A stretch of DNA of 64,000 nucleotides from a virus (taxonomy: Duplodnaviria; Caudoviricetes), in the IMG/VR virus record IMGVR_UViG_3300023178_000006; one strand, given 5' to 3'. Below the pieces are notes generated by a model. It saw only the letters and a program-made list of their open reading frames with translations. It did not search any database and was not told the DNA's origin. The translations under genes were made by a program, and so were the position numbers. Within the stretch, counting starts at the first letter, position 1, and each line of letters starts with the position of its first letter. Below, in pieces: positions 1 to 64,000 of this stretch.

Positions 1-2
1 AT

Positions 3-548
3 CTTTCTGGAGATTTAGCGAAAACAGTAGGACAAGTTGCAGGACAAATTGTTAACCCACAAGCTACACTAGCATTCGAAGGTGTTAACTTAAGAGAATT
101 TAGTTTTGAATGGGATTTATTTCCATCAAACGCAGCAGATACAGAACAGATAACAAACATTGTAAACTTCTTAAAATCTAAGATGTTACCAACAACATCA
201 GAAGTTTTAGAGTTAGAGAGTTTGAGTAAAGCGATTCTAAAATATCCGTCAATTGTTGAACCTAGTTTATTAGGTGTACAAGAAAGACACTTCCCAAGAT
301 TTAAGAGATGTATGATTGATAATGTTACAGTTGATTATACAGGTGGTGGTGCCAAGGTTGGTATTATTAAAGGTGGTGTACCTGCATCGGTAACTTTATC
401 AATATCATTTAGAGAACTTACAATTCAAACTGCAGAAGATTACGCTACATTATTACCACAACCCGAAGCAGTGGGTTCGCCAGATACCGGTGAATCCGCA
501 GAACAAAACCCACTTCGAGGAGCGGGTGGGCCTATAGCCGGCCTATAG
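3..548 (+). CDS. gp48: Baseplate tail-tube cap gp48-like, 5'-truncated by the window edge
   Basis: The frame is open from base 3 into the tracked ORF at 183. It reads GQIVNPQATLAFEGVNLREFSFEWDLFPSN...KMLP...YP...FKRCMIDNVTVDYT, which fits T4-like gp48 motifs, and lies directly upstream of gp53. Confidence 0.75.
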   Translation, partial: LSGDLAKTVGQVAGQIVNPQATLAFEGVNLREFSFEWDLFPSNAADTEQITNIVNFLKSKMLPTTSEVLELESLSKAILKYPSIVEPSLLGVQERHFPRFKRCMIDNVTVDYTGGGAKVGIIKGGVPASVTLSISFRELTIQTAEDYATLLPQPEAVGSPDTGESAEQNPLRGAGGPIAGL

Positions 549-550
549 CC
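529..550. repeat. 11-bp perfect tandem duplication GGCCTATAGCC x2 spanning the gp48 stop codon
   Basis: 529-539 and 540-550 are identical. Confidence 0.9.
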
Positions 551-564
551 TAACGGAGAAATAA

Positions 565-939
565 ATGAAATATTTTGAAAATTTTCCAGTAATAGAATAT
601 CAAGGTCGTAGAGTTAGAGACATTACTCGACGTACTGCATTTAAAAGAGCTATTGCAAATAATCCATATCTCTATTATCCTTATACAGTAAAAGAAGGTG
701 AACGCGCAGAAGACGTTGCAAGATTCTATTATGGTTCAGTAGATTATGTTTGGTTGGTGTATCTATCAAATAATATTATTGACCCATATCACGAATGGCC
801 TATGGACCCACAAACATTTAATAATTATCTTGTCGAAAAATATTCAGAACAATCTGGTGAGGTTGGTGAAGATGTTATTGACTGGACAAGAGACCCAGAT
901 AACGACGAAAATATTTTATATTACGTAAGGAAAGTATAA
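565..939 (+). CDS. gp53: Baseplate wedge gp53, N-terminal part (LysM-like motif)
   Basis: MKYFENFPVIEY start and YTVKEGERAEDVARFYYGSVDYVWLVYLSNNIIDPYHEWPM are typical of gp53. Confidence 0.85.
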   Translation: MKYFENFPVIEYQGRRVRDITRRTAFKRAIANNPYLYYPYTVKEGERAEDVARFYYGSVDYVWLVYLSNNIIDPYHEWPMDPQTFNNYLVEKYSEQSGEVGEDVIDWTRDPDNDENILYYVRKV

Positions 940-1196
940 TGGCAGTTGATGAAATTATTTTAGCACCCGAATCATTTAGAACGATTTATCTTCGTAGAGA
1001 AGACCGTGTTATTATGCGTACAGAACAAGGTCGTAAGATTATTATTAAACGTATTATCCCTGAAGAATGGGTTCCTTATCGTATCTTTGATTTCGAAACT
1101 ACAATAAATGAAAACAAAAAAGAGATTTACTTATTTGATAACAAGTATCTAGGCCAAATTACAAGAGAATTTAGACAAAACTTGAGTACTGAATAA
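939..1196 (+). CDS. Probable gp53 C-terminal part encoded as a separate ORF
   Basis: It ends ...FDFETTINENKKEIYLFDNKYLGQITREF, resembling the gp53 C-terminal E-x-x-x-N-E-x-K-R-x-I motif. There is a TAATG overlap with the upstream ORF and AAGGA at 927-931. Confidence 0.65.
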   Translation: MAVDEIILAPESFRTIYLRREDRVIMRTEQGRKIIIKRIIPEEWVPYRIFDFETTINENKKEIYLFDNKYLGQITREFRQNLSTE

Positions 1197-1198
1197 TT

Positions 1199-2629
1199 AT
1201 GACAGTAACGGCGTCCAATTTTAATCCTTCAAATTGTGAGATAACCAAAGCAACTGTTACACCTTATGGTCAAGAAGCTGCTGTTGGTATTGATATCTCA
1301 GCTACCATTTATGCATGGCACGTTGAACATGGTATATCTACTGTGTCATTGTCTGGTAGTATTAGTGTTTTAGATAATGAAGGATTTTTAGAAGAATTGC
1401 CGTTAAGAGGAGAAGAAACTCTTGAACTAGAATTTAAAGGTGAAGACCTGAACGTAACAAGAAGAATTACAGCTCAAGTTCATAAGATTGATAATGTAAA
1501 TTCTAGTCTTTCAAACAAAGGTGTAACATACACATTACACTGGGTAAGTAAACCAAGCTGGGATGGATTTACAAGAAGTCTTATTAAATCTTATAAACAG
1601 AAAAAAGTATCGTCTATTGTAAAAGATATTTTCGACAAATATATTTTAAAAACAAAAGAATATACTACTGCGCGACAAGGCGAAACATTTCCAGAGAATA
1701 CTGAAAAGTATGATTTATCAGGTGCTGACAACGTAGGTAGGAAACTCTATATTCAAACAACTGATGGTAACATAGATGTTATTATACCAGATTATATGCC
1801 AACAGAAGCGATATCGTTTGTGTTAAAAAGAGCGCACAATAACACCACAACCACTTCTTCTTCATATCGTTTTTTTGAAAGATGGGATGGATTCTATTGT
1901 GTTAGTGATGAATGGTTATATGAACACTTTGCCAAACTTTCAAATAAACGTACTAGAAAAATGAATTTCTCAGCTGATGTTGATATGGATGCAACAAGCG
2001 CAGAAGAACAAATTAAAGCATTAACTAGTTTTACAAATAATACTAGAGCAAACCCCGCAAAAGAATTAGTTAATGGTGCTTATAAAAATACGATTGTAGA
2101 AATAGATTTATTGAAACATCACGCAAGAAGATACAACTACACATATAACGAAGGAAAGAATAAATTTACAGATGTAACTGGTAATAAGAGTAGTTGGGAA
2201 TCAGATATTCATACTAAAAAGTATGCTGATGATACATTTACAAACGAGAACGCAAAACAATTTATGATTATAAGAGATTACAGAGATTTTGATGATGGAA
2301 AAAGTTTTACGGGCGAAAGACATTTTAGAGATGTTGTTGCAAGAAGAATTATGTACTTAAATCATATGCACTCAACATCTGTATCTGCATCAACAGACGG
2401 AAGACTCGATATTAATGCGGGTGACGTAATTAATGTTGATGTTATGGAATTAAACCAGAGTTCAAATCAAAGTGAGAAGAACCCACAATTAAGTGGAAAT
2501 TATTTAGTGACCCATGTAATTAATTCGTGTGAAAAAGATATGCTGAAAACTGAATTAACCTTATTTAAGTATGGTTGGTCTGGTGCAGGCTCAGATTCAC
2601 GAAGTGGAAGAATGGGCGGGATGGCATAA
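1199..2629 (+). CDS. Baseplate hub protein (gp27/VgrG-N-like, inferred)
   Basis: It lies between gp53 and gp5. SGSISVLDNEGFLEELPLRGEETLELEF at the N-terminus and GDVINV...LSGNYLVTHVIN at the C-terminus are typical of phage hub proteins. Confidence 0.6.
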   Translation: MTVTASNFNPSNCEITKATVTPYGQEAAVGIDISATIYAWHVEHGISTVSLSGSISVLDNEGFLEELPLRGEETLELEFKGEDLNVTRRITAQVHKIDNVNSSLSNKGVTYTLHWVSKPSWDGFTRSLIKSYKQKKVSSIVKDIFDKYILKTKEYTTARQGETFPENTEKYDLSGADNVGRKLYIQTTDGNIDVIIPDYMPTEAISFVLKRAHNNTTTTSSSYRFFERWDGFYCVSDEWLYEHFAKLSNKRTRKMNFSADVDMDATSAEEQIKALTSFTNNTRANPAKELVNGAYKNTIVEIDLLKHHARRYNYTYNEGKNKFTDVTGNKSSWESDIHTKKYADDTFTNENAKQFMIIRDYRDFDDGKSFTGERHFRDVVARRIMYLNHMHSTSVSASTDGRLDINAGDVINVDVMELNQSSNQSEKNPQLSGNYLVTHVINSCEKDMLKTELTLFKYGWSGAGSDSRSGRMGGMA

Positions 2630-4455
2630 TGAGAGGAATGGGAATATCAAATCCGTTATTTTTTGTCGGAGTAGTTGAAGATAATAACGACCCAAGTTTT
2701 CAAGGTCGTGTAAGAGTACGTGCTTTTGGTGTACATGGAACACATTCAGAAGTTCCCGTACAAAGTTTACCTTGGGCAATGTGTGTTAGTGGTGCGTATA
2801 CAGCAGACGACCCTTTACCACCTTTAAACTCTTTCGTATTTGGAATGTTTTTAGATGGTGATGAAGCACAGAACCCATTAATATTAGGAATGATTCCTAC
2901 TCAATACTATGAGGCAATGAATCCTAACTTAGATGGTTATGGTGTAATTCCAGATAAAGATGGTGATATCCTCGCAAAAGGTTTTACACCTGAAGATATT
3001 GGAGAACACCAAAGGTCAAAAGTTGGAAGAGCCGAACGTATTGATAATACTTTCCATAATCAAATTAGTACTAACGCACTTCAAAATCAAAAAGTTGGTG
3101 GAACAGAAGATACATGGGACCAACCTTCTTCTGCATACTCAGCAAAATATCCTTATAATAGAGTAATCGAAACAGCAAGACATACAATTGAATTAGATGA
3201 TACACCTGGTGGTGAGCGTATTTCAATACATCATACTTCAGGTTCATTTATTCAAATTGATGCTAAGGGTACAACAACCGAAAGAGCTGAGGGTGACAGA
3301 TACGAAATTAATATTGGAACAAAACACGAATCTTCTGGACATAGTGTTGTAACAGTTAATGGTAATGCTCATGTCTATGTGAAAGGTAACAAGACAGAAG
3401 AAATCATGGGCAACTATAAGTTGATGGTTCATGGTAACTCTGAGTTTAACACTGGACAGAGTTCATTCGTACATGCTGGAAACAGTTTACAAATGAGAGG
3501 TGGTAATCTTAAACTTGAAGCGAATGCAGATATCTTAACAATATTTGGTAAAGAAGAAGTTCAGATTGAAGCAGAAAAACAAATTAATAGTGTATCAGCT
3601 AATATTAAAAATACTGCATTAATGAACTATGATTGTTATGCAAATAAGAATATTAAATTTACTACACTAATGGATTTCCACGCTCAAGCTTCAAATATGG
3701 TATTGACTGCGACGGGTTTAATTCCAAGTAGTCCACTTTCGGGTACAATACCTCTTGCAACAGGATTTAGTTTAACAACTCCTCAAGTATCAATATTATC
3801 AGCATTCGGAAGCTTCTCAGGTATCTGGAATGCCGCAACACTCAATGGTGGTATTGTATCAGGTACAACAGGAAACTTTGCAACCTGTAATGCTACAATC
3901 CTCGCAGCACCTCCACCTATTAGTGCCGCACCAGGAAGTCCATGTGCACCAGGACCTGGAAGATTAACAACCCCAGCAGCAATGCCGACTCTTCCTGTAC
4001 TTACACCTCCATCACAGAGTTTATTAGTAGTACCTCCACTTAATGTTGGTATATCTTCTGGATATGCTTATCCATCACCAAATGGAGATATTGCAGCTTT
4101 CTTTTCAGGTGTATTAACATCACCTTTCGCAGCATTAGGTATTCCTAACCCATTGGGAATTGGTGGTTATGGTATAAGTAGAGTACAAGCACCTGAACCA
4201 GTAAGTGCAGCAACATCAATTGTTGAAGGTGGATACTTTAATACTGGAAGTGCAGGTGGTTGGTCATCTCCTCCCGCGGATACCGCGAAGAATGATGGTC
4301 AAACATATCCATTATTTGGTGCTATAACAAGCGCATTTGAAAATATATTTGGAGGAAACGAAGAAGAACCAGTAGCCGCAGGATTTGATGCTAATGGTGC
4401 TATCATCGTAACTCAACCAGAATATGATGCAAACGGACAAATCATAGAGAGTTAA
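2629..4455 (+). CDS. gp5: Baseplate central spike gp5 (OB-fold and beta-helix, no lysozyme domain evident)
   Basis: FFVGVVEDNNDPSFQGRVRVRAFGVH...LPWA is the OB domain, and YPYNRVIET...HTIELDDTPGGERI...H.SGSFIQID is the gp5 C-region. The start is placed at ATG 2629 (TAATG overlap) rather than 2575. Confidence 0.9.
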   Translation: MRGMGISNPLFFVGVVEDNNDPSFQGRVRVRAFGVHGTHSEVPVQSLPWAMCVSGAYTADDPLPPLNSFVFGMFLDGDEAQNPLILGMIPTQYYEAMNPNLDGYGVIPDKDGDILAKGFTPEDIGEHQRSKVGRAERIDNTFHNQISTNALQNQKVGGTEDTWDQPSSAYSAKYPYNRVIETARHTIELDDTPGGERISIHHTSGSFIQIDAKGTTTERAEGDRYEINIGTKHESSGHSVVTVNGNAHVYVKGNKTEEIMGNYKLMVHGNSEFNTGQSSFVHAGNSLQMRGGNLKLEANADILTIFGKEEVQIEAEKQINSVSANIKNTALMNYDCYANKNIKFTTLMDFHAQASNMVLTATGLIPSSPLSGTIPLATGFSLTTPQVSILSAFGSFSGIWNAATLNGGIVSGTTGNFATCNATILAAPPPISAAPGSPCAPGPGRLTTPAAMPTLPVLTPPSQSLLVVPPLNVGISSGYAYPSPNGDIAAFFSGVLTSPFAALGIPNPLGIGGYGISRVQAPEPVSAATSIVEGGYFNTGSAGGWSSPPADTAKNDGQTYPLFGAITSAFENIFGGNEEEPVAAGFDANGAIIVTQPEYDANGQIIES

Positions 4456-4456
4456 T

Positions 4457-6010
4457 ATGGCTAGTAAGTGTATTGATTATTCAGACCAAACAGTAAGAAA
4501 CCAATTAGCATTAAGCGCTGGTCCTACTGTAAATGCTGATGGGTCTTTCACAGTCAATCAGATTGATGTATGGTCAAAAGAACTCGCAGAAAATATTTTA
4601 CAAGAAGCTGAGAATAATCCAGTTCAAATTGCTGTTAATAGATATGGTTCAGGATTCTACGATGCAGTTAATTATTTAAATGGTGAATTTCGTAATCGAG
4701 TAAGAGATGGATTAGATGGGTTTGATGATTTAGCAAGACGTTGGGAAAAAGGAGATATTACAAGTCTCGAAGCAGCGGACTTTATGAATGTTTCAAACTA
4801 TACACCTGATGGAATTCAATCTCAGAGAGATTACGTAAAACTTACTCGAAATCTTGATGCGTATTATAAGGATTCATTTGCTCAAAGTATTATGGGTGGA
4901 TTCTGTCAATCCATGGAAAATATATTTGCAAATATTGACCAGTTCTATGAGTTGATTGGAGTCATTGATGGATACATTAAAGATGCAGCAGCACTTCTAG
5001 AAAAGATTCGTAATTTTGATGGAATATCTGCAGTCGCAGTTCAAGCTGCTATTACAGCATTAATTAAGAAGATTAAAGATGAGATTGTAAAAGTTGTTGA
5101 TGAGATTATTCAAGAGATTGAAGATGCTATATCGAACTTTGACATTTCAAATCTTATTGATGAAATTCAAGATGGTCATACAAAAAGTGTTAAAGCAATC
5201 ATGACCGCAAAGGAACAAATGTGCGCAGCATTTACAGAAGAAAATAAAAAGTCAGTAAGAGATAAAGCAAAAGGATTAATTGATTATGCAGTAAGTCTTT
5301 TTGAAAGTCCAAATATTGAACAAATCCAGTTTATGGTTTATAGATTCTGTGCGTTAGCTACAAACATTGAATTATTATTTAAAGAACTCAAACAACCTCT
5401 CGATGATTATGGATTTAGATATAGACGTATTACACAAAGATTAAGTGCTATTTCGAATGTCAACACATCAACTGCTATTCGAAATGGAGCAATAAGATTT
5501 TCTCCAGAAAAACGAGAAGAAACGATAAATAGTTTAAGAGCGCTGTGGGACGGTGAAGGTGGTGAAAGAATTACACCAAGCGGTGAAGAACCTATTACTG
5601 TTAAACCAATTAAAGCCGAAGAATACCAGAACTTACCACACTGTGGAGCTGTATTTTCAGGTAAACACGAATGGTTAAGTGTTAAGGGCGATTCTTTTGA
5701 TGAAAAAGAAGGTATAGGTATAAGAGCTTATACAAGAGTTGACCTTGACGTTAAAGTATATTTAGCAAGAATTCGTGAAGATATTGGTGGAGAGTATGTC
5801 ATAACTGATGGCTGGGTCAGTAAAAAATGGAATGATAAACAAGAAAATGACTCAGATAACACACACTTGAGTGGTTTGGTTATAGATATAGAAAGAACAG
5901 CAGATTTAGACATAGATACATTTACTGAAGCAGCTTATAAAGCCGGGTTTAAAAATGTAGTTGCATATGAAAAGCATATACATTTAGACATAAGGGAATT
6001 ACCTCGATGA
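4457..6010 (+). CDS. Helical protein with C-terminal peptidase M15-like (Hedgehog/DD-peptidase fold) domain
   Basis: The C-terminus YVITDGWVS...NTHLSGLVIDI...AGFKNVVAYEKHIHLDIR contains H-x6-D (codons 5864, 5885) and HxD (5981), as in M15 Zn peptidases. Confidence 0.65.
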   Translation: MASKCIDYSDQTVRNQLALSAGPTVNADGSFTVNQIDVWSKELAENILQEAENNPVQIAVNRYGSGFYDAVNYLNGEFRNRVRDGLDGFDDLARRWEKGDITSLEAADFMNVSNYTPDGIQSQRDYVKLTRNLDAYYKDSFAQSIMGGFCQSMENIFANIDQFYELIGVIDGYIKDAAALLEKIRNFDGISAVAVQAAITALIKKIKDEIVKVVDEIIQEIEDAISNFDISNLIDEIQDGHTKSVKAIMTAKEQMCAAFTEENKKSVRDKAKGLIDYAVSLFESPNIEQIQFMVYRFCALATNIELLFKELKQPLDDYGFRYRRITQRLSAISNVNTSTAIRNGAIRFSPEKREETINSLRALWDGEGGERITPSGEEPITVKPIKAEEYQNLPHCGAVFSGKHEWLSVKGDSFDEKEGIGIRAYTRVDLDVKVYLARIREDIGGEYVITDGWVSKKWNDKQENDSDNTHLSGLVIDIERTADLDIDTFTEAAYKAGFKNVVAYEKHIHLDIRELPR

Positions 6011-6423
6011 CAATCGATATAAAAACACCTGTTAGTAAAAAACAGAATTTATATTCAGACCTGAAAAAGGATTTGACGATTAGTCCTATCTCTAAAGACC
6101 TCGCTTTATTAAAAGACGAAGATTCAGTAAAAGAATCAATTAAAAATTTAGTACTAACAGACCCAGGCGAAAGATTGATGCAACCATTTATCGGTGGTGG
6201 TATCAGAGGTTTATTATTCGAAAACCTTACACCTGGTACATTAAAACTCATTGAAAGCAGAGTTAAGACAACGATTAACACATATGAACCAAGAGCTGAA
6301 ATCATTAGTGTTACAGCATCTGCTAAAGATAATGACAACACAGTAAATGTAGTTGTAGTATTCTATGTAAGAAATTCAGAAATTCCAGTAACGTTGGATT
6401 TAATATTAACAAGGGTAAGATAA
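6007..6423 (+). CDS. gp25: Baseplate wedge subunit gp25
   Basis: YSDL...D..SVKESIKNLVLTDPGERLMQPFIGGGIRGLLFE...TINTYEPRA. Confidence 0.92.
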   Translation: MTIDIKTPVSKKQNLYSDLKKDLTISPISKDLALLKDEDSVKESIKNLVLTDPGERLMQPFIGGGIRGLLFENLTPGTLKLIESRVKTTINTYEPRAEIISVTASAKDNDNTVNVVVVFYVRNSEIPVTLDLILTRVR

Positions 6424-6424
6424 G

Positions 6425-8302
6425 ATGGCCAAATCAGTAAAAACACCTATAACAGAATTGGATTTCGATTCAATTAAAACGCAGTTGAGGACTCACCTCA
6501 GCACACAGACTCAATTTAAAGATTATAACTTTGAAGGTTCAAACATGAGTGCACTACTCGATGTACTAGCATTCAATACCTTCCAAAATAATTTCTATAC
6601 AAACATGGCACTCAATGAGATGTTCTTAGATTCGGCCGTCCTAAAGAACTCAATTGTTTCCCATGCTAAAGAATTAAATTATATTCCAAGGTCTCGTAAA
6701 TCTGCTCGAGCAAGAGTTAATGTTACTATCACAGATGAATTTGAAACAGCATCTACAATTACCATTCCTACATATTCAAATTTTAGTTCAAACTATCAAG
6801 GTGAATTATTTAACTTCGTAACTAATGAAACATATGTTGCAAGACGTACAGCACCTGGTGTTTATGTCGCAGAAAATGTAGAATTGTTTGAAGGTCAAAT
6901 GCTTTCAAGTTTCCAAAGAGAAGGATTCATCGTTGATGAAGATGGAGTATTACGTGTTCAATTAACAAACAATGAAGTTGATACTGATTCACTCGTTGTA
7001 TTCGTTGACGCAGAAGCAACTGAAGACCAAAATGTATTTACAAGAGCGAATACAATTTATGGAGTTAAATCAGACGATAAAGTATTTTATTTAGAACCTT
7101 ATCTCGATGATAGGTATGCTATTTACTTTGGTAAAAACGAATTTGGTTTACAACCCGAAGAGTTCGAAGATGTACGTGTAAGATATCGTATTTGTTCGGG
7201 TGTTGAAGCCAATGGTGCAAATACTTTCTCAGCATCTTTTATTGATGGTGCAACAATTAGTGTTGAAACAATATCAGCAGCAACAGGTGGTGAAGAAAGA
7301 GAATCAATGGAATCTATTCGTTACTTTGCTCCTAAAGCATTACAAATTCAAGAACGCGCAGTAACAAATAATGATTACGAAGTTTTATTACAACAAGCAT
7401 TCCCAGAAATTACAGCGGTTTCTGCTTATGGTGGTGAACAACTTGAACCACCTCAATTTGGTAAGGTTGCAATCTCTGTTTATATTTCAGACAACACTAC
7501 ATTAATTTCTTCAACAGCAGCTAATGCTTATATTAAATATCTTTCAGATAAGAGTCCTTTAGGTATTGAACCTTTCTTTGTTCAAACAGAATTCGTATAT
7601 GCAGACATTGTTGTTGATGCAACATATAGTAATAAAGCAACAGACAAGAGTTCAGCAGAACTTGAAGCATTAATACGTAGTACAATTCAAACATATTCAG
7701 ACGATAAACTTGAAAACTTTAATAGAACATTTAGAGAATCTCAGTTGTCTGGATTGATTGATAGTGCTGATGAAGGTATACAATCAAACGATATTACAGT
7801 AATGCCTATTATTGAATACGCACCTGCAGTTAACGTTAAAACAGCACCTTCATTTAAATTTGAAGCAGAGCTTATTAAACCATATCCTTTCAGAAGTGCG
7901 AATGGATTTACAGATTACAAACCTGCTATCAAATCAAGTTCATTTGATATTTTAGGTGTATGTGTTTATTTACAAGATGATGGTATTGGAAATATGATGA
8001 CAGTTACAGATGACGCAACCAACCCTCAGATTGTAAACCCAACCGCAGGAACAGTTGATTATACAACGGGTGAAGTAAAACTTACAAACTTTACAGTAGA
8101 ATCATATCCTGGTAGCGCAATTAAGATTATGGCAAGAATGAAGAACGCAGATATTAAAGCACCACAAGGACGTGTGTTTATATTAAGAGATAATGATGTC
8201 GTAGTGAATATGACATTAGAAGAAAGAATATCACCAAGTACAGTAACTTCATCATCGACTATCGGTACACTGAGTACCGTAAGTAGTGGTGGAAGCTATT
8301 AA
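6425..8302 (+). CDS. gp6: Baseplate wedge subunit gp6
   Basis: ITELDFDSIK...FKDYNFEGSNMSALLDVLAFNT...ANEMFLDSA-like segment, plus QERAVT..DYE and AYGGE...PPQFGKV. Confidence 0.95.
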   Translation: MAKSVKTPITELDFDSIKTQLRTHLSTQTQFKDYNFEGSNMSALLDVLAFNTFQNNFYTNMALNEMFLDSAVLKNSIVSHAKELNYIPRSRKSARARVNVTITDEFETASTITIPTYSNFSSNYQGELFNFVTNETYVARRTAPGVYVAENVELFEGQMLSSFQREGFIVDEDGVLRVQLTNNEVDTDSLVVFVDAEATEDQNVFTRANTIYGVKSDDKVFYLEPYLDDRYAIYFGKNEFGLQPEEFEDVRVRYRICSGVEANGANTFSASFIDGATISVETISAATGGEERESMESIRYFAPKALQIQERAVTNNDYEVLLQQAFPEITAVSAYGGEQLEPPQFGKVAISVYISDNTTLISSTAANAYIKYLSDKSPLGIEPFFVQTEFVYADIVVDATYSNKATDKSSAELEALIRSTIQTYSDDKLENFNRTFRESQLSGLIDSADEGIQSNDITVMPIIEYAPAVNVKTAPSFKFEAELIKPYPFRSANGFTDYKPAIKSSSFDILGVCVYLQDDGIGNMMTVTDDATNPQIVNPTAGTVDYTTGEVKLTNFTVESYPGSAIKIMARMKNADIKAPQGRVFILRDNDVVVNMTLEERISPSTVTSSSTIGTLSTVSSGGSY

Positions 8303-8321
8303 TTAAAAAGAGAAAGTACTA

Positions 8322-10682
8322 ATGGAAGTACAAAAAGATATAGCATTTTTTATCGAGCAACAATTTCCCGGCATCTATAGGGAAGATGGTCAAGAGCTTG
8401 TACAACTTGCTAGAGATTATTATAAATGGTTAGAGATTACAACTAATCAATCTAACTATGTGTCTCGTCGATTCTTTGAATATAAAGATGTTGATACTAC
8501 TATTAAAGAACTTTTAATATTTTATCAGAAAAAATATCTCGCTGACCTTGAACTCAAACCAACCATTGTATCTTTCTTAGTTAAAAATATTCTCGACCTT
8601 TATAGAAGAAAAGGTACACCCGGTGGTATCGAATTATTTTTTAGTATCTTTTATAAAGAATATGATATTGATGTTATCTATCCTGCGAAAAGGATGCTTA
8701 AGATTTCTAATAGTACTTGGAAACAAGGTGTATATCTTCAAATGTTTCCTAACGATAATTTCTTTTTATCGAAAACAGATGTCGAATATAGTTATGCAGA
8801 TTTAATATCTCGTAATATTACTGGTAGCGCATCTGGTGCTAAAGCTGCGGTTTCAAAAATTAACTTTATTATTCTAAATGGTATTAAAACACCAATCATT
8901 TATATTGATGAAGTACAAGGAAACTTCGATAAGTATGATGATATTATTACAAATATTAATGGTGAAGTGATATCTTTCGGTAAAGTTAATGGTTCACTTA
9001 ATGGTATCGACGTTGACTTAACATATAAAGGAACAACAGGAAACGAAATCGGTGATAAGTATATTGCTAAATCAAGTCGTGGAAGTGGTGGTGATGTAAT
9101 TGTTACCGAAACACAAGATAAAATAACAGGTCAAATTGATTATGAACTTGACAATGGTGGTTACGGTTATACAATAGATAACACTAGGTTATTAGTTTCA
9201 AATCAAACATTAATTTTAGATAATGAAGATTTAACTTTTACAGAATATGAAAGAATACAAGATACCGCAGGAACTCAAGGTTATGTTGTAGGTCAATCAC
9301 CTCAAGCAGTCGGGATATATATTACGTCAGCATCCCCTGCAAAATTTAATGGTGTTGAAGCAATCACAACACTTGACCGTGTCGATGCTCAAGGAAATCC
9401 AGATAATGTTACTTTAACGTTTGATGCTTTCTCAGATAGAAATGATTCTTCACCTGGTCCTTTATATCCGGATACAGGATTAGCAACCGATGTTAAAGTT
9501 CGTTCATTAACAAACATTTCAACTGCATCAGTTATTACTGACCAAGTTTTACCTTTTGTTGCAACGAATATTAATGCAGCAGATTATGAAGCAACCGCAC
9601 CTATGAGTGGTAGTGCTTCACCAGTTAATTTAACAACACCTTTAAATCAAGCATTCGACATCCAGGCTTTACAGATTGGTAAGATTACAGGATTTGATAA
9701 TATTAATCCTGGCACAGATTATACTAATGACGTTTTTGCAAGAGCAAAAGACGATGTATTCTTTAACTTTGATAGAAGAAATCAGATTATAAGATTCCCA
9801 CTTCCTGGTGATGCTGGTGTATTCTCAATTGGTGAAATCATTACAGAGAAAAACACAAGTATTCAAGGTGAAGTACGAGCAATTAATACAGAACAAGGTT
9901 GGGTATCTGTAACACCATTTGATTATTACGGATTTAGTGGTACAAATAATATTATAAGAGGTAACGGAGACGAAGTTACAGTTGTAGGTATTCAAGTAGA
10001 TTATAACAGTCCACGTATTGGTGATAATGCAAACATTAATACTACAACCGAATTTGCAACAGGGCGTATTTCTAAAGTTGCAGTAGAGAATTCTGGTTTT
10101 GGATATGTTGATGGTGATGATGTCGAAATTGTAGATGAGAATAATAATATACAAGCAATTGGTACATTAAGTGCAAATACACAAGGTGTTACTGGTGGTT
10201 ACTGGGCAGATTTCAGTTCTCACTTAAACGGATATATTCCTAGTGAAGCAAACAATCAAATACTTGAATATTTCACATCAGGACAAAGAGTACAAGACAG
10301 TGATTTCTATCAAGAATATTCATATCAAATTAAATCAACTCTTGATAAAAGTCAATATGAGAAACTATTAAAACAAAACGTTCACTTAGCTGGTTCTAAG
10401 ATGTTTGGTGATTTCATTTATAAAGTTGAGATACCATTTAACACTAAGACTAGATTTATGAGAATGTTTAATGATGATGGAAGTGGTTCACCACTTGACC
10501 AAGCGAATGTTGTGAATTTAGAAGCATCAGTAACAAACTTCACTGTTGATTCTACATACATAACTGCAGACCATGTGAACAATGGTGGTTGGACAGGAAG
10601 TAATACACTAGATTTAAATTCTCTTGGTGTAAGTGATACCAACGGAAATTATCCAAGTACAACAACAATAACGGTGAGCTAA
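8322..10682 (+). CDS. gp7: Baseplate wedge initiator gp7-like
   Basis: QQFPGIYRE, LYRRKGTPGGIELFF and the C-terminal RVQDSDFYQEYSY.IKS...KQNVHLAG; follows gp6. Confidence 0.8.
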   Translation: MEVQKDIAFFIEQQFPGIYREDGQELVQLARDYYKWLEITTNQSNYVSRRFFEYKDVDTTIKELLIFYQKKYLADLELKPTIVSFLVKNILDLYRRKGTPGGIELFFSIFYKEYDIDVIYPAKRMLKISNSTWKQGVYLQMFPNDNFFLSKTDVEYSYADLISRNITGSASGAKAAVSKINFIILNGIKTPIIYIDEVQGNFDKYDDIITNINGEVISFGKVNGSLNGIDVDLTYKGTTGNEIGDKYIAKSSRGSGGDVIVTETQDKITGQIDYELDNGGYGYTIDNTRLLVSNQTLILDNEDLTFTEYERIQDTAGTQGYVVGQSPQAVGIYITSASPAKFNGVEAITTLDRVDAQGNPDNVTLTFDAFSDRNDSSPGPLYPDTGLATDVKVRSLTNISTASVITDQVLPFVATNINAADYEATAPMSGSASPVNLTTPLNQAFDIQALQIGKITGFDNINPGTDYTNDVFARAKDDVFFNFDRRNQIIRFPLPGDAGVFSIGEIITEKNTSIQGEVRAINTEQGWVSVTPFDYYGFSGTNNIIRGNGDEVTVVGIQVDYNSPRIGDNANINTTTEFATGRISKVAVENSGFGYVDGDDVEIVDENNNIQAIGTLSANTQGVTGGYWADFSSHLNGYIPSEANNQILEYFTSGQRVQDSDFYQEYSYQIKSTLDKSQYEKLLKQNVHLAGSKMFGDFIYKVEIPFNTKTRFMRMFNDDGSGSPLDQANVVNLEASVTNFTVDSTYITADHVNNGGWTGSNTLDLNSLGVSDTNGNYPSTTTITVS

Positions 10683-10683
10683 C

Positions 10684-11532
10684 ATGCCAACAATGAGAAT
10701 CCAATCAGACGGTGACCCTTATCCAGCTAAAGCTGGAGTAACGGTATTAACCAATGATGGAACGACTGCTCGTTCAGGATTTGGGGGAAATAATCAAATT
10801 TCAGACCAAACACATGATTTTCAATTTGAATATCGTGGAGGTCAGAATACTGAGAATCCTCAAGCAACAACATTGGGCGCAATGGGATGTGCACTAAATG
10901 GTGTAGTATTATTTAATCCTAGTGCTGCTCCAGGACCCTTACCAGGTGGAAATCAACCACCAGCTCAAGGGTTTACCTATAACGCAGTATTTAATGAATC
11001 TGCTTATGGTGTAGATGCATGTGGTGGACACCCAGAACAAAATGGTGAATATCATTATCATTCTGGTTCATTCTTAATTAATTGTTGGAATGACCCAAAG
11101 TTTATTGGTGCTAATCCATATTATAATGATACCGACAACAGTGGAGATAATTTTAGACACACTGATGGTCACAGTAAAATCTTAGGATTTTGCTTTGATG
11201 GTTATCCTTTATATGGACCTTATGGATATTCAAATCCAAATGATAACACGAGTTTAGTAAAACAATTGTTAAGTAGTTGGCAGACACTTGCAACTGAAGC
11301 AACAGGTAGAGGATTTACTTATGCACAAGAACCTGCAGGAAGTTTTGTTCAAGACTACGAGTACGTAGATGGATTAGGAGATTTAGATGAGTACAATGGA
11401 AGATATTGTATTACTCCAGATTATCCAACAGGAACTTACGCATATTTCTTAACATTTGAAAACGGTGATTTTAATTCACCAGCCTTTCCATATATTTTTG
11501 GATTGAGTACAAAAGAACAAAGAGGCGTTTAA
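10684..11532 (+). CDS. YHYH-family protein
   Basis: GCALNGVVLFNP, GVDACGGHPEQNGEYHYH, HSKILGFCFDGYPLYGPYG, DLDEYNGR, PDYPTGTYAYFLT, FPYI. Confidence 0.85.
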   Translation: MPTMRIQSDGDPYPAKAGVTVLTNDGTTARSGFGGNNQISDQTHDFQFEYRGGQNTENPQATTLGAMGCALNGVVLFNPSAAPGPLPGGNQPPAQGFTYNAVFNESAYGVDACGGHPEQNGEYHYHSGSFLINCWNDPKFIGANPYYNDTDNSGDNFRHTDGHSKILGFCFDGYPLYGPYGYSNPNDNTSLVKQLLSSWQTLATEATGRGFTYAQEPAGSFVQDYEYVDGLGDLDEYNGRYCITPDYPTGTYAYFLTFENGDFNSPAFPYIFGLSTKEQRGV

Positions 11533-11537
11533 CGCCT
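11523..11537. other. Inverted repeat AGGCGTT-T-AACGCCT across the YHYH stop codon, directly before a late-promoter motif
   Basis: 7-bp arms at 11523-11529 and 11531-11537. Confidence 0.6.
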
Positions 11538-11545
11538 AATAAATA
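11538..11545 (+). promoter_or_regulatory. T4-like late promoter variant AATAAATA
   Basis: Intergenic, 31 nt upstream of the ATG at 11576; matches the T4 gp55-dependent TATAAATA consensus except at the first base. Confidence 0.65.
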
Positions 11546-11575
11546 TTAAATTAAATATTTTAAATAGAGGACGCT

Positions 11576-13261
11576 ATGGCCAAGCAAATTATTAATATAG
11601 GAGCATCTGCGAATGATGGGAGTGGTGACCCAATACGTAATGCTTTTGATAAAACAAACGACAACTTTAACGAATTATATTTCGCACTTGGTGGACCAAA
11701 CCAAGCGACATCCATGTTTAATGGAGATGGTGAACTTGACTTCCCAGGCAAGGCACACAAAATATCTTTCTACTATGCTACAAAGGCAGAACTTGACGCA
11801 GTTAATGCAAGTACATATCACGGAGCAATAGGACACGCTCATGATACAGGAAAACTTTATTATGCTCATAATGGAGCATGGAATCAACTTGCAAACTATT
11901 CAGATTTATCTTCACTAGCAGTTACTGAAGCATTCACAACAATATCAATCGCTGGCCAGAATGATGTTGTCGCTGATAGCGCCACTGATACACTTACTCT
12001 AGTTGCTGGTACAAATATCACCCTTGAAACTGATGAGAACGGAGATTCAATTACAATTACTGCAGCAGGTGGTGGAGGTAGTGGTTCTTCAAACTTCACT
12101 GGATTATCTGACACACCTTCTTCTTTAGGAAGTGCTAATCAATATGTAAGAGTTAATGGTGCTGGAAACGCATTGGAATTTGCAACTCTACCTACTGGTT
12201 ATGCAGATGGTGATGTAGATACTCATTTAAATACTTCAACTGCACAATCAGGTCAAGTATTAAGTTGGGACGGTTCTGATTATGATTGGGTTGCACAGTC
12301 AGGTGGTGGTGGAGGTGGTGGCTCAGTTGCTATGACTGACATTACTGATACGACAATTACAAATCCACAAAGTGGAGATATTCTAACTTATTTCCCAAAT
12401 GATAGTACATGGAGAAACGTAACATTCACTCCATCTTTCGCAGATATAGACCAACAACCAGCAGGTTCAACTGATAAAGCATTATTTGAAAATATTTTCG
12501 AAAACGCATCGACAGTATTAACTGTATCAGCAAACGGTACAACTGCATATCGTTTTGACCAATATGGAACAACAGACAATCCAACTATTTACGTAAAAGC
12601 TGGAACAACAATCGGTTTCGATTTATCCTATGACACAGGTGGAACACATCCATTTAAAATTCAAACATCAGGTGGTGTTGATTATAATACTGGATTAGTT
12701 GCTTTACAAGAAGGAAGCAAATACGAAGGAAGTAACGCACAAGGTACCTATGCAGGAACATTATTCTGGAAAGTACCAGCATCAATTTCTGGTAATTACA
12801 AATATGTTTGTTCATCTCACTCAGGAATGACAGGAACAATCGTTGTTGAAGCTGCCGCAGGTGGTGGAGGTGGTGGAGGAAGTTCCGCTACTCGAAATAC
12901 TGAAGCTGAAACAACAGGTTCAATTGCGGATGGTGCAGCAGGTAATGTTGCTTACGCAGATTTAGGTGTTTCATATGTTCTTTATTCAGTACAAACTGAT
13001 AAAGCCGCGTGGGTACGTATCTACGATGAAGTTGCATCAAGAACAGCAGACGCATCAAGAAACCAAGGAGACGACCCTGCTGAAGGTTCAGGTGTAATTG
13101 CAGAATTTATCACAGGTGGTGCTGCAACAGTTAAAGTAACACCAGGTGTATTTGGTTGGGTAGGAAACAGTGAAACCACTGTACCAGTCTCAGTAACAAA
13201 TTTAAGTGGTTCAACAGGAACCGTACAGGTAACAATAACAGCATTAACATTAGAGACTTAA
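11576..13261 (+). CDS. Virion protein with gp9/gp10-like N-terminal anchor and cupredoxin-like domain
   Basis: The N-terminus IINIGASANDGSGDPIRNAFDKTNDNFNELY is a T4 gp9/gp10 N-terminal-type motif. Gly-rich linkers follow, then HPFKI...YKYVCSSHSGMTGTIVV. Confidence 0.7.
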   Translation: MAKQIINIGASANDGSGDPIRNAFDKTNDNFNELYFALGGPNQATSMFNGDGELDFPGKAHKISFYYATKAELDAVNASTYHGAIGHAHDTGKLYYAHNGAWNQLANYSDLSSLAVTEAFTTISIAGQNDVVADSATDTLTLVAGTNITLETDENGDSITITAAGGGGSGSSNFTGLSDTPSSLGSANQYVRVNGAGNALEFATLPTGYADGDVDTHLNTSTAQSGQVLSWDGSDYDWVAQSGGGGGGGSVAMTDITDTTITNPQSGDILTYFPNDSTWRNVTFTPSFADIDQQPAGSTDKALFENIFENASTVLTVSANGTTAYRFDQYGTTDNPTIYVKAGTTIGFDLSYDTGGTHPFKIQTSGGVDYNTGLVALQEGSKYEGSNAQGTYAGTLFWKVPASISGNYKYVCSSHSGMTGTIVVEAAAGGGGGGGSSATRNTEAETTGSIADGAAGNVAYADLGVSYVLYSVQTDKAAWVRIYDEVASRTADASRNQGDDPAEGSGVIAEFITGGAATVKVTPGVFGWVGNSETTVPVSVTNLSGSTGTVQVTITALTLET

Positions 13262-13264
13262 TAG

Positions 13265-15694
13265 ATGGCAATCGACAAGTCAGCACAGTTTATATCAGAA
13301 GAACTTTTTAAGGTTATTCCTCATGAAGCAGATTCTAATGGTAGAAAAAATTACACAATTCTTTTAAGCGAAGGAACTGACTGCGAGGCTTTTTGTGAAG
13401 ATTTAAATTCACAAGGATTTGAGTGTGTTGCTAATCCTTCTTCGTTTCATAGAGTATGCGCGTTTAAATTTACTGAAGAAGAAGCAAATACTATTTCAGA
13501 AAGAGATGATGTAGAGAGTTTAGATTACCAAAGAGACTTCGTACTTAATAGTTATAACCCACAAAATCGTAACGGTAAAACTACCGTTGAAACATACTTC
13601 GATACTTCTTATCCTTCAAGTACTTTTGATGGAACTGATTTTATTCCAGCTAAATTTTTCTGGGATACAAATACAACAGCACCAACACCAAATGGAAGGC
13701 CTTTAGGTTTCTTTAATAACGCTCAGTTTGGTGGTGGAACTCAAGAAGATACTTACGCATCAACAAATACGACTATATCTCATAATTTTGATGGAAGCAC
13801 AGTTGATATTGTTATTGTAGAACCTAGTGCTGGTATTGTTGAACAGCCATCGTGGGCTCAAGCACATCCAGATTTCAAAGACTCATCTAATAATTTTAGA
13901 TTTGTTGCTGTTGATTGGAGTGATTATGATTCAGGAGTAACTAACGTAAGAAATAATCAAGTCACAAATGGTTGGACAGACCTTGGTAAACACGCACTTG
14001 CATCCGCATCAGTTGCAGCAGGTACTTATTGTGGTTGGGCAAAAAACGCAAACCTTTATTATGCTGATACGACTTATGATAGTTACCTTTCAATATATTC
14101 CGCAATTTATGCATGGCACCAAGCAAAACCGGTCAACCCAGATACAGGAAAAAGAAACGCTACTATCGTAAACAATTCTTGGGGTTTTTATGCTGATAGA
14201 AGAGCCGAAAATATTATACCTATCGAAGAAATTTCTTCTTTTAACGCATTTGATGATGATGGAAATCAAACAACAGTAACTAGACCAGGTGGTGGTTGGG
14301 GAAGTGATTACTCAGATTTCGTAGACAACGGATTCAACGTTGTTAACACAACTGGTGCTAATGGAACTGATAAGTGGGGAATCGCAACTTTTCGTTCAAA
14401 CACTTCTAGAGACGCAACATGGGATTTTATTTTAGATTACTTTAATTCTATTGAAGGTTGCTATCAATTCTTCTCAGCTGGTAATACTCCAGTTGTTTTT
14501 GCAAGAACAGACCAGCCTCAGTATAATAATCAAATCTTTTTAGATGCAAATTATTTTTACTATGACTTAAACGAATTCAACAATAATAAAGTTACGGCAA
14601 CCGAAAATACTTATGCACCTGTAACTGGTACAGAATATACTCATAGGTGTGAGTTCATCGGCCATCGATATTCATTTTATGTTTCAACATATCAATTCAG
14701 TACAACAAACCCAATGATAGAGTCTTATCCCGCAAGAGGTCCGGCGATTGATGCATTAGGACAAGGAAGAGGTTCATGGTGTGCTGCAAGTAGTTATAAT
14801 CTTAAAACTGACTCAAATGGATTTCAATGGGGAACATTTTCGGGAACTTCAGCTGGATGCCCAAATGTAGTTGGTGCAGTTGCATTAATGCTTGACCATT
14901 ATTATTATGGAGAAGGTGGAGCGTCTTGGCCAACGATTGCAGAATTAAGAACTATGATAAGAAGTACTTTCTCTCAACACCCTCTTCAATTAGTAGAAGA
15001 TTTAGGAAAAGACAGAGATGGTAATGCAGTAAGTAAAACCGCTTTTCCTGCTGCAGGTACAGAAATGTGGAACCACAGGTTACAAGGTTCTTATTTCCAA
15101 AACCAAACTATGACTCAGCGCACGACGATAACTGAAAGAGTACAAGACAGAAACACTTATAACGATAACTATGTTCTTACTGTAGGAAATAGTGGAAGCA
15201 CAAGTTATACTTTTACAGGAACTGCTGGGCCAAATACATTTAGTGCTAGTAATGACCCAATGATAGTTATAAGAAAAGGTGACACACTAACTTTTAACAT
15301 ATCAACAAGTGGGCATCCTCTCTACATTAAACAATACGATGGTGAAATTGGTATTGTACAAGGAAGTACGGGCGGCTATAGTAATGGTGTAACAAATAAT
15401 GGCGCTTCATCAGGATTCATTGTTTGGAATACAAATACTGCAGACACTGGTATCTATTATTATATTTGTTCGAACCACGCTGCAATGGGTAATTATATTG
15501 TCGTATTAAGTGAAGATGAGGAATATTATCAAGGTACTGGAATCATGGGCACCACTCCGAATACAAGAGTTTGGTTACCTTGGTCAATAAGAAATGGAAC
15601 AGTAGGAAAAACAAAACAACCGAGAAGTATAACTTATACTTCTAGACCTTCAACAGGACAAACATATCCTAGAAGGAAAATCAGAGTAGCTTAG
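13265..15694 (+). CDS. Subtilisin-like S8 serine protease with propeptide and C-terminal cupredoxin-like domain
   Basis: VDIVIVE (13820), KHALASASVAAG (13991), FSAGN (14483) and FSGTSAGCPNVVGAVAL (14849), followed by HPLYI...YYYICSNHAAMGNYIVV. Confidence 0.8.
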   Translation: MAIDKSAQFISEELFKVIPHEADSNGRKNYTILLSEGTDCEAFCEDLNSQGFECVANPSSFHRVCAFKFTEEEANTISERDDVESLDYQRDFVLNSYNPQNRNGKTTVETYFDTSYPSSTFDGTDFIPAKFFWDTNTTAPTPNGRPLGFFNNAQFGGGTQEDTYASTNTTISHNFDGSTVDIVIVEPSAGIVEQPSWAQAHPDFKDSSNNFRFVAVDWSDYDSGVTNVRNNQVTNGWTDLGKHALASASVAAGTYCGWAKNANLYYADTTYDSYLSIYSAIYAWHQAKPVNPDTGKRNATIVNNSWGFYADRRAENIIPIEEISSFNAFDDDGNQTTVTRPGGGWGSDYSDFVDNGFNVVNTTGANGTDKWGIATFRSNTSRDATWDFILDYFNSIEGCYQFFSAGNTPVVFARTDQPQYNNQIFLDANYFYYDLNEFNNNKVTATENTYAPVTGTEYTHRCEFIGHRYSFYVSTYQFSTTNPMIESYPARGPAIDALGQGRGSWCAASSYNLKTDSNGFQWGTFSGTSAGCPNVVGAVALMLDHYYYGEGGASWPTIAELRTMIRSTFSQHPLQLVEDLGKDRDGNAVSKTAFPAAGTEMWNHRLQGSYFQNQTMTQRTTITERVQDRNTYNDNYVLTVGNSGSTSYTFTGTAGPNTFSASNDPMIVIRKGDTLTFNISTSGHPLYIKQYDGEIGIVQGSTGGYSNGVTNNGASSGFIVWNTNTADTGIYYYICSNHAAMGNYIVVLSEDEEYYQGTGIMGTTPNTRVWLPWSIRNGTVGKTKQPRSITYTSRPSTGQTYPRRKIRVA

Positions 15695-15702
15695 GCAATG
15701 AA

Positions 15703-15710
15703 GATAAATA
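15703..15710 (+). promoter_or_regulatory. T4-like late promoter variant GATAAATA
   Basis: Intergenic, upstream of gp8. Confidence 0.6.
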
Positions 15711-15746
15711 AAACTAACAATTCAAATTTTTTAATGAGCTCATAAA

Positions 15747-17624
15747 ATGCCAGAGATATTAAGTAATAGTTTCAAAACAGACATCACAAGATTGTTTATT
15801 GACGATATTGCCAATAACAATTATTTCTTGTATGTGTCTGGTATTGATTCTTTTGACCCAGTAGATTCTCAGAAATCCAAAAACGAATTTTTGGAGCGTA
15901 CTCTATTCGGTAAAAAAATAGAAATCAATGACATTCATTTTATGATTAAATATTATCCTTGGCAGGTAGGTCAAGTATATGTTGAATATGATGACCAAGT
16001 CGATTTAACAGACCAAAGATTTTATGCGGTTGTTGGACCTAACGATAACGAAACTGGTGATTATCGTGTTTATAAGTGTTTAAATAATAATAGTGGTGCT
16101 GCAGTTACTTCACCTCCTAATTATAACCCAACAACTACAAACCAAGTTTATGAAACAGCAGACGGATATGTTTGGAAATTTATGTATGTTATTAGTGACT
16201 TACAATTCGAAGCATATAACGCTTTAGGTTATGTTCCTATTATTGGAACATTCAATACGAATCCACCATACGGAGGTGGTTCAAGAGTTTCAGACATAGT
16301 AGTAGAAAATAATTTAGATAATTCTGGATATGTAAAAGAAAGTGGTGGTTTAATTTCTTCACCATTTACAAGCGGAACTATGTTAGTTGACCCATTTACT
16401 ACATGGAGTCCTATTACAAACTATTATGTCGGCCAAAACATTTACACACTTAATGCTAATGGTGTTGCAAACTTATTTACGATTAATTATTATAATTTTA
16501 ATACAACTACAGGTAATGCAGAAATACGTGTAGGTAATGAATTAATTTATGGTAAGAAAACAATTAATGTTGAAGGAGTAACAACAACAAATCCAGTTGT
16601 TGTAACAGCAACTGCTCACGGATTAGTTGATGGAACACAAATAAGATTTAGCAATGTAGGTGGAACAACAGAATTAAATAGTGGTGTTACATATTACGCA
16701 GTAAAAATTAGTGATGACACATTCTCTTTGAAAGTTGATAGAAACTTAACTTCAAATTTAGATGGTAGTGCATTTACAGCATACACATCTGGTGGAACTT
16801 TTACCGCCGAAAGAGATGCAGTGGCAGCAGGGGTTGCAAGTAACGCATCATTCACAATATTCCCAAGAGTTAAAGTCACTGGGGACGGAAATGGTGCAGT
16901 CGCAATTCCAGAAATTGTAGACAATAGAATAAGTAGAGTTACAGTTTTAGAACAGGGTAGTGGTTATAGAAACGCTTTCTGTGAAGTTGTAGACCCTGCG
17001 TTTGACTTTGACCCAGAAGATACGACAACAACTGATGTTCGTGCAACGGTTAGACCAAGATTATCACCAGACAGTGGACATGGATATAATTTACTAGATG
17101 AGTTTAGATGTAAACACTTTAGTTTTTATGCTTATATTTCTGCTGATGATAATACAAGAATTGGAGATACGAATACTTACTCAGGTGTAGGTATTGTTCG
17201 CTCACCTTCATTTGCAAGTTCTGTACCAACTGTTTTCGATAATAGAATTTCAGTCACGACAAATGATATAGATAGATTAACAGCGAATAGTACTGTTACT
17301 CAAGTAAACTCAGATAATGAGATTACTTTTTCTGGGAAAGTACACGAAGTTGACGCATCTGCAAACACATTCTATATTGCGGAATATATGGGACCATACC
17401 AAAACAACGCAGATACAGGACAAGGAGATACTTCACTAGATTTAACATTACCATTTAGGAATGAAGCTGGACAGACAATCACTATAAATAGTCCAGTAAT
17501 AGATAATGTAGTGACATCAGATTATACTCAAAGAACCGGAGAGGTTTATTTTATGGAAGACTTCTTCCCATTAGCAAGAACAGAGCTCTCTAGAGAAGAA
17601 TTTAAGTTTGTCTTGGAATTTTAA
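15747..17624 (+). CDS. gp8: Baseplate wedge subunit gp8 with inserted beta-domain
   Basis: YPWQVGQVYVEYDD, YRVYKCLNNN, ETADGYVWKFMY and the C-terminal GEVYFMEDF.P..R...REEFKFVLEF. The insertion reads TTNPVVVTATAHGLVDGTQI...TYYAVKISDDTFSL. Confidence 0.85.
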   Translation: MPEILSNSFKTDITRLFIDDIANNNYFLYVSGIDSFDPVDSQKSKNEFLERTLFGKKIEINDIHFMIKYYPWQVGQVYVEYDDQVDLTDQRFYAVVGPNDNETGDYRVYKCLNNNSGAAVTSPPNYNPTTTNQVYETADGYVWKFMYVISDLQFEAYNALGYVPIIGTFNTNPPYGGGSRVSDIVVENNLDNSGYVKESGGLISSPFTSGTMLVDPFTTWSPITNYYVGQNIYTLNANGVANLFTINYYNFNTTTGNAEIRVGNELIYGKKTINVEGVTTTNPVVVTATAHGLVDGTQIRFSNVGGTTELNSGVTYYAVKISDDTFSLKVDRNLTSNLDGSAFTAYTSGGTFTAERDAVAAGVASNASFTIFPRVKVTGDGNGAVAIPEIVDNRISRVTVLEQGSGYRNAFCEVVDPAFDFDPEDTTTTDVRATVRPRLSPDSGHGYNLLDEFRCKHFSFYAYISADDNTRIGDTNTYSGVGIVRSPSFASSVPTVFDNRISVTTNDIDRLTANSTVTQVNSDNEITFSGKVHEVDASANTFYIAEYMGPYQNNADTGQGDTSLDLTLPFRNEAGQTITINSPVIDNVVTSDYTQRTGEVYFMEDFFPLARTELSREEFKFVLEF

Positions 17625-17642
17625 ACAGGAAAGTAATACGAT

Positions 17643-20600
17643 ATGCCTATTAATACGAACCTAAACCAATCACCATATTTCGATGATTTCGATATCGAAA
17701 ATCAATATTATCGTGTGCTCTTTAAGCCTGGGTTCGCTGTACAGGCAAGGGAATTAACGCAATTACAATCTATGCTCCAAAATCAGGTGGAGCAATTCGG
17801 AGATAATATCTTTAAAGAAGGTAGTATCGTAAAAGGTTGTTCATTTACAAACTTAGATGATTTAAGATTTGTTAAGCTTATCGATGTCGTAGGATTTGAC
17901 CCAACTAGTTATATTAGTAGAAGAGTTATTGAAAACTCAGTACAAACAGGTGGACAAGATTTAGAACTTGATTATATTTACGAAGTTACTGGTGCAAACT
18001 CTGGGTTGAAAGCACAAATCATTTCAGCTGCAAGAGGTTTCGAAACAAGACCACCTGATTTAAATACTTTCTTTATTAACTATCTTGCACCTACTGACCC
18101 AGCAACTACAGATACAGAATTTAGAGCAGGTGAACCATTAACTGTTGTATTGAAGAAATACAAAGTCGGTGTCACCAATACAGTATTCGCAGAAGAGACA
18201 CAATCAATTCCTGGTTTAGCAGTAACATCTCTTTCAAACCATGTTGGTAAATCATTCGGTATTCAATCTTCGCCGGGTGTTGTTTTCCAAAAAGGACATT
18301 TCTTATTCGCTGCTGACCAAGTACTTGTTATTTCAAAATATAATAATTTACCTGATGGTGTTTCAGTAGGTTATTCTGTACAAGAAAAACAAGTTAACGC
18401 ACTACAAGACAACGATTTATATGACAACGCAAATGGTTCATCTAACGAGAATGCACCAGGCGCAGACAGACTTCAATTAATTCCAACACTTACAGTATTA
18501 CCAACAACTGATGCAAATACTGACTCAGCGTTCTTTACACTTATTCGATATCAAAACGGAAACGCTATTACACTAAGAGACGTTTCTCAATATAACGTAT
18601 TAGGTGAAGAACTTGCAAGACGTACTTTTGAAGAGTCTGGTAACTATGTACTGAAACAATTCCCAGTTGCTACAGATGATAGAGATGGAGATGTTAATGT
18701 ATTATTAGGAACAGGTACAGCATATGTTAAAGGATTTAGAGTTGAGAATTCTGGTGAAAGGTCGTTTGTAGTTGACCAAATCACACAAACAGAAGTTCAA
18801 AATAATAACTCAGTATCTTTTGATTATGGAAACTATGTAGATGTAACAGCATTCACTGGTACACTTGATATCGATTGGACTCCTGTAAATTTACAAGATA
18901 GTGGTGGTAGTAATATCGGTACAGCAATTGCGATTAACGCATCACCAACAAGAGTTTATTTAACTGCAGTTACATTCACGGGTTCAAATAAAGCTGCTGA
19001 CTTAGCGAGAATCAGTGATGGTTCTGGATTCTTAGAAGTAGGAAATAGATTACACGAAACAGCAAGAAAATCTTTATTGTTCGACACAGGAATGAAGAGT
19101 TTATTCGCTACATCAGATACACTACTTCCTGTAAGAGAAAAAATTGCAGCAACACATAATGCGAATGTTATTACATTAACAGCAAATCCTGGTGAAGACT
19201 TTGATGTTCAACAAGATGATATATTAGTTGTTGATGGTTCTAATACACAAATTCCAGTTACTGGTACATTAAAAACTTTAAACAATAGTCAACTTGACAT
19301 TTATTTAGATGCTTCTGCAAACTCAGCTACTAACGTCACACTCTATTATAATAAGAGATTAGTTGGTGCTGGTTCTAATGGTGTTGAACCATATAATAAG
19401 ACAGTTGCAGAACCTTATATTAAAGTTAACTTTACAAGTGCAACAACACAATATAGTTTAGGTTTCCCAGATGTATTTGATATTACAGAAGTAAAAGACG
19501 CTTCTGGTAATGATTTTACAAGTAGTTTCAAACTTGTTAATAACCAAAAAGATACTTATTACGATATTTCATACATGGAATATATTCAAGGAAGACCAGT
19601 TCCTGCAAATGGTGTATTAACCATTAAACTTAAGGTATTCCAATTAAGTACATCATCTGGAGAGTATTTCTTTACAATTAATAGTTATCCTAATTCATTA
19701 GATGCTTATGACATTCCAGTGTACGTATCTCAATCAGGCAACCGTTTTAATTTAAGAGAATGCTTTGACTTTAGACCTTATCTTAATAAAGACGCATCTG
19801 CAGACTATTCTGCAGTGACTGAAGGTGCGGCACCAACAATTACAACAGCGGTTGGAGCTCATTCACTTGATTGGAGCACTTATGGTCCTGCACTTATTCC
19901 TGCACGTTCAGCTAGTGCAACAACAGACATTGAATATTATTTAAGTAGAATCGATGTTATTGTCGCAGACTCTTATGGTGAAATTAGTTTAATTAAAGGT
20001 AAAGAAGAAAAATTACCAGCACCTCCTCGAGTTGAATCTGAAAAACTCGTTATTGCTGAAGTCACAGTTCCAGGATTCCCTGCATTAAGTTCAGCTGGTG
20101 CGAATACTGCGAAGAAGAGAGAATACGCAGTTAAAGCACGTTCAACAGGAATTAAAAACTATACCATGAAAGACCTTCACTCGTTAGAGAAGAAGATTGA
20201 TAACATGGCATATTATATTTCATTAAACCAATTAGAATCTGAAACTCAAAACTTATCAGTACTTGACGAAAATGGTTTAAACAGATTTAAAAATGGATTT
20301 ATTGTTGACCCATTCAATGATTTATCTTTAGCAGATATTCAAAATCCAAACTTTATGGCAGCGGTTCCATTTAATCAAAAGATTTTAACACCTGCTGTTA
20401 AAACTTATGCACTCGATTTAACATACAAAACAAGTAGTAATGCTTCAATTTTCCCATCGACATCTGAAGCAAAGGCTGGAACATTATCTCGAAATCAGAA
20501 CGTTGATATTATTAGTCAACCTTATGCTTCTGGTTTCCGTAATGCAGTAAGTAACTTCTACAAATATCAAGGTGATGGAATTATTTCTCCACCTTATGAT

Positions 20601-23024
20601 GCTGCATACGATACAACAACAAATCCAGTTACTATTGACATTGATATGTCAACAGCTTTCGAAGAATTTGTCGATAACATTCAAGAGTTTTTACCACTTA
20701 CTGACACAACTCAAACAGTTGAATTGCAAGAAGATAGATGGGGTTGGGGAAGAAGGTTTGGTGGAAGAGGACGTGGTGCTACTGAAGTTACAACAATCAC
20801 AACAAGAACAAGTGAAATTAGTGTAAATCAGGGTTCAACTCAAGAACAATTCGTAGGAGACTTTGTATCTAACTTCTCTATGAAACCATATATGGCAGGT
20901 AGAGATATTAAAGTTTATATGTCTGGTTTACGTCCAAATATACAACACTACTTCTTCTTTGATGGTGTTGATGTAAATGCTCATGTAATTCCTGGTTCAC
21001 CTGACGATTCTGCTGGTAACATTAAGCGTAATGGTAATAAAGGTGATGCAGTAACAACTGACGAAAATGGTGTACTCAGAGCGGTATTCTCATTACCACC
21101 TGAAACATTCTTTGTCGGTGATAGAGTATTAGAAATTGCTGATGTTAATTTATATAACAGTATTGAAAGTGGTTCTACATCAAGAGGTTTCGTAACTTAT
21201 AGAGCATATAACTTCGCAGTTGAGAAGACTGCTTTAACAACTTCAACACGACAACCTGATTTTGATATCAACACAACGACAACAACAAGAAACGTTGCAA
21301 GAAGACCAAGAGGTCGTGACCCAATCGCTCAAACATTCTTTATTAAGAAAGGTATGGGCCAAGGTTCAAACTCTGTTTACTTATCAGAAGTTGACGTATT
21401 CTTCAAACGTGTAAGTACAACCAACGGTGTATCATTACAAGTAAGAGAAGTTGTAAATGGTTATCCATCTAATCAGATTGTTCCATTCTCAGTAGTACAT
21501 AAGATTCCAACAGAATTAACAAGTGCTTCATCTGACGATGCTTCAGTCGCAACTACATTTGCTTTCGAAGCACCTGTAAGATTAGATGTAGAAAAAGAAT
21601 ATGCAATTGTAATTCAACCAGATGCATCTGACCCGAACTACTTAGTATACACTTCAAAAGTTGGTGGAACTGATTTAACACCAGGTGATACTCAAGGTGC
21701 TGCTATTGTACAAGACTGGGGTGATGGTGTTCTATTTAGTTCTACAAACAATAGTGCTTGGAAATCTTATCAAGACGAAGATATGAAGTTTACTTTACGT
21801 AGACACGACTTCAACCAAACAACAGGTAGTGTTACATTAACAAATAATGACCACGAATTCTTAACAGTTAATAACTTTAATGGAAGATTTAATTTAGGTG
21901 AAACAATTTACCAAGAGAAATCTTTACAAGGTTCAACTAGTGCGACAGTAAATGTACCTCTTAATTCTGCAACAATGACAGGTACAAACCTCGATGATAC
22001 TTACGCGGATAATGACTTTATTCTTATTTCGAATGCAGGTAATACTGAATCTGATATTTTCAAGGTTGTAAGTGTATTGAACTCAACAACAATTACACTC
22101 GATAAGCCAGCATCCTTCGCAGTATCTAATGGCACAGGAACACCAGTTGTTGTAGGAAGGTTATCTTATTACAATAAGAATAATCCTTACGAGATGCACT
22201 TAGAAGAGTCCTCAGTAAGGTCTTCAAACATATTCTCTCCTGGATTGCCTATCGTAGGACTTGATAGTGGTAAAACTGCAGACATCGTAAGTATCGATAA
22301 TATTAACTTCAGTTATGTTCAACCTCTTATTAATAGAGCAGTTGATTCAACATCGAAAACTTTACTTGGTGGAACTTTTGTACCACCTACAAATGTAAAC
22401 ACAACTTACACATTACCAATGGAATTCAATAATAATAATCACTTCAGTAAAGAAGGTGTGATTGTTTACAGTAAATCTAATGACCCAAATAGAAGTAAAG
22501 CTTTTGATTTAACTGTTGATTTCGATAATGGTAATAACACTACATCAACTCCTTTCTTAGATATTGAAACATCTAAGTTATTAGCATACACATACAAGAT
22601 TACAAATTCATCTGCGACAACTTCGAAATATATTTCTAAAATTATTGAACTTGCTCCAGATGCAGATGCTGAAGATTTACATTTAATAGTAACAGGATAT
22701 CGTCCAACGGGTTCTGATATTAAGTGTTATATTAAACCTCAAAATTCTTATGATAGTGATGTATTTGATTTAAATCCTTGGATTGAACTCGAACTCTTTG
22801 AAGGAAACGGAGTATTTTCAAGTAATTCAAATCTTAACGATTATAGAGAATTTAAGTTTAGAGTATCAGATGCAAACAAAGCAACCGGTGTATTAACATA
22901 TGCAAACGCACTTGGAACTAATTTTGATGGTTTCAGAAGGTTCGCAATTAAGATTGAAATGTTATCACCTAATGTATATAACGCTCCAACGCTAAGAGAT
23001 TATCGTGGAATTGCACTAACGTAG
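17643..23024 (+). CDS. VrlC/DUF4815-like large virion structural protein
   Basis: MPINTNLNQSPYFDDFD...YYRVLFKPGFAVQARELTQLQSMLQNQ, APGADRL, RFKNGFIVDPF, DPIAQTF and the C-terminal P.LRDYRGIAL. Confidence 0.85.
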   Translation: MPINTNLNQSPYFDDFDIENQYYRVLFKPGFAVQARELTQLQSMLQNQVEQFGDNIFKEGSIVKGCSFTNLDDLRFVKLIDVVGFDPTSYISRRVIENSVQTGGQDLELDYIYEVTGANSGLKAQIISAARGFETRPPDLNTFFINYLAPTDPATTDTEFRAGEPLTVVLKKYKVGVTNTVFAEETQSIPGLAVTSLSNHVGKSFGIQSSPGVVFQKGHFLFAADQVLVISKYNNLPDGVSVGYSVQEKQVNALQDNDLYDNANGSSNENAPGADRLQLIPTLTVLPTTDANTDSAFFTLIRYQNGNAITLRDVSQYNVLGEELARRTFEESGNYVLKQFPVATDDRDGDVNVLLGTGTAYVKGFRVENSGERSFVVDQITQTEVQNNNSVSFDYGNYVDVTAFTGTLDIDWTPVNLQDSGGSNIGTAIAINASPTRVYLTAVTFTGSNKAADLARISDGSGFLEVGNRLHETARKSLLFDTGMKSLFATSDTLLPVREKIAATHNANVITLTANPGEDFDVQQDDILVVDGSNTQIPVTGTLKTLNNSQLDIYLDASANSATNVTLYYNKRLVGAGSNGVEPYNKTVAEPYIKVNFTSATTQYSLGFPDVFDITEVKDASGNDFTSSFKLVNNQKDTYYDISYMEYIQGRPVPANGVLTIKLKVFQLSTSSGEYFFTINSYPNSLDAYDIPVYVSQSGNRFNLRECFDFRPYLNKDASADYSAVTEGAAPTITTAVGAHSLDWSTYGPALIPARSASATTDIEYYLSRIDVIVADSYGEISLIKGKEEKLPAPPRVESEKLVIAEVTVPGFPALSSAGANTAKKREYAVKARSTGIKNYTMKDLHSLEKKIDNMAYYISLNQLESETQNLSVLDENGLNRFKNGFIVDPFNDLSLADIQNPNFMAAVPFNQKILTPAVKTYALDLTYKTSSNASIFPSTSEAKAGTLSRNQNVDIISQPYASGFRNAVSNFYKYQGDGIISPPYDAAYDTTTNPVTIDIDMSTAFEEFVDNIQEFLPLTDTTQTVELQEDRWGWGRRFGGRGRGATEVTTITTRTSEISVNQGSTQEQFVGDFVSNFSMKPYMAGRDIKVYMSGLRPNIQHYFFFDGVDVNAHVIPGSPDDSAGNIKRNGNKGDAVTTDENGVLRAVFSLPPETFFVGDRVLEIADVNLYNSIESGSTSRGFVTYRAYNFAVEKTALTTSTRQPDFDINTTTTTRNVARRPRGRDPIAQTFFIKKGMGQGSNSVYLSEVDVFFKRVSTTNGVSLQVREVVNGYPSNQIVPFSVVHKIPTELTSASSDDASVATTFAFEAPVRLDVEKEYAIVIQPDASDPNYLVYTSKVGGTDLTPGDTQGAAIVQDWGDGVLFSSTNNSAWKSYQDEDMKFTLRRHDFNQTTGSVTLTNNDHEFLTVNNFNGRFNLGETIYQEKSLQGSTSATVNVPLNSATMTGTNLDDTYADNDFILISNAGNTESDIFKVVSVLNSTTITLDKPASFAVSNGTGTPVVVGRLSYYNKNNPYEMHLEESSVRSSNIFSPGLPIVGLDSGKTADIVSIDNINFSYVQPLINRAVDSTSKTLLGGTFVPPTNVNTTYTLPMEFNNNNHFSKEGVIVYSKSNDPNRSKAFDLTVDFDNGNNTTSTPFLDIETSKLLAYTYKITNSSATTSKYISKIIELAPDADAEDLHLIVTGYRPTGSDIKCYIKPQNSYDSDVFDLNPWIELELFEGNGVFSSNSNLNDYREFKFRVSDANKATGVLTYANALGTNFDGFRRFAIKIEMLSPNVYNAPTLRDYRGIALT

Positions 23025-23031
23025 GTGACTT

Positions 23032-23223
23032 ATGAGTGATATGAAAAGAGACAACATCGGCGCGGTAATAAACACAGACATCGAAGCTCTAAATAAATAT
23101 AAGGTAGAAAGAAGTTATTATCGTAAAGTAGATAAACTTCAAAACGATATTCTCGAGATTAAAAGAAGCATCATTACAATTTACGAAAAAATAGAGAAAT
23201 TGGAAACTAAAGACAATGGCTAA
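23032..23223 (+). CDS. Small coiled-coil protein
   Basis: 63 aa ORF tightly packed between the VrlC-like gene and the next gene (8-nt overlap), with a heptad-like C-terminus. Confidence 0.65.
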   Translation: MSDMKRDNIGAVINTDIEALNKYKVERSYYRKVDKLQNDILEIKRSIITIYEKIEKLETKDNG

Positions 23224-24526
23224 ACCAGCACTAAGTACAATTAATACATCACAGACTTTCCAAAACTGGTTTGATAAGACCAACGAGGTTGTTAATATCT
23301 TCAGAACTGATGCAATCACAGCTTCAGGAACTGGTGATACAACAACAGGTGATGCTACATTAATTGGTGATTTCACGTCAACCAATTTAATTGCAAGTAC
23401 TCTACTTCAATCTGATACAATTGCTTCACGTACGGGTGGCGCGACAATCAACTTTAATTCAGATATTAAAATCAATGGTGCTAGTCAAACAACAGCAGAA
23501 TTTAATTTTGGTTCAGGTGGACAAGTAAGATTTACAGACGGAAGTCTCGCATGGGATGTTGGATTAGAAAATTCAAATCCTGGCAACTTTATAATCGATA
23601 CAGGTACAGCACCTACTAAGTTTCAATTATCAACTGCAGGTACTTTATCAGTTCCAAATATTATTGTTGGTGAAGACCTGACTGTTGCAGCTGATGCTGA
23701 AGTAACAGGAACATTAACTGTAGGAACACTCTCAATTGGTGGAGGTGGTGCAGGTTTAAGTACCGATGATGTTTCTGAAGGTTCAACAAACAAATATTAC
23801 ACAGATGCTAGAGCAAGAGGTGCTTTCTCAGGTGGAGACGGAATCAACATCGCAAATGATGGAACAATTTCATTTGATGGAGATGGTGAACTTCAAACTT
23901 ATACAGGTAATGAGTTTATTCCTACAGGTTCTAAAACCGGAAGTGGGAGTACATTCGCTAGAGCTTATATAGATGGTGCAAATAATGTCGGTGTTGGATT
24001 TGGAAGATTAAGATGTGATTGGTCAGGTAATACTTACGATGTATTAACTTGGATGCCAGCAGGTATTGATGTAAATGGTTATGGTCGTTTTGAAGATGAC
24101 GTAAGAGTTACAGGTGGAGATGTTGTTGTAAGAAATAGCTCTAATGATATTGTTGCGTTTATGGACCAAAACGGCAATGGTCACTTTTCAGGTGACGTAA
24201 CAACATACGGTGCTACATCAGACGAAAGATTAAAAGAAAACATCGAGCCAATTGATAATGCTTTAGCAAAAGTTTTAGAGATTAACGGATACACATTTAA
24301 CTATAAAGACAATCCTGAGAAAAGATTACCTGGTGTGATTGCTCAGGAAATTGAAAAAGTTTTACCAGAAGTAGTATATAATGTTGATAATGTAAATGGT
24401 GATGAGGAAGAATATAAAGCGGTAAGATACGCACACGTTGTTCCATTGCTAATCGAGGCAATTAAAGAATTGACAGGAAAGGTAAATGATTTAGAAAATC
24501 GCTTAGCGAACGGCGATAATTCGTAA
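23216..24526 (+). CDS. Short tail fibre with C-terminal S74 intramolecular chaperone
   Basis: N-terminal TFQNWFDKTN motif; C-terminal SDERLKENI...NALAKV...GVIAQEIEKVLPEVV...KAVRYAHVVPLLIEAIKEL. Confidence 0.85.
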   Translation: MAKPALSTINTSQTFQNWFDKTNEVVNIFRTDAITASGTGDTTTGDATLIGDFTSTNLIASTLLQSDTIASRTGGATINFNSDIKINGASQTTAEFNFGSGGQVRFTDGSLAWDVGLENSNPGNFIIDTGTAPTKFQLSTAGTLSVPNIIVGEDLTVAADAEVTGTLTVGTLSIGGGGAGLSTDDVSEGSTNKYYTDARARGAFSGGDGINIANDGTISFDGDGELQTYTGNEFIPTGSKTGSGSTFARAYIDGANNVGVGFGRLRCDWSGNTYDVLTWMPAGIDVNGYGRFEDDVRVTGGDVVVRNSSNDIVAFMDQNGNGHFSGDVTTYGATSDERLKENIEPIDNALAKVLEINGYTFNYKDNPEKRLPGVIAQEIEKVLPEVVYNVDNVNGDEEEYKAVRYAHVVPLLIEAIKELTGKVNDLENRLANGDNS

Positions 24527-24533
24527 TTGGTCT

Positions 24534-24541
24534 TATAAATA
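24534..24541 (+). promoter_or_regulatory. T4-type late promoter TATAAATA
   Basis: Exact consensus, 25 nt upstream of the ATG at 24566. Confidence 0.8.
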
Positions 24542-24565
24542 AAAAGAAAAAGGGAAGACTAATCA

Positions 24566-27500
24566 ATGTCAAAAATTTCAGAACTAGGTTCAATTACAGG
24601 TGCTAATACCAGGTCGGAAGACCTGTTTGTTATTGTCAACCTTGTTCAAGGTGACGATGGTACCAAGAATATTACTCGTAAAGAATTAGTCGAAGCTATT
24701 CAATACGAGATTTTCTCAAGAATCACAATCACTGGAGGTACTATCTCCGGTGTTGTCATGTCAGACTCTAGACTTGATAATGTAATCATCGACAACTCAA
24801 ACATTGAAGATACTGATTTTGTTCGTGGTTCTATTGATGATACAGCAATTACAGACAGTACTGCTAATAACATCACACAATCATATTCAACTTTCCAATT
24901 AGGTACAATATTCGCAACTGTAGCGAATACAATGACAATTACCGATTCTGATTTCTCAGATGGTACTGCAAACAATGTCGTTATCACAAATTCTCAGTTC
25001 AATGAAGGTACTGGTAATAATGTAGTACTTACAAATTCAACCATTGATAATTCCACATTTATTAACGGTGATGTTAATAACTCTGTTATTGAAACATCCG
25101 AGTTTAATAATGGTACAATGGATACAGTTACTGGTGTTAATTTAGACATATCTAATTCAGATATTACAACATCAGATATCACAGATTCAACAGCTAACAA
25201 CTTAACGATTACAAGTTCTGAGTTTAACTCAGGAACAATGGACACTGTTACTGGTGTCGATATAACATTATCGAATTCTGAAATTAGTACAACTAATATT
25301 CAAACTTCTAATTTCTATGAAGGCAATATTAGTAACACGGTTATCGTAACATCAGAATTCAATGATGGTACATCTAATAATGTTGTTATAACAAATTCAC
25401 AGTTTAATGATGGCACAGGAAATAATGTCACATTAACAAATTCAACCATTGACGATTCTTTAATTCAAGATAGCACCATCGCTAATACCTCATTTACAGG
25501 TACAATGAGTGATGTAACAGCAGTCAATATGACAATCACAAGTTCATCTGCTGATGGATTAGGTGCTAATAATTCTACATTCGAAAATGGTACAGTTTCT
25601 TCTTCAACATTCTCAGGTGGAGTCATTGACCAATCAAAACTTGTCGACTTTGACATGGAACTTACCAAAGAGTTCGAACCACCTATTGATGATGAAAGTT
25701 ATTTCGCAATTCGAAATGAACAAACTGGTGAAACAGAACAAATTAACTTTGGTCAATTATTTGACGAAGTTTCTGCAAGAACAGCTCAAGCACTTAAAGT
25801 TCACGTTGACGCAGCTTCAGGAGACGATAAAAATCCGGGTACTCAATTAGCACCTGTTAGAACTCTTGAACGTGGTTGTGAACTTATGTTAGAAAAAGCG
25901 GGTGGTTCTTTTGACAGAAACGCATTGAACAACGCAGTTCATATGTCAGTTGGCCCAGGTGCTTATTATACAAAAGGTGAACTTGCAATTCCTGATGACT
26001 GTTCAGTAACTTCTACTGCAGGTCAGTATGCTACGGTTATTGAAGCACTTCCAGGTTATGAAAATAATAACTGTTGGTTAGTAGGTTCAGGTAACTATGT
26101 TCAAGGTTTCGGTTATCAAAACTGGAAGATTGACAACTTCGATTTCCCAGAAGGTGGATTCGCTATTGCTTACAGACCTGGTGCTAAGTTACTCCGTTCA
26201 CCATACATCAGAGACAGTTCTCAATTATCTAACTTTAACAGGGTAGATGTTGAACCACCTCTAAACCCATATAACACCAAAGGTACACTTGACGACTTAG
26301 GTAGAGAGTTTACATTAAGTAATGTTTCAAGTGTTTCTGGATTTGCGGTTGATGATGAGATTACATTCTCATCTGGTGCAGTTGGTTTCGTATCTTACGT
26401 TTCTGAACTTGCTTCTGATAATAAGATTCACGTAAGAAACTTAAAGAACAACAAAGGTTTTGCGGTTGGGGATACTATTACATCTGAATCTGGTGGTACT
26501 GCTACAATCGACGTAATTGGTATCGACGACTTCCCTAACAGATTAGTTGGAAGAGGTGGTGGATGTCTACTTGCAGATAGAAGAGTATTAGACCCAGATT
26601 CATTATATACTTACGTATTATGTTTCGGTTTCACACCTCGTTCTCAAAACGGTATGGGTTATGTTGCTAGGGATGGTGCTGGTGTAAACGGTATCGGTTC
26701 TCTATCCATCTTCGTACGATGCGCATTCTACGCATTGAACGGTGGACAAATGACATTGAACAACTCAGGTACTCAGTTCGGTGACATCTCAATGAGAGCT
26801 AAGGGTACAACTCAGTTCTTCGCACCTAAAGCAACCAATGCAACTATATTCGGTAACACAGTATTTGCTGACACTATTGAGAATGCTTATGACGATATCG
26901 TCGATGATATGGTTGACTATCTCACATCAAATACAGCGAACGGTGGATTAAATTACACAGGATACGATGCTGGTAAATGTGAAAGAGATACAAGAATTAT
27001 TGTTGATGGATTAGGTTATGACGTTGCATTAGATTCTAACTACTGGGGTAGATTAGCTGGTATTACATATCGTTCACCTATCTCACAAAAAGTTGTAGGT
27101 GACCAATTAGAACAAACAGTCGCAGCAAACGAATATTTACAAGACCAGATTGAAGGTATTTTCGAAGGCTCAACAAATATTATTAATAGAGCAAATACTT
27201 CAATGCAAGAACTCTTTAATGTTCTTCAATATGGTGAAGAAAACATGAACCCAATTACATGGGTTGACGACATTTATAATCCTGAAAGAACAGCAGCTAG
27301 AGAGTTAATACAAGACAACAGGTCATTTATTCAAGATGAATTAACAGATTGGATTGATAATAATGATGAGTTCTTCTCTTATGATAGTGTAGCATGTAGA
27401 AGAGATACAACTGATTATATTCTTCCAGCTGTTAAGTATGATATGTTATTGGGAACAAACTATAATGCAGTAACTGCGGGTAATGCTTATTACATGAATG

Positions 27501-30500
27501 CAGCTGCTAAAGTAGTTGATAAACAACGTAATGAAACAATTGCAGCATATCGTCATCTTAAAGATAAAACAAACGAACTCATCGATGCAAATACAGAAAT
27601 TGGTCACGTAAGAGCTGATGAAGCATTTGACGAAATCATCGGTCAATTAGAAGGTAATGGAATTAAGTTATTACCTGAACCTGCTTCTTATACACCTACA
27701 GATGCTTCTTATGACCACGTAAGTGGTTTAATGGAAGTTACCATAGGTGACCATGCATTTAAAGTTGGAGATGGTATCTTTATTAAAGAGAATGGAATGA
27801 CATTCTCATGTCCAGAAGATGGAACAGGAAATCCAATCAATATTTCACATCCACGTCCAAGTGACCCATTGTGGAATCAGAAATTTGATATTGTATCGAT
27901 AACACAAACAACTATAACGGTTGATGCAAAACCGGCAGGTGTCAATAAAGTACATACATTCGTAAGTGCATATAAGGACGCAATCCAAGCAGCTACTACA
28001 TACACATGGACACCGACAGGCGGAACATATGATGCAGCAACTGGTTATATGACGTTAACTCTTGGAAGTAAGCATGGTCTATCCAAAGGTGATAGAGTAT
28101 TCTTCAAACCAGAGAGTATAACATTCTCATGTGAAGGTGATGGTACAGTTACACAATTATCACACCCAAGACCACATGACCCAACATACAAAACACCAGT
28201 AGAGATTGACTCTGTCACATCTAATTCGATTACAGTGTTAGTTGGTCCTTCAGCTTATGTTGCACCACATACATTCGTATCAGCTGATGTTAACTCAGTT
28301 ATTTTAGCGAATTCTAAGATTTACTTCTCTGATGATACATCAATCACAGCAAGTAAGCGTAATGCTAGAATTCAATTACAAGAAAACAAAGAATTTATTC
28401 AAGACTTAATGCTTGGTTATATTGATTATAACTACTTTAGATATGATTCAGAAAAATGTGAGAGAGATGTTCTTAAACACATCTTACCTGCAGTTGAAAG
28501 AGATATTATTACAGGTTCAAACTATAATGCTAAACAAGCAGGTATAGCATACAGGTCTAAAACTTCTGCAGAAGATACTTGGTTAAATGAAAGACCAGAA
28601 ACCGTTGGTTCAATGACAGAGTTGAAGCAATTAGTTGCTAACAACACAATCACAGACCTTGGAAGTATTCATAGGTCAAATGAATCATTCAGACAATTAA
28701 TTGATATTACAAACAGTAATGGTAAATCATATACACCTGCAGCAGGAACAACTTATGACCCAACATCTGGTAAATTAGTATTATCAATTGGTGCTCATGA
28801 TTTCGAACCTGGTCAAAACATCGTACTTGACGATGAGAGTGTTACATTTACATGCGCATTAGACGGTAATGCAACACAACATTCTTACCCAAGAAAAGGT
28901 GACCCTGCTTACAGAACACCAGTATTAATTAACAAAGTAACATCAACAACGATTGAAGTAAATGTTGGTGGATACGAAAATGGTACAGCACATACATTTG
29001 TATCAGCAACTGCTAACAGTGTTAAAGCATCTGATTACATTTCATCTTTCACACCTTCAACTGCTACATACGACCCAGCAACTGGAGTATTTGAAGCAAC
29101 AATAGGTAATCACTCATTTGAAGTAGGTGATTATGTTGAGTTGAAACCTGAAAGTATCGTATTTACATGTGCACAAGATTCAAATACAGTTGAGCATGCT
29201 TATCCAGCAACTCACCACCCTGCATATAAAACTCCAGTTAAATTAACAGGAGTAACTGCGACAACAATCACAATGAATGTTGGTGTAGGTTCTGGTGGTG
29301 CTCATACATTCGTTAGAGCTGACGTTGGTGCTATCGAGGGTGACCCAATTATTTGGACTGACCCATCTAAGTACTTAAAATATTATACACCAACAACTGC
29401 AACATACAACCCAGGAACTGGTGAAAGTGTAGTTACAATTCCAGGCCACGACTTATTAGTTGATGACTTTATCGAATTCGCACCTTACAGTTTCACATTT
29501 ACATGTTCTCAAGATGGAGATGCTACTGAACATTCATATCCAAGAAAAGGAGATGGTAACTTCAATACACCAATGCAAATTACTGCAGTGAATGGTGATG
29601 ATATTACTGTCGATGTTGGAGCAGGTTCAGGTGGTACACATACATTTGTAAGAGTTTCAAACGAAGCGGTTGCTAAGGTTACAACAAATTCAGACGGATT
29701 CTATGCCGCTCAACAATTACAAGCTAACCGTAATATGATTCAAGATGAAGTAATGGCTTATCTTGATAATAATTACTTTGTATTCGATGGTGCTAAATGT
29801 TCAAGAGATACAGGATTTATTTTAGATGCTGTAAGACGTGACGTTGCAACAGGTGCAAACTATAATGCGGTATTCAATGGATTAGGATACAGAATCGGTA
29901 CTGTCGGTGCTAACAAAGTTATTAATGACCAATTACCACAAACAACTGGTTCAATCAATTATCTTAAATCAGAAATTGCAGCTGAACTTTCTGGTAACTC
30001 ATTAGCAAGAGCAAACGCAGCATTTGACGAAATTATAGACATTATCACTAACGGTTCTGCAAATGCAAACACACTAGCATTTGGTGCTAATGGTGTAAGT
30101 GCTCAAACAATCGAAGCAAGGAATGCATTACAAAATAACAGAGCATTTATCCAAGCTGAAATTACAGCTTATATTGCTCAAGAATTCCCTAACTTAAATT
30201 ACGATGTTGCTGATTGTGAAAGAGATACAGGTTATCTAGTTGATGCATTATCTTGGGATATTCAACACGGTTCTAACTCGGCTTCTATCAACTTTGCAAG
30301 ATTATACTTTGAAAATGCGATTGCAGTTCTACCTGGTGACCAAAAGATACCAACAGCGAAAGCATGGCAACATATTGCTGATGTAGCATATCAAGTTGTA
30401 AGAGACCAAGCAGTCACACCTACATCTGGAAATGCTGCTTCTCAAGACCAATCATTAACTGATGTTGGAATCGCCATTGCAAATGATGTTAAAGACTTAG

Positions 30501-33500
30501 TGAATATCGTTACAGATACAATAAGAAACGAATCACTTGATTGGTTACCTGAATATATTGAACCAACAATTGAAGCAACTTATGAAGATGCTGTTAATAA
30601 GATTGATGGTCAAACAGAACCTCTTTCAATCGATGTTATCGGATATGTACAAAGAGAATGGAAAGGTTTACCATACGAAAAAGCTAAGTGTAGAAGAGAC
30701 GTTGGTCTTATTGTTGATGCTGCTTCTAAAGACATTATCTATGGTGGTAATGCAAATGTTATCGAAGCTGCTAAATACTACTTTAGACTTGACGATGAAC
30801 AATCAGCAGATTACGAACAATTAAGAAGTGTTAACGTATTACCTCTCGAAGTACTTGGTCAGTTTAAAGATACTGCCGAAGAATACAAGACAGCAAACGT
30901 TTCAGGTTTACGTACACTAACAAACATATTACCTATTGAACAACGCATTCCAACAATGGAAGCATTTAGACATTTAGCAGATGTTGCAAGTAATGTAGTA
31001 CAAGAAATTGCGATTACACCTTCAGCAAACAATGTACCTTCACAAGATACTTCAGGTACTCCGGCTGATGCAGCAACTGGTACAGCAATTCACGACCTGA
31101 TTGAAATTGTTGCTAATGTAGTTGATGATGATTCAGATGAGAACTTAACAACTACACTAGTGAGTCCAACAGTTGATTCAAACAGAACAGCAGCACGTGT
31201 TCAAATACAAAGAAACAAAGACTTTATTGCTGAAGACGTCATTGCTAAGTTGAAGAAAGATTACTACACATTCGATGGAGATAAGTGTAAGCGTGATGTT
31301 GGAATTCTTATTGATGCGGTTAAACGTGATGTACTTACAAACTCTAACTTTAACGCAGTGTTCAATGGATTAGCATATAGAATTGGAACAACTGGTGCTG
31401 ATGCGGTTATTACAGAACAACTTTCAGAAACAATTAAAGCAATTGAATACACAAGAGACATTGCAGTTAACAACGTAACATCTAGCGTTGGAAAACAAAG
31501 AGCAATGACAGCATTTAATGAAATCCTTGACATCATGAAGAATGGTTCTACTAATGCTGATGCAATCACTTATGGTAGTGTTTCTCAAGCGGGTAATAAC
31601 GGTATTAATGCAAGAGAACAATTACTTAATAACAAAGCATTCTTACAAGCTGAAATCACAGCTTGGATTGCACAGAATTATGGTTCACTAGTTTATGATT
31701 CAGCTAAGTGTGAAAGAGATTTAGGATACTTAATTGATGCTGTTATCTTTGATGCAATGCATGGTGGTAATAGTGCTTCAATTAATGATACAAAACTTTA
31801 CTTCGAAAATGCAATCAGTGTTTTACCAGAAGACCAGAGAGCACCTACAGCGGCAGCCTTTAATCATATAGGTACTGTTGCAAGAAGTGTTGTACTCGAC
31901 ACCGCAGTTACTCCAACAACAGGAAATGCGGAATCACAGAACTTCTCAGCTGGGTCAGTAGGTACACCACTTGCAGATAAGATTGAAGGTCTATTTGGAT
32001 TGGTTGCAACAGCAATTTCTGATAACGGATTAGAAGTTAACCCAGATGTTGAAGAACCAAATACAACATTCTACACTGATGAACTCGCATCTTACGTAGA
32101 ATTAGACGCAAGTAAAGAAGCAATTCAAGACGGAATCCTTGCTTATCTTGCAAGATACTTTGACATTCTTCCATACAGCGAAGCAAAATGTAGAAGAGAT
32201 GTTGGATATATCCTTGACGGAGTATCACATGACATTCAATACGGTGGTAATGCAGCTACATTAAATAACGCATATCTCTACTTTGATAATGCAGTAAATA
32301 CCTTGCCTAAAGAACAAAGAGCTGCAAGTAAAGAAGCATTTACTCATGTCGCTAATGTTGTAGAACATGTTGTTAGAAGAATGGAAGTAGACCAATCACG
32401 TTGGATTAAACAAACATTCGGAGTTCAAACAGCAACTTATGACCCAGTAACTGGAATCATGGTTGTAACAACAAAAGCTCCACACGGATTAACAACAGAC
32501 GATTACGTCATCGTTGAAGATGAGGGTATAACATTTAGTTGTGGTGGTAGTGTTGAAATATCACATCCAAGACCAGATATTGACCCAAATCATAGACAAC
32601 CTTTAAGAATTACCGCGGTAACTAACCAGACATTTACAGTAAATGCTGGATATGCCAAAGGATACGCTGGTGCTCATACATTTGTAAGTGCTTTACCTAA
32701 CGCTATTCTCCACATTGAAAACCAAATCTACAAGCAAGATATGTCACAAATTGCTGGTGACCCAGAGATTGCAATTAGAGCTAAAAACCTAGTCAATATT
32801 ATTTCTAATGTAGTCGATAAGGGTTCTTATGTAGACTTCCCGAATAGAGTAGACCCACTACAAACATGGCAGGCACAACCTTTCATTGATTCGAAAGAAT
32901 TAATCGAAGATGCAAGTACTGGTTTAGCAACTTCTGTTCTGAATTACATTTCAAATGTTCATAATGGATTGAGTTTCCCAGAAGCTAAGTGTAGAAGAGA
33001 TATTGGATACTTACTAGACGCTATCTCTCATGATGTTCAGTATGATGGAAACATCGCTACACTAACAGCAACTAAGATTTATTTTGAAAATGGTATCAGC
33101 GTATTACCTGCAGACACAAGAACTCAAACTGCAGACATATACAATTACTTAGGAACAGTTCTTGATGCTGTCGTACAAGAAGATAACAGTGTTGCTAATA
33201 CAACATACACATCGACAACTCAAGATTTACTTGGAACACCTGCAACAGCGATTGAAGGTGGAAGGGTTAGTGACTTAATAGGAATCGTTGAAGACGCAAT
33301 ACGTGCTGACAACTTAGATTCATTACCACTTCCTGTTGAACCTACAATTGCATGGGTTGACACAGGTATTCAAGGTGCAGCTCAACAGATTGAAGATAAT
33401 ACTGAATCACTTGCTGATGAATTAATCTACTACATTAGACAAGAGTTTGATGTACTTGATTATAACAGAGCTAAGTGTAGAAGAGATATTGGATACTTAC

Positions 33501-34732
33501 TCGATGCATTCAGTTATGACTTGAACTATGGTGGTAACATCGCATCAAGATGGAATGCAGATTTCTACTTCTGGAATAATCAGTTTAGAGTTCCTGAAGA
33601 CCAACGTATTCCAACAGCAAAAGCTTATAAGCAACTTGGTGTAATATGTAAAGATATCGTACTTGGTAAATATCCAAATCAAACAGTTCTTGGAGAAGTT
33701 GGTACTGATGTAGAGTCTAAGAAAGTTAAAGGACTTGCAGACATGTTCTACAAGACACAATTCTTTAAAGATACTAAGTACTTACCTGCTAAGGAAGAAC
33801 CAGATTATACATATGTTGATGATACATTTACAAGTGCTCAGTTCATCCTCGAACAGAATAAACTCGACCTTGCATTTGATGTCGTAAGATTTGTTAATAC
33901 AACTTATGATTACATTGACATTAACTTAACAAGAAGAGATGGTTACAACTTATTAGAAGCAATTACAAATGACTTTAGATATGAAGATGCTTCCGCGGGC
34001 GTACCAGTGTACGGGAACGTGGCAGGGTCTCAGAAATCTACAAGGTCATTTACCGCAGCATTCTTCGACCAGAAAGGTCAGCATACATTCCCAGTATTTA
34101 ATCCATCTAATACAGCATACAAATACCAAGGAAGTGTATCACAGCTATCTGACCTAGCTGCTATCACAGGACAGAAACCAAATCACGCATATATTGTTGC
34201 AGATAACTATGCAGTAAGTCATTTTGCGGGAGATATATATTATTGGAACGGAACAACTTGGGTATTAGACCAGACTAACGACACATCATTACTTGACGCC
34301 TTTACTGGTGCTTGGGATAGAATGAGAGATTATATTGTTAATAATCTATCACCTAACTCACAACACGACTTAATGGTTGAAGGTTTATTTAATGACTGTC
34401 TGAAAGATAATATTCTAAGACCAGAAACATTAGTATTTGGTTCCTTGGTTGAATCCATTGCTCACCAGTTTAATGGTGCATCAGCAGGTGTTAACAGAAA
34501 TGCTCTACCTCTAAACTTTAGAAACTTAGGTTCTGCTATATCAGCGGTGGCTTCGGTACTAAGTGAAGATGGTGGTAGAATCAGATGGTCGGGTGCGGAT
34601 GAATTGAATAACCAATACTTCGCAAGAGGTCTAAGAATTAATGGTAGAACAGGTCGAATCGAAGGTCGACCATTTACATCATCTGTAAGAAAACTCGCAA
34701 GAAGAGCTTCAAACAGTAGAGCAGCATTATAA
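24566..34732 (+). CDS. Giant (3388 aa) virion appendage protein: beta-helix repeats, pectin-lyase-like region, 12 helical CxRD repeats and 6 His/Cys beta-sandwich repeats
   Basis: MSKISEL N-terminus; Asn/Ser/Thr short repeats at about 24750-25650; HVDAASGDDKNPGTQLAPVRT beta-helix cap at about 25800; CxRD repeats at 26978-33929; YDP.TG...HTFV repeats. Confidence 0.85.
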   Translation: MSKISELGSITGANTRSEDLFVIVNLVQGDDGTKNITRKELVEAIQYEIFSRITITGGTISGVVMSDSRLDNVIIDNSNIEDTDFVRGSIDDTAITDSTANNITQSYSTFQLGTIFATVANTMTITDSDFSDGTANNVVITNSQFNEGTGNNVVLTNSTIDNSTFINGDVNNSVIETSEFNNGTMDTVTGVNLDISNSDITTSDITDSTANNLTITSSEFNSGTMDTVTGVDITLSNSEISTTNIQTSNFYEGNISNTVIVTSEFNDGTSNNVVITNSQFNDGTGNNVTLTNSTIDDSLIQDSTIANTSFTGTMSDVTAVNMTITSSSADGLGANNSTFENGTVSSSTFSGGVIDQSKLVDFDMELTKEFEPPIDDESYFAIRNEQTGETEQINFGQLFDEVSARTAQALKVHVDAASGDDKNPGTQLAPVRTLERGCELMLEKAGGSFDRNALNNAVHMSVGPGAYYTKGELAIPDDCSVTSTAGQYATVIEALPGYENNNCWLVGSGNYVQGFGYQNWKIDNFDFPEGGFAIAYRPGAKLLRSPYIRDSSQLSNFNRVDVEPPLNPYNTKGTLDDLGREFTLSNVSSVSGFAVDDEITFSSGAVGFVSYVSELASDNKIHVRNLKNNKGFAVGDTITSESGGTATIDVIGIDDFPNRLVGRGGGCLLADRRVLDPDSLYTYVLCFGFTPRSQNGMGYVARDGAGVNGIGSLSIFVRCAFYALNGGQMTLNNSGTQFGDISMRAKGTTQFFAPKATNATIFGNTVFADTIENAYDDIVDDMVDYLTSNTANGGLNYTGYDAGKCERDTRIIVDGLGYDVALDSNYWGRLAGITYRSPISQKVVGDQLEQTVAANEYLQDQIEGIFEGSTNIINRANTSMQELFNVLQYGEENMNPITWVDDIYNPERTAARELIQDNRSFIQDELTDWIDNNDEFFSYDSVACRRDTTDYILPAVKYDMLLGTNYNAVTAGNAYYMNAAAKVVDKQRNETIAAYRHLKDKTNELIDANTEIGHVRADEAFDEIIGQLEGNGIKLLPEPASYTPTDASYDHVSGLMEVTIGDHAFKVGDGIFIKENGMTFSCPEDGTGNPINISHPRPSDPLWNQKFDIVSITQTTITVDAKPAGVNKVHTFVSAYKDAIQAATTYTWTPTGGTYDAATGYMTLTLGSKHGLSKGDRVFFKPESITFSCEGDGTVTQLSHPRPHDPTYKTPVEIDSVTSNSITVLVGPSAYVAPHTFVSADVNSVILANSKIYFSDDTSITASKRNARIQLQENKEFIQDLMLGYIDYNYFRYDSEKCERDVLKHILPAVERDIITGSNYNAKQAGIAYRSKTSAEDTWLNERPETVGSMTELKQLVANNTITDLGSIHRSNESFRQLIDITNSNGKSYTPAAGTTYDPTSGKLVLSIGAHDFEPGQNIVLDDESVTFTCALDGNATQHSYPRKGDPAYRTPVLINKVTSTTIEVNVGGYENGTAHTFVSATANSVKASDYISSFTPSTATYDPATGVFEATIGNHSFEVGDYVELKPESIVFTCAQDSNTVEHAYPATHHPAYKTPVKLTGVTATTITMNVGVGSGGAHTFVRADVGAIEGDPIIWTDPSKYLKYYTPTTATYNPGTGESVVTIPGHDLLVDDFIEFAPYSFTFTCSQDGDATEHSYPRKGDGNFNTPMQITAVNGDDITVDVGAGSGGTHTFVRVSNEAVAKVTTNSDGFYAAQQLQANRNMIQDEVMAYLDNNYFVFDGAKCSRDTGFILDAVRRDVATGANYNAVFNGLGYRIGTVGANKVINDQLPQTTGSINYLKSEIAAELSGNSLARANAAFDEIIDIITNGSANANTLAFGANGVSAQTIEARNALQNNRAFIQAEITAYIAQEFPNLNYDVADCERDTGYLVDALSWDIQHGSNSASINFARLYFENAIAVLPGDQKIPTAKAWQHIADVAYQVVRDQAVTPTSGNAASQDQSLTDVGIAIANDVKDLVNIVTDTIRNESLDWLPEYIEPTIEATYEDAVNKIDGQTEPLSIDVIGYVQREWKGLPYEKAKCRRDVGLIVDAASKDIIYGGNANVIEAAKYYFRLDDEQSADYEQLRSVNVLPLEVLGQFKDTAEEYKTANVSGLRTLTNILPIEQRIPTMEAFRHLADVASNVVQEIAITPSANNVPSQDTSGTPADAATGTAIHDLIEIVANVVDDDSDENLTTTLVSPTVDSNRTAARVQIQRNKDFIAEDVIAKLKKDYYTFDGDKCKRDVGILIDAVKRDVLTNSNFNAVFNGLAYRIGTTGADAVITEQLSETIKAIEYTRDIAVNNVTSSVGKQRAMTAFNEILDIMKNGSTNADAITYGSVSQAGNNGINAREQLLNNKAFLQAEITAWIAQNYGSLVYDSAKCERDLGYLIDAVIFDAMHGGNSASINDTKLYFENAISVLPEDQRAPTAAAFNHIGTVARSVVLDTAVTPTTGNAESQNFSAGSVGTPLADKIEGLFGLVATAISDNGLEVNPDVEEPNTTFYTDELASYVELDASKEAIQDGILAYLARYFDILPYSEAKCRRDVGYILDGVSHDIQYGGNAATLNNAYLYFDNAVNTLPKEQRAASKEAFTHVANVVEHVVRRMEVDQSRWIKQTFGVQTATYDPVTGIMVVTTKAPHGLTTDDYVIVEDEGITFSCGGSVEISHPRPDIDPNHRQPLRITAVTNQTFTVNAGYAKGYAGAHTFVSALPNAILHIENQIYKQDMSQIAGDPEIAIRAKNLVNIISNVVDKGSYVDFPNRVDPLQTWQAQPFIDSKELIEDASTGLATSVLNYISNVHNGLSFPEAKCRRDIGYLLDAISHDVQYDGNIATLTATKIYFENGISVLPADTRTQTADIYNYLGTVLDAVVQEDNSVANTTYTSTTQDLLGTPATAIEGGRVSDLIGIVEDAIRADNLDSLPLPVEPTIAWVDTGIQGAAQQIEDNTESLADELIYYIRQEFDVLDYNRAKCRRDIGYLLDAFSYDLNYGGNIASRWNADFYFWNNQFRVPEDQRIPTAKAYKQLGVICKDIVLGKYPNQTVLGEVGTDVESKKVKGLADMFYKTQFFKDTKYLPAKEEPDYTYVDDTFTSAQFILEQNKLDLAFDVVRFVNTTYDYIDINLTRRDGYNLLEAITNDFRYEDASAGVPVYGNVAGSQKSTRSFTAAFFDQKGQHTFPVFNPSNTAYKYQGSVSQLSDLAAITGQKPNHAYIVADNYAVSHFAGDIYYWNGTTWVLDQTNDTSLLDAFTGAWDRMRDYIVNNLSPNSQHDLMVEGLFNDCLKDNILRPETLVFGSLVESIAHQFNGASAGVNRNALPLNFRNLGSAISAVASVLSEDGGRIRWSGADELNNQYFARGLRINGRTGRIEGRPFTSSVRKLARRASNSRAAL
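26900..34000 (+). repeat. Twelve ~140-160 aa helical protein repeats centred on C-x-R-D
   Basis: Cys codons at 26978, 27395, 28457, 29798, 30215, 30689, 31286, 31709, 32189, 32990 and 33476. In the twelfth copy Thr (33929) replaces Cys. Confidence 0.9.
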
Positions 34733-34748
34733 AATAGGATAAAGAAAA

Positions 34749-35174
34749 ATGTCTATAACAACAATTACAACTTCTCAGGCACCTGACGCTAAACCAGTTG
34801 CCGTCAATAAGGTTGTATCCACTAACTGGCAAGTTCTTATTGAAGTACCTCAATACGAGGTTCCTGAACTAGTATTTGGTGGTTCAACAACTATTGAGCC
34901 GGGCGTTGGTGAAGTTATTTCACCATTGATTTTGTGTAATACAATCGCAAACACTGTGAACATTGATGTCAGAACACACCGTGATGACGTTAACGCAGAA
35001 TTTTACATATTGAGAAACATGCCTATAGGCGGTTATCAGACAACAGCAATTCCTCTGAATGGCCAGTTTTTAAAGAGTGGTGATACATTAGAAATTATAG
35101 CAGACACTGACTTAGCATGTCATGCTACATTATCATTCACATTAGGTCAATCTGAAGAAGATGACGTTGTTTAA
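34749..35174 (+). CDS. Small beta-rich virion-associated protein
   Basis: 141 aa ORF with AGGA upstream, located between two giant structural genes. Confidence 0.7.
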   Translation: MSITTITTSQAPDAKPVAVNKVVSTNWQVLIEVPQYEVPELVFGGSTTIEPGVGEVISPLILCNTIANTVNIDVRTHRDDVNAEFYILRNMPIGGYQTTAIPLNGQFLKSGDTLEIIADTDLACHATLSFTLGQSEEDDVV

Positions 35175-35179
35175 GTACT

Positions 35180-35187
35180 GATAAATA
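35180..35187 (+). promoter_or_regulatory. T4-like late promoter variant GATAAATA
   Basis: Intergenic, upstream of the ATG at 35219. Confidence 0.6.
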
Positions 35188-35218
35188 TATTAATAATGAT
35201 TAACGGAGAATAACTTAA

Positions 35219-38200
35219 ATGTCCAATTTTGGAACACTAACAGGAAAAAGTCAGCTAATAGGTTTTGGTGAACCTCAAGCATTCCCTATTACACTTGACC
35301 CAGCCGTCTATGAAGGCGCGGTGGTCTATGCTGATAACGATAAAGTTTATTACTCCGACGGGACAAGTTGGATTGAATTATTAGGTGGCGGTGGTACCAC
35401 AGTCGATGCTATTCTTCCTTTTGCGTTTATCCGAGTTGATGGAACAGGTAATATTACAGGTACCGGAATTTCATCTTCGAATTGGGATGCAGTTAATGGT
35501 ACGATGGACTTTACCTTTGATACTGCTCAGCCCGATACTGATTATACTGTTGTCACTGATGGTGAACTCAATGATGATGGTCGTTTAGTATCAATTCAAA
35601 GTAAAACAGTTAATGGATTTGAAGCTTCATTCTATGACAGCAATGGTAATGCAACAACTCCTTCCTCTGCAAGTGCATTTGCTATTATGGTATTTGCATC
35701 TGACCCTGTCACTCAAGTAGGTCAAGGTCAGCAAGGTATCCAAGGTACAACAGGTGCTCAAGGTCTACAAGGTGATTATGGTCCTGGTTTTACAATCATT
35801 GGTTCAGTCGCAGATGTAGATTCAGGTGGTGACCCTCAAGCAACTTTAAATACAGCATTTCCTACTCCAAATACAGGTGAAGGTGTTATTGACGAAGCTG
35901 ATGATGAACTTTGGATTTATAATGGAACGAGCTGGGTTAATATCGGTTCATTCCGCGGAGTTCAAGGTTTACAGGGTGTAATTGGACCACAAGGTTTACA
36001 AGGTCCTTTAGGTAACGAAGGTATCCAAGGTGAAAGAGGATTCCGTGGTTTCCAAGGTATGCAAGGCGTACAGGGCCATCAAGGTGTTCAAGGTGACTTA
36101 GGTATCCAAGGTGTTCAAGGTTTCAGAGGACCTCAAGGTGTTCAAGGTATTACTGGTATCCAAGGTGACTTAGGTATTCAAGGCATCCAAGGAGTTCAAG
36201 GCGTTCAAGGAACAACTGGTATTCAAGGTGATGTAGGTTTACAAGGGTTACAAGGATTTAATGGTGATGATGCTGGTCACGTAGTTGAATACAGATTAGA
36301 TTGGAATACTTCTCAAGCAGACCCAGGCACTGGTAATATTATCTTTAATGATACTGGTTTCTCTAATACATCTAATTTCTCAACAGTTGACACAATGTGG
36401 ATTGACGATGAAGCAATATACGGTGTTAACTTAGACGCACTATATACAACAATTTCAAGTCAAACATCCACTGATAAAGCGGTAATGAAAATTACCAAAC
36501 GTGGAAACCCAGATGATTACGTTATCTTCACAATTCAAAACGCAACAGACCAAACAGGTTACTGGCAATTTAATGTTACATTCCAAGGTGGTAACGCATT
36601 AAGAGAAGACTTTACAGAATATAATGGTGGAAACGGAGTTTGGACACTTAACCCATTATTAGTAGCATTTAGTATTGTTGGTGATGAAGGTATTCAAGGT
36701 CCTATTGGTCCAAGAGGTATTCAAGGCGTTCAAGGATTACAGGGCCCACAAGGTTTACAAGGATTTAGAGGACCACAAGGTACAATAGGTATCCAAGGTA
36801 ATACAGGTGTTCAAGGTGACGTAGGTCTCCAAGGTATTCAAGGAACAACTGGTATTCAGGGTGATGTTGGTATCCAGGGTGTTCAAGGAACAACTGGTGA
36901 CTTTGGTGGTATCACATACGATTACACATACAGTAATAACACAACAGCATCTGACCCAGGCACTGGTATTATTAGGTTTGATGATACAAACTTAGCTTCA
37001 GCAACTCAAATGTACATCGATGACGAAGACGATAATGGCGTCAACGTTATGGATGGATTAATGGTTGACTTAGATGCAGTAAGTTCAGGTGTTAAAGGTT
37101 ATTTCAAAATTACAAATGGTGCAGATACTACAAACCACATTACATTTAGAATTGACGAAATTACGAATGGTTCTGGTTATTGGGTAGTTGATTGTACAAG
37201 ATTAAGTGGAGCATCTTCATTATCTAATGGTTTAGATGTTCGTATATCATTCTCAAGAACTGGTGACCAAGGTACTCAAGGTGTTCAAGGTACTCAAGGA
37301 TTTAGAGGCTTCCAAGGTGATTTAGGTCTCCAAGGTGTTCAGGGTGTACAAGGTACTGATGGTCTTCAAGGTTATAGAGGTTTCCAAGGTGATGTTGGTA
37401 ACACTGGTGCACAAGGTATTCAAGGTGTTCAAGGAACATTTGGTATCCAAGGTGATGTCGGATTACAAGGTGACAGTGGTGCAACCGGTGCTCAAGGTAT
37501 TCAGGGTGTTCAAGGTGGTCAAGGTTTACAAGGACTTCAAGGATTACAAGGTGAACAAGGTGAATATGGCGGTTTAACTTTCCAATGGAACTTTGTTAAT
37601 AACACAATTGGTGGTACAGACCCAGGCACAAACAATTTCAAATTTAATAATGCTAACCCAACATTAGCAACATTAATTACATTAGACGATATTCCAGATG
37701 ACCAATACACTACAGAAATTGATGACTTCTTAGATTTCATCGATGCTCAACCAGGTGCAGTCAAAGGTTATCTAAAAATTCAAAGAGCAGCAGGTGGTGC
37801 AAGTGGAGGTCCAGGAGGGCATCACTGGTTAGTATATGAAATTACAGATTGGACATGGGACGGTGTATCTAAGAATTACGGTTATTTTGATGTTAACTAT
37901 GTTGATGGTAATGTTACTAACTGGGAAACTGCAGTTAATCAAACACACGGTCCTGAAACACTTATTACATTTATTCCAAGAGGTCCCGCAGGTATCCAAG
38001 GTGCGGTTGGTGGAATTGGTCCTCAAGGTGTTCAAGGTCCTACAGGTTCGGGTGCTCAAGGTGTTCAGGGTGTTCAAGGTTCTGGAGGTATTCAAGGTGC
38101 CGATGGTTCATTTGGTGGTGTAACATTTGATTATACATTTAATTCAGGAACGTTAGCTGGTGACCCAGGTGGAGCCGGTTGGGTTAAACTGAATAGTGCT

Positions 38201-40522
38201 ACACAGTCAAGTGCAACATTAATATTCATCGATGATAGAGATGATAACTTCATCGACATTCAACCTTTCTTAAGAACAATTGATGATTCAACATCTCCAG
38301 TTAAAGGTCACGTTAAGATTACTCTTAAGAGTTCTCCACAAAACTTTATCTTATTTACAATTTCAGGTTTAACAGAAACAACAGGTTATTTTGCTATTGA
38401 TGTAGCACACGTTTCCAACGCAGGATATACATTCCAAGGTGGTGACGATGTAATGATTACCTTCGCAAGAACAGGTGATGCTGGTGCGACAGGTGCGCTT
38501 GGACCACAAGGTGTTCAAGGTACTCAAGGTGTTCAAGGTGATTATGGATTCCAAGGACCGGCTGGTGCGGGTGCTCAAGGTATCCAAGGTTTACAAGGAA
38601 CATCTGGTTTCCAAGGTTCTGATGGAGCAGATGGTGCAGCTGGGTCTCAAGGTATCCAAGGTATTCAGGGTTCTACTGGTACTCAAGGATTTGGTGGATT
38701 CCAAGGACCAGGCGGAACTGGTGCTCAAGGTATTCAGGGTGTTCAAGGTTTAATAGGTCAACAAGGTATCGCGGGTGTAGGTGCTGGAGGATTCCAAGGT
38801 CCAGCAGGTGCTCAAGGTATTCAGGGTGTTCAGGGTTCTGACGGTTCAGGAGGAACTCAAGGTGTTCAAGGTACACAGGGTGTCGGTGGAGCAGGTGCTC
38901 CTGGTGCTCAAGGTCCTCAAGGAACTCAAGGTTTAAGTGGTATTGGTGCACAGGGTGTATTTGGAGTCCAGGGTGCGCAAGGTCTACAAGGTGTTCAGGG
39001 TCCTACGGGTGCAGGCATCCAAGGTGCCTCTGGTACAGGTACACAAGGTATTCAAGGTCCTCAAGGTATTGATGGAACAACGGGTACAGGTGTTCAGGGT
39101 ATTCAAGGTTTCCAAGGTTATCAAGGTGTACAAGGTCCTCCAGGAACAGGAGCGCCAGGTATCCAAGGTTATAGAGGTTATCAAGGTGTTCAAGGAAATG
39201 TTGGTGGAGACGGTGGTGGCGGTGTTCAAGGTCCTACTGGTCCACAGGGTATTCAAGGTACTACAGGTGATGCTGGAACAGGATTACAAGGATATAGAGG
39301 TTATCAAGGTGCTCAAGGTGAACAGGGTGCCGATGGTGGAACAGGTGGAGGCGGTGTTCAGGGTGAACAAGGTACTCAAGGTTATAGAGGATTCCAAGGT
39401 AATCAAGGTGTAAGTGGTTCAGGTTCTGGTGGTCCACAAGGTCCTCGTGGTTTCCAAGGTACTGATGGTTTAAGTGGAAATGGAATTCAAGGTCCGTTAG
39501 GCCCAATAGGTCCTCAAGGAACAAGAGGTCCTCAAGGTTATAGAGGTATCCAAGGTATTCAAGGATTTACCGGTGGTGCTTCTTCTCAAGGTTTCACTGG
39601 TGACACAGGTGCTCAAGGTTTCAATGGATATCAAGGTACTCAAGGATTTAGAGGATTCCAAGGTATTGATGGTGGAACTGGTGGAGGTGGTATCCAAGGT
39701 CTACAGGGTGTTCAAGGAACATTAGGTTTCCAAGGTTCACAAGGTCCTGCAGGTTCAGCTTCTGGTATTAACGCACCTTCAATTAGGGAACAAAGTAACG
39801 CACTACAAACAGGTACTTTCTATCCAACATTTATTGAGCCTGGTTCTGGTGTAAGAACACTATATGCTGCAACAACTCCTGATTTATATGCAGGTGGTTC
39901 AGGTGATACTAACTTTACATATAACTTAAACTCAGAAACAGTTCTCGTAGAAAACTTCTATGTAGATGGTGGTATAACACTAGGTGGTGTTACTAGAACT
40001 ACATGGCCATCGGGTGGTTCAGGTTATGATGGTACATCTGCTAACGTACAGTCAGCTAACTACTTAAGATTTAATGATGATATTCCTTTAATCTTCGGTA
40101 CATCAAGTGATGTTGATTTCTACGCAAATAACACAGCAATGTATACCGACCTTAATTCTGGACATGATTGGTTCATTAGAGAAGGTACAGTTGTAAGATT
40201 CACGTTTGATACAGGAACGGGTGACTTCACAGCTGGTGGTAACGTTACAACTAACTCAGACGAAAGATTAAAGATTAATGTTAATACATTAGAAGATGCT
40301 TTAGATAAAGTCAAAGCATTAAGAGGTGTTTCATATAATAAGATTGATAATGAAAGAGATGAGATTGGTCTCATTGCACAAGAGGTTGAGAGTATACTTC
40401 CAGAAGTCGTAAGAGATAATGCTGATGGATTTAAGTCAGTATCTTATGGAAATATAACAGCATTATTAGTTGAAGCAATAAAAGAACAACAAAGACAAAT
40501 TGACGAATTAAAGTCAAAATAA
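35219..40522 (+). CDS. Collagen-like fibre (Gly-X-Gln triple-helix tracts, four repeated globular domains) with C-terminal S74 chaperone
   Basis: Long (G-X-Q)n tracts between about 35725 and 39750; four DPG-containing globular repeats; C-terminal SDERLKINV...[15 protein letters not shown]...[16 protein letters not shown]. Confidence 0.9.
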
Positions 40523-40572
40523 TTTATACTATGAAGTAAGGGTGACTTGCTCAACAATTATAAAACAGATTG

Positions 40573-40600
40573 AAGGGCATCTCGTATGCCCTTTATTCTT
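40573..40600 (+). terminator. Rho-independent terminator-like hairpin
   Basis: AAGGGCAT (40573-80), loop CTCGT, ATGCCCTT (40586-93), followed by a T-rich tail TATTCTT, downstream of the collagen gene. Confidence 0.7.
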
Positions 40601-40607
40601 ATAAATA
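40600..40607 (+). promoter_or_regulatory. T4-type late promoter TATAAATA
   Basis: Exact consensus immediately after the hairpin and upstream of 40639. Confidence 0.8.
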
Positions 40608-40638
40608 ACTAATAAAAGATTTAAAAGGTTTCATCGCC

Positions 40639-40974
40639 ATGGCATCAAGAGCTAACATATATATCGATAAAGGTATGGACTTCAGAACAACTGTTGAGTT
40701 GTTCGACGAAGATAATGCCGAGCTTTTCCACAGTACTTATAATTTCTATGGTGGAATGAAAAAGCTATACTCAGACGCAAGCCCCGTTGCGACCTTTACA
40801 ATCGAGAAAACTGCAAATAATGACGTCACTCTGATATTGACGGATACGGATACTTCCGCTCTTAAGCCTGGCAAATACCAATATGATTTAATCATGGAAA
40901 AAACCACAGGAGAATTGTCGAAAATAGTTGAAGGCTTAGCGATTGTAGTTGATACTATTACGGAGGTTTCGTGA
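40639..40974 (+). CDS. Small Ig-like/beta-sandwich virion protein, possible fibre adaptor
   Basis: MASRANIYIDKGMDFRTTV...LKPGKYQYDLIM...KIVEGLAIV; GTGA overlap with the next gene. Confidence 0.7.
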   Translation: MASRANIYIDKGMDFRTTVELFDEDNAELFHSTYNFYGGMKKLYSDASPVATFTIEKTANNDVTLILTDTDTSALKPGKYQYDLIMEKTTGELSKIVEGLAIVVDTITEVS

Positions 40975-43900
40975 GTATAAAGGTTAAGGTCAAGTCCTCG
41001 AAAAGTATTCGAGCGGTACCTAAACAAGATACTCAAACGAGTATCGTAGCACCAGGAGAAAGAAAACCGGTAATCGTTCCAGATTCCGTTGTTCTTGGTA
41101 TCGATACAATTGGAGCATACGTACAGGATATTGATGCTGGCCCAGGCATAATCATTACTCCTGAAACAGACACAGAACTTTCTAATGTCGTCGTTTCTCA
41201 CGCAAATACATCTAACGAAGTAAGTACTAATAATGATGTATTAACAATTTCAAGAAATATTGACATCGACCAATTCGGTCATGTTACATCCTTTTATAAT
41301 ACAAGTTTAACTTCTTTAAACTTTACTGCTAACGGCACAGTCATTCAAGCAAATGACTTCACACTAGGTAATACATCACTTACAATTGGTGAATCTACAA
41401 ATGAAATCGTAGGTTTAAGTAATTTTAATGTTGGTGAACTTACTTTAACACAAGACGGAATATTAGGTTTAGATGATATTCGATTAGTTCCTGGCGAAGC
41501 TGATGATGTTATTAACGTCACCGACCACAGAATATCTAATCTTAAAAATCCTTTATTCCCACAAGATGCTGTTACAGTCAATTATTTAGAACAAGAATTA
41601 GGAACAGTTGGAGACCCTACAGACCCAGAAGATGTCGCAAACAAACGTTATGTAGATAATGTTCAAATTGCGATGTTGAATCGTCAAACAGTTCTAGCAG
41701 CATCGACTGCAGACTTAGGTGGTACATATACAACTGGTAATACTTCTTATTCAGACACAATTTCTTTATCTCCCGCCTCAACAATCAATATTGACGGGGT
41801 TACAGATTGGGAACTTGGTGATGGACTTTTAGTCAAAGACCAAACAAACCCAGTACAGAATGGCCGTTACGAGTTAATACAAGTTGGCGCCTTAGCTGAT
41901 GATTGGATTTTCCAGAGAAATCGGTATAACGATGAAACCTCAGAGTATGGACTTACTCTGGCCGAAATACCTGGTTCTTTCGTATTCGTAGTTGATGGTA
42001 CTCTTAACGGCCAAACTGGTTGGGTTGCAACAGTTAATGATGCAGAAACATTTGCGTTAAATACTGACGATATTATATACAAACAATTCCAAGGACATGG
42101 AACCTTTACTGATGGAAGAGGTTTAACTCTTACCGGTCCTTTAGGTACAGAATTTGAGGTAGATTATACTCAAACCTTCGATACTATTAATGGGTTGTCG
42201 GATAACTTAATTATATCATCAAATGTAGTAGATGTCAATAGTTCTGGTGGATTTATTATCCCTGTTGGTGCAACAAGTGATAGACCAACTCCAGACCAAG
42301 GAATGATTCGTTATAATACGACTGATTCAAGATTTGAAGCATATAACGGTATAGCATGGACAGGATTAGGTGGTGTAGTTGATGTTGACCAAGATACTAG
42401 AATTGTTGCTGAATCTTCACCTGGCGCTGACAATGACCAATTGCAATTCTTTACTGCAAATACAGAGGTCATGCGTCTTGAAGCAGATGGTGATTTATAC
42501 TTTGGTTCAAGTCTCAATAAATTAATTATTGATTATAATTCAGGTGATGCTACATTCAGAGGATTAGTAACCTTTGATTCTACTGGAGCAATCACCATTC
42601 CAGATGGTACAACAGCTCAAAGACCTACCGCCGTTCGCGGTATGATTCGTTTTAATATCAGTGACCAACAATTCGAAGGATATGATGGTACTGCATGGAA
42701 AGGTCTTGGTGGAGTTATTGATGTTGACCAAGATACAAAAATTACTGCAGAAGATTCACCAGGCGCAGATAATGACGAACTTAAATTCTTTACTGGTGGA
42801 ACATTAAGATATAAACTCGCACCTGATGGTGATTTCCAGTATGGTGATGGTCTTAATAAGTTTACAGTTGACTGGCAAACTGGTGATACTAACATTGCTG
42901 GAAATACAGACATTCAAGGAACATTAAATGTTGTTGGTGATACAACAATCATTGGTGACACTGACCTTACTGGTTCTTTAGAAGTTGATAGTTTAAATGT
43001 TACTGACCTAACACAAAACAGAGTATTGTTTGCAGGTGTAGATGGTGAAATAACTGATAGTAACGATTTACGTTGGGATGGTTCTACATTTACAGTTACT
43101 GGTGATACAGACATCACTGGTAATCTTACACTTGGTGGTAATATAAGAATTGGTGATGCTGATGTAGATACAATTAATGTTGTTGCAGACTTCACATCTG
43201 ACTTAGTTCCAAATGACCACTTAACATATACAATTGGTTCATTAAATAAAAACTGGAATCGAATCTTCGTATCACAAGTCAAGAGTGACTCAGGTGTAAT
43301 TACATTTGCAGAAACAGGAGCAATCACACTTCCGGTTGGTAATACAAGTGATAGACCTTCAGCTGCAACTGGTATGTTACGTTATAATACTGATGATGCA
43401 CGCTTTGAAGGATATGATGGAAGTAATTGGGCAGGTCTCGCAGGTTCAGTAATCGACGTTGACCAAGATACAAAAATTATTGCTGAATCAAGTCCTAATG
43501 CTGATAATGATGAATTACAATTCTTCACCGCTGGGAATGAAAGATTTAAGATTACTGCAAATGGTGATATTACTACCCCAGCAAATACAGATTTAACATT
43601 TACTGTATCTGGTAATATTGATGTCAGTAATACTATTATAACAGGTTTAGCGGACCCTGTCAACCCTTCTGATGCAGTTAATTTAAGATTTATTAATGAT
43701 AATTTCAGTTCAAACTTAGACATTACAGATGGTGCTAATACAGGAGTAATTGACTTACTCGATTCACCTAGAGTTTACATTGGTACAGGTTTAGAATTAG
43801 GTGCAAATACAGCTCTAGCAAATAATGAATTTGAAATTGGAATGGAAGACACCGGTGTTACTGCAGGTCTATATGGTAACGATGGATTTACTCCTCGTAT

Positions 43901-44996
43901 TCGTATTGATGAACAAGGACGTATTTCATTCGCAACAGACATTCCAGTAGAATTACAAGCGAACGCGATTCCTGACTTTACAGAAACTGTACACGACCTT
44001 GTCGGTGAAATGATGAGGAGTAATGTTGAGTTAGGTATTAATGTAGAAGGTGATGATGCAAACGATAAGATTAATTTCAGAACAAATGACTTCGTAATTA
44101 ATTTAACTGGTAGTGTTCTTGGTTCAAATACTGTTGTTCATAACTCAAACGTTGATATCGCAACAACTATTGACTTCTCTACTGCATACCCAACACTTGA
44201 TACGAGATATTTAGAAGTTGCTGGTGATACCGCAACTGGAGATATAGCAGCACCAAGATTCTTAGACTCAGCGAATACTAATTTCTTCATTGACCCTGCT
44301 GGTGATTCACAAATTAAGAACATTCATATTGGTTATCAACAATCAAGTTCACTAGTAAGAATTGTAGATAACTACATGTATTCAGCCGGTAGTGTTATCG
44401 GATTCTTAAATAACGCTCAAGGATTTGGTGCGGTATGGAATAAACAAACAAGTCTATTTGAAGTTTCAGGTGATGTTCAAGCAAATAGATTTATAGATAG
44501 AAACAATACAAACTATCTCATAGATTTAAACGGTAGTGGAAGTAGAATATTAGAAATCGATGTAGACAACTTTGTCGAAATCGGTAATGATATGAAACTG
44601 TTCTCGGATAAAATATATTCACCGAGTGCTATTACACTTGAATCACTAGCATACGAAGTTGATGTTAGTTCTTCTCATATTACAAACGTTCTCGACCCAA
44701 TTAACGCTCAAGATGCAGCGACTAAGAAATACGTTGATGACGAAATTACAGATTTACAATTAGGTGGTATTCAAATATCAGCTCCAGTGGGGAATACAGA
44801 TGTAATTCAACTTGGAGAAACCTTAAACTTTGCCGAAGGTGAAGGAATTGATATAACAGCTAGCAACAATCAGATATTGATTGCTGGTGAATTAGCGAAC
44901 AACACGAACATTGGTGTTGCTTCATTTAACATAAATAACTTTACAGTTACAAGTGGTGATGTAACAGTCACAACACTTGACGGAGGAACTTTTTAA
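40971..44996 (+). CDS. Tail fibre/appendage protein with three internal ~75-aa repeats
   Basis: GTG start with GGAGG upstream; three copies of P.G.T..RP...GM.R.N....FE.Y.G..W.GL.G...DVDQDT.I.AE.SP.ADND.L.FFT; P...DA..K.YVD-type stalk motifs; ends in LDGGTF. Confidence 0.8.
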   Translation: MSIKVKVKSSKSIRAVPKQDTQTSIVAPGERKPVIVPDSVVLGIDTIGAYVQDIDAGPGIIITPETDTELSNVVVSHANTSNEVSTNNDVLTISRNIDIDQFGHVTSFYNTSLTSLNFTANGTVIQANDFTLGNTSLTIGESTNEIVGLSNFNVGELTLTQDGILGLDDIRLVPGEADDVINVTDHRISNLKNPLFPQDAVTVNYLEQELGTVGDPTDPEDVANKRYVDNVQIAMLNRQTVLAASTADLGGTYTTGNTSYSDTISLSPASTINIDGVTDWELGDGLLVKDQTNPVQNGRYELIQVGALADDWIFQRNRYNDETSEYGLTLAEIPGSFVFVVDGTLNGQTGWVATVNDAETFALNTDDIIYKQFQGHGTFTDGRGLTLTGPLGTEFEVDYTQTFDTINGLSDNLIISSNVVDVNSSGGFIIPVGATSDRPTPDQGMIRYNTTDSRFEAYNGIAWTGLGGVVDVDQDTRIVAESSPGADNDQLQFFTANTEVMRLEADGDLYFGSSLNKLIIDYNSGDATFRGLVTFDSTGAITIPDGTTAQRPTAVRGMIRFNISDQQFEGYDGTAWKGLGGVIDVDQDTKITAEDSPGADNDELKFFTGGTLRYKLAPDGDFQYGDGLNKFTVDWQTGDTNIAGNTDIQGTLNVVGDTTIIGDTDLTGSLEVDSLNVTDLTQNRVLFAGVDGEITDSNDLRWDGSTFTVTGDTDITGNLTLGGNIRIGDADVDTINVVADFTSDLVPNDHLTYTIGSLNKNWNRIFVSQVKSDSGVITFAETGAITLPVGNTSDRPSAATGMLRYNTDDARFEGYDGSNWAGLAGSVIDVDQDTKIIAESSPNADNDELQFFTAGNERFKITANGDITTPANTDLTFTVSGNIDVSNTIITGLADPVNPSDAVNLRFINDNFSSNLDITDGANTGVIDLLDSPRVYIGTGLELGANTALANNEFEIGMEDTGVTAGLYGNDGFTPRIRIDEQGRISFATDIPVELQANAIPDFTETVHDLVGEMMRSNVELGINVEGDDANDKINFRTNDFVINLTGSVLGSNTVVHNSNVDIATTIDFSTAYPTLDTRYLEVAGDTATGDIAAPRFLDSANTNFFIDPAGDSQIKNIHIGYQQSSSLVRIVDNYMYSAGSVIGFLNNAQGFGAVWNKQTSLFEVSGDVQANRFIDRNNTNYLIDLNGSGSRILEIDVDNFVEIGNDMKLFSDKIYSPSAITLESLAYEVDVSSSHITNVLDPINAQDAATKKYVDDEITDLQLGGIQISAPVGNTDVIQLGETLNFAEGEGIDITASNNQILIAGELANNTNIGVASFNINNFTVTSGDVTVTTLDGGTF

Positions 44997-45030
44997 CCTT
45001 CCTATATAGGAGTGAAAAAAGGACATATAT

Positions 45031-47841
45031 ATGTCGACATTAATTAAACTTAGAAGAAGTGCCGTTGCCGGTCGCGTTCCTACTACAGCTCAGTTGGAGT
45101 TGGGCGAACTTGCGATTAACACACAAGACGGTAAAATCTTTATTAAACAATATGATTCAGTTTCAAATACTGAAAGCATCATAGAGTTTAGTGCAGACCC
45201 TAATGACCTTCTTACTTTAATTAAAACTGTCGATGGTGCAGGCTCAGGTCTTGATGCCGACTTATTAGATGGATTAGATTCCACACAATATTTACGTTCA
45301 GATGTAGATGATACATTTGACGCTAACCTCACAATTACTGGTGACCTTACAGTTTCAGGTAATACAACGTATGTTAATACCGAAACAATTCAGTTATCAG
45401 ATAACATTATTACTCTTAACGCAAACTTTACAGGTAATACTGCAACTCAAGACGCCGGTATAGAAGTTGAGAGAGGTGGCGAAACTAATGTAGTATTACA
45501 ATGGAATGAGACCAATAACTATTGGGAGATTGCATCTGGTGGTACCGTAGGCCGTATTCTTACAACAGGAGATGTTGGAAGTGGTAATGGACTAGATGCC
45601 GATTTACTTGATGGACAAGAAGGAACATACTATTTAGATTGGACCAATACAACAAATAAACCCGACCCAAAAATTGATGTTGTTGTTACTGGTGATGTCG
45701 AAGGAAGTGGAAATACAACACTTACAGATGTTACTGATGGTACAATTAATATAAACTTAGAACTTACTGATACTGGAGTAACTCCAGGAACTTATGGTAA
45801 TGCTTCTCAAATTCCAGTCGTTACAGTTGATGTCGATGGAAGAATTACAGCATTATCAAATACCGCAGTTGCTGGTGTAAACGCAACAAATTGGTATTCA
45901 GCAAATAATACCTATGCAATTGAAACAGGTGATGGTTCAACATTCAATACTGTTATTGATGAATTTACAGGACCATTCACAGTCAATGGTGATATCGTTG
46001 TCACTGGTTTAGTTGATGGAAGAGATATTGCATTAGATGGTGCTAAACTTGATTTATTAGAAGATGGATTAGACCTTACATTAACTGGAAAGGTTACTGG
46101 TACAGCATCATCAAATACAGGTGTAATGACCCTTGCTACTGAGTTAGCGAATACAGGTGTTACACCAGGTGTTTATGGTTCCTCTACAGCAATTCCAGTT
46201 TTTACCGTCGATGAAGATGGACGATTAACAACTGCAAATACTGCTGCTGTATCAGGTGTAGAAGATTTCTTCTTTGTAGATGCGAATAATACTATCACTT
46301 TAGAAACAGGTGATGGTACAATATATCTCGCTCATATCGATAAACTCGATAGAATCGAAGAAGACCTTACAATAAACTTACAAGGAAAAGTCACAGGTTC
46401 AGTTACATCAAATACTGGAACTATGACTGTTCAAACCGAACTCGCGAACACGGGCGTCACGCCTGGTACGTACGGGACCGCTTCACAAATTCCAGTTTTA
46501 ACAATTGATGAAGATGGACGTATAACATCTGCGAGTAATACAGCTGTTGCTGGTGTTGATGCTACAAACTGGTATAGCGCAAATAATACATTCGCTATTG
46601 AAACAGGTGATGGTAGTGTATTCAACACAGTCATAGATTCTTTCAACGATATAAGTGCAAATAACATTAGTGTTAGTGGTACAGTTGATGGAAGAGATAT
46701 TGCAGCTGATGGTTTAAAATTAGATGGTATAGAATCTAACGCGACAGCAGACCAAACTGCTGCAGAGATTCTTACCGAAATCAAGTCAGTGGATGGTGCA
46801 GGGTCGGGACTTGATGCAGACCTACTTGATGGTCTGCATGCCTCGGATATTTTAGCTCAAGCAGCTAATACCGCATCTTCTGGTGTTGGTAATGGTTTAA
46901 TTACTATTACCGCAAACAACGGGTTAATTGGTAGTGGTGGTTTTAATCTTAATGATTTCTCAAATACTACAATCGACATCGAACACGCAGACACATCTTC
47001 TCAACCAAGTATTTTAGGTTCTGGTGGAGATGTCATACAAGATGTTATACTCGACACATACGGACATGTAACAGGTTTAACACAAGTTGATTTTGATAAT
47101 AGGTACTATACTGAAACAGAATTAGATGCAGGTCAGCTTGACAATAGATATTATACAGAAACAGAATTAGATGCAGGTCAATTAGATAACAGATATTATA
47201 CAGAAACAGAAACTAATAATTTACTTGACCTTAAAACAGATAAAACAACACAGATTATAGCTGGTGCTGGTCTTACTGATGGTGGACCATTATCGGCAAA
47301 CGTGACAATTAGTCACGCAGATACAAGTAGTGTAGCAAATGTTTCAGTGACTGGTAATGACGTTATTGAAAGTTTAAATTTCGATACTTTCGGTCACGTC
47401 TTATCACATACAACTAAAACATTAAGCTTCCTAACTCAAGCACAAGCAGATGCTAGATATGTAAATGTAACTGGTGATACAATGACCGGTGCACTTACAG
47501 TTTCCAATACGATTTCTTTAGAAGCTGCTACATTTGATTCAGAAGAAAAATTATCGATAGGAACATCTCAATTTACTGCTTACAGTTTTGACGCAACACA
47601 ATATGGTGGTGCTGAAATAATTGTTGTAGCAACATTGGGAACCGCTAAACATATTAGTAAGTTACTCATAACACATGATGGCTCAACTGCTTATGCAACT
47701 GAGTTTGGTGAGGTAACTACTGGTTCTGTTCTAGCAACATTTGATGTTACATATAATAGTGGTGACGTAGAGTTTAAGATTACTCCTTCAAACAGTAGTT
47801 ATAAAACATACAAACTGCAGGTAACACTTATAGAAATTTAA
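45031..47841 (+). CDS. Tail fibre protein with Mtd-N-like N-terminal domain and internal repeats
   Basis: IKLRRSAVAGRVPTTAQLELGELAINTQDGKIFIK; GLDADLLDG motifs; three TGVTPG.YG...IPV.T.D.DGR repeats. Confidence 0.8.
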   Translation: MSTLIKLRRSAVAGRVPTTAQLELGELAINTQDGKIFIKQYDSVSNTESIIEFSADPNDLLTLIKTVDGAGSGLDADLLDGLDSTQYLRSDVDDTFDANLTITGDLTVSGNTTYVNTETIQLSDNIITLNANFTGNTATQDAGIEVERGGETNVVLQWNETNNYWEIASGGTVGRILTTGDVGSGNGLDADLLDGQEGTYYLDWTNTTNKPDPKIDVVVTGDVEGSGNTTLTDVTDGTININLELTDTGVTPGTYGNASQIPVVTVDVDGRITALSNTAVAGVNATNWYSANNTYAIETGDGSTFNTVIDEFTGPFTVNGDIVVTGLVDGRDIALDGAKLDLLEDGLDLTLTGKVTGTASSNTGVMTLATELANTGVTPGVYGSSTAIPVFTVDEDGRLTTANTAAVSGVEDFFFVDANNTITLETGDGTIYLAHIDKLDRIEEDLTINLQGKVTGSVTSNTGTMTVQTELANTGVTPGTYGTASQIPVLTIDEDGRITSASNTAVAGVDATNWYSANNTFAIETGDGSVFNTVIDSFNDISANNISVSGTVDGRDIAADGLKLDGIESNATADQTAAEILTEIKSVDGAGSGLDADLLDGLHASDILAQAANTASSGVGNGLITITANNGLIGSGGFNLNDFSNTTIDIEHADTSSQPSILGSGGDVIQDVILDTYGHVTGLTQVDFDNRYYTETELDAGQLDNRYYTETELDAGQLDNRYYTETETNNLLDLKTDKTTQIIAGAGLTDGGPLSANVTISHADTSSVANVSVTGNDVIESLNFDTFGHVLSHTTKTLSFLTQAQADARYVNVTGDTMTGALTVSNTISLEAATFDSEEKLSIGTSQFTAYSFDATQYGGAEIIVVATLGTAKHISKLLITHDGSTAYATEFGEVTTGSVLATFDVTYNSGDVEFKITPSNSSYKTYKLQVTLIEI
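47095..47211 (+). repeat. 45-nt tandem repeat (about 2.6 copies) encoding DNRYYTETELDAGQL
   Basis: The peptide units are identical and the nucleotide differences are synonymous. Confidence 0.9.
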
Positions 47842-47847
47842 TAAATA
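47840..47847 (+). promoter_or_regulatory. T4-like late promoter variant AATAAATA
   Basis: Overlaps the stop codon of the 45031 gene, upstream of the giant fibre gene. Confidence 0.6.
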
Positions 47848-47895
47848 GAAAAGTAATTACAATATAAAATCGCCTGACTGGGGAGAGTGAACCGA

Positions 47896-50800
47896 ATGGC
47901 AAACGACAAAAAATTTATAGTCAAGAATGGTCTCTTGACTCCTGAAAACGCTGTTATTGGTACAACGACTGATAATGGTGTGGACCAACTTCAGGTCACA
48001 GGAACAACAAATTTATCCGGTGAAGCTAGTATATCTAGCAACACTGCTTCGTCTGCTACTCTCGATGTTCATAACTTCTTAGGTGCTGGTTCTTCCACAA
48101 TCGTAGCCACATTCCGTGGTGATTCTGATGCTCTTCAAGTTAAGAATATTGGCACGGGTGATTACTCAATCGTTAACACTCAACAGAATAATGGTATTAT
48201 CTTCTATGATAGTACACCTGGTGTTGTTATTCAATATAATGGTAGTGACCGTTTAAATATTGATTCAACAGGAAACCACTTTACTGGTTTATCAACAACA
48301 GACATTGATGGAAACAGAATTATTACCACGGCCGATGAGGGTCCTGGTAATGGTTTTGATGCAGACACAGTTGATGGTTTAGAAGCTGCATCCTTCTTAC
48401 GTTCTGATGCTGACGATACAGGTACTGGAAATTATATCTTTACAAAAGATTTAACAGTAAATCAAAATGTTCAGATTGACGGCGACCTTACAGTTTCTGG
48501 TAATACAACTTATGTAGATACAGAAACAATTCTTTTATCTGATAATATTATCACACTCAACGCAAACCATTCTGGTGCTCCAACACAAAATGCTGGTTGG
48601 GAAGTCAATAGAGGTTCATCTGCAAATTCAGGTGTTCTTTGGGACGAAACAAATGATTGGTTTAAATTAAATTCTGCAGGTAATGATTTAGGTCGTATTA
48701 TTACAACAGCTGATGAAGGTCCAGGCAATGGGTTTGATGCTGATACTGTTGATGGATTAGAAGGCGCTCAATTCTTAAGGTCAGATGTTGATGATACAGC
48801 GAATGGTGTTATTACATTTGCAAACTCTTCAACGATTTTTGGTGATGGTACTGGTGCAGTTACAATTACCTATGATGTTTCTGGTAATAATAGACAAATA
48901 TATGTTAATGCTGGTGTTTGGGGTATTCTAAACCAGACAGCAGGTTTTGGAATGAGCTTAGACTCTAATGATGATTTATACATCAATAGAGATATAAGAG
49001 CAAATCGTCATATAACCGCAGACGATAATATTACCTCAACCGCGGGGAATATTGAAGCAACCGCAGGTTCGGTAACTGCCGGGACTACAGTAAACGCAGG
49101 GACAAACGTTGTTGCAGGTGGTACAGTTACTGGTACTCAATTTATTGATGCTGATGATTCAGGTTATTATTTAAATCCAAATGATACATCTATTCTACAA
49201 ACTGTAGGTATTGACGACAATTTAATTCATAATGGAAACCAAGATACAAGACTTGCTTTCACGACAGACACTATTAAATTAGATACTGACGGAACCACAA
49301 GATTAACAGCAAATAATACTGGAGTTCATATTGATAATCTCAATGTTGGAACTCTTATTGCTGATTCAGGTTCGTTTAACACAGAAGTTGAATCTCCAAT
49401 TTATTACGATAAAGACGACCGAAATTATTATGGAGATTTTGCTGGTGATTCTCAGATGAACACCATCGATATCGATGATTATGTTCGTCATAGAGGAGAC
49501 ACAAATACTTACTTTGGATTTAATGGTAATGACCAAGCTGTAATATACACTGGTGGTACCGAAGCACTATTCGCTAATAACACAATTGTAAGAACAACAA
49601 GAACATTACAAGTTTCAAAATTCCAAGATGCTGATGACCCATCATATGAAGTAGACCCAGCGGGTACTTCAATAATGAACACCATAGGAATTGATGATTA
49701 CATCTTCCACAATGGTGATACAGACACATATTTTGGATTTAACGCTAATGACAACTATCAAATATTTACAGGTGGTACTCAAAGGTTAGAAGTCAATGGT
49801 ACATTTATTACTGGTGCCGTTGATGGTTTCTTCCCTAATTTATATGCAGCAAGGTATTACGACAGTGGTAATGCTACTTATTATGGAGATTTTGCAAGTA
49901 CATCTCGTGTAAATGATATTAGTTTAGTTGGTCAAATTATTCATGACGGTGATACAGACACTTACTTAGATTTCAATGGTGCAGATTCTTTCCAAGTCGT
50001 AACAGGTGGTTCTCAAAGATTATTAGTTAACAATACTTATGTGTTAGCAAATAACCAAATGCGTTCACCTATCTATTATGATAATAATGATACTGCGTAT
50101 TACGGTGACTTTGCTTCTACATCACAAATGAATCGTATTGATATTAATGATTATATCAGACATCGTGGTGATACAAATACCTTCATGGGATTTGATGCTA
50201 ATGATAGTATTACATTCCAAACTGGTGGTGCTGAAAGAGTTAATATTACTGATGCGAATACAACATTCTATCAACCAATAACTGTTCAAGGTGATGTAAT
50301 TGGTGATAGGTTCGTTGATAGACAAAGTAATTCATACTACGTAAACCCAGCAGATACTGCAGTCAGTGGTACGTTTGCTGGTGGTTTAAGAATCGGAAAC
50401 ATTTCTGATTACGCTAACTGGGACGATAACTCAGGTAATGGTGGTATCGGAATTGCGGGTCACGGTGCAATTGCTGCAGGTCAAAACCCAACAATCACAG
50501 TATCAGGTAATTATTCTGGTGGATACGCATTATTATATCTAAACAGAATTGACCCAACGACAAACCCAACAAACAACGGTCAAAGATATATTCACTTCTA
50601 TCATGATGGTACATCAGGTGGTTCAATACGTGGTGATAGCTTTGGTAATCTATACAACGTAAATAATGCTGGAAGTACATGGGGATTCTGGACATCAGGT
50701 TATACCGAAACATTAATTGCTGATGATAGTGGAAATGTTATGGTTCAAGCTGGTTCTTCACCAACATACACAGATGGTGGAGATAATACAGCACTTACAA

Positions 50801-53800
50801 CAACTCCAAGTAATCCTGTTCTTCATGTCGGCGGTTCAATTTATCTAAATGGGAATGACGACGGAATTATATTTGGTCGTGGTACAGCATCATTCTTAAA
50901 AGATGAAGAACTTGCCTTTGGTTGGGGCGGCGGTTGGTACATGCAAGATGGTACATATCTCCGTGTCAGAAATAACAAAACAATTTACTCAACCGGTGAT
51001 GCATGGTTCAATAGAGTCTATGCTCAACAAAATCAAGCTTACTACCTAGACCCAGATGGTGATTCACAATTAAACACTGTTGACATTGATGATTACATTC
51101 GTCATCGTGGTGATACAAATACATATATCGGTTTTGCTGCTAATGACACATTTAGAGTTTGGACAAATGGAAATCAAAGATTAAACATTGATAACGACTC
51201 TGCTGATTTCTCTATTAATGTTTACGCTCCAAGATACTATGATTCAAACGACAATGCTTTCTATGCTGACCCTGCTGGAACTTCAATATTCAGAAGATTA
51301 AATGTATATAGTGGAGAAACAACAGGTGAACTTAATGTTGGTCGTGGTTCAACACAAAGATTTAGGCATTATATTACAGACGGCATTGGATACATTCAAT
51401 ACTGGCAAGATGAAACAGATGGAACAGACCACTCAGTAAGATTTGAAATTCTTTCAAGTTCTTCTGGTGCAAACATATTCCAGTTTAATAGACCAATTGT
51501 TTTAACTTCAAACCAAACAGTTACAGCATCTAAGTTTATAGATTCAGATGATACAAGATATTACTTAGACCCTAACGCAACTGGTAACCCAGGAAATATT
51601 TCTGGTGTATTTAATGGTGCTGTATCATTCGGTTTACCAGGCAATGGTACTGCAAACAATGCTGAAGCTCAGAAAGGTAGATGGTTATCTATTGAAGGTA
51701 ATGCTGATACTTCAGGTGAAGGTTCATCAAGAATATTCTTCACAGAACATAACAGTACAACAGGTTCAATGTCCGCTTATGGTATGTCACTTGGATATCG
51801 TGGTGGTTCTACAAGTATTGTTGGTGCTGATGGAAACACTTGGACAGGTTTAGGTCAAATCAGTAACGGTCAATGGGGACTGTGGGGACACGACGGAAAC
51901 GCAACTGGTCAATGGGCAATGAGAGGTCCAAGGTCTGGTTCTTTTGTTCAGGCATCTGGTTCATTCCGCGCTCCAATTTTCTATGATAGTAACAATACAA
52001 ACTTTTATGTAGACCCAAATAGTTCTTCAAGAATGGATACCATTGTTCTCAATGATGGAGTTACATTAAGGTCACCAAATGGAGATTATGGTTCATTTGC
52101 GATTGATGGAGCAGCAAGAAATGGTTGGGAAGGATTCTCAATCGGTGACCGCATGGTATTCATGCATGATAATTCAAACACAGTCGGTGTTTACAATGAT
52201 GTAGATAACGAATGGATTTGGTATGCTGAACGTAACTCATACATGAGATTAATGTATAATGGCGGCGAACAAGCAAGAACAGACAACGGGTACTTTAGAG
52301 CAAATAACCAATTACGTACTCCAATATTCTACGACTTAAATAATACGGCATTCTACGTAGACCCTAATTCAACTTCAAACATTCAAAACTTAATTGTTAA
52401 TGGTACATTTACTCAAGGTGGTTATGAACAAAATAACCCAGTAGAATCTCGTTGGTATCAACAAGGTACATATAGTTATAGCACATCACAAACACCTAAT
52501 ACACAATATTACTGGATTCCAGTTGGTGTTACAAATAATGGTGGTGCAAAAGGTTTCTTAGAATATTACGCTAAAGACGATGTAAACTATAGTGGTAATG
52601 TTATTGGTAGAATTGTAATCAGTTCATGGAACAACTCATCTATTTCTATTGACCATCATACAACTGGTCCACTTAACAGTGCAGTACCAAAAGTTCGTGT
52701 TGATAACAACAACAGAATTTGGATGCAGATGGATGGCATCACTTGGGATTCTTATGTAAGATGGCACTGGGTTGCAATATCAGGTATCACAATAGAAGAT
52801 GGTAGTGCTAGACAATTAACAACACCTGCAAATTCTATTGAAATCTTAACTGGTCAACAAGTAAGAGCAACTCTTGGAAATGTTACTGGTGCTAGTGTTA
52901 CGAATACAAGACATCACTTCGGTGAAATTGAAGTAAGAGGTCAAACACGCTCACCAATTTATTATGATTTAGATAACACAGGATATTTTGGAGACTTTGC
53001 TTCTCGTTCAAGATTTAATACTTTAGAATTAGGAAACCAAGGTGCCCTAACAAGTTCTACTTCATATCCATTAGGAATCTATCATAATAACAGATACTTA
53101 ATTGGTTTCAGAAACAGTGGTGCTGATGCTAACTATCCTTGGTTAGTCCACGATAATGTCAATGGTAAATCTGCATTTATTATTCACTTTAATGGTAAAG
53201 GTGATAGATTCTATGTAGATGAAGATGGTGATACAGTATTCTCAGGAGATATTACTGCAGACGAAATGTTTGCAAGAAGATTTGTAGATACAGATAACAA
53301 TTCATATTTTGTAGACCCAGCAAGTAACTCGTTTATGGCGAGTATTACTTTACAACAAAACACTGTAGGACAAGCTTATGCTGGGGTTGCAACGCAACCA
53401 ACATATTATATTGGACAACAACGTGGTGACAATGATGCTTGGAAGATTTATGGTGAATCACCCGGTGGTACAAACACAGGTAACTTAATCCTTCAATCAG
53501 AAGACGATTATGATAGTAATGAATCAATAAGATTCAGATTCAAGCGTACTTATGGTGCTTATGATACTAATGACGTATTACAAGCTTTCTATAACTATGT
53601 TTATTCACCAAGCAGTTTCCGTTCACCTATCTTCTATGATAGTAATAACACTGCATACTATGCAAATCCAGCATCTCAATCACACTTTAATACATTAACA
53701 CTTCAAGGTAATAGATTAGGATTTGTTAACTCGTCGTTTGATGCAGAGATACGAGTATCTGATAATAACCCAGACGGTACAGGTGCAACATTTGAATTCT

Positions 53801-56800
53801 GGGGTGACCAAGTTCAGTACAATGCTGAAGTAGCGTCTGAAGTATTCCGTGCAACAAGACACATGCGTGCACCTATCTACTATGATGGTAATGATGCAAA
53901 CTTTTACCTAGACCCTAACAGTATTTCTATTTTAAATGATGTTAGAGCAAGTATTTTCTACGATAGAGATAATACTAACTATTATGTCAATCCAGCTGGT
54001 ACTTCAGTAACAAATGTAATGAGAGCTCAGCGTTTTGCACACGTTGATGATGTTTCACAAAACGACGTATTTGGTTTATACTTTAGTGCTAACCAAAGTG
54101 ATGCTTATGCTATCTACCGCGAAGGCGGTGCTTGGACTAACCCTTATCCTGATTTAAGAATTGCTTTCCACACCGGTATTAAGTTTGGTGCTAATGCTTC
54201 TTACCAAGGTATGCGTTTCTATACTGATTATAACATGGTAACTCAGGTCATGTCAGTCAATAATAGTTCAGACCCATTAGGTGGCGGTAACGTATATGTT
54301 AATAATAACTTACAAGCCGGTTCTTCATTAAGAGCTCCAATATTCTACGATAGTAATAATACAAACTTTTATGCAAACCCGCTTGGAACATCTAGATTCC
54401 AAGTACTTCAAATGGTACCAACCGCAGGATATAACAGTACTGGTGGCACACCTGCAACCGTAAGACTTGGTGATGAAACAAATAATACTAATGCAACTCT
54501 ACAAGAAAGTAGAAGACCAGACATAACTCTAAGAGGACAATATCCTCAGTTGAATATTATGTCATCTCGTATTAATAACGGTACTCACGGTCCTACTCTA
54601 AGATTTGTTGCCTATGATAGTGCTAATGCTTCTTCAGGTAACTTTAAGCATTGGGTAATTGGTACTTCTGGTACAAATGCAACATCGTTACACTTCGGTT
54701 ATTCACCTAACCAATCAAACCCACACTATGGTATTGGTCAAGGTTGGTCAAGTGGTAACAACGTTTCTATATTCTGGATACAAAATGACCGTAACGTATA
54801 TGCAGAAAATGATATGCGTGCTAGACGTTTCGTTGATAGGGATAACACATCTTACTTTACACACCCTGCTGACAGGTCAGATTTATATGATTTAAGATTA
54901 CGTAGTAATTATGTAAGAACATATTATCATTCAGGTTCTAACTTTGTTAATGGTACTCTTGTAAGAACAAGTATTCCTGCGACAGCAACCAACGGTGCTT
55001 CTTATGTATTAGAAGCAACAGGTAAATCATATTCAGGTGATGCACCATTCTCATTCATAGCTCAAGGTTACTTATACGCTAATACAATCATTAACCATTC
55101 TGGTCAACACTTTGGTAAGGCCGGGTTCACCACAATGCGCGCATTTGAAAATGGTGGAGTATTATGTTTCTGGTGGCCAAGAGTATCTTATTGGAACTCA
55201 TTCGCCGTTCACGTAAGAAACGCAAATGGTGATGATAGAAACTTAGTCACAAGTGTTTCAAACTCTTCGTTGCCAAGTTACTCGAAAGGTGTAACAACAA
55301 CAATGAGAACAACTGCGGTATATAACACCAACATTAATACAGGTGATATGTACGCAACACGTTATTATGATAGTAATAACACAGCTTACTATGGAGACTT
55401 TGCTTCAACATCAAGAATGAATGAAGTATCAGTCAATAGAACAAATCACTTGGGCGGAGCTCCTGCTTACTTCTATACAAGTTCAGGCAACTTGCGCGGA
55501 TATATTCGTGCAACTGAATCTAATGATTCTCACTTTGAATTTGCTACATCAGGTGGAGAGGATTTCATCTTCCGTGATGGTGGATTCGGAGGTTCTTGGA
55601 ATCAAATCATTCGTGGTAATGGTCATGTATTAGTATCGTCAAGATTTGATACTCCTATTATGTATGATAGGAATAATACTGGTTACTATGTCAATCCAGC
55701 CGGTGCTTCACAATTCTCATCTGTTTATGCAAATGACTGGTTTAGACCACAAGGTGGAACTGGTGTTTATTGGCAGGATTATGGTTATGGTATACGTTCA
55801 GCGGGTGGTGAAGGAAACCCATACGGAAACATCGCAACTTACAACACTGGTAGAAATGGTTGGAGTGGTTATGGTATAGGTACTCGATGGACTCTGATGT
55901 CCACAGAGGGTAACAACTGGGGTATGCATGATAATTCTCGTGGTTGGAACTACTACTATAACGGTTCATATCATAGATTCTATTATGGATATGTTTATTC
56001 AAGTGAATCTTTCCGTGCTCCAATATTCTATGATTTAGATAACACTGGTTATTATGGAAACTTTGCTGGCGATACTAACTGGCAAGGTCTAACTGCTCGT
56101 GGTCAAGCAATGATTGGATTGCCTGGTCATACAAGAAGTGGTGCAATAAGTAACTACGGTAGAAGACCTAATATTACAGGTGACTCAAACTATTGGACAG
56201 GTTCCAAAGGTTGGGGTAGAGTAAATATGAACACAGTCGGTGACTGGGGTTCAGGCTTCTTCGATTCATGGTCAAACCCACCTAACCAACCTTCAGGTAC
56301 ATCTCACTGGGTTGGTGTTCAAGCATATCACTACACTAATGGTTCAGCAAGGTATGGTTGGCAGTTAGCGGGTGGTCCAATTGCTAACTTAAGATTTAGA
56401 AATACTTGGTCAGGATTCTCAAGTTGGAAAACTGTTCCAATGTTGGATGTTAACAGTTCCAACGGTGGTTCAATGTATGCTGGTCGTTATTATGATTCTA
56501 ATAACACAGGATATTATGGAGACTTTGCATCTACATCGAGAATGAATGTCATTGACATCAATGAAGGTTATAACTACGGTTGGTGGAGAAATAGAAACGC
56601 AGGCCAAGGTTTATATAACCAATCTACAGGTCGACACTTCTATAGCCCAGGGTCAACATATTGGCATCTAGACGGTGCAAGTGGCTCAGGTGGATTGATT
56701 ATATATGACCGTTATAACGGTTCTCAAGGAAGTAGTACAGGTCGTCGTGGTTATCTTTACTATAATAGTTCAGGTTTTGGATTATTAAACAGTTCAGGAA

Positions 56801-58224
56801 ACTGGGGTGTAAGACTTAACCCAGGCAATTCATATACTGAGATTTATAACATCACATATATGAATGATGCAAGAGCTAATATTTACTATGATAGAGGCAA
56901 TACTGGTTACTATGCTAATCCAGCTGGTACTTCATTATTCAATGAAAACAGAAACAACCAAACACACTTTGGTAGAGATTCAAGGTCTGGTTATGGTGGT
57001 CAATACGGAACATACAGCTCATACTTCAAGCGTATGGCCTATATGTCATTCGACTGGAATGCTAACTATGATTATTACTACTATCACGGTCTTGCTTCAA
57101 CAGACATTAATGGTTCGTTCACAGATTCGATGTCACTTAACTCGTTTAATGACATTAACTTAAGACTTGACTCGAATAATAATAACGGAAACTCTTACGT
57201 ACGTATTCACGATAATGGTTATACCAATGCACAAAACGTAGCATATATCGGTAGAGAAGGTGGAAACGCAATCGCATACTTCTATAACAGAGTATATGGT
57301 GCAATCTTCTATGATAGTAATGATGGTGGATATTACTTAGACTTAAACAGCACATCAAACTCAGCACAGAGAATGAGAGGTGGTGTACTCCACGGACCTA
57401 ACCCAACTTGGGGTAGATACTTATATGTTGGTGGTAATGGTCACTGGACAAGTTCATACGCATCGGTTGCAACAACTAACGGTAACCTTCACTTAGATTG
57501 TCAAGGTGGACGTAGTACATATATTAACTGGTACGTTGGTGGAACAACTTACATTAATGGTACACTACAAGTTAACTTCATCTATGATAGAGATAATACT
57601 GGTTATTATGTAAATCCAGCAAGTACTTCGAGGTTTAATGCAATAGAAGTATTTGGAAATGCTGCTTACATAAGAGGTAGCTCACCTACACTATACTTTA
57701 GAGATACAAACCATCGTTCAGCGATGATACACAACAACTCGAACTTATTGTATATTCTTAGAGGTTCTGGTAATGATAGTACATCTTGGTCTTCATACGC
57801 TGGATACTGGCCTGTATATTGGAACTTAGGAAATAACGATGCGACATTCGGTGGTTCTATCTGGGCACGTACTAACATCACTGCATACTCTGATGAAAGA
57901 TTAAAAGAGAATGTAGAAACAATTGATGGTGCTCTTGATAAAGTTCTAAACTTACGTGGTGTTTACTACAACTGGAAGTCAGATGAAGAGAAGACAAGAA
58001 AAGTTGGTGTAGTAGCTCAGGAAGTAGAACCAGTATTACCTGAAGTTGTTATGCTTCACCAAGATGCCGAAGATAAAGAAGGTACTCTTGCGGTTGATTA
58101 TGGAAATATAACAGCAGTTCTTATTGAAGCCGTTAAGGAACAACAAGAACTAATAAATAACCAGAAAGAAGAAATCAGCGAACTTAAAGAGATGGTTTCT
58201 GCATTGATGGATAAACTTAACTAA
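47896..58224 (+). CDS. Giant (about 3440 aa) long tail fibre/adhesin with about 25 YDxxNxxYYxxPxxxS linker repeats and C-terminal S74 chaperone
   Basis: The start is placed at ATG 47896 (GGGAG at 47881-85). N-terminus MANDKKFIVKNGL; rich in aromatic residues, Asn and Gly; C-terminal ITAYSDERLKENV...GVVAQEVEPVLPEVV...AVDYGNITAVLIEAVKE. Confidence 0.9.
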   Translation: MANDKKFIVKNGLLTPENAVIGTTTDNGVDQLQVTGTTNLSGEASISSNTASSATLDVHNFLGAGSSTIVATFRGDSDALQVKNIGTGDYSIVNTQQNNGIIFYDSTPGVVIQYNGSDRLNIDSTGNHFTGLSTTDIDGNRIITTADEGPGNGFDADTVDGLEAASFLRSDADDTGTGNYIFTKDLTVNQNVQIDGDLTVSGNTTYVDTETILLSDNIITLNANHSGAPTQNAGWEVNRGSSANSGVLWDETNDWFKLNSAGNDLGRIITTADEGPGNGFDADTVDGLEGAQFLRSDVDDTANGVITFANSSTIFGDGTGAVTITYDVSGNNRQIYVNAGVWGILNQTAGFGMSLDSNDDLYINRDIRANRHITADDNITSTAGNIEATAGSVTAGTTVNAGTNVVAGGTVTGTQFIDADDSGYYLNPNDTSILQTVGIDDNLIHNGNQDTRLAFTTDTIKLDTDGTTRLTANNTGVHIDNLNVGTLIADSGSFNTEVESPIYYDKDDRNYYGDFAGDSQMNTIDIDDYVRHRGDTNTYFGFNGNDQAVIYTGGTEALFANNTIVRTTRTLQVSKFQDADDPSYEVDPAGTSIMNTIGIDDYIFHNGDTDTYFGFNANDNYQIFTGGTQRLEVNGTFITGAVDGFFPNLYAARYYDSGNATYYGDFASTSRVNDISLVGQIIHDGDTDTYLDFNGADSFQVVTGGSQRLLVNNTYVLANNQMRSPIYYDNNDTAYYGDFASTSQMNRIDINDYIRHRGDTNTFMGFDANDSITFQTGGAERVNITDANTTFYQPITVQGDVIGDRFVDRQSNSYYVNPADTAVSGTFAGGLRIGNISDYANWDDNSGNGGIGIAGHGAIAAGQNPTITVSGNYSGGYALLYLNRIDPTTNPTNNGQRYIHFYHDGTSGGSIRGDSFGNLYNVNNAGSTWGFWTSGYTETLIADDSGNVMVQAGSSPTYTDGGDNTALTTTPSNPVLHVGGSIYLNGNDDGIIFGRGTASFLKDEELAFGWGGGWYMQDGTYLRVRNNKTIYSTGDAWFNRVYAQQNQAYYLDPDGDSQLNTVDIDDYIRHRGDTNTYIGFAANDTFRVWTNGNQRLNIDNDSADFSINVYAPRYYDSNDNAFYADPAGTSIFRRLNVYSGETTGELNVGRGSTQRFRHYITDGIGYIQYWQDETDGTDHSVRFEILSSSSGANIFQFNRPIVLTSNQTVTASKFIDSDDTRYYLDPNATGNPGNISGVFNGAVSFGLPGNGTANNAEAQKGRWLSIEGNADTSGEGSSRIFFTEHNSTTGSMSAYGMSLGYRGGSTSIVGADGNTWTGLGQISNGQWGLWGHDGNATGQWAMRGPRSGSFVQASGSFRAPIFYDSNNTNFYVDPNSSSRMDTIVLNDGVTLRSPNGDYGSFAIDGAARNGWEGFSIGDRMVFMHDNSNTVGVYNDVDNEWIWYAERNSYMRLMYNGGEQARTDNGYFRANNQLRTPIFYDLNNTAFYVDPNSTSNIQNLIVNGTFTQGGYEQNNPVESRWYQQGTYSYSTSQTPNTQYYWIPVGVTNNGGAKGFLEYYAKDDVNYSGNVIGRIVISSWNNSSISIDHHTTGPLNSAVPKVRVDNNNRIWMQMDGITWDSYVRWHWVAISGITIEDGSARQLTTPANSIEILTGQQVRATLGNVTGASVTNTRHHFGEIEVRGQTRSPIYYDLDNTGYFGDFASRSRFNTLELGNQGALTSSTSYPLGIYHNNRYLIGFRNSGADANYPWLVHDNVNGKSAFIIHFNGKGDRFYVDEDGDTVFSGDITADEMFARRFVDTDNNSYFVDPASNSFMASITLQQNTVGQAYAGVATQPTYYIGQQRGDNDAWKIYGESPGGTNTGNLILQSEDDYDSNESIRFRFKRTYGAYDTNDVLQAFYNYVYSPSSFRSPIFYDSNNTAYYANPASQSHFNTLTLQGNRLGFVNSSFDAEIRVSDNNPDGTGATFEFWGDQVQYNAEVASEVFRATRHMRAPIYYDGNDANFYLDPNSISILNDVRASIFYDRDNTNYYVNPAGTSVTNVMRAQRFAHVDDVSQNDVFGLYFSANQSDAYAIYREGGAWTNPYPDLRIAFHTGIKFGANASYQGMRFYTDYNMVTQVMSVNNSSDPLGGGNVYVNNNLQAGSSLRAPIFYDSNNTNFYANPLGTSRFQVLQMVPTAGYNSTGGTPATVRLGDETNNTNATLQESRRPDITLRGQYPQLNIMSSRINNGTHGPTLRFVAYDSANASSGNFKHWVIGTSGTNATSLHFGYSPNQSNPHYGIGQGWSSGNNVSIFWIQNDRNVYAENDMRARRFVDRDNTSYFTHPADRSDLYDLRLRSNYVRTYYHSGSNFVNGTLVRTSIPATATNGASYVLEATGKSYSGDAPFSFIAQGYLYANTIINHSGQHFGKAGFTTMRAFENGGVLCFWWPRVSYWNSFAVHVRNANGDDRNLVTSVSNSSLPSYSKGVTTTMRTTAVYNTNINTGDMYATRYYDSNNTAYYGDFASTSRMNEVSVNRTNHLGGAPAYFYTSSGNLRGYIRATESNDSHFEFATSGGEDFIFRDGGFGGSWNQIIRGNGHVLVSSRFDTPIMYDRNNTGYYVNPAGASQFSSVYANDWFRPQGGTGVYWQDYGYGIRSAGGEGNPYGNIATYNTGRNGWSGYGIGTRWTLMSTEGNNWGMHDNSRGWNYYYNGSYHRFYYGYVYSSESFRAPIFYDLDNTGYYGNFAGDTNWQGLTARGQAMIGLPGHTRSGAISNYGRRPNITGDSNYWTGSKGWGRVNMNTVGDWGSGFFDSWSNPPNQPSGTSHWVGVQAYHYTNGSARYGWQLAGGPIANLRFRNTWSGFSSWKTVPMLDVNSSNGGSMYAGRYYDSNNTGYYGDFASTSRMNVIDINEGYNYGWWRNRNAGQGLYNQSTGRHFYSPGSTYWHLDGASGSGGLIIYDRYNGSQGSSTGRRGYLYYNSSGFGLLNSSGNWGVRLNPGNSYTEIYNITYMNDARANIYYDRGNTGYYANPAGTSLFNENRNNQTHFGRDSRSGYGGQYGTYSSYFKRMAYMSFDWNANYDYYYYHGLASTDINGSFTDSMSLNSFNDINLRLDSNNNNGNSYVRIHDNGYTNAQNVAYIGREGGNAIAYFYNRVYGAIFYDSNDGGYYLDLNSTSNSAQRMRGGVLHGPNPTWGRYLYVGGNGHWTSSYASVATTNGNLHLDCQGGRSTYINWYVGGTTYINGTLQVNFIYDRDNTGYYVNPASTSRFNAIEVFGNAAYIRGSSPTLYFRDTNHRSAMIHNNSNLLYILRGSGNDSTSWSSYAGYWPVYWNLGNNDATFGGSIWARTNITAYSDERLKENVETIDGALDKVLNLRGVYYNWKSDEEKTRKVGVVAQEVEPVLPEVVMLHQDAEDKEGTLAVDYGNITAVLIEAVKEQQELINNQKEEISELKEMVSALMDKLN

Positions 58225-58229
58225 ACTAG

Positions 58230-58258
58230 TTGACATTACAAGATACTTGTGATATAAT
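58230..58258 (+). promoter_or_regulatory. Consensus sigma70 (early-type) promoter with extended -10
   Basis: TTGACA (58230-35), 17-nt spacer, TATAAT (58253-58), preceded by TGn. Confidence 0.9.
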
Positions 58259-58272
58259 TAGTTGGTTATTAA

Positions 58273-58280
58273 TATAAATA
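58273..58280 (+). promoter_or_regulatory. T4-type late promoter TATAAATA
   Basis: Exact consensus upstream of 58312. Confidence 0.75.
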
Positions 58281-58311
58281 ATATAGTAATTTAAATTACG
58301 GAGAAAATAAA

Positions 58312-58740
58312 ATGGCACTTACATACGAATGGAAAGTCACCGGTGTTAGAAAAACTGACACTGTGAATAGTGAAGGCGCTTCTTTAGAAGGTGCAGTTGT
58401 TCAAACATATTGGGAAGTCCACGGAACTGATGAGAATGGTAACAAAGCTCATTTTTCTGGTGCAACTCCTTTCAGTGCAGCAAACACACCTGCGGGTTCA
58501 TTTGTTGCTTTTGAGGATTTGACTGAAGAAACCGTTCTTAGTTGGATTAAAGCAGTAGTTGAAAACGACCAACCTTATAAAGAACATATCGACGAACGTA
58601 TTCTTTACCAAATTGGTCAAGATGCAGTACAAGATGCACCTATGCCTTGGGCTCCAGAAGATGACCCATTAGTGGCATCGGTCCCAGCAGAAAGTGAAAC
58701 TGTCGAATTAGCCAACACAGACCCAACTGACTCTGAGTAA
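58312..58740 (+). CDS. Small fibre-associated protein, paralogue 1
   Basis: TYEWKV...AVVQTYW...GTDENG...FVAFEDLTEETVLSWI; GGAG RBS; lies directly after the fibre gene. Confidence 0.75.
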   Translation: MALTYEWKVTGVRKTDTVNSEGASLEGAVVQTYWEVHGTDENGNKAHFSGATPFSAANTPAGSFVAFEDLTEETVLSWIKAVVENDQPYKEHIDERILYQIGQDAVQDAPMPWAPEDDPLVASVPAESETVELANTDPTDSE

Positions 58741-58756
58741 TCCCAGGAGATAAGCA

Positions 58757-59089
58757 ATGACTTACACCTGGGAAATACTCTGGCTCGATACGAAAGACGT
58801 TGTTGACCCCAACGGGGTTACGCTGTCGAAAGCAGTTTTAGAAGTTCAATTCAAGAGAGTCGGAACAGATGATGATAGCAATAGATTTGCTATAGGCGGT
58901 GTTGCAGCTTTAAATACTGACGCTTTAGAATCATCTTCATTTATCGCATTTGAATCACTCACAGAAGAACAAGTTCTTAATTGGGTAACAGCTGAAATAG
59001 GTCAAAATAACGTTGATGATTTTGATGCTAGGATTTTAGCTAAGAAAGAAAGATACGGTAAAGTAATGACCGAGGTTCCTTGGTCTTAA
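58757..59089 (+). CDS. Small fibre-associated protein, paralogue 2
   Basis: TYTWEI...AVLEVQF...GTDDDS...FIAFESLTEEQVLNWV...PW; aligns by eye with 58312-58740. Confidence 0.75.
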   Translation: MTYTWEILWLDTKDVVDPNGVTLSKAVLEVQFKRVGTDDDSNRFAIGGVAALNTDALESSSFIAFESLTEEQVLNWVTAEIGQNNVDDFDARILAKKERYGKVMTEVPWS

Positions 59090-59094
59090 AAAAT

Positions 59095-59102
59095 CATAAA
59101 TA
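59095..59102 (+). promoter_or_regulatory. T4-like late promoter variant CATAAATA
   Basis: Intergenic, just upstream of the -35 box at 59107. Confidence 0.5.
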
Positions 59103-59106
59103 ATAG

Positions 59107-59135
59107 TTGACATTTACATAAAACTGTGTTATAAT
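59107..59135 (+). promoter_or_regulatory. Consensus sigma70 (early-type) promoter with extended -10
   Basis: TTGACA (59107-12), 17-nt spacer, TATAAT (59130-35), preceded by TGT. Confidence 0.9.
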
Positions 59136-59173
59136 AACACGTAGAATAGAATGATTTACATCATGGAGAAAAT

Positions 59174-60214
59174 ATGCATGATTTGCGCCGTCACGGTTTA
59201 GTACATTGGGCACTTAAAAGAGGTGCCTCAATTAAACCTATAATCCTACCAAAAGAGCTTACTGGCGAAACAGGAATTATGAATCCCTCTATATTCATAC
59301 ATAGAGGGAAAATTTTATTAAACGTTCGTCACGTAAACTATACACTATACCACTCAGAAGGTAAAAAGTTCCCGCATACTTGGGGACCACTTCAATATAT
59401 TCACCCAGAAAACGATGTATCTTTAACAACACACAATATTATGTGTGAGCTTGATACTGACTTTAATGTGATTCCTACTTCACCTCATCGTATTAAAATG
59501 AATTTAGATACTGGTGAACCTACATGGAATTTTATCGGACTTGAAGATGGAAGATTATTTTCATGGGAAGATAGATTATTCTTATGTGGTGTAAGAAGAG
59601 ATTGTTATGATGACCAAGGTACTGGTCGAATGGATATGGCTGAAATAGAATTTATAGATGGTATATGGCAAGAAGTATCTCGTAATCCCGTTCCAGCTCC
59701 TCCACCAGACAAAACATTCTGTGAAAAGAACTGGATGCCAATTGTTGATATGCCTTGGCACTTTGTGAAATGGTGTAATCCAACTGAAGTTGTAAAATAT
59801 GATATTGATACGAGAACAACTGAAACAGTTCATCTTGACGAGACAAAAAGAATTGACATAAAACGTGATTTACGTGGTGGTACTCAAGTGTATCCTATTG
59901 GTGATGGAAGGCATATGTGTCTTACTCACGAAGTTGATTTAGGTAAAGATATTTTTGCAAGAAAAGACGGACATTATAACCATAGAGTAATCATTTGGGA
60001 TAAAGATTGGAATATTATTAAGTATACTGATGACTTTCACTTCTTAGGGACTCAGAAGGACCCTACGACAGGTTACGATTACAATATTGAATTTGCTACG
60101 GGTATGACCTTTCTAAATGGAGAAGTTATTATCGTATTTGGATACCAAGATAACGGAACGTTCTTATTAAGAATGCCGGATAAACTTTGGTGGGAATTTG
60201 TACAGAGAGGATAA
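59174..60214 (+). CDS. Five-bladed beta-propeller, GH130-like (glycoside phosphorylase/hydrolase or propeller mannosyltransferase)
   Basis: MNPSI...NVRHVNY, GLEDGRLF, EKNWMP, LRGGTQ, THEV...YNHR, IEFATGM, FGYQDN. The NP, EDxR and KN motifs match GH130-type propellers. Confidence 0.65.
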   Translation: MHDLRRHGLVHWALKRGASIKPIILPKELTGETGIMNPSIFIHRGKILLNVRHVNYTLYHSEGKKFPHTWGPLQYIHPENDVSLTTHNIMCELDTDFNVIPTSPHRIKMNLDTGEPTWNFIGLEDGRLFSWEDRLFLCGVRRDCYDDQGTGRMDMAEIEFIDGIWQEVSRNPVPAPPPDKTFCEKNWMPIVDMPWHFVKWCNPTEVVKYDIDTRTTETVHLDETKRIDIKRDLRGGTQVYPIGDGRHMCLTHEVDLGKDIFARKDGHYNHRVIIWDKDWNIIKYTDDFHFLGTQKDPTTGYDYNIEFATGMTFLNGEVIIVFGYQDNGTFLLRMPDKLWWEFVQRG

Positions 60215-60215
60215 G

Positions 60216-61463
60216 ATGCACCAATTACAAGAACTATTAGAAACTCATATACTGGACCCAAAAAATCCAGAGAAATTATTTGAGTTAGCGAAAGAATACG
60301 ATAGATTAGGTCAAGGTGCTATGTCAGTATCTTTGTTTCTTAAGACTGCTGATTTAACAGAAGATAGATTATTACAATATAAATGTCTATGTGGAATTGG
60401 TTTATCTTATGAGAGACAAGGAGGAAGAACATTTACTGTTGAAGGTGCTTTCTTAGATGCAGCTGCTTTAATGCCAGACAGACCAGAAGCTCATTACTTT
60501 TTAGCAAGGATGTATTCTGAACAATCACGACATAAACATTCTTTATATCATTCAAATGCTGGACTTAAAGCTGAAACAGTATTACCTAAACTTGATTATA
60601 TTGGTGACCAATATCCTGGAAGAACCTATATGGCTTTTTATAATACTATTGCAACATGGTATATTGCTGGTCAACAAACTGGAAAGCATAAACTCTTTGA
60701 TTTAAAATATAAAGTTTGGACTGATGATTTTGTTTCTGGAAAGGTAGATAAGATGTTAAGTCAAATATTCTATCCAGATACTATTCCTTATAAAAAGCAT
60801 GATGAACCTAGATTTAAATATCCTTTCCCAGGCTTGCAAGGCGTAATGAGAAATTATTCTAAACACTTTCAAGACCTTTTTGTACTTACTGCTTTTAAAG
60901 GAAAGAGAAATGGTACTTATTTAGAGATTGGTTCAGGTGAACCTATTACACATAACAATACATACTTACTAGAATCTGGATTTGGTTGGAAAGGTATTTC
61001 AATCGATAATGACCCAGGATTGTGTTGTGCTTTTAAAGAAGAAAGAAATAATACAGTAATTTGTGCTGATGCTACAGACATAGGTTTTGAAGACTTATTT
61101 GCAAAACACTGTATTGACCCAGTTATAGATTATTTACAAGTTGATTGTGATGATGTTTCATTACAGATATTAGAAAATATTCCTTTCGATAAACATAAAT
61201 TTGGAGTGATTACATTTGAACATGACGCTTATAGATTAGGAAATGATAACAGAGATAGAGCTCGTGAATTACTAAAGGAGCATGGATATGTTCTAGTAGT
61301 AAGTGATTTAGGATTCCATCCCGAACATGCCTATGAAGATTGGTATATTCACCCAGCCGTTGTAGAGTTTCCTAGAGCAATGGCAACCCCTCAAGATAGA
61401 ATAAATTTTGTGTGGGATTATTTTATGGAACCTTTAACAGAGGAGAATAGTTTAGAGATATGA
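60216..61463 (+). CDS. TPR-domain and FkbM-like SAM-dependent methyltransferase fusion
   Basis: N-terminal TPR-like helices (PDRPEAHYFLARMY). The C-terminal domain reads YSKHFQDLFV...GTYLEIGSGEP..HNNTYLLE..FGWKGISID...IDYLQVDCD...FGVITFEHD...EDWYIHP. Start at ATG 60216 (GAGAGG upstream). Confidence 0.75.
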   Translation: MHQLQELLETHILDPKNPEKLFELAKEYDRLGQGAMSVSLFLKTADLTEDRLLQYKCLCGIGLSYERQGGRTFTVEGAFLDAAALMPDRPEAHYFLARMYSEQSRHKHSLYHSNAGLKAETVLPKLDYIGDQYPGRTYMAFYNTIATWYIAGQQTGKHKLFDLKYKVWTDDFVSGKVDKMLSQIFYPDTIPYKKHDEPRFKYPFPGLQGVMRNYSKHFQDLFVLTAFKGKRNGTYLEIGSGEPITHNNTYLLESGFGWKGISIDNDPGLCCAFKEERNNTVICADATDIGFEDLFAKHCIDPVIDYLQVDCDDVSLQILENIPFDKHKFGVITFEHDAYRLGNDNRDRARELLKEHGYVLVVSDLGFHPEHAYEDWYIHPAVVEFPRAMATPQDRINFVWDYFMEPLTEENSLEI

Positions 61464-62212
61464 TTACAGTGATAGTGACAGGTGGATTTGACCCAATACA
61501 TTCGGGCCATGTTGCTTATTTAAAAGATGCATCATGTTATGGTACACGTTTAGTTGTAGGTGTAAATTCAGATGATTGGTTAAGAAGAAAGAAAGGAAGA
61601 GAGTTCATGCCTTGGGAAGAACGCTCTGAAATTATAAAAGGATTAGCAAGTGTAGATGAAGTAATCGCATTTGATGATTCAGATGGCACAGCAATTGATG
61701 CTATCAAACAAGTTAAAGAAAAATATCCTAACGATAAGATTATATTCGCTAATGGTGGTGATAGAACAAAAGATAACATACCAGAAATGGTGTTCGATGA
61801 TGTTGTCTTTGAATTTGGTGTAGGTGGTGAAGATAAAAAGAACTCAAGTAGTTGGATTCTTAAAGAATGGTCTCAACCTACAGTACAAAGAGCATGGGGA
61901 ACATATACTGTTTTAGATACAAATGGTTCATGGCAAGTTAAAGAACTCGCATTTGACGTAGGAAATAGTCTTAGTGACCAAAGACACTTCGATAGGTCAG
62001 AACACTGGCATGTCGTACAAGGTGAAATTGAAATGAGATTAGAATTTGCTAATGGCGATAAAGAAATTAAAACATATCGTAAAGGTCAAAGTATAGATAT
62101 TCCAGTAAATACGTGGCATAAAGCAATCAATGTAGGTACAGAAACTGCTAAAGTAATTGAAGTTTGGTTAGGAGATAATCTTACAGAAGATGACATCGAA
62201 CGTCGTGATTAG
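61460..62212 (+). CDS. Cytidylyltransferase-like nucleotidyltransferase fused to a mannose-6-phosphate-isomerase type II-like cupin
   Basis: VTGGFDPIHSGH (HxGH), VGVNSDDWL.RKKG, FANGGDR, then RAWGTYTVLD...VKEL...LSDQRHFDRSEHWHVVQG. ATGA overlap with the upstream gene. Confidence 0.85.
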   Translation: MITVIVTGGFDPIHSGHVAYLKDASCYGTRLVVGVNSDDWLRRKKGREFMPWEERSEIIKGLASVDEVIAFDDSDGTAIDAIKQVKEKYPNDKIIFANGGDRTKDNIPEMVFDDVVFEFGVGGEDKKNSSSWILKEWSQPTVQRAWGTYTVLDTNGSWQVKELAFDVGNSLSDQRHFDRSEHWHVVQGEIEMRLEFANGDKEIKTYRKGQSIDIPVNTWHKAINVGTETAKVIEVWLGDNLTEDDIERRD

Positions 62213-62220
62213 TATAAATA
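62213..62220 (+). promoter_or_regulatory. T4-type late promoter TATAAATA
   Basis: Exact consensus directly after the stop at 62212. Confidence 0.8.
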
Positions 62221-62267
62221 GACTTATATAAAATTAAGTTTAACACGCTAATAGTCAGGAGACGAAG

Positions 62268-63215
62268 ATGGCGATTAAAGTCGGCGGTACTACTATTATT
62301 GATAATAGTAGAAACATATCAAATTTAGAAGGTTTTTCAGGCTCGTTCGGAGACTTTAGACCTGAACATTCAGATTTAGGCAATATAACAGGAACTGCAA
62401 CACTAGATTTTTCTGGTGCTCGTGTTAGTAAAGCCACTATGACTGGGGATACAACATTCTCAGAATCAAACAAAATAATTGGTAGAGATAAAGTACTTTA
62501 TATCGATACCAGCGCATCTAGTTATACACCAACATTTTCATCTAACGTAGAATTTCCTAATGGTACACCAACGTGGTCTGGTTATAGACACTGGGTAATA
62601 TCATTTATATGCTGGGGTAACACAGTTGTAAGAGCAACAGCACTAGGTTTTACAGATGCTGGTACACCACAGTCAAACGTTCCGCAACAATTCCTATTAG
62701 ATTCTAATTTTGAAACTTTTAATTTCTTTTCATCCCCAAATTACGCAGAATGTTGGTGCGCAGTAGATTTCGAAAGAGATGATGTAAACAACAGAATTAA
62801 AATAGGAGCTTGGAGTGGTGATTCAAGTGCTATGTCATCAACACAATATACGTACTTAAATTATACTGGGTTAACTGGAATTGATGCTACTACGGGAGTT
62901 CAAGTACAATATAATGTACAATCACAGTCATGTGGTGGTTCTGAATGTAATGCTAACCAATATAGTTTTGGACCAACTCCAGTGAGTGACGGATACAATT
63001 CTGGTACTTATTATAACATGTCAGGATACGTAAGATTTGGTTGGTCTGCGATGGCATTAAATGATGGTGACGACACATACGTATCGGGGAATATGCAATC
63101 AGCAAACCCAGATTTAAGAATTAAAATTGTTGCTAATGAAGGAACTTTCTATTCAACTTGTGAAATGGGAAATATTACTTTGCGAGCTCAAAATGCTGAC
63201 CAACCTACAAAATAG
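62268..63215 (+). CDS. Late protein with conserved N-terminal module and variable C-terminal domain (copy 1)
   Basis: MAIKVGGTTIIDNSRNI...YTPTF...PTWSGYRHWVISFICWGNTVVRATALGF; AGGAG upstream. Confidence 0.75.
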   Translation: MAIKVGGTTIIDNSRNISNLEGFSGSFGDFRPEHSDLGNITGTATLDFSGARVSKATMTGDTTFSESNKIIGRDKVLYIDTSASSYTPTFSSNVEFPNGTPTWSGYRHWVISFICWGNTVVRATALGFTDAGTPQSNVPQQFLLDSNFETFNFFSSPNYAECWCAVDFERDDVNNRIKIGAWSGDSSAMSSTQYTYLNYTGLTGIDATTGVQVQYNVQSQSCGGSECNANQYSFGPTPVSDGYNSGTYYNMSGYVRFGWSAMALNDGDDTYVSGNMQSANPDLRIKIVANEGTFYSTCEMGNITLRAQNADQPTK

Positions 63216-63224
63216 GATATTAAT

Positions 63225-64000
63225 ATGGCAATTAAAGTAGACACAGTAGAAGTATTATCAAACGGATATGCATTAAGTAATATTGTTAATGCTACTGGAG
63301 TATACAGTGATTTATTTCCAGATGGACAAGCTATTGGAACTACTATCGACATGGATGTACCTCTACAAACAAAGGTACTAGGTGCAGCAACTACATTTAC
63401 ATTTTCAAATATTGCAACAGGAAAACAATGTGTATTACTTTTAGATTTAAGTTCTGATGGGTATGCACCTACTTTTCCTTCGGGGACAGGGTGGCCAGAA
63501 GAAACTGAACCTTCTTGGACAGGAACAAGATATTGGCAAGTTTGTTTTACTGCATGGGATAACACAACTGTAAGAGCGATTGCAACAGGATATTCGGGTG
63601 CTGGAACAAATGCGGCAAATGTTGATTTAGGAGCTAACTTTACCTCATATGTAAGTGCTTCAGGTCAATTCGCAGAAGCAGTATGTAGATTTAATATGAA
63701 CAATGATGGTACTATGAACACTAACAGTAGTGGTAGTACTGGTAGCGGTGGTTCTTCTGGATTAATAAGTAGGACGTGGTTAGCTTCAGGAAGTGCTTCA
63801 GATTATGACATTAAGTGGGACGGAACAGGCGCTACAAGTAAATTAACAACGAATCCTGGACTTGGAACCTGGTTAAATTTAGGTACTACGAGAACTTGGG
63901 TAATAGAAGATGATGATATAGGTGAAGGAAATGTTCACTCAGTTTCAGGTACTCTTTCAATTAGAGACGCTACAACCCAATCTGTTATAGACACATGTAC
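63225..64000 (+). CDS. Paralogue of 62268-63215 (copy 2), 3'-truncated by the window edge
   Basis: Not in the ORF track because there is no stop in the window. Manual translation is open to the end: MAIKVDTVEVLSNG...YAPTF...PSWTGTRYWQVCFTAWDNTTVRAIATGY... Confidence 0.8.
   Translation, partial: MAIKVDTVEVLSNGYALSNIVNATGVYSDLFPDGQAIGTTIDMDVPLQTKVLGAATTFTFSNIATGKQCVLLLDLSSDGYAPTFPSGTGWPEETEPSWTGTRYWQVCFTAWDNTTVRAIATGYSGAGTNAANVDLGANFTSYVSASGQFAEAVCRFNMNNDGTMNTNSSGSTGSGGSSGLISRTWLASGSASDYDIKWDGTGATSKLTTNPGLGTWLNLGTTRTWVIEDDDIGEGNVHSVSGTLSIRDATTQSVIDTC

Follow-up and report, generated by a model that had tools for sequence, protein, structure and literature searches.

Phages of nonphotosynthetic hosts can carry genes for heme oxygenase (HO) and a bilin reductase (FDBR), and the purpose of these genes has gone unexplained since PcyX was described. 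For the valaS-hemO-pcyX phages recovered from marine and freshwater metagenomes, a work of 2024 describes the purpose of hemO-pcyX as "still enigmatic," and no acceptor has been named (PMC11480375). The locus studied here raises this question in molecular terms, namely, whether a giant phage protein with repeated C-x-R-D motifs could be the acceptor, CXRD being the attachment motif of phycobiliproteins (PBPs) (PMC10151467). The locus lies in a stretch of 64,000 nucleotides (here termed the window, which denotes the whole stretch analyzed) from a virus of the Caudoviricetes (IMG/VR record IMGVR_UViG_3300023178_000006). A literature search, of incomplete coverage, returned no paper describing PBP-like domains in phage virions.

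A giant gene with a T4-type late promoter lies among baseplate and fiber genes

We found an open reading frame of 3,388 aa (P0001) at positions 24566 to 34732 on the plus strand. An exact match to the T4-type late-promoter octamer TATAAATA is located on the same strand at 24534 to 24541, 24 nt 5′ of the start codon, and is followed by a purine-rich ribosome-binding stretch and then by the ATG at 24566. This arrangement, with TATAAATA just 5′ of the start codon, is that of a T4-type late gene, and it bears out a sequence-only reading of the locus, which had noted an exact late promoter at 24534 before a CxRD-repeat protein. The octamer occurs five times in the window, each time on the coding strand and in 4/5 cases within ~55 nt of a start codon; its raw count shows no excess over chance (5 versus 8.1 expected on both strands).

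The giant gene is found downstream of gp48-, gp5-, gp6-, and gp7-like baseplate genes, with other fiber genes on either side, and its product falls into PHROG families annotated as tail fiber or virion structural protein. A near-identity DNA search of the region against cultured phages gave no match. We propose that this late protein is a component of the baseplate or of the tail fibers. That it is incorporated into the virion is deduced only from where the gene lies, from its late promoter, and from how its homologs are annotated. These grounds would also suit an alternative in which the domains bind bilin but have no role in the free virion, either because the protein works inside the cell, e.g., as a sink for bilin or to detoxify it while heme is broken down, or because it is not in the particles. 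We regard this alternative as very improbable: the gene sits within the baseplate-fiber module behind a late promoter, the PHROG annotations are structural, the homologs in P-HM1, P-HM2, and MED4-213 are gp7-like baseplate wedge proteins, and a 10-kb gene would make a costly sink.

C-x-R-D motifs mark a tandem helical repeat

The 3,388-aa protein contains 11 C-x-R-D motifs (Cys 805, 944, 1298, 1745, 1884, 2042, 2241, 2382, 2542, 2809, and 2971), compared to 0.08 predicted from its composition. All of them fall inside one alignable helical repeat of ~140 to 170 aa per unit, in agreement with its earlier description as a CxRD-repeat protein, and the motif is intact in 11 of the 12 units.

Near its N terminus, the protein has a pentapeptide-repeat-like region, probably a beta-helix (aa 57 to 370; 24734 to 25675), which matched Pfam entry PF13599 with 47.3 bits (cutoff, 38) when the N-terminal part was scanned by itself. 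A domain without a family match (aa 400 to 765; 25763 to 26860) precedes PBP-like units 1 and 2 (Cys 805 and 944; 26867 to 27589), which are followed by beta-barrel repeats 1 and 2 (TFSC...HPRP...HTFVS; 27674 to 28321), PBP-like unit 3 (Cys 1298; 28316 to 28705), and beta-barrel repeats 3 to 5 (28718 to 29701). Six PBP-like units then form an unbroken block (Cys 1745, 1884, 2042, 2241, 2382, and 2542; 29678 to 32440), which is a duplicated triplet of unit subtypes and includes the unit that was modeled (aa 2325 to 2505). Beta-barrel repeat 6 (32405 to 32731) leads to PBP-like units 10 and 11 (Cys 2809 and 2971; 32846 to 33739) and to a degenerate 12th unit, with T-R-R-D (aa 3097 to 3100) in place of C-x-R-D (33773 to 33985). 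The C-terminal region (aa 3141 to 3388; 33986 to 34729) has no family match. All of these features are on the plus strand.

The repeat units are predicted homologs of phycobiliproteins

When a profile of 141 units was compared to all PDB sequences, 26 of its 27 matches were PBPs, all but one phycocyanin alpha (best E value, 0.004), and the HMMER alignment placed the motif of the units onto K-C84-x-R-D-x-G-Y (C84-x-R86-D87) of phycocyanin alpha. Taken singly, 27 of the 141 units matched PF00502 (best E value, 2.9e-5), no other Pfam family was matched by more than one unit, and the modeled unit had no Pfam match. The AF2 model of this unit (pLDDT, 95.5; pTM, 0.91) displays the globin-like, all-helical core fold of PBPs, and its best 50 Foldseek matches in the PDB are PBPs without exception. 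Searches of AlphaFold DB clusters, of the ESM Atlas by fold, and of a protein atlas by feature found no usable counterpart of the PBP-like unit. On the strength of the profile and the model, we conclude that the CxRD units are true PBP homologs whose Cys would occupy the position of Cys84. The shaft of the fiber would then consist of bilin-binding-globin domains in tandem (11, plus 1 that is degenerate), which belong to the superfamily formed by PBPs and BBAGs (bilin biosynthesis-associated globins) and have small beta-barrels interleaved, and each of the 11 intact domains would keep its C-x-R-D chromophore site.

Among light-harvesting PBPs (PF00502), the nearest to the units are C-phycocyanin alpha by sequence and phycoerythrin and cryptophyte beta subunits by structure. 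Whereas these PBPs are free subunits of 160 to 180 aa, the phage units are arranged in tandem in a 3,388-aa fiber, share 14 to 21% identity with them, have invariant residues of their own (Asp+14, Tyr+30, Thr+46, and Gln+76), and belong to a phage in which no lyases, linkers, or photosystems were found; they are candidate pigment binders. The units also lack the N-terminal X-Y helical hairpin and are in this respect not canonical light-harvesting subunits: residues 1 to 18 of the model are coil, and the structural alignments of lowest rmsd (∼2 Å) begin at PBP residues 32 to 35. A PBP-like domain inside a large multidomain protein, with reported autocatalytic bilin attachment, is found in the core-membrane linker ApcE. 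ApcE contains a single PBP domain together with linker repeats and resides in the phycobilisome, whereas the phage units are part of a putative virion protein.

We then considered the conservation of the predicted site across 151 proteins, which together hold 1,583 units. Cys is present in 94% of the units, Arg in 95%, and Asp in 98%, for a mean column identity of 24%. Arg-Asp is retained in 41 units that have no Cys, so this pair may have a structural role as well. Such a role would agree with the view that the PBP fold has been reused as a pigment-free structural block, in which Cys, Arg, and Asp (with Asp+14 and Tyr+30) form a fold-stabilizing or interdomain network, while HO-PcyX, with ALA synthase (ALAS), serves the cell by releasing iron and supplying Fe-S, by turning over heme, or via a cellular bilin acceptor. 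We hold this view to be possible but rather unlikely. Fold stability poorly explains a lone free Cys so widely kept at such low identity, as Cys84 is dispensable for PBP folding. Moreover, every characterized member of the PBP/BBAG superfamily binds bilins (PMC10151467).

The Cys could instead perform other chemistry, i.e., form interchain or interunit disulfides that make the fiber rigid in oxidizing seawater, engage in a Cys-Gln thioester-type adhesion bond, or, within the globin-like pocket, serve as a ligand of heme or of a metal. Each unit indeed has one invariant Cys, 83% of the units retain a Gln (position 134 of the modeled unit), the beta-barrel repeats contain invariant Cys and His residues too, and heme synthesis would be boosted in this phage lineage through ALAS. 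We nevertheless find these chemistries quite improbable: the Cys stands in exactly the K-C-x-R-D-x-G-Y context of the bilin site, and we know of no thioester domain or heme-Cys globin with this motif. Furthermore, the 11 Cys of a chain, being odd in number, cannot all pair within it, and fold matches outside PBPs include none that is prominent.

The phage also encodes an HO-PcyX cassette

A cassette of HO and a PcyX-type FDBR is located ∼71 kb upstream of the fiber gene, at a computed position of −47,742 to −46,442 relative to the window. It was assigned to the same phage by a tiling path, in which a 182-kb contig carrying the cassette is 99.94% identical to the window's record across a 5.4-kb overlap. 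The FDBR gene comes directly after the HO gene and overlaps it by 4 nt. The HO protein (63.1 bits in Pfam; cutoff, 23) retains the proximal heme-ligand His and the GDxxGG motif, and the FDBR (69.7 bits; cutoff, 31) retains the catalytic His and Asp and has PcyX (5OWG) as its nearest PDB structure (E value, 2.4e-34, versus 1.6e-10 for PcyA). As judged from their sequences, both genes are intact, and they show the layout of phage hemO-pcyX cassettes, in which an FDBR gene of the PcyX clade directly succeeds an intact HO gene.

The sequence-only reading had remarked that the window holds no bilin genes, and we found neither HO nor FDBR in the window or in its 107.8-kb record, because the record ends before reaching them. 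A genome search for a bilin pathway, suggested at the same time, yielded HO and a PcyX-type FDBR, and it yielded neither a T- or S-type lyase nor a ferredoxin. The lyase families (PF06206 and PF09367) had no match in records G000, G006, G014, G002, and G016, by which the genome is partly covered, and lyase-assisted chromophorylation has no sign in these records; likewise, CpeT/CpcT, CpeS/CpcS, and plant-type ferredoxin were absent from ∼650 kb of clade records. The negative lyase search counts in favor of a pigment-free block. The cassette also adjoins an IscA-like Fe-S gene, with which an iron-economy role would fit, and a weak VIT1-like ORF flanks HO. Both neighbors would suit a cassette that serves the cell, and iron supply has been raised as a possible role (PMC11480375). 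However, HO suffices for iron release, for which a four-electron bilin reductase would be superfluous.

Fiber and cassette co-occur within the clade

In relatives G006 (170 kb) and G016 (77 kb), the fiber gene and HO-PcyX are on a single contig, with 67 to 68 kb between them. The clade is devoid of psbA (absent from the records of 22/22 relatives), and both features are present in every record that covers both regions. The cassette was found in 44/44 relatives with the slot covered (gp32-neighborhood loci), and ALAS was found in three long relatives. Most of the IMG/VR relatives are short fragments, and five long fiber-bearing records lack gp32 too, so the absence of HO and FDBR from them is uninformative. 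In phylogenetic terms, the clade contributes just one instance of this co-occurrence.

The complete genome of Pelagibacter phage Mosig encodes HO, FDBR, and ferrochelatase, and the unit profile A1 detected no PBP-like domain in it. The cassette need not, therefore, imply the fiber. The co-occurrence anticipated by the sequence-only reading holds for the clade and breaks down in Mosig. Among cultured T4-like phages, the repeat is confined to phages of bilin-making hosts: from ∼2,400 T4-like records, it was recovered in 392 cultured phage records, all of cyanophages or marine single-cell viruses, and in none of the ∼1,900 T4-like records from other hosts. Most fiber-bearing cyanophages have no FDBR of their own (392 records with the repeat versus 25 with FDBR). 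Mosig and these cyanophages count in favor of a structural block that carries no pigment, whereas the restriction of the repeat to settings with bilin, supplied by a cyanobacterial host or by phage HO-PcyX, counts against it.

The fiber is a candidate acceptor for phage-made bilin

BBAGs are PBP paralogs of nonphotosynthetic heterotrophic bacteria that also encode HO and FDBR (Rockwell, Martin and Lagarias 2023; PMC10151467), and two of them that contain CXRD, BBAG-1 and BBAG-3, attach bilins, including phycoerythrobilin (PEB), to themselves without a lyase (PMC10151467). Compared by published description, the phage has a BBAG-type gene content, with a CXRD globin, HO, and FDBR in a nonphotosynthetic genome without a lyase (HO and PcyX-type FDBR in the same phage, psbA in 0/22 relatives, and no CpeT or CpeS found). 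Unlike BBAGs, which are single-domain, cytoplasmic, and clustered beside FDBR, the phage domains occur 11 to 12 times in a predicted virion protein distant from the cassette. Lyase-independent attachment in the phage fiber would have its precedent in BBAGs only (PMC10151467).

The presence of 11 intact predicted bilin-attachment sites in the same genomes as HO-PcyX yields a concrete, testable candidate acceptor. We lean somewhat toward the PBP-like domains of the fiber being the acceptor of phage-made bilin, a strong, testable lead that is unproven. The phage would have its own pigment supply, composed of ALAS (seen in relatives), HO, and the PcyX-type reductase. HO would convert heme into biliverdin, and the reductase, by analogy with characterized PcyX, would convert biliverdin into PEB; a freshwater "PcyA/X" enzyme yields PCB, not PEB (PMC11480375). 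The bilin would build up inside the infected nonphotosynthetic host, and the released virion would carry up to 11 bilins per chain. We infer all three of bilin binding by the fiber, autocatalytic attachment, and presence in the virion, and the pigment may serve as a fold-stabilizing cofactor or as a light-responsive adsorption element. The earlier idea of a virion CxRD protein coupled to bilin synthesis is partly supported: it has gained PBP-fold units, HO-PcyX, and clade linkage, while Mosig and the failure to find a lyase or ferredoxin speak against it.

The valaS-hemO-pcyX phages and the pelagimyophage Mosig share with the present phage a two-gene HO-FDBR cassette, an FDBR nearest to PcyX, a T4-like nature, and the lack of psbA, with ALAS seen in relatives of the present phage; Mosig differs in having no PBP-like fiber. 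The repeat family itself is shared with giant structural, "short tail fiber," or gp7-like proteins of T4-like cyanophages (S-PM2 YP_195253, ACG-2014e YP_009134530, P-RSM6 YP_007675165, and P-HM1 gp7; PHROGs 5342, 701, and 4527), at 24 to 31% identity and with the same position in the baseplate-fiber module. These carriers have bilin-making hosts, and many have cpeT, whereas the present phage lacks psbA and cpeT but has its own HO-PcyX.

In its widest form, the proposal states that this phage of a nonphotosynthetic marine host has pigmented virions, with dozens to hundreds of PEB molecules placed on the baseplate fibers via ALAS-HemO-PcyX, that adsorption or fiber deployment responds to light, and that the same applies to cyanophages, which would explain their light-dependent adsorption and phage cpeT, ho1, pebS, and pcyA. 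We consider this wide form unlikely. Should the fiber itself prove to be the bilin acceptor, no phage particle before this one would have borne a pigment, the PBP/BBAG superfamily would extend to virion structure, and the light-dependent adsorption seen in marine cyanomyoviruses would have a candidate molecular basis. The fiber would also provide a candidate target for the orphan phage lyase CpeT, the gene for which lies directly upstream of the homologous fiber gene in S-PM2 and ACG-2014e.

A giant CxRD-repeat protein with a phycobiliprotein fold

The open reading frame at 24566-34732 encodes a protein of 3388 aa (P0001). The exact octamer TATAAATA lies upstream (24534-24541, plus strand); between it and the ATG at 24566 is a purine-rich stretch for ribosome binding. 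The product contains 11 C-x-R-D motifs. Together these features confirm the sequence-only reading of a CxRD-repeat protein under an exact late promoter. The raw count of the octamer in the window is five (17483, 24534, 40600, 58273, and 62213), not greater than chance; all five copies are on the plus strand, which is the coding strand, and four are found at most ∼55 nt upstream of structural-gene start codons. C-x-R-D motifs hold 11 of the 25 cysteines of P0001, with 0.08 motifs expected from composition, and a second repeat, TF[ST]C...HPRP...HTFVS, accounts for 6 further cysteines. All 11 motifs can be aligned as one helical repeat of ∼140 to 170 aa, the subtypes of which form a duplicated triplet; a 12th unit is degenerate (TRRD).

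The CxRD unit is a phycobiliprotein (PBP)-fold domain. We aligned 141 diverse units and found Cys58, Arg60, Asp61, Asp72, Gly77, Tyr88, Thr104, and Gln134 to be near invariant (numbering of the modeled unit, aa 2325 to 2505 of P0001). Searched against all PDB sequences, the resulting profile gave 27 matches, 26 of them PBPs (25 phycocyanin alpha chains and one phycoerythrocyanin beta chain), with the CxRD motif aligned to K-C84-x-R-D-x-G-Y...GG (best E value, 0.004). In a Pfam scan, 27/141 single units matched PF00502 (best E value, 2.9e-5), and any other family was matched by at most one unit. The AlphaFold2 model built from the alignment has six helices (pLDDT, 95.5; pTM, 0.91), and the 50 best PDB entries retrieved for it by Foldseek were all PBPs. 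Canonical PBPs have an N-terminal X-Y hairpin, whereas the phage unit has none. Over 1,583 units from 151 proteins, Cys, Arg, and Asp are conserved at 94%, 95%, and 98%, respectively, and 41 Cys-less units retain Arg-Asp. CXRD is the bilin attachment motif of PBPs (PMC10151467); a rival reading is that the fiber cysteines perform other chemistry.

P0001 also contains six beta-barrel repeats of ∼108 aa each (27674-29701 and 32405-32731), with a confidently predicted fold that matched only generic small barrels. They carry invariant Tyr, Cys, and Pro along with His residues that are near invariant, and these could form a metal site. Flanked by these barrels, positions 29678-32440 encode exactly six unbroken PBP-like units; because one (alpha-beta)3 PBP disc consists of six globin domains, a single-chain pseudo-disc is conceivable.

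As to location, a non-virion role for the PBP-like protein is another rival. Its gene follows baseplate genes resembling gp48, gp5, gp6, and gp7 and is located between other fiber genes (for a DUF4815 protein, a fiber bearing an S74 chaperone, and a fiber that is collagen-like), and P0001 matched PHROG families annotated as tail fiber, short tail fiber, and virion structural protein. The flanking fiber genes (23216-24526 and 35219-40522, the downstream one collagen-like) terminate in S74 intramolecular-chaperone domains; P0001 itself has no S74 domain.

Bilin genes in the phage and its relatives

The earlier remark that the window holds no bilin genes extends to the whole 107,852-bp record containing it (about 50% complete), where neither heme oxygenase (HO) nor ferredoxin-dependent bilin reductase (FDBR) was found. 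The proposed search of the rest of the genome was positive. Walking upstream by exact-protein look-ups, we reached a 182,102-bp ENA contig (L007) that overlaps the record by 5.4 kb at 99.94% identity and carries HO (204 aa) and FDBR (229 aa) genes overlapping by 4 nt, at computed window positions -47,742 to -46,442, between an IscA-like gene and gp59-gp32-UvsX. Both proteins score above Pfam thresholds; HO retains its proximal His and the GDxxGG motif, and FDBR retains its catalytic His and Asp, its nearest solved structure being PcyX (5OWG; E value, 2.4e-34, versus 1.6e-10 for PcyA). The genome thus does carry the genes for bilin synthesis, and they lie ∼71 kb away from the fiber gene.

Beside HO (at 13368), and divergent from the cassette, lie a gene for an IscA/HesB-like Fe-S assembly protein and an ORF weakly resembling VIT1 (L007:12017-13131, minus strand). 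They are consistent with an iron-handling role for heme breakdown, and the adjoining Fe-S gene favors a rival explanation in which the PBP fold is used structurally, pigment free, and HO-PcyX serves iron or heme economy.

Most IMG/VR relatives are fragmentary, and only two fiber-bearing records, G006 (170 kb) and G016 (77 kb), also span the gp32 neighborhood; both contain HO and FDBR, 67 to 68 kb from the fiber. Five other long fiber-bearing records lack even gp32 and are thus uninformative on HO/FDBR. Of the 80 closest gp32 loci, 44 extend 3 kb or more upstream, and every one of these has both HO and FDBR, the latter 48 to 87% identical to that of this phage. 5-Aminolevulinate synthase (ALAS) was found in three relatives (557 to 566 bits, well over the cutoff of 338.55), at G006:C1:8092-9276, G002:C1:113189-114370, and G014:C1:14118-15311, the last copy with one in-frame TGA. 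Because of these ALAS genes, the lineage (ALAS, HO, and PcyX-type FDBR) matches the published phage contigs carrying valaS, hemO, and pcyX (PMC11480375), in which the purpose of HO/FDBR is "still enigmatic" and no acceptor is named. Neither psbA nor psbD occurs in 22 related records. The T/S-type lyases and ferredoxin that the sequence-only reading named as search targets did not turn up, with no CpeT, CpeS, or plant-type ferredoxin in the records of this clade that were searched.

Distribution of the repeat

An exhaustive search yielded 919 cluster representatives, mostly giant proteins. By tblastn, 392 cultured-phage records contain the repeat, all from Synechococcus/Prochlorococcus phages plus "Marine virus" single-cell records, with annotations as short tail fiber, structural protein, or gp7 baseplate wedge. 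The same collection holds 2,376 T4-like records (gp6 search). Most of them are phages of enterobacteria, Vibrio, Acinetobacter, or further hosts, and the repeat is absent from all of these. The PBP-like fiber was observed only in settings with a bilin source, either a cyanobacterial host or the phage's own HO-PcyX.

In cyanophages of two genera, a cpeT-like bilin-lyase homologue lies directly 5' of the giant PBP-like fiber gene on the same strand (S-PM2, NC_006820, 163952-164479 and fiber from 165928; ACG-2014e, NC_026928, 18240-18764 and 19130-31357); S-RIM32 does not show this adjacency, nor is it visible in P-RSM6. The latter, a Prochlorococcus phage with a pcyA gene as well, carries the repeat in one 25.7-kb gene annotated as virion structural (∼8,570 aa; NC_020855, 103907-129628).

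HO/FDBR enzymes can exist without the fiber: Pelagibacter phage Mosig, whose complete genome measures 141 kb, encodes ferrochelatase, HO, and FDBR and has no match to the unit profile. Among cultured phages, FDBR was found with our query in 25 records versus 392 for the repeat. Mosig and these counts speak against a strict link between CxRD proteins and bilin genes, whose co-occurrence stands for G006 and G016; the within-clade association counts as one evolutionary event.

A possible virion chromophore

The best-supported, albeit unproven, reading is that HO-PcyX would make phycoerythrobilin (PEB) or a related bilin, which would join the CxRD cysteines while the fiber protein folds, so that the virion would carry pigment. 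Attachment would be lyase free, as for BBAG-1 and BBAG-3, CXRD globins of heterotrophic bacteria that attach bilins, PEB included (PMC10151467). The pigment could serve as a cofactor that stabilizes the protein or as an element responsive to light; several marine cyanomyoviruses are reported to adsorb in a light-dependent manner (PMC2984593).

Our literature search, of incomplete coverage, found no description of PBP-like domains in phage particles, and the system may be, although this is unproven, a globin that binds bilin as part of a virion. New here are the tiling proof that HO-FDBR belongs to this genome, the clade-wide linkage of the fiber with ALAS-HemO-PcyX, the tie between this lineage and the valaS phages, the finding that, across about 2,400 cultured T4-like records, the repeat is confined to settings where bilin can be had, Mosig as a counterexample, and the absence of known lyases, contrasted with the BBAG precedent.

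The gp6 baseplate wedge protein (6425-8302) has its nearest relatives among cultured phages in Sinorhizobium phages phiN3/phiM12 (38%) and Caulobacter phage Cr30, neither cyanophages nor pelagiphages, an affinity that may hint at host or lineage.
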